Origin: Eledone cirrhosa
Taxonomy: Eukaryota
Assembly: GCA_964016885.1 (NCBI GenBank)
Contig: OZ024743.1
Span: 195,052,001-195,116,000 of the forward strand
Reading direction: 5' to 3'
DNA: 64,000 nt
A program made the translations under genes and the position numbers. The first letter of the stretch is position 1; every line of letters starts with the position of its first letter. Shown one piece after another: positions 1-64,000 of the stretch. A model generated the notes under the pieces. The model did not search any database. It worked only from the letters and a program-made list of their open reading frames with translations, and was not told where the DNA came from.

Positions 1-199
1 TGGAAGAATTTTGAATCAGAATTTAAAGGGACATACCTAAATAGATTGGATTCAGAACACTGTAACCTTTCTGCTAACCACATTTCTGTACTAACTATAT
101 TTAAATTATAATTAATGTTTGCACTTTCGTTCCATATATTATAGTGTGATTACAATGTTGTTTGTTTACATCGCATTTGTTCATAAACATGCACAAGTA

Positions 200-1453
200 C
201 AGGGATGCACAGTTCTTTGGCAACATTTTCATGAATTTAGTAAAAAAAACGCATGCATAATGACAAAAGGTCTTTATTTGAGAAAATTTGGCGTGGCATG
301 AAAAATCTTGATGCGCTTCTTCACGCATCCACTCAATAAATACACCGATATAATTAATGGCTGCTTCAATATGAGATTGGAAACGTTGGCATGCTTGAAT
401 CAGATGACCTTTATCTCTTTTGGACATTGTGCTGCTTATGTCGGATGATTTCAGAGATTTATAGTGTTATGGGCGTTAGATGACATCCTCTCGATTAAGT
501 CCCATATATAATAGACGAATGGATTAAGTTCTGGAGAACTAGGAAGATATGTGTTAGGGTGATGTGATCACAGAGAACGTATCTCATCCTTTCTTGCGTC
601 GTCGTGGCCTTATGAGATGACTCAGAATTTTGTGGGCATGTGTATTGTCTTCCACTGCTCACGCTCTCTCTCTCTCTCCAAGGCCTCACAGCCCTTTCCA
701 ACACCTCCTTATACTCAGCAGCATTTGCTTTTAAACCGCAAGGAAAGACGTGAGGAGACATTACATCTTCCTCGTTGTTTCCGACTCCCAGTACCATCGC
801 AGTTGCCAGAAATCTTGTGTATATGGCCGTTGGAACGTCTTTAGAGTGTCTGCATAACGATCAGTCATTCCTCGATTGTCCTTTTGATACAGAACAGTTT
901 TTCGTATCAGAGAAAAACCAAAGTATTCCAGGCTTTTGATGCTGCATCTTGCTCAACGAGAGCTTTGCGCGGATCAGACTTTCTTCTGTTGTCTTTGCCA
1001 ATCTGCAGTCGCCTTTCCGTATCGCATATGATTCGTATTGAAATTCCTCATGCTCAGTTCTTCCGATAGTTTACCTTGAAAGCTTGAGCTCCATGGCAGT
1101 GATGCTAATTGACCTCCTCCGGTGGTTATTGATAATCTTTCAGCACCTTCCTTACAAATGTTGTTGTTTTGTTGACATTAGAACACTTAGCCGGCGTTTC
1201 ACGTTTCGCTACTTTAGAATAAACACTGTGAGCGGGCTCCAGATCCTTGTGAAATTTGACATCAAACGACTGTGCAACTTTCAGGAAGCGAGAAATCTCT
1301 AAATCCCTATGTTCTGTATTTAAGGCAATGATTACAGCATGCATTTTCATTTTATGTCTGTCACCATTTATCTGAAATGAAATACATACACACAAGTAAG
1401 AAAAAAAGTTATAGATATTAAAGGACGTGTCCTGAAAGAACTAAACAGCCCTG
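200..1453 (-). mobile_element. Decayed Tc1/mariner-superfamily DNA transposon (maT/DD37D-like)
   Basis: Imperfect TIRs ta|cagggatgcacagttcttt (200-218) and aaagaactaaacagccctg (1435-1453). Minus-strand ORF pieces 1126-1395 (N-terminal), 495-797 (MVLGVGNNEEDVMSPHVFPCGLKANAAEYKEVLE...PW...QNSESSHKA, DDD domain) and 101-427 (HLIQACQRFQSHIEAAI..GVFIE, C-terminal) are collinear but frameshifted. Confidence 0.85.
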
Positions 1454-2249
1454 CATATTCGGTGTTTTGCAATGAGCTTTAGCAGACATATTTCAAAAGC
1501 GAATTAATTCAATTCCATTTTATTACTACATTTCAATGACAAATTTAATTCTCGAAAGTTTCACAGCTACCTTTGAATAACTTTGCCGATAATGGTTTGA
1601 TTGCTAGAAGAATTTTATGGCTTCACTGCTTCTTCATAGTATGGCAGTGATTCGACACTTGCTAGGATTTAATTAATTAATTAAATATTTCTATTATTAA
1701 CCTGAGTATATGAACAAATACCGACATTTTATCACTACTACATACCTAATGATACAACATAGCAACTAAACAATCAGAGGTTGATGAGGAATTAACAATA
1801 GCAAATTAAGAAGAAAAAAATCTTCGAAATGCCATCCAAGTAATTTGAAGAAATCATCTAGCCCGCATACCGTCTATGTTGACCGAATAATGGAATAACA
1901 AAAAAGAATATTCTTTAACTGACTACATTACCTTAACTCAAATTTAAACACTCAGATATACAATTTCATATATTCCTTTTTCAGGGTTGTTTTCTATCGT
2001 TCAAGATCTAGCAAAATTCACACGTAGAACGCTAAGCTATAAACATTTTTTTCATCTGAAATATGCTGATATAGTCTCTTTGGATTACTCCATTAACTTA
2101 AAACAAACGATGTCAACATGTTTAATCAATTATTAATTATACCTATTTTAATTGTTGCATATACTAGGTTTGATAATATATGAATTAAGATAGAGTCATG
2201 TGTTAAAATTATAGATTAATATACGTTGTTTGGGTACTTTATCATTTGG

Positions 2250-2382
2250 TTGACATATGTTGATGCCTTAAGGACAGACACTGGTCTCTTGAAGCCGCGG
2301 GACATAGCAGCGATGATGAGTGACAGAGATCGCTGGAGACAACTCGTCCATGGATCTCAGGAATTTTACCCACCCTAGATAG
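2250..2382 (+). mobile_element. RTE-like LINE 3' end fragment
   Basis: Translates LTYVDALRTDTGLLKPRDIAAMMSDRDRWRQLV, resembling the RTE ORF C-terminus (M.DR..WR..V), followed by a short tagatagat tail. Confidence 0.55.
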
Positions 2383-2994
2383 ATTATTTGGAAAGCAATT
2401 GAAGAATATATTTGTATACAAAATCCTAAATTTATACAGATTGACGATTAGTATTTCTCAAAATTATAAATAACGTTAGTGAAGTGAGATTTCTTAACAA
2501 GAAACCGAAATTGCGTTGTCAAAATAATTTCTACTTCATTTTATTGTCAGAAGTTGTTACATTATGTTTGATCCTGCTCATAATTTTTAGCTAATTATTA
2601 TCGAACACCACATCAGCGGGAACGTAATAACCATATTAAATGTCAACTACAACGACATGTAAATGTAACGACTCTTATGACAGATAGCACAATCCTGTCT
2701 CTATTAATACCTGGAAAATATTAACGTTCTATTGTCAGAAGCGATATCGCTTCTGAAATATTTCGATGCGAAACACTTAGATGGACAGAAATGATATTCA
2801 GACCCCTTTATTATAAGTCTGAAGTAGGATGGTATTCAAGTAGTGCACCTTTAGCTATAATTTTATCGTCTGTTAAAAGGATTTGTACATGAATAAGACT
2901 CGGATTTTATGCGATGTAAAGCTGAATACGAAACAATATATTCAGATTTAACAAAGCATGTTCTCACTCAAGTCATATGTACTATTGTGTATAG

Positions 2995-3074
2995 TTCACA
3001 CATACGATTTCAAGATGCCTACTAATATTACATGCGTGAAATATTAGTAGGCATCTTGAAATCTTATGTGTGAA
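2995..3074. repeat. Near-perfect 80-bp palindrome (35-bp arms, ~10-nt spacer)
   Basis: ttcacacatacgatttcaagatgcctactaatatt ... aatattagtaggcatcttgaaatcttatgtgtgaa, one mismatch. Confidence 0.9.
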
Positions 3075-3475
3075 GCCATTTCTTTACAAATACAGCATAT
3101 ATAATAAATAATGTGTTAGTATGTAAGAATATTTTTTACATTTCCAGTAACAAAACACGGCGCTGTCTCTTATAAATAATATTTTTAAATATTATTTAAA
3201 ATGCCATTTTATGATCAATATTTTTAAATATTAATCATAAAATGGCATGGATACGCTAATTTCTAATATTTCTGATATGTCTCACAAACACACACATACG
3301 GACGTGCTCGTAAGGTACCACTAAACCGCAATGATTTTTGAGCTATCTAAACCTATAAAATACAAATGATATAGATAAGGACCTAACACTGCTTCATACT
3401 GTTGCTCCTACACATCTTTAACTCCTTGTTATCTCTGTTTTCTTTTGATCACATCCCTTATTTATTCACACACAC

Positions 3476-3519
<44 letters not shown>

Positions 3520-4520
3520 GCGTGTAAATGTTGGTCTGAACGGGTTGTACTACTTTTAAAATTCAAATTAATTTTCATTAAAGCTTAAATTTAAAAAAAA
3601 GGGATTATCTAAAGGGAATCTGGTTTGAATATATTGTGACATGGTATACATAAGTTTAAATCGTATCTAGATTTAAGATGCAAATACTTTGAAACGCCCG
3701 TGCATGGACACCAAGTTATTTCTGCATTTTATATCGCTTTCAGGCGGAGAATTGACAAAGCGTTTAAACGTCGGATTGAAAACATCGAAATATTCGTTCC
3801 GGTGTTCTGCACCTTGAGTTTTAAAGCCCATTGAGATCAACATGGCCTTTCATGCTTCTGGGTTCGAAACAAAATGTTACAACCCAGTTCTAGGGTCGAT
3901 TGTTCCTCTGTATTTCTCTCTACCATTCACTTCCAGCCACTGGAGGAAATCAGCAGTGTTCCGAGCTGATGAAGGATAGAATCCGTGAGGTTAAACATTC
4001 CCAGAACCCTCCGTATCACACTAGCGCTGTATACATCCGGGTAGATATCGTTCTTATTTGAATTTCATATGAAAACATCCAATCAAATTGTGAGTAATTT
4101 CGAAGCCTATTATCGTTTGTCAGTTTCATAACATTTCTTTGATCTGCTATTTGTTCTGTTTTAATTAATGTTCACCAATTACTGATTTAAAATTATTGAG
4201 TAAGATCGAATTGATTATGGGTCACAATATTCATCAGACGTCATTGTGCATACTTCATGTCTTTTTTCAGATGGTATTTCTTTTGATCCCACAATCTAAT
4301 ATTGTGATATGCAATTTCTTTTTTCACACCCTACAAATTGAATTATTCAGCAATAGATACTTTCGATGTCTTCTTTTTATTAATATTGATGTCCAGTTAC
4401 TTATAGATTTATGATCGTTCGTACTACCCAAGAGTTTTCAGGTCTTTGTAGTTGCCTATATGTTGTATGTTTAACATGCTAATAATTCATTGTAGATGCT
4501 CATTTTTTCTGAAACGTCTC

Positions 4521-6187
4521 ATGTATGTATGTATGTATGTATGTATGTATGTATGTATGTATGTATGTATGTATGTATGTACGTACGTATGTATATATGC
4601 ATGCATGTGCTTCAAAACGCCTAGGAACTCAGGAGAGTCAATGACCACCCAATAAATTTTATTTTTTAGGGAGGGGCCGGTGAAATGGAATGAGAGTCCA
4701 CTGGTCTTCATTAAGTCATCTCTCTAGTAGAATTCCACTCTGATATAAACTTGCGACTTTATTTGCATCCAATGTTGTAGACGAGTACTCCTTTTTGGCT
4801 AAATACATTCGATGTTCAGTTTATTTGTTCCATTTTTATCTATTCCAGAAATGTTTTGCTTGCTTCCATCACATGCAACGGGAATACATGCGTGCATGTA
4901 TTTTTGTATGTACTATTCTTTCCCTCCATCTGCCACATTCTGTTCGGCTGCCCCCCCCCCCCCCCTCTCGTTCTCTTGCTCTTTCTCCTTCTCTTCCTCT
5001 TTGTATCTCACTCTCTCTATATCTATCTCTGTCTGTATGTCTGTCTCTCTCTCTATATATATTTATCTATCTATCTCTAGCTAGCTATCTAAATATATAT
5101 CTTTATATGTATATATGTATGTATGTATCTATCTATCTGTCTATCAATCCATTTATCTATCCATATAAACCTATGTATCTATCGGTCTATGTATCTGTCT
5201 TTCATTCGAGGATCTCGCTTGAAGCAGTCTTCCAAACATTTCCTTCAATATATCAACATGGAATATATGGATTAACGTTGCTAAATTAGTAATAAGTAAT
5301 TTTCTGTTTGTACTTGACCTACAATGCTACTTGTGCTACATCCGTACATACATACACACGTACACGTACATACATACATACGCACCCAAGCAAACACACA
5401 TACACAAACACACAAACACACAAACACCTACATAAACATATATATATATTTCATTATGTATATATGTAATTCATATATATATATGTAATTCATATATATA
5501 TATGTGGAAGTATGTATATATATATATATAATATATATATATACAATACCTATATCCATATCTGTAAGTATGAATATATAATATATATATGTGTGTGTGT
5601 GTGTGTGTGTCTGCGTAAAGCGCGTAACAGGTCGATACGCAATAAATATTTTTCATATGTAAACGTAACTTCCTCGTTTTTTCCATTATAGACACACACA
5701 CACACACATACACACATAAACACGCAGACACACACACACACACACGCACACACACACACACATATATATATATATTATATATATTACATATACACATATG
5801 TGTAAGTATGTATTTATATATATCGATGTATGCACTCATATATATGCCTGGGTGCATATATGTATATGTGTGTGCATGTATGTACATTTAAATACATGTA
5901 ATCCTCCATAAAGGCGACAACAGTTTTGATTGCTTGACATTTAGGAACCTTAAATATCCATTATTGGGATATATTTTTCTTCCAGTGAAAATGAATCGAA
6001 ACCTTTTCATAAAACTACCTTGCTGGAAGCTAAACATGCGTAAACATTATGATCTTTTTGTTTCTGGTAGATATTCTCATTAATGCATAAAGATATATAT
6101 ATATATATAGGTATATATAAGTATATATGTATATAAGTATATATATATATATATACTTATATAAATATATACTTATACTTATATATA

Positions 6188-6284
<97 letters not shown>

Positions 6285-6304
6285 ATATATAGATATATAT
6301 ATAT

Positions 6305-6401
<97 letters not shown>

Positions 6402-6456
6402 ATGCTGGCATTAGCGTACATCTGTGCGCTTCTGTTAGTAGATATATTAAATTATC

Positions 6457-6489
<33 letters not shown>

Positions 6490-6930
6490 CTGTAGTCTTG
6501 TGTTTTCTAGCATGTGCACATATACCATATTTTTTACTACTAATCAGAATGGGTGTGTGATTCTGTGTGTATCTGTGTGTTTGCATGTACGTTTGATTGA
6601 GTGTGTGTGTGTGTGTGATTATGTGTGAATGCTTGTGTTTGTGTGTGTGTGTGTGTTTGTATATACGTGTGATTGCGTTTGTATCAGTATGTCTGTATGT
6701 GTACATGATTGTTTGTGTGTGTGTTTGTGTATATTTCTGATTGTGTGTGTATCAGTGTGTTTGTACGTGTGTACGATTGTATGTATGTATTTGTTCATAT
6801 TTGTGATTGTGAGTGTATGTGTGTGTTTTTGTGTATATTTGTGATTGTGTGTGTATCTGTGTGTTTGTAATAATGCGCATAATTGCGTGTGTATCTGTGT
6901 GTAAGTGTTTGTATTCATGTATGTGTTTTT
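4521..6930. repeat. Microsatellite/low-complexity block: (TATG)n, (CT)n, (TA)n, (CA)n, degenerate (GT)n
   Basis: Directly visible simple repeats with short unique spacers. Confidence 0.9.
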
Positions 6931-9900
6931 GGTAATAATATCCAATAATATATATAGCCATTTTTTTTCTAGTGTGTCGTTGCTCCAATCGAAGCCAGTG
7001 TCATGCATCCCTATGAGTGGTGATATTAACTATCCTCCTTATAATTTCCTTCCGATCTGCAATATTATTACTTTCAATCCTCTATATAATCAATAGTACC
7101 TGAACAAATGCTGTCTCTTGAACCGCTCCCTTAATATCCTCCTTCTACTGACACACTATTTCATATCTTCATCATTTTTATAAAATTCATATTCATTTCT
7201 TTCGTTTTATTGTTTTTTTTATTTCTTTTGTTTATGTTTTTCATCGCTCTAATCCTTCTTTTTCTCCCACTTTCCTTCTACCTATCTCTCTTTCTATCAC
7301 TCTCACTATCATTCTTCCTAACAATTTGTCTCTACTCATCCCAGTTTCTTTCTTTTTCTCTCGCGTTGTTTCACCTTTACCCTCTCCAGAGACTGCTTTT
7401 TTCTCTCTCTACCAAAAATCTATAGGTTTAATTGGGGTTCGCCCGCCAACCATGTTATCCAATCATGAAAAAACAGCTGCGTAACTAGTCAAACGCTGGA
7501 GATCAATCAATTCTCTCCTAAAACTGTCTTCACTGACTATGATTGATGGTCGTGTTGCCAACCGGACAACCGGTATTTGAGTCCAGCATTAGAAAACCTA
7601 GGGATAAAAGCAATAAATAAATGCATATATCGAAGAATTAGAAATATTCCCACTTCTCTAATTATTCTTCATTATATTTCCAAAGTAGTTGTAAAACAAG
7701 TTCATGACGTAGTGCAAATGTGTGTGGCGGGGTTCTGACGTCAATCTTGCTCGGCATCTGATAACACTAACTTGAAAGAGATAGTTATATTTTAGTGAGT
7801 AACATGGTCTATTAATCATAAAACTTGTACACTAATGATGTTCGGTTATTATAGGTCATATTTTTGCCATATTACACCCATTTGGCATTTGATGGAGTTC
7901 GAAAGGAAGTAATGATCGTAAAATGTCTATAATAAACACTTCTAAATGCCTTAGTAAAGATAAACTGTTAGACCAGCACTATCATTACTCATCATCATCA
8001 TCATAATCAGCATAATCAGCAGCAGCATCCTAACATTATCATCACGATCACAACAATTACCCTCACCTTCATTGCTCGTGCAACCATGAATACCTTTTAC
8101 ATAGAATATCTCCCTCATCTCCGCAACAACAACAATATTACCAACATCAATATGGAGGTTAATAACAATATAAACAACAAGCGGCAGCTGTTGCAGTAGT
8201 GATAACACATTTAATTCCACCCATTTTCATTCCTATCTTACTTCTTATCGCTGCTGTGACAAACATCATTGAAGAAGTTCGTCTATAATTAACCAAAAGC
8301 TATTAAGAGATTCATCGTATTTTATTTTTCTCACCGGCTACGAGAAATAAACACTCGTCACAATTTATAGAAAATCGCTGCAGTACTAGAATACATCTCC
8401 CCTTCCACTGAAATATTCTCCCCTATTATTATATCAACACCAGACCCAACGTCAACTACACTTAACTATAATCTGCAAAGTATTTCCCATTACTACTATC
8501 ATCATCAACATTCACGTTCTCATCGCATTTACAATAATATTATCAAATAAAATGCACATGAGTGTTAAAAAAAATACTATATCCCTTGTTAAATATGATA
8601 TATTATACTTAACATTAGGATATCGTGAAATTCAACATTCATACGCTAAGCGAGCTGATATTTTAAGAATAAATATTTTGGAACCCCTCCAATCTCTATA
8701 TTACTTTGCATCACACAATCCTATAGGACAATACTTTTCTACTCTATTTCATTTCAAGATTACTATAGCTCAGAATGTTGTATTGAGCTGAAAACCAAAC
8801 ATACAATAAATCCAATATCACAAAATTTCATCAGTCTTGTTAATAAAACAACACTAACACCTCCATCACCAGCGAATGCATAATGCTTTAAACAATCAGT
8901 TTAATAACAGTAGATTAGTTATATCTTAGACTAATCAAGTTCTGCTGTTGCCCCCAATCCTCCTACCGAATATTACTACCGAATATTACAATACACAAAC
9001 CAATAAAATCAGCGTTTTCTAAATTATAATACACGGCAAATACAATATAAGGAGACAGTTTTTCCGATTCAGCGCATTTCTTACAACTATACGTGAAGGC
9101 CTTTTCAATCTCTTACTTTCACTGTGTCTACAATTGTTTTGCCCCCCCCCCCCCCCCCCCCCCCCCCAACAAAAAACCCACAAAAAAAACAACACACACA
9201 CATCAAAAGAAAGACATTATTTATTTACATTCTAGCTGTAAACTAGACGAAAGTATCTTGATTGTTATACTGCAATGCGGTCCATCACTGCATTACACTG
9301 TGGTGTAATTTCGGAACAGAATGAATAAACATTTTATATGTCTCAATAAAACAATTGGATACCTGTCTTCCAGAATGTATCTTGGATAGCTTTAACTATG
9401 AATACGGTAAACTAACAAAGCTAGTAACTGTCAGTAGGACATCACTACCAACATCCCGATATAAACAATAACAAAGCCAGTAACACTGACAGTAGTAGAA
9501 TCACTAGCGACATGAAGCATATGTACGTTAGAAGCAATATTACAATTATGAACACTTTTCCAATTGTAATAATTAGCTAGCTGTATAACGTACATTAATA
9601 GTCTAAACGACAGGCTGATTACCACCACTGAGACAAGGAATATACTATCAATACTGTTGCACTGACCCTACAATAACCACTGTTTTACGGAACGTCACTA
9701 ACTCATATAAGTCATTGTCTAACTATACGTAGTACTTTTCAGTACATTAATTTATTCTTTTTGAATGTGTAAATCTATTTAGCTGGTTGCATTAACATCT
9801 CTATTTATATTTTTGCCATAACATCTACCCAATCCAAATAATACCAAATCAATTACTCTTTCATTTACTTTTATACACTTGGTAAACATTTTGTTTTATG

Positions 9901-10221
9901 TGAATATAACGTTTGTAATATGCATGTAGGATTATCATAGCCGTCACTGTAGTATACATATTTTGTGTAGTATGCATTTTTTGTGTAGTATATTTTATAA
10001 CATCGGTGGCATCAATCCTAATTTTCAGGGTGTAGACATAATCCCAATTTAACCCAATTTAACATTAACATCTGTCATGTTAGTTCATATAACAAACTCC
10101 AGACTGTTAAATATATTAGGACTAGGTTTTCGGTCAAGATATACCTGCCTCCATTCTTACAAGTCGTGGAAACTATTATATGGGTTATTGTCGTTATCTT
10201 TTCTCTTGTACATAAGACATA

Positions 10222-10411
10222 AAATAATTGTTTATACTTTTGGCACAAGGCCAGCAATTACCCAGTGCATTACTGGTACTTTATTTTATCGACCCCGTAA
10301 GGATGAAAGGCAAAGTTAACCTCGGCAGGATTTAAACTCAGTCCGTAAAGCGACGTAACTGTGCTGCAAAGCATGGCGTCCGAGCCTCTACCGATACTGC
10401 CAATTCACCAC
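10222..10411 (-). mobile_element. tRNA-derived SINE (octopod type)
   Basis: Reverse complement matches the copies at 53.5-55.7 kb: A-box-like tggcagtatcggtag, B-box region, core ggggtcgataaaataaagtaccagt, 3' end ccttgtgccaaaag. Confidence 0.85.
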
Positions 10412-10615
10412 AGTTCTACATTAGACCAACAATTTGAAGGGGATGGGAAAGTCGACTAAATCGACTTCTGTGCGTTACAGGTAATTTATTTTATCGACCC
10501 TCTAATGATGAAAGGCAAAGCTAACCTCGGCGGTTTTTGAACTCAGAACGTAATGTTGCGTAACTCTATGCCAAAAAGCATGTTGTCCTACGCTCTACCG
10601 ATACTGCCAATCCAC
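10412..10615 (-). mobile_element. tRNA-derived SINE, second adjacent copy (longer 3' variant)
   Basis: Same A/B boxes and core, plus a gtcgatttagtcgact segment also seen in similar form at 30.8 kb. Confidence 0.8.
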
Positions 10616-10711
10616 AGAACGTAAGATGTTAAATAATAATAATTATCATCAGCATTTTTTTTTTGGGGGGGGGGTCAAAGCTATAGCACATTCTAAAACA
10701 GAATATGTATA

Positions 10712-10804
<93 letters not shown>

Positions 10805-11330
10805 TATATATATAAATGAAATAGCAAGTGTGGCTAAATTGGACATGAGGAAACCTTATGAGTATTCGATTTGCAATACCGCAAATGCTAATCACGTGCA
10901 CTCACGTGCTAAACTAAAAGACGTTTCACAACCAGAGCAATTATACTTGTAAGCACGAATTAAAGTGAATCTACAGAGTACGGCAAAAAAAAAAAAATAA
11001 CATATTTTAACGGTGCATCGTGTAAATTATGGGATATTTTTCTTCTATACCCAGAATATAGTCGCGCTAGTATAACGACATAAGCAAAGATATATCTGTG
11101 TGTACAATCATATCGGAGACTACACCCTCTTGATATATAATGGAGTGAAATCTTCTGTTATGTCTCCATTTACTAGAACACATATTCTTCAAATGCCGTG
11201 AATAAGTGGGATCGTCAGAACATCGGATGAAATGCTTTTTTCGTTTTGTTCCGGCTCTCTGGTGCTCTGAGTTCATAAGACTGAGCATATGTCGAGCTGG
11301 CGCTCCTACGACTCTATTAGAAATACGGAT

Positions 11331-11362
<32 letters not shown>

Positions 11363-11364
11363 GC

Positions 11365-11600
11365 CCAGCGATACTTTCCTGAGACATTCTAAATACATAC
11401 CCATGGTATCGGAGCTGTGATCTCTCAATCTGGAGACGAAGAACCAGAGTAAAATGGTTCGATATCATCCATGAGCTTGACTGGTCACGCCTGGGGATCC
11501 AACCGTATCAGTTGGAGACGGTTGGATCTGACAGAATCGCTGGAATGAGTGATTGAGGACTCTGCCTCCACGGTCCTCTCAGGACTAAGTGTGCGAAGAA
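11365..11600 (-). mobile_element. RTE-like LINE fragment between microsatellites
   Basis: Minus-strand translation IERSQLRYHGYVFRMSQESIA is homologous to the 57.4 kb fragment (ILRYYGFVNRMSQQRIA). Confidence 0.55.
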
Positions 11601-11624
11601 GATATATATACATATATATAAAAG

Positions 11625-11721
<97 letters not shown>

Positions 11722-11789
11722 CATTTTTTATTATATATTTATATATATATATATATATGTACCATATATATATGTGTGTGTGTGTGTGT

Positions 11790-12712
11790 GTGCCATTTTC
11801 ATCAACTAGAGGGCCAACAGTGGAGATGGTGTTTTTTAGCAAATGAAAAGAACATTTTGGGGTTGAGTTTTATTTTCTCATTGGCCCACCTCTCTTCAGC
11901 TATTCTCTGGTTATTGATGATGGTCATCATGCATTGCTGGAGGTTATATCTTTTTGACTCAAGCAGGGCGATAGTCATTGAATGTGTGTGTTGCTGTTGG
12001 CAGTATTTTAGTGTGTTAATTTTTTTGTTTCTTCTTTTTTTTTCTGATAATTGTTTTTTCTGTTTTGGAGGATACTGCACTTGGTTCTGTTCACAGGTTT
12101 TGGTGGGGTGTGTTTTCTACATATATTTGTGACAGTGTCTACAAAGATCTGCCAGGATGTTTTTATGTCGATGGACATGTGTGCGTGTGTAAAAGACCAG
12201 TCGACATGTGATAGTTTGTTCATAATTGCATCCCTGTTGGCATTGTAGAAATCCATATTATCAAATGGTTGGGGTGGAAAGAGGACACTGGGATTAGCTT
12301 TCGGTTGGTGGATTCTCAGGTTACAAAGAACCATGTCATGGTCTGAGAGAAGGGTTTTTTCCACTGTAATATTATGTATATTGTTAGTGTGGTTACTAAA
12401 CACTAGATCCAGAATGTTCTTATGATGCCTCGTTGGTCGAAGGAAAAGTTGCGACAAGAAAAACGTATTCATGAAGTCAAGAAGTGACTCGACAGCTTCT
12501 TTGTCAGTGGTTGAGGCTGTGGTGCCTGGTTTCAAACTATATGTAGACCAATCGACACAGGGTAGATTAAAGTCTCCCATCAAATGTATGTTGCTAGAAT
12601 GGCACTGTTTAATAAAGCATTTAATACTGTTGAGGCATTCTTTGAAGCAGATTATGGGTGTTTGTGGTGGCCTATAGAGCCCAACTAATGTCAGGTCACA
12701 AGTTTTATTGTG
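11790..12712 (-). mobile_element. CR1/Jockey-group LINE fragment, AP-endonuclease domain
   Basis: Upstream YRPP motif, then ORF 12008-12583 with GDFNLP.VDW, PTR..NILDLVF and SDH motifs. The downstream frame gives [11 protein letters not shown]. Flanked by microsatellites. Confidence 0.85.
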
Positions 12713-12729
12713 CGCATATATATATATAA

Positions 12730-12839
<110 letters not shown>

Positions 12840-12878
12840 TTATATATATATATATATGCATATACATATATGTATTAA

Positions 12879-12918
<40 letters not shown>

Positions 12919-12925
12919 GTGTGTA

Positions 12926-13022
<97 letters not shown>

Positions 13023-13233
13023 ATATATATATATTGTTATACTTGGGGAGGGTCATATTTGTGTAATATTGCCAGAATTAATAACAGAACACACTCACTG
13101 TTTGGTTGGCTTTCGCTTCTCGCTTCTGTGTCTTTTATATCGGTAATCTAACTTACTCGGTCCTCAATGTTGCCATTGACTGACCGACGGGCAAAAATAA
13201 TACAGATACAATATAGACACAAATACATATATA

Positions 13234-13285
13234 TAGTTTATCATAAATCTTTCGTTGTGCATCTGCAACATCGTCAGTGGTGCTA
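13234..13285 (-). ncRNA. Minimal type I hammerhead motif (decayed) in the PLE terminal repeat; second copy at 15308-15358 (+)
   Basis: Reverse complement: tagcacca CTGACGA tgttg cagatgca caac GAAA gatt TA tgata. Stem I is imperfect, and the right-hand copy lacks A9. Confidence 0.55.
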
Positions 13286-13864
13286 TCGTTTCCTCCCGTT
13301 GCATTGTATGTCTACGCCATTTTTTATTCAGTTTGTCTATATATTTATTTATTTATTTGCTTGTTTGTTTATTTTATTTTGTCTTCTTTGCGCATGCGTT
13401 TGAGTGTGTGTATAGTGTTTTATTTGATGTGTGAAGGGTGACTAGTGTGTGTTTATGTGCTTGTTGTTATTGTGCTTGTGTATGTATTTATTTATTTATT
13501 TATTTTATTTTATTTACTTATTTATACTTCTCTTAGGTCAGTGGTGTTTGTTTGGGTGTTGTTGTTATTCCATTCATTCTTTCTGTTTAGTCTTGGTCTT
13601 CTTATTTCTATTTCACTGGCCTCTCTGATTTGCATATCTGCTGGGTCATTTCTATGTTTAGATATTATTCTAATTTCTATGTTGTCTATGTTACCGCCAT
13701 GTTGTTGTCTAGCATGTTCGTATAGTACTGACCCGTTTTTTTCAGCCTTTTAGATCCCCCCAGTGTTGGTCTATCCTTTCACCTATGCTTCGAGCTGTCT
13801 CACCTATGTATTTTGTTGTCATGTTTCTGCAAGTACCCTCTGTACATCTTATGCTATAGACTAC

Positions 13865-15075
13865 ATAACGAGAGTACATGATGAGAGCTCCATAGACCTC
13901 ATCATGTACTCTCGTTATGTAGACGATATCAATATAGTTATAAGAACATCCCCACTAGAAAGCACTAACAAGTTTGATTTAGAACGTAGCACAATGGAAA
14001 GCATCCAGCAGATAGCTAATTCCATACACCAGAGTATAACTGTAACTATCGACTTCCCTTCCAAACACCCTAACAATAGACTAACGGTATTAGACACAAA
14101 ACTCTGGATTAACACTATAGACGAGAGATCCCAAATTCTCCACTCACACTATGCTAAACCCATGGCCTCCAAATACCTGATACTCAAAAACTCAGCAATG
14201 TCCATTAGTCCTAAGTTTAATATTCTGATCGCAGATTTGGTACGAGTGATGAAGAATGTGTCCCGAATGTGCGACCCAACAGAAATGGAAAGACACATCC
14301 AACACTTCATCAACCGCATGCAGTTCTCTGGCTACAACCAAAGAGACAGAGTCAGAGTTTACGAAGGAGCCATGGAGAATTATAAGACCCTCATAGAACT
14401 GGACATGAAAGGAATTTGCCCATTATACAGGAGCAAATCATGGAATAGCTTAGATAGGGCTAGACATAAGATAGGGAAAGCCACCTCATGGTACGACAAC
14501 CAGAGATACCAGAGTGTCATGTTTGTGGACGCTACCCCTGGAGGGAAATTAGCTAACCAGTGTAGAAAGGCCCTGAGAAAGACCCACTTAAAAATTAAGG
14601 TGGTAAAAAAGCCAGGAACCACCATAAAATCCCTGATCAGCAAAACCTACCCTTTTAAGAAAACCCACTGTACCAATAGGAAATGTATCATATGTAAGTT
14701 AAACCCCCGGATAAACTGTAAAACAGAAACGTAGTCTATAGCATAAGATGTACAGAGGGTACTTGCAGAAACATGACAACAACATACATAGGTGAGACAA
14801 CTCGAAGTATAGGTGTAAGGATAGACCAACACTGGGGGGAACTAAAAAGACGAAAAAACGGGTCAGTACTATAAGAACATGCTAGACAACAACATGACGA
14901 TAACATAGACAACATAGAAATTAGAATAATATCTAAACATAGAAATGACCCAGCAGATAGGCAAATCAGAGACGCCAGTGAAATAGAAATAAGAAGACCA
15001 AGACTAAACAGAAAGAATGAATGGAATAACAACAACACCCAAACAAACAACACTGACCTAAGAGAAGTATAAATA
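13865..15075 (+). pseudogene. PLE reverse transcriptase C-terminal half + Cys linker + GIY-YIG endonuclease
   Basis: ORF 13763-14734 has YSRYVDD, DFPS.H..RL.VLD, HYAKP and CTNRKCIIC. After a frameshift at ~14730 comes VVYSIRC...YIGETTRSIGVRIDQH...EH...E...RPRLN. The right copy has TAA where the left inverted copy has TAC. The first ~34 aa of the listed ORF come from the inverted arm. Confidence 0.9.
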
Positions 15076-15773
15076 AGTAAATAAAATAAAATAAATAAAT
15101 AAATAAATACATACACAAGCACAATAACAACAAGCACATAAACACACACTAGTCACCCATCACACATCAAACAAAACACTATACACACACGCAAACGCAT
15201 GCGCAAAGAAGACAAAATAAAATAAACAAACAAGCAAATAAGTAAATAAATATATAGACAGACTGAATAAAAATGGCGTAGACATACAATGCAACGGGAG
15301 GAAACGATAGCACCACTGACGTGTTGCAGATGTGCAACGAAAGATTTATGATAAACTATATATATGTGCTTGTGTCTATATTGTATCTGTATTATTTTTG
15401 ACCGTCGGTCATTCAATGGCAACATTGAGGACCGAGTAAGTTAGATTACCGATATTAAAGACACAGAAGCGAGAAGCGAAAACCAACCAAACAGTGAGTG
15501 TGTTCTGTTATTAATTCTGGCAATATTACACAAATATGACCCTCCCCAAGTATAACAATATTTTTTTCGACACACGATTTCATATAAAAAACATCGCAAA
15601 ACTATATATATATATATATATATTTAATACATATTTATATCATCTTGATCAACTTGCCGACCAGTCTGCCGGGCGCCAATCGGCGCCGCTGGTCACAGCA
15701 CATCGTACTGTTTTAGCCATAAAATAAAGCCATCCCACTGGCTGGGCTGGCAGGCCGTATATATATATATGCC

Positions 15774-15823
<50 letters not shown>

Positions 15824-16279
15824 TGTGTGTGTGTGTGTGTTTATACATAAGTGTGTGTTTGTGTGTGTGTGCGTCTAACATATGAATGGATATAATGTAA
15901 ACATCTTATATAGTCGACTCAGCGCAATGATGAAAATCCACAGACAAAATAAGAATATATATAAAATACAACAAAATCTAATTGAAGCAAGTAACAGGCA
16001 GTCTACTGCTACATTGTCTATTGTGTACAATAACAAAGAAGATATTCTAGTATCAACTGAGAAGTTGCTAAACTTCATTTTGTAGAAACAAGAAAAAGGG
16101 AAAAAAAAACAAAGACAATAATAAATGTCTTCCTTCATCCTATTATTTCTGCGAATTATTTATTCTCCACATTGTTAGAAATAAATTTTCAATTTATGAC
16201 GTAGATTTGGTAGGAATTTAATTAAATCTCTTCACACATACAAACACACACAAGCGCACTCAGACGTCCACATGTAAGC

Positions 16280-16335
<56 letters not shown>

Positions 16336-16371
16336 ATATATGCACATATATATGTGTGTATATACATATAC

Positions 16372-16435
<64 letters not shown>

Positions 16436-16506
16436 GCTTACATATACATACATGTAAGTATGTATGTATCTGTGTGTGTATATATATATATATATGTAGA
16501 CATACT

Positions 16507-16566
<60 letters not shown>

Positions 16567-18045
16567 GTGTGTGTGTGTGTGTGTGTGTGCGTATGTGATA
16601 TATCTGCGTGTGTATGTTTGTACAAAATATAATTAAAAGAAAATACTGAAGCAAATCTTAGAATGATTAAATTATTTTGGTAATGATTTTTGCACCAAGT
16701 GAATGTTAATTATCTGAAATTATCCCCTAGTATATCTCCCGCCTTCATTCTCACAATAATCTCATTATTTATTAGCGGGTTCAACGCAATGAACAAGGAG
16801 CCAACAGATATCACATTTTAACTCACGTTTTTTGCACAGTTGCTAATAAAGCGATGACAGGCTCAAGTTAGAAAATGAATTTCCCCTGATTTTACAGCAT
16901 TATACTCTAAAGGTTAAAATCTTGATTATTAAATATCATTTGAAATAGCGCGATGAATTTTAACAATCTAGAGCCCTTGAATAACTAACCTGGTGAGATT
17001 GCTGGATGAAGTTTGGGTATTTCAATTTAATCTTTCTTTATCCAATGATAACATCAGTTTAATTGATATTTCTTATTAGGTGGAGTAATTTTATGTATAT
17101 TGACCTAAAAAGTAAAAATTAAAAATATAGAATTTACGAAGCCCAACGTCCAGCTTTTGAAGCGCTGATTAGATGTATATGCTCGACGCTTTACGCTTTA
17201 ATCTTTAAGCAAAGGAGCCAATTACAAACTTATTCTCGTCATTTTAACTATATAACTGGACAACAGTTTTCAGATGTCAGTAAGCCTCTGATATGGAGTT
17301 CAATTACTCATAGCGGGCGTTGACAAATTCTTTATCCGTGTTTAAGGGCCTTTACCATATTTTATAACTTATCTTTATAGATTTTCTGAGCACATTTTTA
17401 TACTTATACATATACTTCTCAATACATATTTAAGGAAAAGATTCAGTTGTATAGGAAGCTTGTCAGGTTATTTTATTGATGCCGGTTATCATTCATTTAA
17501 CGTTAACTACCAACATACGTTAATTCGTCCATTGGTGGTGAACAGTTGCTGATATAGTGAAAAATCATAATGTCTAATTTATGTTCTTTGTGAGTTTCAA
17601 ATTTCGTATGTATATATAAAAGACTAGACAGAGGGTAAGTAAATATAGAAGCAATACTCTGTGGATAACAAAACTATCGAATTGAGATTCTGTTATTTAT
17701 GAATATGTTCAAATATGTGATTCGGTTACCGTTATCTCAAATGCCAATATGGTAATGGGCGTATAGATGTGTTATATGCGTCACATGTGACTCTCATATT
17801 GATGATAATTTCCACCTGATTTTACAGAAGAAAGAATAATCATTTTAATCGTTGCAATGTCTACTCATTATTTTAGTGAGCTCTCCTAGTCTCCAATTTC
17901 TGAATATTTATCATTTTGTATGCATCATCAATCAATGTTAATTTAATGTATAATACCAAGCAAATTGTATTTCAGAAGATTGGAAGACTAAATTATATTT
18001 CATCATTTAGACGTTCGATGCTTAGTGAGTGAAAGTATGTAATAT

Positions 18046-18548
<503 letters not shown>

Positions 18549-20109
18549 ACATTGTGTTTCGTACAAATTATATATCATAATATTAAAATATTCTCCTAAA
18601 TATGTAATGTTATATAGATAACAATTTTATTCAAATACAGTTGATAAATTCAAGCTTCCAGTTTAACCCAATTTACAAACATATATAATGTTATTTACTA
18701 TATAGTTTTGTAGATAAACATATATTAAATGTTTATTTTTGATATAGATTCTATCCAATGTTGACAATCTCTAAATAAGTTTTCTATATAATTAATATAT
18801 GTAGTGTCGACAACAAATGGCTATAAACCTTGCATGATATAGAGCCATAACTCAAGCTGGCTCTTCATTACCTCGTAAATTCTCCATTTTGTTTACTACT
18901 ATACGAGTGAATTTTCCTCTTTTTATTCCTAACTTCTATAAACTTAGATTAGAATAAGCAATGTTATGTGGTATGGACTTAACACATTTTTTTCGAGAAA
19001 TTACAAACTCAGATGACCGATGAACTAGAGCTTTGTAATTTTCTCATGAGTAAAATATATCAACCATGTTTGTTTATTCTAAAGAAGACTGTTGTTGACT
19101 GTCAACGGTACAAAACTATGCAATACTAATAAATCACTCACAAATAAGTAGATTACTTGCGTAGGAAACATTAATTTTTCTATCTAAAATTATATGTAAG
19201 CATTTGCCTCTTGGCGGTGGCTGGTTGTCTATAAAACATATGATGGATTACATGCAAACTCGCAAAACTGTTACACTGGAATTTAAACAAAATCCACAGT
19301 GGTTCAATATATTAATGAGTAATCAGCTCCGAAAACGTAGACAAGACATAGAGTGTTTAGCATTTATAGTTCTTTATATATATATGTATATGTTATATAT
19401 TATATAACAAATACTATTGTTTTTCTCCTGTTGAATCCTTAATAACCCTTTGACATCTATCTATTTTCGTTTCCATTCCAATTGTTTTATTTGTTTATAC
19501 TACTCATGGTATTTTCATTCATCAATTTCGACTCTCTCACAGATCCGTTCGTCTATTACCAGGAGATAATGTCTATCAATCATTACAATATATTTACTGA
19601 CACTGTTCTCAAATGTATCACTACTATGAGTAATGAGTCTTTCTTCTTTATATGTGGCTTACAAAGTTGTTTTTTCTTGTGTATGTAAATTATTTTAATG
19701 TGGATTGAATATATCTTCATTTGTCAAGTTACATTCTTTAAGTTAATAGCCTACGAGCTCTCTCGATTACACTCATTTGGAAAAAAATCATTCTACATTG
19801 AAATGAAAAGGATCCAATCAATTCATATCTTTGCCAGGAAATTGTCCGAAAAGAGATGGAGAAAGTGGCTTTAATTTTATATATCGAAATAAATGATCAA
19901 TAGTTATTCTATCTTGAATACCGTGCTATGAAAGTTATCTATAATGTTAGTTTCAACCAGAATTTGAAGTATGAAAATGTAAACTAAGTTTGAGTTGGTT
20001 TTATTTTGCAAAATCTTTAATCAATTTATATATATATATATACACACAGACACACACAGACACACACACAGACACACACACACACACACTCATATATATA
20101 TGTATATAT

Positions 20110-20163
<54 letters not shown>

Positions 20164-20289
20164 GTATATATGTGTAAATTATATATGTATAACAAAGGGT
20201 CATCGGCCTAAGAGATGCAAAGACCAGTACATAAATACACACACACACACTCATATATATATATGTATATATATATATATGTATGTATG

Positions 20290-20355
<66 letters not shown>

Positions 20356-20426
20356 TACTTATATATATACATATATATATATGAATATATATATATATTT
20401 ATATATATATATATGCATATATATAT

Positions 20427-20716
20427 ATTAAAGATTTAATTTAATAATTTAATATTAATAATTATATTATATTAAGGTGTATTAGTAATAATATATTGGT
20501 TTAAATGTGTATGTTAAGGATTATAAATTATTTAAATAAATATATAGTATTTTACATTAGAGAAAATCTAGTATAATTTATTTTATTAAAAGTTGTAAGT
20601 CAAAATTTAAACATCATTTGTACACACATTAAAAAATGCTCCGAAGATGCCTCCAAGCCTAGATTTGGATGAAACAATTGTAAGTGAATAAATGCTTTGA
20701 ACATAGCTTTGATTCT

Positions 20717-20725
<9 letters not shown>
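20427..20725 (+). mobile_element. AT-rich terminal-repeat fragment with hammerhead-like motif; inverted homologue at 24757-24944
   Basis: 20427-20615 is the reverse complement of 24757-24944. At 20637-20686: tgct CCGAAGA ..tccaa..ttgga t GAAA caattg TA agtg. Confidence 0.6.
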
Positions 20726-20746
<21 letters not shown>

Positions 20747-20747
<1 letters not shown>

Positions 20748-22330
20748 GGAACGAGTAGGACCCCGACGGCTGATCTCAAGCCGTTTCGACGACTAATTCT
20801 GGACTAAATGAACATTTTTATCCTGGTATATGTTAAAAGTGATTGTCACAAGGATTGGTCAAAAGTTTGTTGTTGAGACACATAATTCTATCATGGCAAT
20901 TTGTGGAAGGAAGGGGTAGCTGAACCTGCCAGTAGAAGAAAGAGGGAGAGGGAGTGGTGAAACCCAGTCGTGCGTTGATAGTGCCAACTACGGCAGGATC
21001 CTAAGGGCAGGAGGTGAAGAAAGTATACTAGGGAGGGGGAGGGGAAGGACATCGAAACAATAAGTAAATCAATATGGAGTAAATATATAGAAGAATACTA
21101 AGAATGTTAAAAATATAAAAAAACAATCATCAAGTTCCTCACTGGTACTGCTAAACTATAGAAAAGTTTACTAGGTGGGACGGAAATGTAGTGAGAGAAT
21201 TTTATGAGTTAGTAGTAATCAACCAAGTATATCTTACAGTGACAGGTCAACAAGTAGGGGGCCAAAATACTAAATAAACTACCACGAAATAATAATTCAG
21301 AGTCCCGAAACTAATACGAAATAATAATCCAGAATCCCGAAAATGAATTCTAATACTATCTCTACGGGTGACGCTACGATACAACAATTCTAGTACAAAC
21401 TACATAAATGCTCGCACGATATATATGACAAATTTGATACGGAAAATTAATTCAGAATACCCCCCCCCCCAAAAAAAAATACTTATATACGAGAAACTAA
21501 AGCAGTGATACCACTAAGAAATGTAGAGAGCACGGAAATGGGGCCCCCATCGGATAAGAAAGCAAGTATCTGGGGTCGATCACATCTGCTATAAAAAGCG
21601 GAGTCGGCCAATTCTATCATAGAATAGGGGATGGGGGTGGGGGTACTGAGGCTACAAAGGACCGAGGGGCTGCCTCGGGGTTGGCGAGAAAGTGAAAAGG
21701 ACGACGACAAAAAAGGAGAACTGGAGTGGAAGGACTAGGAAGTGATGGGGGGAAGAAGGAAATCTAGAGGAAACGATAAAAAGATATAAAAGAAAATCTT
21801 ACATCTACCTTTGCAAGCAGGGGTTACCCATTACAAAGTCGGCAAGTGGGGTGTTACAGCCTTTGTCTACCCCCCCCCCCCGGTCATTATGGGGTTTGAG
21901 GGCGAAGTAAGTCCTACGCAATCTGTGTTTGCATGCAGTTACCAGTTCGTCTTTCTTGTTTAGGAGTTGGTCCGTCGAAAACAACATTTGTAAAGTTTCC
22001 TCCGAGCATAAATTGCACGGACGGCGTCCCCCCGTGTAAGAGTTGGCTCTGGACAGTAAGCTCCAAGTGAGATCATAGGTAATATTTTTATGTTTGAGGT
22101 CCCAGATGTGGCCCGAAAGTGTGGTGGCGTGACGCCGGGCTGAGTTTCGGAAAGCATGACTGTGTTGGTAGGGCCGGGTCTTGAAGTCACATGCGGTTAA
22201 TCCTATATAAGCTTTGTTGGAGGTGTCCGTCCTCACGTTGCACTGGTAGATGACATTACGATCTCTGCATCTGTTGTCGAGGGGGCAAATGGATCCATCA
22301 GGACAGTTGCACCTCTTGGTCGGCTCTTAT
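20747..22330 (-). mobile_element. PLE 3' fragment (Nematis-like GIY-YIG endonuclease + long 3' region)
   Basis: CNCPDGSICPLDNRCRDRNVIYQCNV leads into ORF 21805-22236 (YIGLTACDFKTR...H...TTLSGHIWDLK...CNLCSEE...LLNKKDELVTACKH). Clade assignment is from recalled motifs. Confidence 0.85.
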
Positions 22331-22376
22331 AATGCGTTAGCGGCGGTGTCGCCTGTTTGATCCGCTAATGATTCAG

Positions 22377-22409
<33 letters not shown>

Positions 22410-22416
<7 letters not shown>

Positions 22417-22744
22417 TAAGTGAGGTCTTTTTACAAACTGAAAAATAACATGAGTGAAAGAATAAAGGAAAAAAGACGAAATCGAAAATGCAACTGGAGT
22501 CTTGTTTTTAAAAAGATACATATATTTATTTGGTTCCTTTACCGGTTTCGCAGTTCTTCTACTTTTCAAAAGTAGAGTTGAGATGGAGGATCTGTGGTTT
22601 TTCTCACATCTGAGAAAAAATACAGACCCTCCATCTCAACTCTACTTTTGAAACTGGGAAACCGGTAAAGGAACCAAATAAATATATGTATCTTTTTAAA
22701 AACAAGACTCCAGTTGCATTTTCGATTTCATCTTTTTTTCTTTA
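22410..22744. repeat. Fold-back palindrome (~135-150-bp arms) between (TA)n tracts
   Basis: Centre ttttctca-catc-tgagaaaa near 22609. Both arms carry GAAA-CCGG-TA-aagg, which is the 3' half of a minimal hammerhead. Confidence 0.85.
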
Positions 22745-22770
22745 TATATATATATATAAATATATATATG

Positions 22771-22944
<174 letters not shown>

Positions 22945-22960
22945 AATATATATATATATA

Positions 22961-24411
22961 TACAAGTTAATATAAATTAATATATATGATATATATTTAT
23001 ATTTAACGCACATGGTTTTCCAGTTTCTAGCTGCCGCATACTCGTTCTGCTAGAAATAACAGCCGTTTATATGGGGCTAAAGTTAGCTCTACATAAGGAG
23101 CAGTGATACTAAGAATAATGAGTTCTAAATTCAAGCAGTCCTTTACAATGAAGTAGCTCAAAGAAAGAAGTATTTCTGAGCCGTGTAATACAAGTTAATA
23201 TAAATTAATATATATGATAAAACACAAATACCAACATATAAGTGTTTGTATTGTAAATGACTAAGTTAGCTAGATTGAAAAATACTAATTATAATAATAC
23301 AGTTTGCCTGTCTCAATTTAAAATAATAAATCAATAAAAACAAACGATATTGGCAAATGGCCGTGGTACTTGGACAAATTTAAATTTCAAAATCAAACCT
23401 GTTCATTAGATAAGTTTAAACTTCAAAATCCAAATAAGTTTCGAAATGAAAAAGTGAAAAATTACCCCGTTCAGCTCTCCTCACCAAGTACCCTGAACAA
23501 TTGGTATGTTTCACTTCAAAATATTTTAAAAGACTGTTTAACGCACATAGTTTTCCAGTTTCTAGCTGCCGCATACTCGTTCTGCTAGAAATAACAGCTG
23601 TTTATATGGGGCTAAAATTAGCTCTACATAAGGAGCAGTGATACTAAGAATAATGAGTTCTAAACTCAAGCAGTCCTTTACAATGAAATAGCTCAAAGAA
23701 AGAAGTATTTCTGAGCCGTGTAATACAAGTTAATATTAATTAATATATATGATAAAAGACAAATACCAACTAATACATTAATTTATATTAACTTGTATTA
23801 CACGGCCCAGAAATACTTCTTTCTTTGAGCTATTTCATTGTAAAGGACTGCTTGAGTTTAGAACTCATTATTCTTAGTATCACTGCTCCTTATGTAGAGC
23901 TAACTTTAGCCCCATATAAACGGCTGTTATTTCTAGCAGAACGAGTATGCGGCAGTTAGAAACTGGAAAACCATGTGCGTTAAACAGTCTTTTTAAATAT
24001 TTTGAAGTGAAACATATCAATTGTTTAGGGTACTTGCTGAGGAAAGCTGAACGGGGTATTTTTTCACTTTTTCATTTCGAAACTTATTTGGATTTTGAAG
24101 TTTAAACTTATCTACGGAACAGGTTTGATTTTGAAATTTAAATGTGTCCAAGTACCCCGGCCATTTGCCAATATCGTTTGTTTTTATTCATTTATTATTT
24201 TAAATCGAGACAGGCAAACTGTATTATTATAATTAGTATTATTCAATCTAGCTAACTTAGTCATTTACAATACAAACACTTATATGTTGGTATTTGTGTT
24301 TTATCATATATATTAATTTATATTAACTTGTATTACACGGCTCAGAAATACTTCTTTCTTTGAGCTATTTTATTATAAAGGACTGCTTGAGTTTAGAACT
24401 CATTATTCTTA

Positions 24412-24412
<1 letters not shown>
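22961..24412. mobile_element. Non-coding 535-bp-unit element: partial tandem (-) joined to an inverted copy (+), hammerhead-bearing (family A)
   Basis: 23005-23230 is repeated at 23540-23765 (period 535). 23777-24412 is the reverse complement of the unit. (TA)n on both sides and no recognisable ORF. Confidence 0.85.
24028..24157 (+). ncRNA. Type I hammerhead ribozyme with long stem III; second copy at 23364-23493 (-)
   Basis: Stem I gggtacttg/caagtaccc (9 bp), CTGAGGA at 24037-24043, GAAA at 24079-24082, ~25-bp wobble-rich stem III, GTC triplet at 24146-24148. Confidence 0.8.
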
Positions 24413-24460
<48 letters not shown>

Positions 24461-25564
24461 GAGGGTTTTTTTTAACTTCATAGCAAGTAAATTTATGACT
24501 TCGTATACAATATCATATGATTCATCTTTTAATTATATTCTTAAGATAAAATGTTTAACTTTATAACATTTAATCCTTGGAGTCATCTGAGATCTTAAAA
24601 AATCACTTTACACTTCCTTTACACTTTAACTTCCTCTACACTTTAACTTCCTTTACACTTTAACTTCCTTTACACTTCCTTACTGTCATTATAATATAAT
24701 TAAGTGGTTATTCCTTTTAAACTTTCGTAAATTTTCATAAATTTAGAATTATTTGGATGTTTAAATTTTGACTTACAACTTTTAATAAAATAAACTATAC
24801 TAGATTTTCTCTAATGTAAAATACTATATATTTATTTAGATAATTTATATCCACAACATACACATTTAGACCAATATATTATTACTAATACATCTTAATA
24901 TAATATAATTATTCATATTAAATTATTAAATTAAATCTTTAATATTATTTCAAATTTTAATCTTTAATTTTGATTTATAATTTTAAATTTTAATCTCATT
25001 TTTCAACCTATCATTATAAGTATTGTAATCAAAACGTAATGAACCCTGCATTATAAATATTATTCTTCCATGTTAATCTTATATCTTCTTTCACTTAGAT
25101 ATACTTCACGCTTGTATATTTCTCCTTTGAAACTTATTTCTTCATTCACTCTATCTTCACTATCAATATGTATAATCGTTCTTTCTTTCCTCTTCTATCT
25201 TTCTCCTTTCTTTTTTCTTTTTTCTTTTTTCTTTTTTCTCTCTCCCTTACATATATTCTTCTTCTAACAGTTTAATTTAAATAAACCGTTAACTTTTCAA
25301 CCTTTCGGACACTCATTTGTATACTCACTCATAACTTTGTATTACCCTCAATAAATGTACTATATCCACTATCCAGGAAGCTCCAACCGTTAAGGTTGTC
25401 TTTTTTCCGGGTATGTCAATATTTATTTATAAAACAAATCTGTATTTTATTTGATGAGATCGCACCATAATTTGCCTTGGTTGCGCTTGAAATATGTATA
25501 ATAAAATAAATATGGTTTTATAAATATAGTTTCCATTTATTAATATATTGTATATATATCTATA

Positions 25565-25634
<70 letters not shown>

Positions 25635-25641
25635 CATACAT

Positions 25642-26090
<449 letters not shown>

Positions 26091-26160
26091 TATATATATA
26101 TATATATATAAATATATAAATATATATATATACATACATATATATATATATGTATGTATG

Positions 26161-27365
26161 TAATCTACTCAAGTCTAATGGATATCCAAGCGACTGATTA
26201 ACGGAATTAGAGACCCCAGACCCAATAGACAGACACCCACTAAAAACTTAGATAAAGACAAGTGCTTCTTTAAAATCCCTCACCTGAGTGAATATACCAC
26301 GAACGCCATCCGCAGGGCCATACGGAGGGAGGGTCTTGACATACATTTGGCCCACACAGGACCTTCGCTCCGAAGATGCCTCTCCACCAAACCCGACGAG
26401 TCAGATGGGACGTGTTCCCTCAGCAACTGCCCGATACGGGGGGCAGATTGCCTACGCACCTATGTCGTATATAAGATTCAATGCGATAAATGTAACAAGT
26501 TTTACATAGGTAGCACCATCCGACCCTACATGTTCGTATCAAGGAACATGTCAACACCAACGCATCTTCCTTCCGTAAACACATCCTTAAATGCGGAAAC
26601 CCACAGGGCAGACCCTTGGTCACAGTCCTAGCGACTGAACGCAGCATCGGATCCTTAAGGATAAAGGAAGCACTTGTTATTAAGAACCTCAGACACCCAC
26701 TTAACAACCGGGCTGAGAGAAATGAACTGACATGGCTAATCTAACCATAGTGACCAGTAGCAGCCCCTACGGCCTACTATCTTTCACACACACGCACTTA
26801 TATCTATACCCATACATACACACACACACACACACACATCTATATTTATACACACACACATGTTTATACAATCTACCACCTTTCACACCCTTTGAATTCC
26901 AGCTTTTACGGCCCACTATCTTTCACACACACACACTCACATATATACACACATACACATATACACACACAGTTACACACACATATATATTTACACAGAC
27001 ATATTTTACGGCTTTCACGCGCTAGCGCACCCTATTGATTTAACCCAATTGGTCAGTAGCTTTGCCACAGCCTATCACGCGCACGCGCATTCTTTCCCTC
27101 GTTTGAATTTTCCCCATAACGGCATTCCTATGTTTTAACGACAATACAACAACTTTCTCCGGCTTAGCCTGTTCCCCCCCTTTTGGAACTTTCCCCCCGT
27201 TGATGGGCGTGAGCCCGAAATATTGGGATTAAATCTCCACTACGGTAACCCTTCTAGCTTTGTTTTGTTTTCCTTTTTGTCTCATTTTCCACTTTTCTCC
27301 TATTTCTCACTCATTTCCTACCTCGAGATTTCCCATCTGCATTGTTGTGGCTTTCTAAACTACAT
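26161..27365 (+). mobile_element. PLE 3' fragment (linker + GIY-YIG + 3' region), same family as 60940-62740
   Basis: [16 protein letters not shown]...CSLSNCPI...[26 protein letters not shown], with a frameshift at ~26530. The 3' terminus is homologous to 60940-61190. Confidence 0.9.
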
Positions 27366-27382
27366 ATTTTATATATATATAT

Positions 27383-28118
27383 ATAACGTATGCTAATTGC
27401 TCTGGCTTCTTCCTAGTCCATTGAGCGCTTGCCGGCATATCTCGAAAATTGCGTTTCGTTTTGTTTTGGCCGCTGCTGAAATACGATCTCGCTGAAATTA
27501 TATTTGTATTAATCTCCCGGGCCTAGCAATTAATTAGTTAAATCAATTTGACAATTCTATTGACTTATTAATTGCTTAAGTTTATTTAAAAACAACCCGG
27601 TCGAGAGCTTACTTCGATTTGGGCATTTTTTTTTTTTTGCAATGTTTGGCAACTCCTTTACACATTTTGAATGCACCCGCCAAAAACAAGGGTTACCTCC
27701 CTTGCAGGGTAACCACGTGAGGTAGTGACTTCACTAATGCCTCATTTGAACGTGGTAGGCTGTTAAGAGCACAAACCTGTTGACAAAGTGTCTACCTTGT
27801 TCGATCATTATACTAAAAGCTTACAACGAAAGAAGACAGTATACTTGATTTAGAGGTCACAGAAACCTCCCACTGGATTTTAACACCGAGTTCTAGGAAT
27901 GGCCAGGTAAAACTTTTTTTTAACCTGTCTATCTTGCTCGTTTTTTCGGCTGACTGGCTTGTCAATTTACAGCCATTTTTATAATGTGTCTGGCCCTTAT
28001 AACGTATGTTAATTGCTCTGGCATCTTCCTAGTCCATTAAGCGCCGCTTGCCGGCATATCTCGAAAATTGCGTTTCGTTTTGCCGCCGCCGAAATACGAT
28101 CTCGCTGAAATTATATTT
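27383..28118. mobile_element. Non-coding element with ~120-bp direct terminal repeats (period 616 bp) in (TA)n
   Basis: aacgtatg.taattgctctggc...gctgaaattatattt at 27385-27505 and 28001-28118. Confidence 0.8.
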
Positions 28119-28127
28119 ATATATATG

Positions 28128-28227
<100 letters not shown>

Positions 28228-28808
28228 TATATACATATATATATACGTATATGTAAATATATGCATGGGTATACATGTATATTTATATCCGTCTTACTGT
28301 GTGCGTGTCTGCATGTGTGTGTGTTTGTGTGAGTGCACGGGAAATTTAACTATGATTGCATCACGGAATACAAACATTTAAAAGGCATTCATCGTGATAA
28401 TCGAAAGTAAGATTATATGTAAGCGAAAGAAAACTTACATGTACGATGAAGTAGCTCACAAAATCACAGAAGGAGAATACGCACCCATATACAAATTTCG
28501 TAGATTTCTACCACAAAATTACTGAGCCTTTCTGTATAATAGCCAACATTTTTATTTTCTACATACGGACATTTCCGACTTAAAAGCAAAAAAATGACTA
28601 ACCTGCTAAATTGTTTATATTAACCACCCAGACACCAGTTCATTTCACACAGAATGATTCATCATTTCCATCGAACACAAAGCAGTCTATATTCATGTAT
28701 ATCTGATGTAAAACTTTGGCATTTTCCAAACATTTCAATAGCATCGAAACGAAATATATATGAATTGGCCTATTATTATGTGGATTGTATATCATTGCCT
28801 ATTATTAT

Positions 28809-29000
28809 GGGGATTGGCAGTATCGGTAGAGTGTCAGACACCATGCTTTGCAGCATAGAGTTGTGGCTCTCTACGTTCTGAGTTCAAATACCGCCTAGGT
28901 TAACTTTGTCTTTACTCATAACGAGGTCGATAAAATAAAGTACCAGTAATGCACTGGGATAATTACTGGCCTTGTGCCAAAAGTAGAAACAATTATTATT
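28809..29000 (+). mobile_element. tRNA-derived SINE
   Basis: tggcagtatcggtag ... gagttcaaata ... gtcgataaaataaagtaccagt ... ccttgtgccaaaagtagaaacaattattatt. Confidence 0.88.
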
Positions 29001-30739
29001 TCATACGCCAGAATAATTTAAAGGTCATCCACTAAGCCTAGAAACAAACATCTTGTAGATGACATCATCATGCACCTCTTGAGTTGACCTGTATTTCGTA
29101 TAGATGCTTGCAGAAGTAAAAATAAAAGAGTGTGAGTGACTTATTTTAATGTTACTAAAAGTTACTAAGAGTTTATGGCGCTGAGAATCTGTAAATTTGT
29201 AACATTGATCTCGCTCAGTACGAAAGAATTCTATTGATGACATTAGCATGCACTTGTAAAATCACGTCGGGCATATAATGTGAAGTAAGTTGAACGAACG
29301 TTTGAAATGATATACAACATGTATGTGGCTATGATATATTTTCCGGACACCTTCGACTGGCGGAACGAAGGAAGAAATATATTTTCAGACTTGAGCCTTA
29401 GTCTGTCTGATAGCAGTAGACTGGACTCTGCTGATAAGAGCCAAATGTCAGGTGCAAGCATTAAACCGTGATGGATTAACTCAAATATCTAAGAACATGT
29501 GCAGTTAATCTGATTGTCTTCCGTTTACTTACTCATTCATTCAGAAGTCTCTGGTTGTAAAGATGGATCAATCTCACGGACAATTGTAAAGCAAGATCGC
29601 CACCAAACGAACTTTTATTTCATAGTAACCCTAAAGTTTGCTGATACTCCGCCTGTATAAAGTATGATTGTTCAATTACATAGAAAATACAGTTTTACCC
29701 AAGACATCCTGGTTCTCGGAATATTTGTTAAATATATATAACAGTTTCCAGTACCTGTACAATTAGAGATAAATTTCTAGATTCCTCTTGTAGTAGAGTG
29801 GAATGTCTTTCTTCATCTTGTAATAATCTTCAGAGGAAATATTTGCGAAACTTTTGTTAATGAGTCATAAGTGTCTTTAACCAACTCTAGTCTTATAGAT
29901 TATAAAATACAGCCAAAGTAAAAATATTTTTCGTTTACATGAACTGTAAACCACATAATTATTCTTCTTTAATTTTGGAGTAGTTAAGAATAATATTTAA
30001 TGTACACAAATGGGTTCCTGTTTATATAACTCATATAACCTCATTCAAATTAAACATTATATAACGTCACAAAGGACAACGAATAACATTAATTAGTTGA
30101 TGTTATCAATTCAAACGTTCATGTAATGGGTATAATTATAACAAAATAAATTGAAATAATATATTGTGACAAACTTCCGTAAGAAATATTTGATATTGAT
30201 GAATGCGATTCGGCTCTAGTAGCTTATCATTTCATCAGTCTATGTCTGCCTATTAGTAAATCGATTATATTGGAGTCGTAATGGCATGCACTGAATAACA
30301 ACATTCCTGTCAATGAAACAATATGGAAACCACAGAAACTGGTGATTCATTTCGTTAATATCCTTAACTTATCGTCTTTATGCTTTCGTACAGACATCTG
30401 AAGAACTACATAATAAAAATCATAGTAGCGACTGAATGAACCATCAGCTTTGAATAAATGCATAAACCATACTACTAATGTCTAACGGCTAAATCACGCA
30501 CGTTTTTATAATTATATTCCTATCTCCCGGTAAATCAACCCACACCCACAAGAATCACTGCTATAGGACCGTCACCAGGCTGCACTCATCGTAATACGTA
30601 GTTTATAATAATTATCCGACGACAAACCATAAGAGACAACTGCGCTTGAATTGAATAAAGGTAATATTAAAACAGACGGAAGCAAATAAAATGTATCACG
30701 ATACAAATGTATTATTTAACAAATTACAAAATATGGCAT

Positions 30740-30865
30740 GGTTAGCTTTGCCTTTCATCCTTATGTGGTCGAGAAAATAAAGCACCAGTAACACACTGGG
30801 GTCGATTCAATCGACTCTCCCATCCCCTGAAATTGCTGGCGCTGTGCCTAAATCAGAAATCCTTC
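30740..30865 (+). mobile_element. SINE 3' fragment
   Basis: ctttgcctttcatccttatgtggtcgagaaaataaagcaccagt...gctgtgcctaaatcagaaa. Confidence 0.8.
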
Positions 30866-31851
30866 TATAACAAATCATATCACACACATTGTAACACAAA
30901 ACGAATAAAACTATCTAGCATATACTTTAAATTTGAAAATAATAATTTGAAGTAAGTGATCATGCAACAAATACCTAGAATGATTACTACATATCAAATT
31001 ATCCTGAATTATGTTGAAAATAGCTCAACGCCCTACCTGGAAGCGGCCGATGCTAGAGACCACACCCTATCTGTGACCGTTAATGACAGCATTGTATCGT
31101 CTGTCATCAAACATATCACAACCACCACAATCCCAGCAGGTGCTTCTCTCCACCGTTACCCCTTACAACAATTACGTACGCCCAACCTGAACTATTCCGT
31201 GCACATTCAGGCAGAGATGAATCACGAAAGATGACAACTATCCAAGCCAACAGTTAAAATGATAGAATTAACATGTTTATGGAAAACTGAAAACCATCTG
31301 TCCCCCATCATTCCCGATGTTTAGCCATTCACTACATAACTACACACACGGAAATAGACCTTAACCTTGTTAAACTCTCCCCTTTCATACCAATGCTACG
31401 ACAAAAGAGTACTTGCCTAAACATATAGCATGGTAGTATCATACCCCCCGCCGCCCCCCGCCACCGTACCATATTACGAATATACTACATATTTTCAACC
31501 GTTCAACACATTGGCAGAGGTATAGAGTCCTCATGAAGGGTAATGTCCCAGAAACATATTCATTATTCTTCAATGCCAGGGTTGAACAAACGGATGACGA
31601 TTTGTCATCGGCACGGCACAGCTTTCATCGGGCCGTTTGTTTACAAACGAATCGAATATTATTAATGTTCGATATAACCCATACATATATATGTTTATGT
31701 ATATATATATATATGTGTGTGTATATATATATATGTATATGTATAAGGAGACGATCGACTTTCGTCAAATCGGACCGAGGGAACAATGTTTCCGTTGGTC
31801 TTTCCAATTGCTAATACTATCTATCGGTCGCAACTCCAGGTAGAAGAAGCA

Positions 31852-32641
31852 ATGAAAGTATATACTCTCCTTATGCATATTAACGACTGAGCAGCCTAAT
31901 TTGCATATCGAGTGAGTTAATCAGCTGGGGGCACCGAAAACGATAAACGGAAAAAATGAAACGAAATTTCATTTCTCACTCTTAGCACGGCTGTTACTTT
32001 GTTTGTTTACAAACACACCGAGCATTATAATAAATGTTCGGTGAATCCATACGTACATATATATATATATATATGTGTGCATGTATGTATGTATATATAC
32101 ATACTACTGTACGTCTGTATACATATATATATGTACGTATACATACTTATATTTAAGTAACAGCCTTACTAAGTGTGAGAAATGAAATTTCGTTTCATTT
32201 TTTCCGTTTATCGTTTTCGGTGCGCCAGACCGATTAACTCACTCGATATGCAAATTAGGCTGCTCACCCGTTAATATGCATAAGGAAAGTATATACTTTC
32301 AGACGTTCAATCATCTGGCAGGAAGGTATACATTGCTGACGATAGCTAATAAGCTTGAAACTAGTACAGTGTTCCTTTGTCAGTGTTGAACAAATGAGCA
32401 ACGATGGTTACTAGACAGTGTACGGTTTAATTCGGCATGTTTGTTTACAAACACACCGAGCTTTGTAATAAATGTTCGATGAATCCATACGTACATATAC
32501 ATATGTGTGCATGTATGTATATATATATACATACTACTGTACGTCTGTATACATATATGTATGTTCGTATACATACTTATATTTAAGTAACAGCCGTACT
32601 AAGAGTGAGAAATGAAATTTCGTTTCATTTTTTCCGTTTAT
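31852..32641 (+). mobile_element. Non-coding ~435-bp-unit element: 5' inverted segment + partial tandem, hammerhead-bearing (family B)
   Basis: 31852-31999 is the reverse complement of 32155-32302. 32001-32211 is repeated at 32439-32641. Confidence 0.85.
32330..32372 (+). ncRNA. Minimal type I hammerhead ribozyme (intact core)
   Basis: acattg CTGACGA tagc taataa gct t GAAA ctag TA cagtgt: 6-bp stem I, 3-bp stem II, palindromic CTAG in place of stem III. Predicted cleavage after A32366. Confidence 0.85.
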
Positions 32642-32815
32642 ATATATATATATGTATATATGGGACTTGGAGCATTGGGTTCCATACACACACATATATA
32701 CATAATTAATACACACATACACATATATATATATATATAATAGAATATATATATATATATATATACATATACATACATATTATGGTCCACCTGGTTCCTT
32801 ACCACACTTTCTTCG

Positions 32816-33675
<860 letters not shown>

Positions 33676-33826
33676 AGTACATTTACCAACATATGTGTAC
33701 AGATGTTCACCTATGCTAGCAAATATAATTTAGTCCATGCTAGCTTTATTCCATCCACTGAATTATTATTATTTTTATATGAGTTCCTAGTGTCCGCGCA
33801 TGGCCTGGGAACTTAGCTGAGAATAG

Positions 33827-33908
33827 ACTCCCTGATGACGTATGGAATTCTCTATAGTTATATTATGTAACTATATTTATTCCCATACAGAAACTAATTA
33901 GTTGGAGT
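33827..33908 (+). ncRNA. Type I hammerhead ribozyme (family C, copy 1)
   Basis: actcc CTGATGA c gtatgg..tatagtta tattatg taactata..ccatac a GAAA ctaattag TT ggagt. Confidence 0.85.
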
Positions 33909-34361
33909 GAAAATTTTAGTAAGTAAGTTGATTTTTAATTTTTTAAATTTTCTTATTTTACGTCTTTCATATAATTGTTCTGCATCCCCCTGCATAGAAC
34001 CACAAAGGTATTACGACATAACATATATATTTGCTAGCATAGGTGAACATCTGTACACATATGTTGGTAAATGTACTAATTCTCTATATTTATCTCCAAA
34101 TTATTTGTTGAGCAAAACCCAAAATTTACTGCTAATTCATGGTAGTAGTAGGCTCTTGTCATAATACCACCCCGCTCCTAACTGTTTAACCTCAGTGTCA
34201 CGTGATTGATTCTTTAGAATCTGCCACTGACCAGAGGCAGTGAACTTTTTAAGTGCTCTGGAATTTAGTCCACGCTAGCTTTATTCCATCCACTGAATTA
34301 TTATTATTTTTATATGATTTCCTAGTGTCCGCGTATCGCCTGGGAACTTAGCTGAGAATAG

Positions 34362-34443
34362 ACTCCCTGATGACGTATGGAATTCCCTATAGTTATATTA
34401 TGTAACTATATTTATCCCCATACAGAAACTAATTAGTTGGAGT
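34362..34443 (+). ncRNA. Type I hammerhead ribozyme (family C, copy 2)
   Basis: Same core and stems, 535 bp downstream of copy 1. Confidence 0.85.
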
Positions 34444-34820
34444 GAACATTTTAGTAAGTAAGTTGATTTTTAATTTTTAAAATGTTCTTATTTTACGTCT
34501 TTCATATATATATATATTAGAAAATAGAATAGCTTTCACCGTATTTTTTTGACTAAAGAATTTTTAGTCTGATAATGGGGTTTAGAACCCTCAGATAAAT
34601 GGAAAAAGATGAGTATTGATGTACAAAACATACTTACTTGATATATATATATATATATATATATATAATAGAACGTTACTCCCCGGTGGATGAACTGTTG
34701 CCGTGGAACAGTAGCATTGTACAATAACTACACTCTGATTTCTTATGTAGCAGAACAATTATCAGAACAATTGTCTTCCTAGACTAAATTTACAATCTAT
34801 ACACACGTAAACACAAAGAG

Positions 34821-34972
<152 letters not shown>

Positions 34973-36013
34973 GAAGAGCTTGTGTTATTGATTTGAAAAT
35001 TCCGGATTTATCCTATACCCGGATAGATTTAGTATGCAAACCATCCTGTGTATGATAATTCAATGCAATATTAATGATAATTCTATGCAGAGAATGCTGC
35101 CAACTGAGATATTTCAGGGAAATCAAGTGGTAGAATTATAACACTTCGAATTTTAATGACATAGAATAGTAGGTTTTAATTTCAGAAAACCTAAGCTTTT
35201 CTTTTTGTTTGTTTTAAAATTATGAAATTGCTAGCAGCACTTTTGAAGAGGAGATTAGGAATACTACCCAGGATAGTACTGGAGATGATAATGTTAATAA
35301 ATGAAAAACAAACTCAGAAGTGATATCAATCCTATTTTCTCTGGAGGCTCAGTTTATATTTACACTCAATGATCATATACCCAATTCATACATAAAAAGT
35401 TAAACAATACAATTCAAATTATAATATCGAAATTGTATTCATCTGAATTTGATAAAAGTTTATAGCTACGCATATATAGCAATATTTCCTGTTAAGGAAA
35501 ATTGATCACGTCAACTCAACAGTTATAGGGCATCGGCATTCAGGTAGATAACATCTTTGACTTTGAAGGCTGTCCGCCTTATTGATTGCTTGTATTATAT
35601 CGATAACAAATGATTCTGTCTTCATAGAATCGGTAGAGCTTGAAACAAAATCGATTGTGATAATCGTTCCAGTTCTTTAATTTCATTTTTGGATTTAAAA
35701 TATTCTAATGTCATCTTTGACATTTATCCATGTTGGGGTTATAAATAAATAACAAGTTAAATACTGGGTTCGGTATAATGGAATCACCCGCGACCATCAA
35801 ACGTGGTTTGACAAAAATCACGAGTAAATAGAAATTCACATAACAAATACTTACATTGAATTTTGGAGATCCCCGGGAAGTAGATAATGCATGCTGGTTG
35901 AGTCGGAATGTGAATTGTTTTGACTGAATTTAACTGGATTTAACATGCTTTCCCACGTAAATGTCTAAGTGTGTGTTTGAAAAACACCGAATATGTTTGT
36001 TTTATATCATATA

Positions 36014-37741
36014 CTAGCAGTAAAGCCCGGCGTTGCTCGGGGTCGCTCAGTAGCTGTGTTAAAGTTACAATGTAAGTTTCTTTTTTGGCTTAAAAACTGT
36101 AGTGTCTACTGTGCAGACTTGCATGTGGTGTTTTTGATTAATATTCCCTCAACCAACAATATGCCTTATGAAGTTAAGAAAACATAACGATAACTCGAAT
36201 GTTATAACAAAAGAGGATGCTGGGGATAGAAACTGCACTGGTTATTTATTAACAAAGATCGAAAATGTAAACACTGCAACGCAGAGAAGAACATTAGCGT
36301 AACCAAATTATCAGTTATGTCTGTCTGCACGCCTATATCACCTTTTTGCACGACTGTCTGTCTGCACGCCTGAAATATTTGCTTGTTTTACGTAGTCTTT
36401 AAATAGACTTGTTTTCAAGTAAAAATATTGTTTTAAAATGCTTTTAAATGGAAATGAAGCAAAACGGAAGCTTAGTGTTCGAACTGATGAATTTTGCAGG
36501 TCAATATTTTGCTGGCTCGACAACTGTTCGTGTATTGTGTTAATGTCATTTTAAACGCTGAGAAAGCCAGCGTAATTTTTTACGTAAGACGCTCAATGTA
36601 AACAGAACAAAGGGAAATAACTGATAACTTACGCTCAAAAATCGATACATTATATTCGATTTCGTCACATAGGGTGGGTCAATTTGAAATATTTTTTTTC
36701 CGATGTCTTCGCGAGGGCTCAATGTACAAGTATAGCAATTTCGGTGCAATTCCGTCAGAGATTCTAAGAGGAGATGTGTGCCAAAAATCGATAGACAGAC
36801 AGACAACCACAGTTTTATATATATAGACTAGCAGTAAAGCCCGGCGTTGCTCGGGGTCGCTCAGTAGCTGTGTTAAAGTTACAATGTTAAGTTTCTTTTT
36901 TGGCTTAAAAACTGTAGTGTCTACTGTGCAGACTTGCATGTGGTGTTTTTGATTAATATTCCCTCAACCAACAATATGCCTTATGAAGTTAAGAAAACAT
37001 AACGATAACTCGAATGTTATAACAAAAGAGGATGCTGGGGATAAAAACTGCACTGGTTACTTATTAACAAAGATCGAAAATGTAAACACTGCAACGCAGA
37101 GAAAAACATTAGCGTAACCAAATTATCAGTTATGTCTGTCTGCACGCCTATATCACCTCTCTGCACGACTGTCTGTCTGCACGCCTATATCACCTCTCTG
37201 CACGACTGTCTGTCTGCACGCCTATATCACCTCTCTGCACGACTGTCTGTCTGCACGCGTATATCACCTCTCTGCACGACTGTCTGTCTGCACGACTGTC
37301 TGTATGCACGCCTAACGACGAAATATTTGCTTGTTTTACGTAGTCTTTAAATAGACTTGTTTTCAAGTAAAAATATTGTTTTAAAATGCTTTTAAATGGA
37401 AATGAAGCAAAACGGAAGCTTAGTGTTCGAACTGATGAATTTTGCAGGTCAATATGTTGCTGGCTCGACAACTGTTAAAGCCAGCGTAATTGTTTACGTA
37501 AGACGCTCAATGTAAACAGAACAAAGGGAAATAACTGATAACTTACGCTCAAAAATCGATACATTATATTCGATTTCGTCACATAGGGTGGGTCAATTTG
37601 AAATTTTTTTTTTCCGATATCTTCGCTAGGGCTCAATGTACAAGTATAGCAATTTCGGTGCAATTCCGTCAGAGATTCTAAGAGGAGATGTGTGCCAAAA
37701 ATCGATAGACAGACAGACAACCACAGTTTTATATATATAGA
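36014..37741 (-). mobile_element. Non-autonomous Helitron, head-to-tail dimer (36014-36827 and 36828-37741)
   Basis: On the minus strand each unit starts TCtatatatataaaa and ends with the hairpin cccgagcaacgccggg plus CTAG. The junction is exactly CTAG|TC, and the dimer sits between A and T with no target-site duplication. Confidence 0.9.
37132..37312. repeat. 37-bp minisatellite inside the Helitron
   Basis: tgtctgtctgcacgcctatatcacctctctgcacgac occurs about 4 times plus partials here, versus ~1.4 copies at 36318-36371. Confidence 0.9.
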
Positions 37742-37954
37742 TTGTGTTAATCATTCTATGTTTTATGTTATACTTATATCGTGTTTTAGTCGTCATTTAA
37801 TCTGCCTATTGCATATCATTTTGGCGGCTACCCTCATTTTTGTATAACTTTGTCTGTCCAGCACCACATGTATTGTATTCCCTATGTGTGTAATCGTCAC
37901 CTTATACTACGAGCAAACGCCTGTAGTTAACAAAGGAATCATTATAATTATCAT

Positions 37955-40425
37955 TTTGAAAATTCTTTTGAATTTTGGTTCTTTCCCATATCATGCAGAA
38001 TATCAACTTAACATCCGAGGCAAAATTTAGTAATACACACATTTTACAATGAATTGTCATACGAATGATATCACAAGGGCATAATCAATAGAAAATATTC
38101 ATATTCGCTGATATTTTGGATTCTTTGCCGCGTATTTTACGATCTGATGGAATGCTACTAACAATAAAGAAGAATGTTCTTTTTATGGACCTTCATAATT
38201 ATATCCGGTCTATTGGCCTTGATCGATCCTTCGATGTTCACAGGGAAATTCCATAGGTTTGTCACATTCTGGCCTAATACTGCATCAGAATGTACCATTT
38301 TCCTTCTGCATTTACACAATAAATTTTGCATATTACACAGTGTTAATATTTATCTATCATGCCTCGATTTACATTCCTGGGAAGTTAATAGATTTCCACC
38401 TGAACCAGGTGATCAATGGTCTCAACATGCTTATCGCAGAATCGTCATCTTCGGTCAATCCCATTTCTTGCGCGTTGAAAGATGCTATTTTGTGCAGCCA
38501 AAATAAAGCCTTTACTCTCTGCTTTTAGCCCAGAAATCCGCAACAACTGATGGGAGAGTGATTGATCTACATCAGGTTCTTTGCTACCGAGAACATACTT
38601 CACATCTAGTGTGTAGTTTTCGTTGAACTTCATGTCTTGTCAACATTTTAATGTTTTTTTGCAGATATAATTGCAGAATCACAATTATTGTCGCAATGTA
38701 TTCCGCAAACTTCCTACTTTGCTTTGTGATTGAATGCAACTACTTCTTCAATTCATTATCTGCAACCATTTTCAACATCCAATCATCTATAGTTTTAAGG
38801 GAATTGTTTGTGTTCAATGGTAGATATTTTGTATGACAGCTCCAGCTCGATCCTTCCGCTTCCCACATTTTGTATAGGGAGTTAAAGATGGTACACATCT
38901 GCTTTTGGGTGATATAATTTATTGCTGGTTATGGGTTTACTGATTTTGGTGTCCATTTTCTATATTTCCCTAACGTTCCAAATTATGATATTGAAACTGA
39001 AGGTGACAACTGGGATTACAAGCGCATACATGGCAGATATTTTATTCTTTTAGTTGAACTCAGGTTTCATGACAGTACATATTCTCCGGTGGCATTCCTT
39101 CCAGATTTTCTCTTTATGCTGGCCTGACGAATACCTTGGTTTTCATTGATCCCTTGATATCTGTAGGTTTGTTCCAGTCCGTGTTCCTTAATTACTGTAT
39201 TCATATCTATCTCCATTGACTTTGTTCTTGTCATTCTGCATTTCTTGAACATTTTTCGAACATTTTTCAATGCAAACTCCATCCCTACATCATCGATGAA
39301 TACCTATACTGTCTTCAACAGTCCTTTCAATTCGCTGTCAATTTTGACATACTGTTTCACGCCATCCACAACAGAGGGTTTATAGTTTTGTTGTCTATTT
39401 TGTAGCCATATTTTGCTTTTTTGTGCACTAGAGAGTGTGGTATATGTATAATGCAAAATGTCAGAGGAGAAAACGAATCACCATGAAAAATACCAGTAAT
39501 AATTATGTTGCTGGAATTTACAGTTAAGTCATTGTGTGGCAGTGATAGATGTGTATTCCATACAAATGTTGTATTTAAGGAAGTTGAATATACTGGGGAA
39601 ATTTTCAGAACATCCAAGTTTTCAAAATCCATCAGTGGGGAACACTATCAAATACATTTTTATAGTTAATACAACAGTTCTGAAATTTCTTTGCTTCTTA
39701 TGACAGATTTCTAGAATCATATTGTTAATGATAAGTTACTGTTTGCAAACGCAAGACCCAAGGTGACCTCCTTTCTGCTCAACTGGGAAAAGATGAATTT
39801 CACAAATAAATATGTAGGTTGTCTCAGTTAAGTTTGAGATTAAAATGTTGTATGATTTGGGAAGGGAAGTAATAGTACTATAATCTTTTGGAATATTTGT
39901 TTCTGTCGTTTGGCAAGAGATACGTTACACCTTGTGCAAACCAATCAGGAGTTTAATCTTATATTTACAGTTAGTCTTGTTACGCATATAATGCTGTTTA
40001 ACGTACTTACATCCTGGGGGTCATCGACACTCAGGCATTGTTGTAGTGCGACATTATATATATCAATGATTTTCATGTTAGACTTTGTGGGTTGCATTTT
40101 TGGTGATATTTCATGTCATACAATTCCATGTGACGGTCTCTGCTTCCTGCCTCATTTTTTATTTTTGTGAAATATTCTGGTGGAGATTCATGTTCAAGTT
40201 CCTTTCCTTTTATTTCTGAGATTATGTAACAGTGTTCAGCTGTTCAGGCTGGTTATTGTTGGTCTGTATAGGGTTACCCTTTATTTATAATTTTGGTTGC
40301 ATGCTTCATGACCTTTATATTATCAACAATTATATTATCTTTGGTAATGGAACCGTTCCTTATGGCGTGTTTGATCCAATTCTGATGTGGTAAGTCTCTT
40401 ATTTCACATGATATCTCTGCGCTCA
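37955..40425 (-). mobile_element. Dong/R4-clade non-LTR retrotransposon, heavily decayed
   Basis: Minus-strand fragments GIFHGDSFSPLTFC (39357-39632), GLKAESKGFILAAQ (38445-38633) and KANRPDI (RLE, ~38200). Confidence 0.8.
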
Positions 40426-42964
40426 TTAGAGAGTTTAATTGCATCTATGAAGAACCTTGCGTCCAATCGCATGGACCAATCGTATAGGGTCATCTAGATC
40501 GTATATAGAGAGGATTTTCATTAGAAAGGTAGATAGAAATTGCGTAGGCTGTCCACGCTTTAAAACGGTCCCCTATTCAGATCACAGGTTTTGATCTGCA
40601 TAGTCGACCTAGATAAGACGCGTAGGTTAGAACCTGGACACTGGAAGCTGAACATGTCGTTTGCCGCACGTATGGCTTACATGGATTTACTTAAGCAAAG
40701 GTTGACAGAGGGGAGGGGGGAAGTGTCGTCAACAAGAGATGGTGAGGTGCTCTCAAAAAAGCGATTAGAGTAATTTCGATAGGGTTTAGCAAAGAAGTAA
40801 CGTTAGAGAAAGATGGAAAGGAGTGGAGTAGCTAAGGTAGACGAGGCTATTTGTAGTCGCATTGTAATTGACGTGCTAACGGCGAGAGTGGCATTAGACC
40901 ATTTCTTCAATGTGAAACGCGAAAATTGCATTGGCAGAGCTAAGGCGCGTGCTCTGAGAAACAAGGGAACCAAAGCTGTTCGATGGGTCCACGTGGCAGA
41001 GGCACAGCGTGGTAATAAAACCTCAATTCAGTCTTTGACGGACCGTGACGGACACGAGCTGAGCGATTCGAGGCGGTCGTGTGAGGCCTTTCGCCAGCAC
41101 TTTGTTCGGTTGATCGGGGGGTTGGGGTGGCAGATCAGAGACGGTAGCGGACTTTATTCTCTACCTCACCGGCTTGCCGCGCCTCTCGACGGCCGACGCT
41201 GAGAGCTGCGAAAGGCCGACAGCTTCAGCCAAAATTCGGGATGCCCTTGTCGGCTGCACGTGGTGCAAGTCACCCAGTTTCGATGGTCTGCCCTACGAGC
41301 TTTACGTATATATGCCAGGCTTGTTCTCCAATCTCCTCGAAGCACCCTACTACAACTGGCAGCAGAACGGGAGTATTCCAAGTTATGTGAGTCGTGTTGT
41401 AATGACGCTGATAAGGAAAGACGAGAACAAGAGGGACATATTAGATAACTTCAGGTCCATAACTCTGGTCAACACAGAGTTTAAGATTTTGGCCAAGGTG
41501 TTAGCGAAGAGGTTGGCGCTTTTCGTCGAAGATTTGGTTGAGGCGGTGCAAAATTGCGCAATCCTGATCATGTCCATACACGACAACCTCCACCTCATGC
41601 GATACATCATAGAGAGCGTAGAGTGTAAACCTTCATTTCTGCTGGTGCTCTGATCAGTTTAGATCAATCGAAAGTTTTCGATAGGATCGACCATCCGTAC
41701 CTGGAGACAGTCCTCAAGGCAGCTGGCTTCGGCCGCGTCTTTAGAAGCTCGATCGCTGCAATGCACAACGGCATTTACTGGGTGTTCAAAGTTAATGGCA
41801 ACCTCTCGGAATCGTTCCTGATCTCCCGATCGGTCCGACAATGATGCCCTCTTTCCTCCCTTCTGTACGTATTGACTCTTGAGCCTTTAGTGCGAAAGCT
41901 GGAGCTGTTGCTGTACATCCCTCTCGAACCGGGACGTGGAAAGGCTATGTCGGGTTATGCGGACGACATCACCGTGATGGTGTCGGGCACATCGGAAATT
42001 GAAGTGGCCAACTCGTCTCATCGGCTGAGCTGCAGTCCTGGTTCAAGAAGGGACTGAGATGGGTGACTGGCATCTGGAATGTTTCCAGGAACTTACTGCC
42101 ATTTACCGGGCGGGCAATGGGGTCAGTGGAATTTCCACTCTCGAGATCTATAGAGGATTAGTGGTAGGCAAATGCGACGACGTACTCGAAGAGTCTCTGG
42201 GTGTCGACGAAGTCGCAGTAACAAGTCTGTTCCGGAGGACTTTCGAGCCAGGGACGATGGATAAGTTTCAGAAATCCCTCGCTTGGCAGTGCTAACAGAG
42301 GACACTGCCCGTTCGATATAAACTCTACAGGCACGAAAGTGCTGTTTGACGGACCTACTCGAAATGCGCATAGAGTGACGAAATCATTCTGCACGCACTC
42401 TTCTACTGTCCGTGCATTACTGACTTGTAGAGTTGTGTCGAACAGCTGTTGTCGCGTGTAGAACGGATCCGGCTATCGGCCGAGACCATAGCAATTTTTC
42501 TGCCTGGTGGCAGTACCGAAAGAGATTGTATGGTGGACCAGGTTGAAAGGACTGAAGACAGACACTTTTTTCTTCGGCCAATTCCTCATCAACCTTTTCA
42601 AATTTAATTGGAAAGGAAGGTGAGGGTGGAGAGAAAAGTGCTGCCCCCGAACATTTGCTGAAATGTGGGTGAATAGGGCGAGAATGGCCTGTGTGAGTGG
42701 GCCTACACTGATTATGCGCGTGTAGGCTGGTGTATTTGAGGAAGAGAGGGGTGCCCTTCTCGGGTATCCCCTTAGCGTCGAGTGGTTCAAGATTGGGAAG
42801 TTACCTGAATCAACCCTAGGGGATTAATTATCCCTCCTATTGGTGTATTTTCATTGTAGTATTTTTCTTGTCTATTGTTATTGTTTTTTTATTTTTTAAT
42901 CGATTTTTGTGTAAAAACCCCCACTGTTACCTATATGTCGGCCCTTGTCTCCAATAATTGACAC

Positions 42965-43000
<36 letters not shown>
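40426..43000 (+). mobile_element. Tx1/L1-clade LINE, 5'-truncated and decayed, with (ATT)n tail
   Basis: PGHWKLN, KSPSFDGLPYELY, NFRSITLVNTEFKILAKVLAKRL, GYADD and KFQKSLAWQC are collinear with the 44.8-47.8 kb copy. Internal deletion near 42005. Confidence 0.88.
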
Positions 43001-43004
43001 CATT

Positions 43005-43491
43005 TTTATTTTCTTTCATTAATGGTTCTGAGATGTATGCCGAGTGTCTTCCTGACACCTAGGGCAAATAAATTCAGTGTGCATTGGTAAGCCATTTAAT
43101 ACAGCACATTGATTATAATTTTAAAAAAAAAAAAAAAACAGTATACATATATACACATGTGCATATGCATATGTAAATACAAGGAGGGATATCAATCTTA
43201 CGGAGATAGTGCTCTTCTCAATACGTGTTTCAGTACCATTCGAAACAATTTTTTGCACTTCGTGCAGAGATGGTAAAGCAGGAATAATTCGCAAATATTG
43301 TTCTGTTCCTTTCTTGATCATTCCCACTCCTCCCACAATCACTGGTATTGTAACGACCTTGAAGTGCCACATTTTATCAATTTCAATAAGCAGATCATTA
43401 TATTTTCGTAGCTTATCAAATTCTTTTGCCGCGATATTGTGATCATATGGGATGCTCATATCTATCAATAAACAGACCTTGTTGTGTTGTA
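43005..43491 (-). mobile_element. Dong/R4-clade 3' fragment (RLE C-terminus)
   Basis: ORF 43121-43519: CLLIDMSIPYDHNIAAKEFDKLRKYNDLLIEIDKMW...IPVIVGGVG. Confidence 0.85.
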
Positions 43492-43690
43492 GCAGTATCA
43501 GTAGAGGGTTGTATGCCATGCTTTCTAGTATAGTTACGTCCCTTTACGGTTTGAGTTTAAATCCCATCGAGGTTAACTTTGCCTTTCATCCTTACGGAGA
43601 GTCGATAAAATAAAGTGCCAGTAATGTACTGGGAAATTGCGGGCCTGGTGCCAAAAGTTGAAAAAAAGTATTATTATTATTATTATTATT
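43492..43690 (+). mobile_element. tRNA-derived SINE with (ATT)n tail
   Basis: gcagtatcagtagagg...gtcgataaaataaagtgccagt...cctggtgccaaaag, then (att)n. Confidence 0.85.
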
Positions 43691-43944
43691 ACAGTTGCAT
43701 TTATCTTGCTTTATGTTCATACGAGTTATCACCAAGTCACAACCAGTGACCTCAAGAGACAACAAGGTCCGCCATGTTCAAGAAAGAACATACATACTCA
43801 CACATGCATCTTTAGTGTTTAGACTTGTGATGTACTTATATTGACAGAATCTTCCTTAGTATATGGGCAGTTCCCATTAGTACTATCTTTTGTATTTCTC
43901 CTATACGCGGGTTTCCTGGGATTTGCGATAAGTAATCATTAGAC
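43691..43944 (-). mobile_element. 250-bp 3' end of a Dong/R4 element, same family as 48043-51043
   Basis: Aligns by eye to 48043-48291 with roughly a dozen differences. Confidence 0.85.
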
Positions 43945-44826
43945 GCGCAGCAACCAGGAACGACAGGTCAGTGGCACCCATACCCACGCCACAGAAATCA
44001 AAAACAGCAGCAGCAGTGGAAATATGAACAACAACAACAGCAATAACAAATGCAGCTGAAATAGAAACTCCAGTGCAAACATCACCAACAACAACAAGTG
44101 AAAGAGTGGAGCTGGTACCCCTCTCCGACTTCACAGAATCAGACATGGAGTGTGAGGTGGGAGAGGGATGGCAAAAGGTCGTAAGAAGGCACAAACGCAG
44201 AAGCAGCGCATCGTCGCCTTTGAAAAGGGAGGAAAGAAATGAGAAAAGGGTAAAGTCTACTGCAAAGAGACTCACAGCAGCAACACCACCAACACCATCA
44301 CCACCGACACTAGCACCACCATCACCACCGGCGACAACCCCACCGCCAACAACACCTTCAACAACACCACCACAAGCACCAACATCGCAAACACAACAAA
44401 ACACACACACCCAGCAACAACGACAAGGAAATAGCAGAACCACACCCCACCCCCAGAAAAACAAATGCACGGCAATAAATACACACAACAAGAAACTAAG
44501 GACTTACATAATTGAACACACAGACATTTCACAACACGACTACATAATACCAGCACCAATCAAAAACGCCAACTAACATAAGACTGCTAAAAATAGCACA
44601 TAAACAAATAGCACATAAACAATACACAAACATTAAGGGACCTAGGAGGAACTATCAATCGAAGAGTATATTCAGACATACTCATAGAAGAGCCGACGAC
44701 CAGCCGAAGGGACGATTCAACGGTCCCTTCACCAGACGATCAAGTGAAAAGGGATGTAAAAACCATCCCTCCTCTACGAAAAGTACGGTAAGTGGTCTTT
44801 CCCATCTTTTCCACTCAATTTTAAAC

Positions 44827-45870
44827 ATGAACTCACTCAGAATAGGCAGCATAAATGCGCGTGGTTTGGGGTCGTCATGGAAGCAGGGTCACCTGCTCAA
44901 CGACCTCAGGTCACTAAACATAGATGTAGTGGCCATCAGCGAGACCAGAATCTCCGAAGCACGGGCCTTCGCACCGATCTTCGGCGGCTACGATGTGTAA
45001 GCATCTCCCAGCCGTCCTGGATCGGGGGGAGGAGTTGCTGTGCTTTTTCGGAGAGATTTGGATCTCGCCATACGGGCCATCTTCCTGGACCCAGAGGGTA
45101 AGCTGGTGGTGCTGGACGTGACCAGCGGAGACGGGCAAGCTTTCAGGCTAGTGGCCGTCAATGCCCCGACAGGAGCAGGGCGGCCTGATTTCTTCCGGCG
45201 TCTGGAGACCTTTCTTGGAACGTCCCGCTCTTTAGTGTTAGTGGGCGACTGGAACGGGATCTTAGATGCACGCTGGGACTGTGGGGAATTAGCGGATAGG
45301 GGTGGAGGGTGCAAGAGCCTCACCAACCTCATCAGGCGTTTTGAACTGTCTGACACGTACCGATTGGATTTCCCGAATGTGCCAATGTGGACTTGGACAA
45401 ATCGCGTAGAGTCATCCAGATCATATCTAGATAGAGTATTTTGTAGGGAAATAGATAGGTCTAGCATAGGCTGTCCACAATTCAAGATAGTCAGCTACAC
45501 GAACCACAAATTCGTGATCTCTGTGCTTGACTTAGATAGGCTTCATAGACGAGGACCCGGCTACTGGAAGCTAAACGCGTCCTTACCAGCCCGCAAGGCC
45601 TACAGAGACCGGATTAGCGAACTAGTTAAGCGGGCGTTGACGGGGGCCATCGTCAACAAGTGGTGGTTTGCTCTGAAAAGAGCGATTAGAATAGAATCGA
45701 TCAGGTTTAGTAAGGCTTTAGCAATAGAGAAAAATAGAGCAGAGGGAGAACTAGTTAGAAAATTAGACGAGGCGCTTAGCAAAGGCATTGCGACCGACGT
45801 GCTTGCGGCGAAATTGGCCCTTGACCAATTCTTCAATGCAAAGCATGAAGGCTGCGTGTCAGAGCAAGGG
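44827..45870 (+). pseudogene. Tx1 ORF2 AP-endonuclease domain
   Basis: ATG at 44827 starts MNSLRIGSINARGL...DVVAISET. There is an in-frame TAA at 44998. ORF 45040 onward has GDWN, SYLDR, TNH (for SDH) and GPGYWKLN. Frameshift near 45860. Confidence 0.88.
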
Positions 45871-47762
45871 TGCGTGCTCTCAGACACGAGGGGACGAAAG
45901 CCGTTCAATGGGCCCGAGTGGCGGAGGCGCGTCGTGGCAACAAAGCCACGATCCGGTCTTTGGTGGACCACGGCGGGCGCATGCTACTCGATCCCGGGCA
46001 AATGTGTGACGCTTTTCAGCGACACTTCGCTCATCTGTTCGGGGGCAGCGGTGGGCCGGGTCGAGGGATGGACTTTAGTGTCTACCTCGACGGACTGACG
46101 CGGCTCTCGGCCACTGAGGCGAAGTGTTGCGAAAAGCCGATAACAGCCGCTGAAGTAAGGGAGGCAATGACTGGCTGCACAAGGGGTAAATCGCCTGGTT
46201 TGGATGGTCTGCCCTTTGAACATTACGTACAGATGCCAGACTTGTTCGGAGGCCTCTTGGCGGACGTCTACTGCAACTGGCATCAGAACGGGAGAATGCC
46301 CAGTTCTGTGAGCCGAGGAGCGGTTGCACTGCTGAGAAAGGATCCGAACAAGGGGGATAACATAGATAATTTCCGGCCCATAACTCTGCTAAACGCAGAG
46401 TTCAAGATTTTGACCAAGCTGCTAGCAAAGAGGTTGGCGCTTGTCGTTGGTGGTCTGGTGGGAGAGGCGCAGACATGCGCCATTTCCGACAGATCCATCC
46501 ACGACAACCTCCACCTCATGCGATACATCGTAGAGAGGGTAGCTAGGGAACCTGGCACAGGTGGGTCCTTGATCAATTTAGATCAGTCGAAAGCCTTCGA
46601 TAGGGTCGACCATCGTTACCTAGCGGCAGTCCTGAGGGCGGCTGGCTTTGGACCCGTCTTCAGAGGCTGGATCGCTGCCATCCACAGCGACATCTGCTCT
46701 GTGGTGAGAGTGAACGGTCACCTGTCGGAACCGTTGAACATCATGCGCTCGGTCCGCCAAGGATGTCCCCTCTCGTCCCTCTTGTACGTATTGACTCTCG
46801 AGCCATTACTGCACAAACTGGAGACGTTGAGGGGCGTCCCGCGCGAACTAGGATGCGGAAGATCCGTGTCAGCATATGCGGACGATGTCACCGTAGTGGT
46901 GTCGAACGCCAAACACATCGAGGCGATCGGCACTACACTAAGAGAATACGAAGCGGTGACAGGAGCAATGATCAACCAGGCAAAGTCAGTGGGCCTGCAG
47001 CTCGGCACCTGGAGAGGCAGGTCCATGCCGTCCAACAGCGTCGTCGGACGCTGGACGGACGGACCGGTTAAATTGCTAGGGGTCTGGTTCGGTCCGAACC
47101 TCCAGACGGACAAAAACTGGGACGAGGTGACGAGCAGGGTGGCTTCTCTCACCCAGAAATGGGCGGAGAGGAAGCTATCCCTGAAAGGTCGAGCGGAGGT
47201 GGCTAACGCGTACATCGCGTCTGTCATCTGCTACCGCCTGACCGTCGTACCTTGTCCTAAGCCTCGCCTGACTGCGCTGGAGCGTTTGCTCTTTCGCTTT
47301 TTGTGGAAAGGAAGTGCTCCGATGGTCAGGCGGTCCATCTGTTGTCAACACCCGCTACGTGGAGGGCTGGGCATGCCGTGGCTGATGATGCGCAGGCACG
47401 CGCTCATGCTACGACATCTCCACCTCTTCCTCGACGGTGATCAGGTGTGGTCGCCATTTGCTAGACACGTATTTCCCCAGCTCGTTTCCTTGACGGAGCT
47501 GCAGTCCTGGGTCAAGCGAAGACTGAGAGGGAGCGCCTGGAGACTGGGATGTCTTCAGGCGCTCACAGCCGTCGACCACTCGGGCAATGTGATCGGTGGA
47601 AACTCCACCTCGGCGTTCTATAGAGGATTAGTGGAGGGGAAGAGCGACGACGTACTTGGGGAAACTCTAGGCGTCGACGAAAATCAACTAGCCAATCTCT
47701 TCGGAAGAACTTTCGGGCCAGGGCCTATGGACAACTTCCAGAAATCTCTGGCCTGGCAGTAA
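45870..47762 (+). CDS. Tx1 ORF2 reverse transcriptase domain (630 aa open; C-terminal zinc-binding region deleted)
   Basis: KSPGLDG, NFRPITLLN.EFKI, DQSKAFDRV, VRQGCPLS, AYADD, LLGV, GGLG.P motifs. Confidence 0.92.
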   Translation: MRALRHEGTKAVQWARVAEARRGNKATIRSLVDHGGRMLLDPGQMCDAFQRHFAHLFGGSGGPGRGMDFSVYLDGLTRLSATEAKCCEKPITAAEVREAMTGCTRGKSPGLDGLPFEHYVQMPDLFGGLLADVYCNWHQNGRMPSSVSRGAVALLRKDPNKGDNIDNFRPITLLNAEFKILTKLLAKRLALVVGGLVGEAQTCAISDRSIHDNLHLMRYIVERVAREPGTGGSLINLDQSKAFDRVDHRYLAAVLRAAGFGPVFRGWIAAIHSDICSVVRVNGHLSEPLNIMRSVRQGCPLSSLLYVLTLEPLLHKLETLRGVPRELGCGRSVSAYADDVTVVVSNAKHIEAIGTTLREYEAVTGAMINQAKSVGLQLGTWRGRSMPSNSVVGRWTDGPVKLLGVWFGPNLQTDKNWDEVTSRVASLTQKWAERKLSLKGRAEVANAYIASVICYRLTVVPCPKPRLTALERLLFRFLWKGSAPMVRRSICCQHPLRGGLGMPWLMMRRHALMLRHLHLFLDGDQVWSPFARHVFPQLVSLTELQSWVKRRLRGSAWRLGCLQALTAVDHSGNVIGGNSTSAFYRGLVEGKSDDVLGETLGVDENQLANLFGRTFGPGPMDNFQKSLAWQ

Positions 47763-48004
47763 CCGTCCTGTATTGTCCTGCACTGTCCTTAATGCCCTGG
47801 TGGTCAGGGTCACTGTGGTCTTTTAATGGGCTTTCTCCACAAATGTCCCTCGGAAGTCTCCCCCCTATTGGGGAATTTTTCTTTGTTATTTTATTTCAAC
47901 CTCTGTTTTTTTACACGCGGAAATGCCCATTTGTACCGTCCTGTATTGTCCTGTACTGTCCTTAATGTCTACTTTATGTAAACCCTTGTGGTTAATAAAG
48001 AAAA

Positions 48005-48042
<38 letters not shown>

Positions 48043-48045
<3 letters not shown>

Positions 48046-51042
48046 TTGCATTTATCTTGCCTTATGTTCATACGAGTTATCACCAAGAAACAACCTGTGA
48101 CCTCAAGAGACAACAGGGTCCGCCTTGTTCAAGAAAGAACATACACACACATGCATCTTTAGGTGTTTAGACTTGTGATGTACTTATATTGACAGAATCT
48201 TCCTTAGTATATGGGAAGTTCCCATTAGTACTATCTTTTCTATTTCTCCTATACGCGGGTTTCCTGGGATTTGCGATAAGTAATCATTAGACCCCTTAGG
48301 TATCATTCCTAGATCGCCTACAACACACTGGTATTGTTTTAGTTCTCAATTTCCACATTTTTCTAATTTCTATCTCCAGGTCTTTATACTTGCTCACTTT
48401 TTCAAATATTTTTATAGATACATTCTTGTCTATTGGAACGGACATACCCTCTTTTTAAAGTCCTTCAGTATTATATCACGTCTATTTGCATCAATTTTTC
48501 GGTCTGTTTGGATGCTAAAATTCCACAAGATTGAGATGTGATCTTTTTCAAGTATGGGAGGTGGTTGATGCTGCCACCAATTCTTTTGATGGGGCAGGTC
48601 AAAATGCTTACACATTATCCAATGTATGTATTGTGCAGCTCTGTCATGCCTGTTTAGGTATTCTGTTGGAGCTATAGGACTGCACATTGAAATTATATGA
48701 TCAATGGTCTCTGGTTGTTTTTTACATACACGGCATAATGGGTTGCATCCATTTTTTATTATGTTGGCTTGGTAATTTTTTGTTGGCAGACACTGATCTT
48801 GTGCTGATATAATCAGTCTCCAGTCTCCGATTTCAACCCAGAGGATGCCAACCCCTGATGGGTTAAAGTTTTGTCAACATCAGGATTGTTAGTGTCTTTC
48901 TGGGTATTTTCCATACAGAGGCTTTTCTTGCCATTTCTTAGCCAGTTTCTGTAGCAGTTCTTTCTTTGAAGTTACTTTTACTTGCTTTGCTTTTTCTGTG
49001 TTTATCATTTCAGCAGTAAATGGAACTTCTGAAATTAGTAGTCCATTACTTTATCTTTGTGCATCTTTTGTAATGGAGTATGCTCTTTTGATGCTTTCGT
49101 GTTTCAAAACGATTTTGATCATCCAATCATGTGATTCCCTTAGATATGTAGATAATCCAATTGTTCCAGTTTTCAACGCAATATATACATGGATTAACCC
49201 ACGTCCTCCTTCTTTCCTAGGGAGATATATTCTATATGTATCTGCCTTAGGGTGATGCATTCTGTGCATGGTTAAGAATTTTCTAATTTTTGTATCGAGC
49301 CTACTGATATCTGTGTTTGATCAGTTGATGACATTGTAACTGAAGGTTACTACTCGTATGGCAAGCGTTTTATGGCATCGATCCTATTCCTTGCATTCAA
49401 TTCCGTTCTTAAAATTGCTCTTACTCTGCGGTAACATTCCTTCCTTATCCTTTCCCTCATTGTCTAGTGCTTGATTCCGTCTCCTTCACAAACACGTAGA
49501 TATTTGTAAGTTCCCTCTTGATCAAGTTCTCTTATCACATTCCCCCGATCAAGATTAATGTCTGAACTTTTCAGCAGCTTTCCTCTGGTGAACGTTGCTA
49601 TGGCGCATTTATCTAGTCCAAATTCCATTTTAATGTCATCACTGAACTGTTTCACAGTGGATTTTGCAATTGTTGGCCCTTGCAATTGTTTATAATTTTA
49701 TGCAAAGTGTTTCAGGTCATCCATGTAGAACGAGTGATTAATTCTTTTGTCATAGACTTTATATCCCTGTTTTGTTTCCTTGAGCATTTTACTTAATGGT
49801 ATAAATGCGATGCAGAATAAAAGCGGTGATAAAGAGTCACCATGAAAAATTCCACAATTAATATTAACTTCTCCAGCTTCCAGTGATTTTTTCTCACTAT
49901 TCAAAAGGAGTGTCGTTTTCCATGTCGTCATACTGAATGTCAGGAACCTCCTGACAACGGCAGATATTTTGAAAATCTCTAAACACTTTTAATCCAACTG
50001 TGGCAAACTATCGAATGCTTTTTTATAATCTATCCAAGCATTTGATGGTTTTTGTTTCTATTATGACAATCTTCCAGTATCTGATCTTTACAGCCATATG
50101 AGCCTCGTTTACACCCTTTCTGCTCATTGGGAAATAGATCATTTGTTATCAGGTGTTCATATGCATATTCAATTAGGACTGATGTTAAAATTTTATACAT
50201 TGTGGTCAAGCAAGTTATCGGTCTGTAATTTTTGGGATGGTTTGTCTCATCATGCTTCGGAAGCTGGAATGTAATGCCGTTAACTAGCGATGGTGGTATC
50301 TTTTCTGGCTCCTTAAGCATTTCATTGTAAAGTTGGGATTCAAAGTGTTACAATTTACCTCGTTTTCACTGACACATGTTGCATTTTCCCTTCGCTGACT
50401 TTGATCAATTTCTATATAAGTTAGTAACTTTTTTTAAACAATATTTCTTCGTATATTGGCTATTTTATTACTGTCAATATAGCCTCTGTTTTCGGGATGT
50501 TTCTTTTTCCAGTTGATATATGTCCGTTCTGTATTCGATCTATTTGATGGGTAGTACATGGCAGTGTAGAAAGCCTCAAGGACATCTTTATTGTCTTCCC
50601 TTGACCATTTTTCTCTCTTTTTCTTTGGATTTCTTGGTGGTGAGCATGGGGGGCCAACAGTAGGAGTATTCCGGTTATGGGAGGTGTCCAGATCCGAAGT
50701 GATGGGAAGGTTTGAACCATTAGCTGATTTTTCGACCCCAGTCAGGTTTCTCTCTGAGGGACGCGGCCCTTTTTGACCCGGGTGACGGCCGATCCGGTGT
50801 GAGATTTTATCATTTGACATTGGCTTTATTTTGTTCCGTTTTATCCTTAACGACCGAGGGGTGATCATTTCGTGTTACCACTCCTAGGACGAGTCAAGAC
50901 TAGAGGGGTCGTCCTCCCCTAGAGACACGGCTATTCTCCGCCGGCCGCCATCCTGGTATTTCTTGGTCACGGGGTTTTCTTTTTTTGTTGTTTTTTAGAT
51001 TGTTATTATCATGGGTGGTTCCTTAATGTGAGCATTGCGTGG

Positions 51043-51043
<1 letters not shown>
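48043..51043 (-). mobile_element. Dong/R4-clade element with both ends retained, internal deletion near 50340-50430, flanked by (TAA)n
   Basis: N-terminal REKWSREDN..VLEAFY, NYRPITCL, GIFHGDSLSPLLFC, YMDDLK, RKEGGRGL, RHD, and ILWNFSIQTDRKIDANR.DI (RLE). Many frameshifts. Confidence 0.9.
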
Positions 51044-51087
<44 letters not shown>

Positions 51088-51093
51088 GTTATT

Positions 51094-53477
51094 ACTCCTT
51101 GATTCTCAGTCATTGATGTTAGTTAACCGGAAAGTCCGTTGGAATGAATATCAAGCCACTAGCTGCAGCCTCAGATATTCAGGACGTATCGGAGGGTTCT
51201 TGCTGTTCCCTGCAAGCATGCCTTTTGAAGCGTTCAAAAAGCGTGAAGGGGCCGATTTTCTTTAACCATCCCTGGAAACTTTTGGAGATAGTCCCCAGTG
51301 CGCCTATGACAATCGGGATCACTTTGACTTCATGGCAGTTCCAAATCCTTTTTACCTCCCACTTTAGGTCCTGGTATCGGTTAATTTTCTCCCTCTCCTT
51401 CTCTCGCACTCTCGTGTCGCAGGCCACATCCACAATCAGACACGATCTTTTTTGTTTGTCCACAACTACCAGGTCAGGTCTATTGTGTTCCAGTTTCTTG
51501 TCCGTCTGTATCCTAAAATCCCACAGCACCTTCACCTGATCGTTCTCCATCACCGCCTCTGGCTTATGCTCATACCATTTCTCAGAATGTGGTAAATTGT
51601 TTACTTTGCACAGGTGCCAGTGGATCACCCTGCCCATCACATCATGTCTCCAGCCCTTATAGTGGGTCTAGGCTAGGTGTTTACACTCGGATACAATGTG
51701 AGCCACAGTCTCCTCTCTCCACAGATCCTGCACAGTGGGCTAGCCTCCTCCTTGTAAATATGGTGTTTCAACCACTTCGTTTTGAGGGCCTGCTCCTGCG
51801 CAGCCATTAACATTCCTTCTGTAGCCTTTTTAAGGTCTCCTCTTCTCAACCAGTTCCATGTCTGTGGATCTCTAAATTCAGTTTTCTCAGAGAAGGTACT
51901 ATGAAGGGATTTTTCCTGAAGGCTGCTCTTTCTCCTTGATGTTATTTCCTCCTTGGACATCCCTGGCCTATTGTCCCCTCCTTCAGTACAGTTCTGAGCA
52001 TTGGCTCCTTACTATCAGTCACGTATTTGTGTAGGTTGTTTTTCTCCATCTGAACACAGTCCTCTATGCTGATAAGACCTCTTCCACCCTCAGATCTCCT
52101 TAGGTAGAGTCTATCGACATCACTCCTCTTGTGGAACATGTTGTAGATAGTCAATAGCTTCCTAGTCTTCCTATTCATTTCTTTTTGTTCAGCAACATTC
52201 CATCTCAGAATTCCCGCACTGTACCTAATAATAGACACACCTCGGGAATTTACTGCGTTTATGGCATTTCTGCTGTTCAGATGTGACTTCTATACGCTCC
52301 TTATTCTCCGAATGTATTCAGTTCTTAACAATTCCTTCATTTTTTTGTTCTGTATGCCATCAGCCTCCAGAACGCCCAAATACTTGTATCCTTCTTCAGA
52401 GTCAATTTCCTTTATCATCTCACCTGTTGGTATCTGGATTCCGTTACTTCTGCTCAACCTACCCCTCCTCATCACAATGACTCCACACTTACTAATACCA
52501 AACTGCATACATATATCACTGCTGAAAATACGGACAGTGTCAACAAGCACATCCAACTCCTTCTCACTCTTCCCGAAGAGCTTAAGATCGTCCATGAAGA
52601 GGAGGTGATTGATGGTAAGCCCTCCCTTTCCCAACCTGTATCCTGCTCTCACTTTTCGCAGTACACTGGTCAGGGTCATCAGGGCAAGGACAAACAACAG
52701 AGGGGACAGGCTATCTCCCTGGAAGATACCTCTCTTGATCTTCACGCTTCCCAAGGATTCTCCAGTTGATGTCAACTCTGTTTCCCAGGACCTCATACTT
52801 TCGCCCAACAACTGTCTGATGTTATCTGCCACCTTGAAGATCTCCAGGCTTTTGGTGATCCAAGAATGAGGCACCATGTCAAATGCCTTTCTGTAGTCTA
52901 TCCATCCCATGGCAAGATTAGTGTGTCTCCTCCTGCAATTCCCCATTACCATCTTACAATAAGTAACTGGTCCTTTGTACCACGTGACTTCTTTAGGCAT
53001 CCTTTCTGTTCGTCCGGTAACAAGTTGTTTGTGTGGAGGTGATGGTAGATTTCCTCAGACACAATGCTCGTCAACAGTTTCCACATTACGGACAGACATG
53101 TGATAGGTCTATAGTTGGTAACATCATTACCCTTGATTCGGTCTTTCATTATCAGAACTGTGGTACCTTTTGTCAACCACTCTGGTACCACACCTGACAT
53201 CAAGCAGTCATTGAACATGGTTGTCAGTTTCGGGTGGAGGGATGTTATGTTTTTAATCCAATACCCCTGCACACCATCTGGGCCTGGTGATTTCCAGTTT
53301 GTTAGTTTTTTGGCCTGCCCCTTATAAGTTTCAACTGTGATACTCAAATCAGTTTGTTAGTGTGCCTGTTCACCGATCTCCTTCTGTACTGTCTCAATCC
53401 ACACTGCCTGGTCATTATGTTTAACATCCTGCTCCCATATTCCTCTCCAGAATGTTTTAGTTTGTTCCGCCTCAGGG

Positions 53478-53478
<1 letters not shown>
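51094..53478 (-). mobile_element. Dong/R4-clade element (different family), 5'-truncated, flanked by (TAA)n
   Basis: ORFs 52946-53347 (WKSPGPDG, NYRPITCL), 52290-53000 (DYRKAFD, GIFQGDSLSP, FMDDLK), 51673-51960 (CRIC) and 51179-51640 (NRPDLVVVD...D, RLE). Confidence 0.92.
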
Positions 53479-53524
<46 letters not shown>

Positions 53525-53920
53525 AAGGCGGTGGAATGGCAGTATCGGTAGAGGGTCGGATGCCATGCTTTGAAGCATAGAGTTACCTCCCTGTATGATC
53601 TGAGTTCAAATCCCGCCGAGGTTAACTTTGCCTTTCCTCCTTACGGGGTCGATAAAATAAAGTACCAGTAATGCACTGAATAATTGCTGGCCTTGTGCCA
53701 AAAGTAGAAACAATTATTTGGCAGTATCGGTGGAGGGTCGGACGCCATGCTTTCCACCATAGTTACGTCTCTTTACGATCTGAGTTCAAATCCCGCCGAG
53801 GTTGACTTTGCCTTTCATCCTTACGGGGTAGATAAAATAAAGTACCAGTAATGCACTGGGTAATTGCTGGCCTTGTGCCTAACGTAGAAATCCTTATTAT
53901 TATTATTATTATTATTATTG
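53525..53920 (+). mobile_element. Two tandem tRNA-derived SINE copies (53525-53718, 53719-53920) with (ATT)n tail
   Basis: Each copy has tggcagtatcggt (A box), gagttcaaatcc (B box), the family core and the ccttgtgcc 3' end. Confidence 0.92.
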
Positions 53921-55407
53921 TTCTTTGAGTCTCAGTGATTGATGTTAGTTAACTGGAAAGTTTGTTGAAATGAATATCAAGCCGCTACCTGCAGCCTCAG
54001 ATATTTCGGAGGGTTCTTGCTGTTCCCAGCAAGCATGCCTTTTGAACTGTTCCAAAAAGCGGGGCTGAACTAATATTCTTCAATCATCCCTGGAAACCTT
54101 TTGAGATAGTACCTAGTGCGCCTATGACAATCGGGACAACTTTCACTTCATGGCAGTCCAAATCCTTTTTACCTCCCACTTTAGGTCCTGGTATCGGTTA
54201 ATTTTCTCCTTCTCTTGCACTCTCTTGTCGAATGGGCAGGCTACATCTACAATCAGGCACGATCTTTTTTCCTTGTCCAAAACCACAAGCTCAGGTCTAT
54301 TGTGTTCCAGTTTCTTGTCCGTCTATATTCTAAAATCCAACAGCTTCTTCACCTGATCGTTTTCTATCACCGACTCTGGCTTATGCTCATACCACTTCGC
54401 AGAATGTGGTAAATTGTTTACTTTGCATAGGTGCCAGTGGGTCACCCTGCCCATCACATCATATCTCCAGCCTTCATAGGGAGTCTGGGCTAGTTGTTTA
54501 AACTCGGATACAATGTGAGCCACAGTCTCCTCTCTCTCTCTACAGATCCTACACAGTGGGCTAGCCTCCTCCTTGTAAATATGGTGTTTCAGCCACTTCG
54601 TTTTGAGGGCCTGCTCTTTCGCAGCCATTAGCCTTCCTTCTGTAGACTTTTTAATTTCTCCTCTTTTCAACCAGTTCCATGTCTGTAGATATCTAAATTC
54701 AGTTTTCTCATAGAAGGTACTATGAAGGGATTTTCATGAAGGCTGCTCTTCCTTCTCGTTGTTATTTCTTCCTTGGACATCCCCTGGTCTATTGTCTTCT
54801 CCTTCAGTACAATTCTGAGCATAGGCTCCCTACTGTCAGTCACGTATTTGTGTAGGTTGTTTTTCTCCACCTGAACACAGTCCTCTATGATGATAAGACC
54901 TCTTCAACCTTCTGATCTCTTTAAGTAGAGTCTATTGACATCACTCCTCTTGTGGAAGATGTTGTAGATAGTCAATAGCTTCCTAGTCTTCCTAGCCATT
55001 TATTTTTGTTTAGCAACATTTCATTTCAGAATTCCCCCACTGTACCTAATAATAGACACAGCTCGGGAATTTACTGCACTTAGGACATTCCTACAATTCA
55101 GATGTAATTTTAATACGCTCCTTACTCTCCGAATGTACTCAAATCTTATCAATTTCTTCATTTTTTCGTTATTGATGTCATCTGCCCCCAGAACCCCTAA
55201 ATATTTGTATCCTTCTTCAGTGTCAATTTCCATTATCATCTCACCTGTTAGTACCTGGATTCCGTTGCTTCTGCTCAATTTATCCCACTTCATCACTAGG
55301 ACTCCACACTTATTAATACAAAATTGCATACATATATCATTGCTGAAAATACGGACAGTGTCAACAAGCACATCCAACTCCTCATTCTTCCCAAAGAGCT
55401 TAAGATC
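53921..55407 (-). mobile_element. Dong/R4-clade element, same family as 51094-53478, truncated at the RT DD motif
   Basis: Collinear with 51100-52590. ORFs 55021-55377 and 54323-54670 (CRICREREETVAHIVSE). Confidence 0.92.
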
Positions 55408-55505
55408 TGTACCGTCCTGTATTGTCCTGTACTGTCCTTAATGTCTTACTTTGTGTAAACCCTTGGGGTTAATAAAGAAATCATTATTATTATTATTATT
55501 ATTAT
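55408..55505 (+). mobile_element. 75-bp Tx1 3' terminus + (ATT)n
   Basis: Near-identical to 47932-48010. Confidence 0.88.
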
Positions 55506-55506
55506 T

Positions 55507-55712
55507 TGGCAGTATCGGTAGAGGGTCGGACGCCATGCTTTAAGGTATAGAGTTACGGCTCTTGCCATTCTGAGTTCAAATCCCGCCGAGATTAACTTTG
55601 CCTTTCATCCTTACGGGGTCGATAAAATAAAGTACTAGTAATGCACTGTGTAATTGCTGGCCTTGTGCCTAAAGTAGAAACAATTATTATTATTATTATT
55701 ATTATTATTATA
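55507..55712 (+). mobile_element. tRNA-derived SINE with (ATT)n tail
   Basis: A box, B box, core and 3' end as in the other copies. Confidence 0.92.
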
Positions 55713-55824
55713 GTTGCTGTTGTTGTTTTATTGTTATTTTTATTGCGTTTTATTTTATGCCACCGCCATCGTCTTTGATATGAATGCTTCCAGCATGCGT
55801 TGTCTTGTCTCTTATTGGTGTTGG

Positions 55825-56023
55825 ATAATAATTTGTTTCTATATTTTGCACAAAGTCAGCAATTATCCCAGTGGATTACTTACTGGTACTTTATGTTATC
55901 GACCGCGTAAGGATGAAGGGCAAAATTAACCTCGGCGAGATTTGAACTCAGACTATAACGGACCGTAACTCTTTGCTGCAAAGCATGGCGTCAGACCCTC
56001 TACCGATACTGCCAATACGCCGC
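55825..56023 (-). mobile_element. tRNA-derived SINE
   Basis: Reverse complement matches the other copies of the family. Confidence 0.85.
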
Positions 56024-56317
56024 ATTATTATCCTTAGTGTTGGATAATAATACGGTATTTTCACCTACATAAAGTTTTATTAATAATGAATTTTACCCGA
56101 AAAGAAATAAATGGTACGTCTTATTTTGTCCTTAAATCTTTGTAAATCTAAAATGATGATATAGTGACTACATGGATCACAAATATAAAGGAAAACAAGC
56201 GATTTGTAAAGCTCTTTCTTTACCATAATTACAACCAACACTATTTAAACGCAGCAAATGTCATTACTTCCTTCAATGTGTGATAAACTATGTACCAGTC
56301 AATAACTTTAGTATATA

Positions 56318-57316
<999 letters not shown>

Positions 57317-57397
57317 TAACGCATTACACACAATCACCTCATGTGTAATATAAAAAAGCTAATTATAATTTTTTGAACAAGATTCTGTCATTTTTTA

Positions 57398-57625
57398 TGA
57401 GAGCGATTCTACGATACTATGGCTTTGTGAACAGAATGTCTCAGCAAAGAATCGCTTGGCAGATTTTACGGACAAAACCAACCGAAAGGAAACCCAATGG
57501 TAGACCACGAGCAACATGGGTGTATAACATCCATTAGCTCGGCTGGTCCCAGCCGGATTAGTTGGAGGGGGTTGCTTATGACAGGACCCACCAGAGGGAG
57601 TGTTTGAGGTATCTATTCCCAGTAA
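57398..57625 (+). mobile_element. RTE-like LINE 3' fragment
   Basis: ILRYYGFVNRMSQQRIAWQILRTKPTERKPNGRPRATWVYNI, ending in (aag)n. Confidence 0.7.
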
Positions 57626-58333
57626 TATGCGGAGTAAGAAGAAGAATGTTCTAATCGTGAGTATTTATTTTCGTATTTCACACTCCAGCGGTAACTGGAA
57701 TATATCTATTCGACAATGAGATTTTTCGCATACTGCAGATTTTGATTTATCTGCATCAAGTTGACACCTAATTAAAATGCTCGGATCTATTCATTGGAAT
57801 ATTGGAGCATACTCTACAGTGGATATGGTGCATGTCTCTCTGACATGACACCCTTAATTTAATTGTGGATATATATACGGCCCCTTAATTGTAGAGCTAA
57901 GTCAGTTGAAAGGACTTGGCTGCTATTTCTAATTGTCGATATCCCTATTCACGCCACTGGGATGACGCTGGTACGATGCGTGTATTTTTAAAAAATGCAA
58001 CATGTGTTGCTTGTCATTCGCAGATTTGGATTTGCTGTGTAAACATAGCTAGTTAAAACTTCTCCCTTGTTGAGAATCCGTATTTGGCTAATGTGGTTTA
58101 TCGATCAATTGATGGTGAAATATATTTCTTTAATGAAATATACACAAGGAAGATTAATTAATTTATAAGGTATCTATATTTAAAGTTCTAGTACATTTTA
58201 ATTAGTTACCTACCTAGCTATGTGTGCTTACACACTTTTTTTAATTATTCCCAGTGATTGTTTCATATGTTTATTCTATATATATATATATATGTCAATC
58301 AATTTGTAGTTGATATATATATATATATATTTA

Positions 58334-58444
<111 letters not shown>

Positions 58445-58456
58445 TTGTATGTGTGT

Positions 58457-59070
58457 GTATGTATAGAAATGTGTATTTCTGAAGAAATACGGTTTTAAGA
58501 AGCCGTAGCTATGCAAACACCGGGGCTAACGCCCTCTCGTGGTGTCCAGCAGAAGCAAGGGGGACAACCGTCTATGCACTTCAGGCTTGACTGGCCTTCG
58601 TCAGGACAGTCCCTCTCACCGTTTACTACTACCTGGACTTGAAAACAGTCGAGAATATATAGTTTTCTCGTCTGTGTAAATGAGGTGATTAATCTCATTT
58701 GCATATGAAGCTGCATATTGTATAAAGCTGTGCTTGAAGCGAAATCTTATTTCTTTTCTATTATAAGTTGAGGCAACTTATGCAGCTTCATATGCAAATG
58801 AGATTAATCACCTCATTTACACAGACGAGAAAACTATATATTCTCGACTGTTTTCAAATTTGCATAGCTACAGCTTCCGAAAACAGTATCTCTTAGAAAT
58901 ACGAAATTTCTATACATATTGTATAAAGCTATGCTTGAAGAAAAATTTTATTTTTCTTCTCTCTTTCTCTCTCTCTATATATATATTATCTGACGAGGAC
59001 GTATTGAAAAAACAACACAGTACCTTTGAAATATATATAATAAAACATATATTTTGATTATGTGAATATC
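58457..59070. mobile_element. Rearranged non-coding repeat with nested inversions and a decayed hammerhead
   Basis: 58457-58516 is the reverse complement of 58859-58918. 58640-58717 is the reverse complement of 58779-58856. 58716-58750 resembles 58917-58955. CTGACGA...GAAA tata at 58990-59040. Confidence 0.7.
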
Positions 59071-59280
59071 TTCATTTAATAATATTCTGAATAATATTAA
59101 TAACTCCAAAAATCTTTTTTCTTGTAGAGTGCTTTTAATCTATTGTAAAACTATATTAATTGAGTAATCAATGAACCATATTAATCGTCGGTTATATATA
59201 TATATATATATAATGTATATACATATATAATATTTATATATATATATATAAGGGTTATCATATACATAAAATTAAAATTA

Positions 59281-59934
59281 AACTAAAGATATATATATGT
59301 TGCAACTGTTCACTTTTAAGTTCTATGAAGAATTAATAAATTAAAATCAATTCTTCATAGAGCTTAAAAGTGAACAGTTGCAACATATATATATCTTTAG
59401 TTGAGATTAAATTTGGCGATATATGGCTGCGCTTTCTAGCAGCAAGCCTACCCGCCGTAAGCAACCAATCACACTCTTTCTCTCTGGCTGGAACACAGCT
59501 ACATAGCGATTTAGCCATTTTTTAATCTAAATTTGGCGCGATCGGATTGAAAAACTAAATGTCTGATTTTGAGTTTATCCCCTGATGAAACTAACTCTGG
59601 AATTCCATATTATTTGGATGTCCTAAATAAGGAAGAAACCATGGTAGGGATATAATTACGGTATGTGCGCATTTCTTCTAAGTTTAATTTTACTACTAAT
59701 TGTGTGTGGTTGATGGTATATTTGGTCGAAGTCTGCATGCTGTCGAAATGTTCGATAAATAATGGAACGGGTCTGCCGCGAAGGGGCTACGGTCGATTGT
59801 TTGTCAGAAATTTCCCCATAAGAAAATTTATTCTTAAAGCTTGCTAGATTTGATTTTGTATATCGTTAATTATGCTAATTAGAAGAAGAAATAGTATATA
59901 TTTTAATATATGATGATTCTAAAGACATGATTTA

Positions 59935-59935
<1 letters not shown>
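59281..59935 (+). mobile_element. Non-coding element starting with a 120-bp palindrome, hammerhead-bearing, between (TA)n tracts
   Basis: 59281-59402 folds back with ~53-bp arms. Hammerhead at 59576-59652. Confidence 0.7.
59576..59652 (+). ncRNA. Type I hammerhead ribozyme
   Basis: tatccc CTGATGA (14-nt insert) ttcc..ttatttgga..tcctaaataa ggaa GAAA ccatgg TA gggata. Confidence 0.75.
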
Positions 59936-59973
<38 letters not shown>

Positions 59974-60193
59974 ATTGCAAGAAACGTGGGGGTAGGGGAT
60001 ATAAGACGTACATAACATTAGTTTTGATAAACCTAAAAAAATTACCAGAAGAAAAGACAAAGAACAGAATAAAGGCAAAATGAAAAACAATTTTTACGGG
60101 GCAACCTTAAAAAATTGTTTTACATTTTGCCTAGTTTCCGTTCGTTGTCTTTTCTTCTGTTAATTTTGTTCAGTTCCTCATTACACAGACACT

Positions 60194-60226
<33 letters not shown>

Positions 60227-60820
60227 GCGCGCGCGCATACACACACACCCATATATATATATATATATTCTCAACAATAAAGATGAACAGACCTTCTTCA
60301 ACACTTATTTTTAAATTTTAAATTCTTTTTAATTGTAATATTCAATATTTGAGAAGATGGGTCACACCGATGCATCGAACCGTTTACATTTTATATATAT
60401 TATAAACTCCTTTTTTTTAAATAAAAATTGTTCCTCTCATTTTTTTCAATGTCACTTTGATGAATCAAAGAAGAAAAACAAACTGATTCTTTAAATATAA
60501 ACTCTGTGCTGTTTCCAATTCCACTTTTTCTCTATAACCTCTGTTTTGTATAGAACCTTATTCCCTTTTCACACACATATATATAGAGAGAGAGACTTCA
60601 AGGACACAACAAACAGAAGTACAAACATTTTATTAGTTTCAAGCTTTATATTGGAAAGAGGAAAGAAAGTTCGACGTGTCAAGCGTAAGCCGTTCTTCAG
60701 GAGTACAAAATAGAGACAGGATCACAATGGAGAAACAGAAAACTGGACCAGTAAAGAGATTAAAAAACATAAATGAAGCGGGGTAAAAATAAAACCGTTA
60801 GGTAGTCTTATATACATATG

Positions 60821-60892
<72 letters not shown>

Positions 60893-60939
60893 TATCTATA
60901 TATATATATACATATATATATATATACATGTATATATAA

Positions 60940-62740
60940 ATATCTTTAAGTCGTTTGGAAGCCTCGACAATGCAAATGGGTAAATCTCCGGGTAACAAGG
61001 TCCGGTGGTGGAGAAAGAGATGTAATTGGGTGTACGTTGAGATGCGTGGTGTGTATAAGATGTGTGAGATGTGTAGAATGAGGGAAGAGTATAAAGGTTA
61101 AAATAAAAATAACAACACAAGAGAGAGTTACCTTGGGAGAGATTTAATAGTCCCTATATATTTCGGATTCACATCCATCAACTGGGGTATTTTTCCGGGG
61201 TGGGGGAAAAGGTTGTCTGTCGGACAAGTCCGGAAGGTGTCTTTCGCTGTTTGTTGTTTTGAATATCTGAGGTATTCGGCAGAGCGCGCGTGCGCGTGAA
61301 ATGGGGTCGGTCGTACAGAGGTCAGCGGCCGAATGAGGGAGTGGGATGGCGCTAGCTGTCAGTCCATTCCCTGCCTGTTTGTTAAATATTACTGTATGTG
61401 TGTTTGCGTGTGTTGTCTCGCTTGAGTGTGTGTGTGTGTGTGTGTGTGTTGTTGCCTTGTTCATCTGTATTGGCAGTGTAGTATGTTCGTATGGTGGAAT
61501 GCTACTGGGTGTGTGTGTGTGTGTGTAGTTGTCTCGTTTGCGTGTGTGTGTGTGTGTGCGTTTGTTGTGTGTTGTTGCATCGCTTGTTAACCAGCCATTC
61601 CATTTCGCTTCTCTCTGATCGGTTGTTTATTTGCGGTTGCAGTCGTTTGATAAGAAGCGCTTCCTTGATACGTAACGTGCTGACGTTTCTTTCAGTCGCT
61701 AGAATTGTGACAATGGGCCTTCCGTCTTTGTTTCCGCATTTGTCTATGTGTTTCCGGAAAGACGAGGCCCTGGTTTTAGTGTGTTCCTTGATCCGGATGT
61801 GCAAAGGTCGAATTGTGCTACCTATGTAGTATTGGTTGCACCTGTCACATTCTATCTTATACACGACGTATGTGCGTAGGCAACAGTTAGCATAGCGTAT
61901 CGGGCAGTCTCTGAGGGAGCATACGTCAGTAGATTTTTCGGGTTTCCTGGAGAGGCATCTTCGCAGGGAGGGGACCGAGTGGGCCAGGTGGATGTCGAGG
62001 CCCTCCCTCCGTATAGCCTTGCGGATAGCGTTGGTGGTTTTCTCGCCCAGGTGTGGCATTTTAAGGAAGCACTTGCCTTGGGTGCTTCTCTGTCTCTTGC
62101 GTCTGGTGTCTCCTATTCTGTCTGTGATCGAGGTAGGGTACCCGTTCGTCTCCAGCACCTCGAAGTATCGCTTGGTATGAGTGACACCTCTCGCAGGATC
62201 GCTGCATCTGTTTTTGATTCGCGTGATCTCGTTCGTGATGTATCCTCTTTTGGCACTGTTAGGGAGGGCGGACTTGTAGTGAACGAATAGGTCCCTGCAG
62301 GCTGCCATTCTGTAGAAGTTGCAGTGGATCCCTCCTTGTTCCGTGATGTTGATTTGGAAGTCGAGGAGGGCAAGTGACTCGTCTTCGTTGGGGTGTTCAA
62401 CACTGAAGTCAATGTTCTCGTCCGTGTTGTTGAACGTCTCATAGATTCTGTTCGCCGTGTCTTGGGAAGATGTTAGGATGAGGATATCGTCCACGTATCT
62501 TGAGAAAAAGGCTACGGCGTTGGGGTGGCAGGCGTTGAGTGCCTTGCGTTCGAGGTTGTCCATGTAGGAGATCGCTAGCACACCTGATAGGCTTGATCCC
62601 ATGGGCAATCCCGAGGTTTGTTGGTATATTTGGTCAAGGAATCCGAAGTAGGTGTTGTCGACGACGATGGACAGGAGTTGGTGGATGTCAGTGGTGGTGA
62701 GCCCGAAGCAGTGTAGGTCAGTGGATTGGTGGATTGGTGG
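60940..62740 (-). mobile_element. Penelope-like element, 5'-truncated, relatively young
   Basis: Coding region plus a 3' region homologous to 26161-27365. Embedded in (TA)/(CA) microsatellites. Confidence 0.93.
61502..62740 (-). CDS. PLE RT (C-terminal half) + Cys linker + GIY-YIG endonuclease, uninterrupted frame
   Basis: [31 protein letters not shown]...[21 protein letters not shown]...PQIN. The first ~54 aa and the last ~25 aa of the listed 466-aa ORF are microsatellite read-through. Confidence 0.92.
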
Positions 62741-62782
62741 ATGTATATATATATACACACACACACATATATATATATGTAC

Positions 62783-62813
<31 letters not shown>

Positions 62814-62866
62814 CACATATATATATATATACACATATATATATATACATGTATATACACACACAG

Positions 62867-62899
<33 letters not shown>

Positions 62900-62904
62900 C
62901 ATAT

Positions 62905-63384
62905 ATAGTAGAAAGGAAAAATATTCTTTCAGTAGAAAATGTTGAAGAGATTTTTTTTCAGTGAGATATCAAAACAATAATTTATTTACATTACCTGTTT
63001 CAGCACTAAATGCATTGTCGATTGCGTATCTGCAGAATATTGTTAAGTTGCATATTTGTACAAATAGTGATAATAATAATAATGAAGAAAATGAAAATAA
63101 AAAGGGGCAGAAAATTTAATTTTCACATACATATTCATTCAGGGAAGAGAGGTCATTTCTCTGTCCATCCTACTCTGCTTCTAGCTTGGTTGTGACAGGT
63201 AAAATTAGAGGGTAGTGGGAGGAGGGGAGAGGAGATGAGGAAGGAGGAGTATCAGCAGGCTGCTGCGAGAAGCCCTTTGAGGAGTGGATGCAACCGGTAT
63301 TGTAGATAAATTAACATTTGATATCTCACTGAAAAAATATCTCCAAGATTTTCTACTGAATGAATCTTTTTCCTTTCTACTATT
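62905..63384. repeat. ~68-bp inverted repeat pair (62905-62972 / 63317-63384) bounding a non-coding insert
   Basis: tagtagaaaggaaaaa...cagtgagatatcaaa versus tttgatatctcactg...tttttcctttctacta. Confidence 0.75.
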
Positions 63385-63442
63385 TGTTTTTATATATATC
63401 AACTCGTGTGTTCCTTTTCTACATTCGATATATATATATATT

Positions 63443-63473
<31 letters not shown>

Positions 63474-63704
63474 GCGTGCGTGTGTGTGTGTAATAGATAT
63501 AAACACCCACGTGCTTTCTCTTCCCTCAATTTATTTCCGTCTTCACCTACTTAGTATCGTCTCTCTTTCTATTTTTTCTTTTATTTCTTATTATATCTTC
63601 TGAAGAAGGCTAACGTACGAAAAATTACCTGCTTTCGTACAATATCACGTGTTACACTTATACATATCGTCATTCTACCCTATTGCTCTTCTGTGTTGGT
63701 TACT

Positions 63705-63820
63705 ATAGAAATGGCTTTTACGGTACTAGAACTGTTTTATTTTTTTTTAAATCCTGAGGAAAGCCTGATGATTTCTTTTGAATGAAACAGTTCTAGTCCC
63801 GTAGAAACCACTTCTACAAT
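63705..63820. repeat. Imperfect fold-back (~33-bp arms)
   Basis: tagaaatggcttttacggtactagaactgtttt versus aaacagttctagtcccgtagaaaccacttcta. Confidence 0.7.
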
Positions 63821-63928
63821 ATATTAAACATGATTTTTAGACTCTACTAATATATTGAATACCTTACTGTGTTTACCTCTCGAGTGAACCCATAACTCAT
63901 CTATCCATCTATCTATCTATCTATCTAT

Positions 63929-64000
63929 GGTTCTGGACCTTGGCAGTGGTGAAGGCGGAGCGTTTAGGTTGGTAGCCTTTCGGGTCAATGCGGCCGGACT
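63929..64000 (+). mobile_element. Start of another 5'-truncated Tx1-like copy, cut by the window end
   Basis: Translates VLDLGSGEGGAFRLVA, homologous to VLDVTSGDGQAFRLVA at ~45110-45155. Confidence 0.65.

Follow-up and report, generated by a model that had tools for sequence, protein, structure and literature searches.

Why should some 18 kb of the Eledone cirrhosa genome hold two kinds of LINE and a SINE, each kept to one strand, among repeated tracts of (ATT)n? The pile in question lies within the window analysed here, a 64,000-bp stretch of contig OZ024743.1, and its order from left to right was established by self-comparison, a tract scan (the source of all (ATT)n entries below) and annotation.

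37743-37940, plus: probable very old 3' UTR end of a Tx1-type LINE (local alignment)
~37941-37959: decayed ATT-like stretch, adjoining the probable Tx1 3' end
37960-40425, minus: DongC, old 5'-truncated Dong/R4-type LINE (tblastx to DongA/B)
40426-42965, plus: Tx1B, old 5'-truncated Tx1-type LINE (70-74% identity to Tx1A)
42966-42998, plus: (ATT)11, tail of both Tx1B and DongD
43000-43490, minus: DongD 3' piece including the end of the REL endonuclease region (ORF 43121-43543)
43492-43669, plus: SINE (self-comparison; terminal branch ~7%)
43670-43690, plus: (ATT)7
43691-43944, minus: DongB 3' piece, 254 bp (self-comparison and genome copies)
43945-48005, plus: Tx1A, 5'-truncated two-ORF LINE (PF03372, PF00078)
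48006-48041, plus: (ATT)12, tail common to Tx1A and DongB
48042-51045, minus: DongB, part of the 5' UTR and ~950 bp of internal sequence missing (terminal branch 2.8%)
51046-51087, plus: (ATT)14
51088-53477, minus: DongA, 5'-truncated, with RT, CCHC knuckle and REL region (PF00078 and motifs)
53478-53519, plus: (ATT)14
53525-53890, plus: two tandem SINEs (self-comparison; terminal branches ~2%)
53896-53919, plus: (ATT)8
53920-55407, minus: DongA2, older DongA-type 3' piece (88% identity to DongA; terminal branch 4%)
55408-55482, plus: 75-bp Tx1A-type 3' end (95% identity to 47929-48029)
55483-55506, plus: (ATT)8
55507-55682, plus: SINE (self-comparison)
55683-55709, plus: (ATT)9, closing the pile on the right

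An earlier note on this DNA had described six Dong/R4 pieces on the minus strand, with Tx1 pieces and four SINEs on the plus strand. All six Dong pieces, the four SINEs and three of the Tx1 pieces were confirmed in those orientations, while the fourth Tx1 piece, a 3' end placed at ~37920, is probable: 37743-37940 aligned locally to three of six Tx1 3' ends (Tx1A, D and E; p 0.006-0.014) and not significantly to those of Tx1B, F and G, and no close relative of it was present among the sampled loci. The fixed polarity of 13 elements has a probability of 2.4e-4 if orientation is a coin flip. A fifth SINE, on the minus strand (55830-56026), lies immediately beyond the pile. As to the tracts listed in the earlier note, eight are clean and long, whereas the one at ~37945 is degenerate. 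The window holds eight (ATT)n tracts of at least 5 units, all within 42966-55709 and all with ATT on the plus strand; at the background density of 9 tracts per 200 kb (twenty evenly placed 10-kb windows), 0.8 would be expected in 18 kb (Poisson p ~2e-6). ARAGORN and Rfam returned no matches over the window, and an Rfam search of three 10-kb loci with full-length Tx1A, DongA and DongB revealed neither a ribozyme nor another RNA family.

Dating the copies by divergence, as had been proposed, gave terminal branches from ~13% down to 0% within the pile: 10-13.5% for DongC (nearest copies differing by 17.5-21%), ~9% for Tx1B, 4% for DongD (at least 39 other copies at 92-94% identity among the matches listed), 1.0% for DongA and 0.5-1.7% for Tx1A. 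Judged by its divergence, the 254-bp DongB 3' piece is the youngest insertion of the pile, differing by 0-0.4% from other copies in the genome and sharing 94.6% identity with the DongB at 48020; being closer to copies elsewhere than to the latter, it represents an independent insertion and no local duplication. The same divergence led us to reject a giant target duplication as the origin of the repeated 276 bp (43669-43944, recurring at 48020-48292). The Tx1A copy comprises the end of ORF1 and the APE endonuclease and RT of ORF2, with a ~660-bp internal deletion; full-length copies elsewhere measure ~6.0 kb, and full-length status was ruled out for this 5'-truncated one.

The locus is unexceptional: hundreds of other places in the genome show the same pile arrangement. 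The expectation that the opposite orientations are fixed genome-wide held at 399 other tracts, where Tx1 was plus in 227/227 cases and Dong minus in 289/294. On the 5' side alone, scored because an element's own tail does not determine what lies there, neighbours were 97 plus/0 minus for Tx1, 131 minus/4 plus for Dong and 70 plus/1 minus for SINE; most loci behind these counts had been retrieved by means of the three families, and part of the library used for scoring derives from those very loci. Two apparent minus-strand Tx1 neighbours were low-complexity GTT matches that disappeared after masking. Among tracts selected by pattern alone, 62 of 67 touch Tx1, Dong or SINE, meaning that most long ATT tracts adjoin one of these elements, and exact joints of a Tx1 tail to a Dong tail number 752 genome-wide for one subfamily pair.

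Tx1 is more than a donor of tails, being itself an ATT-targeting LINE. Genome-wide, 2,423 of 2,536 full-length Tx1A heads stand directly after (ATT)4, and at sampled loci the same was true of 71/72 full-length heads of five 5' types; five 5'/ORF1 variants use a common (ATT)n target. Copies with both ends resolved had a 5' tract in 35/68 cases (Tx1A-type 25/37, older types 10/31), and some older copies (e.g. L288, L293) carry SINE-like target duplications at ATTA, so that either full-length heads give too strict a picture of targeting or full-length copies have a 5' ATT run that is RNA-borne. Tracts were longer on the 3' than on the 5' side (medians 15.5 versus 8 units; 16/20 scored copies, p = 0.03). 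In one paralogous pair an empty (ATT)8 site faces a filled (ATT)8-Tx1A-(ATT)10 site. Successive Tx1A heads lay less than 7.1 kb apart in 17/99 cases, always on the same strand, where 1 such case would be expected. Tandem or segmental duplication accounts for some of the close spacings (L172/L173; L028/L029).

Assignment of this LINE draws on its proteins. The two-ORF copy at L222 (PF03372, PF00078, PF13966) encodes an N-terminal APE, RT and a C-terminal zinc-binding region; the closest solved relative of Tx1A is L1 ORF2p (E 5e-51); and ORF1 of L222, L224, L226, L228 and L231 carries a C-x2-C-x4-H-x4-C knuckle. An ORF1 CCHC knuckle is typical of Tx1. None of 34 homologues was named as a Tx1 element, so 'Tx1' here denotes assignment to the L1/Tx1 group, narrowed down by means of ORF1 and target use. 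No ATT/AAT tract of at least 5 units was found at 65 metagenome-contig loci with Tx1-like relatives, which, with best segments at 21-48% identity and often cut short, are too distant to be informative on target conservation.

The endonuclease of Dong belongs to another class. Near-complete ORFs at L258 and L260 encode, in a single frame, RT followed by a C-terminal CCHC knuckle and a PD-(D/E)xK restriction-like endonuclease (REL), motifs conserved across 45 aligned proteins, and the best solved relatives of DongA, by sequence (E 3e-32) and by fold, are R2 proteins. Among 120 matches listed none was a named Dong or R4 reference. The C2H2 pattern was absent from the first 400 residues in all 45 Dong rows; the Dong/R4 clade is described as lacking N-terminal zinc fingers and having a divergent Myb/SANT-like domain instead (PMC7998251). 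Residues 58-128 are predicted to form a conserved helical bundle (pLDDT ~87) that would fit a Myb/SANT-like domain, no search match being named Myb. A same-polarity tract is also present 5' of 96/112 DongA/B copies, a count confined to these two since 5'-tract absence in DongC and DongD rows is an artefact of truncated references. Targeting of (TAA)n by Dong has been described in insects, molluscs and cnidarians (PMC7998251, PMC3812793), and in Octopus vulgaris Dong-R4 is abundant and, together with L1-Tx1, among the recently active LINE classes (PMC13282606, Table 1).

Collectively, we put at roughly three in four the probability that two unrelated endonucleases, the L1-like APE of Tx1A and the R2-like REL of DongA, nick opposite strands of one microsatellite, placing Tx1 and SINE on the ATT strand and Dong on the TAA strand, with insertions splitting the tracts. 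Target-primed reverse transcription is known for L1, R1 and R2, and by extension from it the Tx1 APE domain would nick the AAT strand and prime on RNA ending in (AUU)n, whereas the Dong REL domain would nick the ATT strand and prime on RNA ending in (UAA)n. Each insertion would probably turn one tract into two, creating an extra landing site; that insertions regenerate their target, as the earlier note had it, is borne out by tracts left at both ends and by clustering of copies. Ordinary microsatellites, together with the tails of tract-independent elements (a CR1 family, some SINEs, older Tx1), probably furnished the first tracts.

The SINE is likely a passenger of Tx1, by which it would be mobilised in trans: its 3' end carries the same hairpin as Tx1, equally far from the tail. 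A CTTGT-loop hairpin with a stem of at least 3 pairs occurs in 109/127 Tx1 and 44/57 SINE 3' ends and in none of 155 Dong and 5 CR1 ends; the stems differ but pair in both Tx1 and SINE, and in most copies 12 nt separate the hairpin from the tail, while plain sequence similarity between the two 3' ends is borderline only. Both have the same polarity and ATTA start, although most SINEs lie outside tracts and full-length Tx1 inside. ATTA directly follows 104/120 SINEs, most of them dispersed and with target duplications, and none of 9 SINEs in evenly placed windows had a long tail; of those with a long tail, 25/32 had a tract already present 5'. A SINE borrowing the Tx1 enzyme would need only a short ATTA match, which would leave most copies dispersed, yet co-oriented with Tx1 inside tracts. 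Tx1 would then be the probable carrier of this very abundant SINE.

Polarity would also follow from tail-to-primer annealing alone. Under such an account, which we regard as unlikely, the endonucleases are loosely specific (ATTA/TAAT), polarity and tract preference arise as the RNA tail pairs with a free 3' end, and the 5' tract of full-length Tx1 reflects transcripts starting within an upstream ATT run. The 104/120 SINEs followed by ATTA, the similar duplications at L288 and L293, the low figure of 10/31 older Tx1 with a 5' tract and the 3' UTR pairing with target repeats proposed for SART1 (PMC7265360) all agree with it. Truncated copies, however, cannot carry an RNA-borne 5' run, and their 5' tracts therefore count against it (96/112 DongA/B, mostly truncated; 25/37 Tx1A-type), as does the recurrence of (TAA)n targeting by Dong across insects, molluscs and cnidarians (PMC7998251).

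The earlier note had Tx1 and SINE tails supplying the target for Dong. Dong does often sit tail-to-tail in Tx1 tails (at 10/29 further Tx1A 3' ends, of which two belong to a single duplicated locus), a Tx1 or SINE 3' end lies on the left of 37/67 pattern-selected tracts, and at shared tracts (45 pairs) Tx1 seemed the older in 17, Dong in 7, with 21 ties. A one-way traffic, in which these tails make the tracts and Dong preferentially uses them, is nevertheless improbable. Dong was not enriched behind Tx1/SINE tails (13/37, against 13/30 behind other tracts, p = 0.62), Tx1 itself depends on tracts (2,423/2,536 heads), 25/32 long-tailed SINEs entered an existing tract, and no Dong piece lay within 1.5 kb of a SINE among the best 29 SINE matches. 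With Tx1 needing a tract, Dong showing no tail preference and most SINEs lacking a long tail, the proposed self-feeding array of three families survives as mutual feeding between two engines with one passenger.

Several head-to-head joints in the window have no tract, namely DongC/Tx1B, the DongB 3' piece/Tx1A and DongA2/75-bp Tx1 end (3/3 Dong/Tx1 5'-5' joints), as well as DongD/SINE at 43492-43669 (1/2 Dong/SINE joints). Could each be a single event, both RNAs priming on the two ends of one break and their cDNAs being joined? Partner ages in the Dong/Tx1 joints are roughly similar (10-13% with 9%; 0% with 0.5-1.7%; 4% with 2.8%), and three further cases occur at L071, L248 and L290. We nonetheless give this little credence, and find equally doubtful a cross-clade twin priming (Dong RNA on the ATT-strand end, Tx1 or SINE RNA on the AAT-strand end) by which the pile would hold three to four double insertions. 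Elsewhere, Dong/Tx1 head-to-head joints were tract-free in 3 cases, nearly tract-free in 4 and with tract in 41, which makes the 3/3 of the window a local peculiarity and counts against the two-nick reading. Against single events, same-orientation two-copy joints also lose the tract (L090 versus 26 with tract; L233, L240), at a rate not clearly below 3 versus 41; losses of several hundred to several thousand bases occur commonly; and DongD (4%) is not of the same age as the SINE it adjoins (7%). The three tract-free Dong/Tx1 joints are more likely due to deletion, and under the two-nick reading the window's tract-free head-to-head joints probably arose in this way, at 5' joining or afterwards; Tx1 and Dong elements very often show internal deletions with microhomology. 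The DongC/Tx1B joint is bridged by contigs of one sample from one study, possibly the assembled sample, and no usable empty allele was seen in the contigs of the one sample whose public runs hold the stretch. Finally, growth of the pile by local tandem duplication or as a co-transposed composite Tx1-Dong unit, for which the recurring 276 bp and duplicate loci elsewhere (L028/L029, L172/L173) might speak, is refuted by the age spread, with subfamilies of differing age (four of Dong, at least two of Tx1), two DongB pieces further from each other than the short one is from copies elsewhere, and truncation points and tract lengths that vary freely.

Opposite nicking of one repeat likely explains the location of a sizeable share of young LINEs in a 3-Gb genome, and such a natural APE/REL pair on the two strands of one repeat offers a test of how polarity depends on nick strand and RNA tail. 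As dated stacks, the piles could be used to order bursts of activity.

Parts of the system have precedents (TRAS/SART, Keno/Utopia). Bombyx Dong, DongAg and DongBg of the R4 clade have, as here, a single ORF with RT and C-terminal REL and (TAA)n at both ends; the Dong part itself is not new, but here an unrelated LINE uses the same target in the opposite polarity. TRAS1 and SART1 are both APE-type LINEs of the R1 clade. In Bombyx they insert in opposite directions into one short repeat, as here, but are confined to telomeric (TTAGG)n (PMC7265360), whereas the present pair joins one APE and one REL element in interstitial arrays numbering at least hundreds. Among microsatellite-specific, two-ORF APE-type elements like ours, the teleost Tx1 elements Kibi and Koshi target (TC)n and (TTC)n and crocodilian Tx1 (TTCC)n/(TTTC)n (PMC4494074, PMC3812793); (ATT)n, used here by five 5'/ORF1 variants, is not listed for Tx1 in the available portions of either paper and is added to the known Tx1 targets, no ATT-targeting Tx1 having been found in the literature searched, though the target list of PMC4494074 could still name one. 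Crocodilian SINEU was likely moved by the target-specific Tx1-Mar, with tandem target insertions as here (PMC4494074); here a common 3' hairpin and ATT tail form the link, and the SINE is tied to the target far more loosely than the LINE that probably moves it. Keno (Tx1 clade, APE) and Utopia (RLE) show APE and RLE elements converging on one target, the U2 snRNA genes (PMC4640811), and their identical 3' flanks imply the same orientation. That target is a low-copy gene, whereas in E. cirrhosa the two elements have opposite polarity and the target multiplies with use.

Self-comparison, a tract scan and annotation resolved the pile of retrotransposon pieces at 37743-55709 into six Dong-type pieces on the minus strand and, on the plus strand, three pieces of Tx1 type together with four SINEs, interspersed with eight clean (ATT)7-14 tracts, in agreement with the element map of the earlier note. 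These eight represent every tract of at least 5 units in the whole window, whereas the density measured in twenty 10-kb windows at even intervals predicts 0.8 for 18 kb. A further tract placed by that note at ~37945 proved to be decayed, and the 3' end that it tentatively placed just before is only a probable Tx1, judging by sequence similarity to three of six Tx1 ends (p = 0.006-0.014). The window corresponds to 195.05-195.12 Mb of C4 in a genome of 3.0 Gb, whose SINE and repeats suggest an octopus-like animal.

Other features in the window
35999-37741: two overlapping duplicated units (~375 bp at 97.6% and ~530 bp at 88%), adjoining the left end of the pile
37133-37314: 37-bp tandem repeat, around which these duplicated units lie
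55830-56026, minus strand: fifth, older SINE, outside the pile, 120 bp right of its last tract and not tract-linked
61502-62968, minus strand: Penelope-like element with a 488-aa frame (RT and a weak GIY-YIG match); related pieces at 26179-26631, 21805-22326 and 13754-14734

Elsewhere in the genome, a tandem repeat with a unit of ~63 bp makes up most of the 10-kb stretch G000:C7:50000001-50010000 (L279).

Near-complete Dong copies elsewhere in the genome contain a single ORF in which RT is accompanied by a CCHC knuckle and a PD-(D/E)xK-type endonuclease region; an N-terminal C2H2 finger was not found in any of 45 aligned Dong proteins. Their best solved relatives, both by sequence and by fold, are R2 proteins. 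Full-length Tx1A (~6.0 kb) has an ORF1 bearing CCHC and an APE-RT-zinc ORF2, the closest solved relative of which is L1 ORF2p. The clade names are provisional, as named Dong or Tx1 references were absent among the matches listed. Five Tx1 5'/ORF1 variants were distinguished, and the ORF2 of Tx1H is >90% identical to that of Tx1A; different 5' types with such similar ORF2, at least in this pair, suggest swapping of Tx1 5' ends. All five 5' UTR/ORF1 types (L244, L245, L222, L237, L163, L017) begin right after ATT. The 5' UTRs of DongA and DongB are both long and similar, and in some DongB copies (L248, L253, L255) the 5' UTR carries a 45-bp SINE 3' fragment at one place.

The fixed opposite polarity described in the earlier note was borne out genome-wide. 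At 399 distinct tracts outside the window, neighbouring Tx1 was on the plus strand in 227/227 cases, Dong on the minus strand in 289/294 and SINE on the plus strand in 127/131, half of which follows from the tail that each element brings along. The 5' side is the informative one, and there the ratios of dominant to opposite orientation were 97:0 for Tx1, 131:4 for Dong and 70:1 for SINE; three of the four Dong exceptions were short inverted pieces and one had its own AAT tail. In loci L119, L162 and L185, Dong copies carry short inverted segments where their 5' end joins the flank, a form that resembles 5' inversion by one-RNA twin priming. Because the 399-tract loci were mostly fetched with the three families themselves, a second sample was chosen purely by tract pattern. 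Of 2,401 matches on C1, the first 70 were used and yielded 67 distinct tracts; 62 of the 67 adjoined Tx1, Dong or SINE. The pattern leaves out tracts followed by A and thereby disfavours DongB. A pile of the same build was present in one of 20 evenly placed 10-kb windows (L266), and a single Tx1/Dong subfamily pair accounted for 752 exact tail-to-tail joints. This locus is therefore typical of the genome.

The proposal that Tx1 and SINE tails feed Dong in one direction did not hold. Among pattern-selected tracts, Dong followed a Tx1/SINE tail in 13/37 and another left neighbour in 13/30 (p = 0.62), and therefore uses any tract; Tx1 tails were the commonest tract kind (26/67). Tx1 heads (5' ends) themselves lie after tracts: 2,423 of 2,536 Tx1A heads come directly after (ATT)4, and in fetched loci so do 71 of 72 full-length heads, which represent five types. 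Among copies with both ends resolved, which were mostly truncated, a 5' tract was seen in 25/37 of Tx1A type and 10/31 of older Tx1 types, and two older-type copies had target duplications beginning at ATTA. Tx1 is thus a target-seeker as well as a tail donor. Among DongA/B copies, 96/112 had a 5' tract. Relative age at 45 shared Tx1/Dong tracts, estimated by nearest-copy distance over 150 bases, a rough clock, made Tx1 the older partner 17 times and Dong 7 times, with 21 ties.

No tract was present at any of the three Dong/Tx1 head-to-head joints in the window (40425, 43944 and 55407), or at one Dong/SINE joint (43491), an oddity absent from the earlier note. If two different RNAs primed at the same time on a single break, such joints would result, and their uniform appearance in the window speaks for this; we nevertheless consider it improbable, given that microhomology-associated deletions are very frequent in Tx1/Dong elements, three of them within the pile. 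Since such deletions are so frequent, the plain reading is that the tract-free joints arose by deletion. Elsewhere, 3 Dong/Tx1 head-to-head joints were tract-free, 4 had one or two units and 41 had a tract; for same-orientation cross-subfamily Dong joints, 1 was tract-free versus 26 with a tract.

Self-feeding, the other part of the earlier proposal, was upheld. Tracts flank element copies on both sides, with 3' tracts longer than 5' ones (15.5 vs 8 units; 16 of 20 copies, 4 being unscored; p = 0.03), and one paralogous pair contrasts an empty (ATT)8 with a filled (ATT)8-Tx1A-(ATT)10. Among the first 100 Tx1A heads on C1, 17/99 gaps were <7.1 kb, all same-strand, against 1 expected, although some of these close spacings are tandem duplications. 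Same-strand runs of 3-5 heads, 6.0-6.9 kb apart, occur at G000:C1:55429683-55455605, 56163706-56175769 and 57091844-57103952. Loci L181 and L226 contain copies of an RTE-type element with ATT tracts in its 3' region; one is empty, and in the other a full-length Tx1A occupies the corresponding tract. Terminal-branch estimates in the pile were highest for DongC (10-13%) and Tx1B (9%), intermediate for DongD and DongA2 (4%) and for DongA, DongB, Tx1A and three SINEs (1-3%), and 0% for the short DongB 3' piece at 43691-43944. Growth of the pile would have taken roughly 30-35 million years, if the rate of 0.0036 per million years applied to Octopus (PMC13282606) is valid here.

The SINE is mostly dispersed, with ATTA following 104/120 near-full-length copies; in evenly placed windows 0/9 had a long tail and 7/9 had target duplications, while 25/32 long-tailed SINEs had a tract already upstream. 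A CTTGT-loop hairpin with a stem of at least 3 pairs was found in 109/127 Tx1 and 44/57 SINE 3' ends. It usually lies 12 nt upstream of the tail, and its stem letters differ between the two; the loop was absent from the 155 Dong and 5 CR1 ends examined. This common hairpin suggests that the SINE is likely a Tx1 passenger. A CR1 family whose 3' end bears an ATT tail (L230:1501-2027, L062, L094, L120, L158, L274, L337) was without a 5' tract in all seven copies, and in 6/7 a Tx1, Dong or SINE lay within the tail or next to it; this CR1 family is therefore a likely source of first tracts, probably seeding piles.

The Tx1/Dong/SINE pile is thus a real feature, with precedents for its component features, cited here from the accessible portions of each paper. 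Coleoid expansions of Dong-R4 and L1-Tx1 are known (PMC8967140, PMC13282606); those portions do not mention a shared Tx1/Dong target, and that of PMC3747384 contains nothing on one. Target specificity of Tx1 elements has been described for (TC)n, (TTC)n, (TTCC)n and (TTTC)n (PMC4494074). An ATT-targeting Tx1, or a microsatellite common to Tx1 and Dong, was not found among the papers listed in the literature searched, which comprised mostly non-subscription papers. Dong lies in (TAA)n here as in known cases, molluscs included (PMC7998251, PMC3812793). Opposite polarity in one repeat resembles TRAS1 and SART1, which insert into a single repeat in opposite directions (PMC7265360), and the sharing of a target by APE (Tx1) and REL (Dong) endonuclease classes resembles Keno and Utopia, APE and RLE elements that converged on a single site (PMC4640811).
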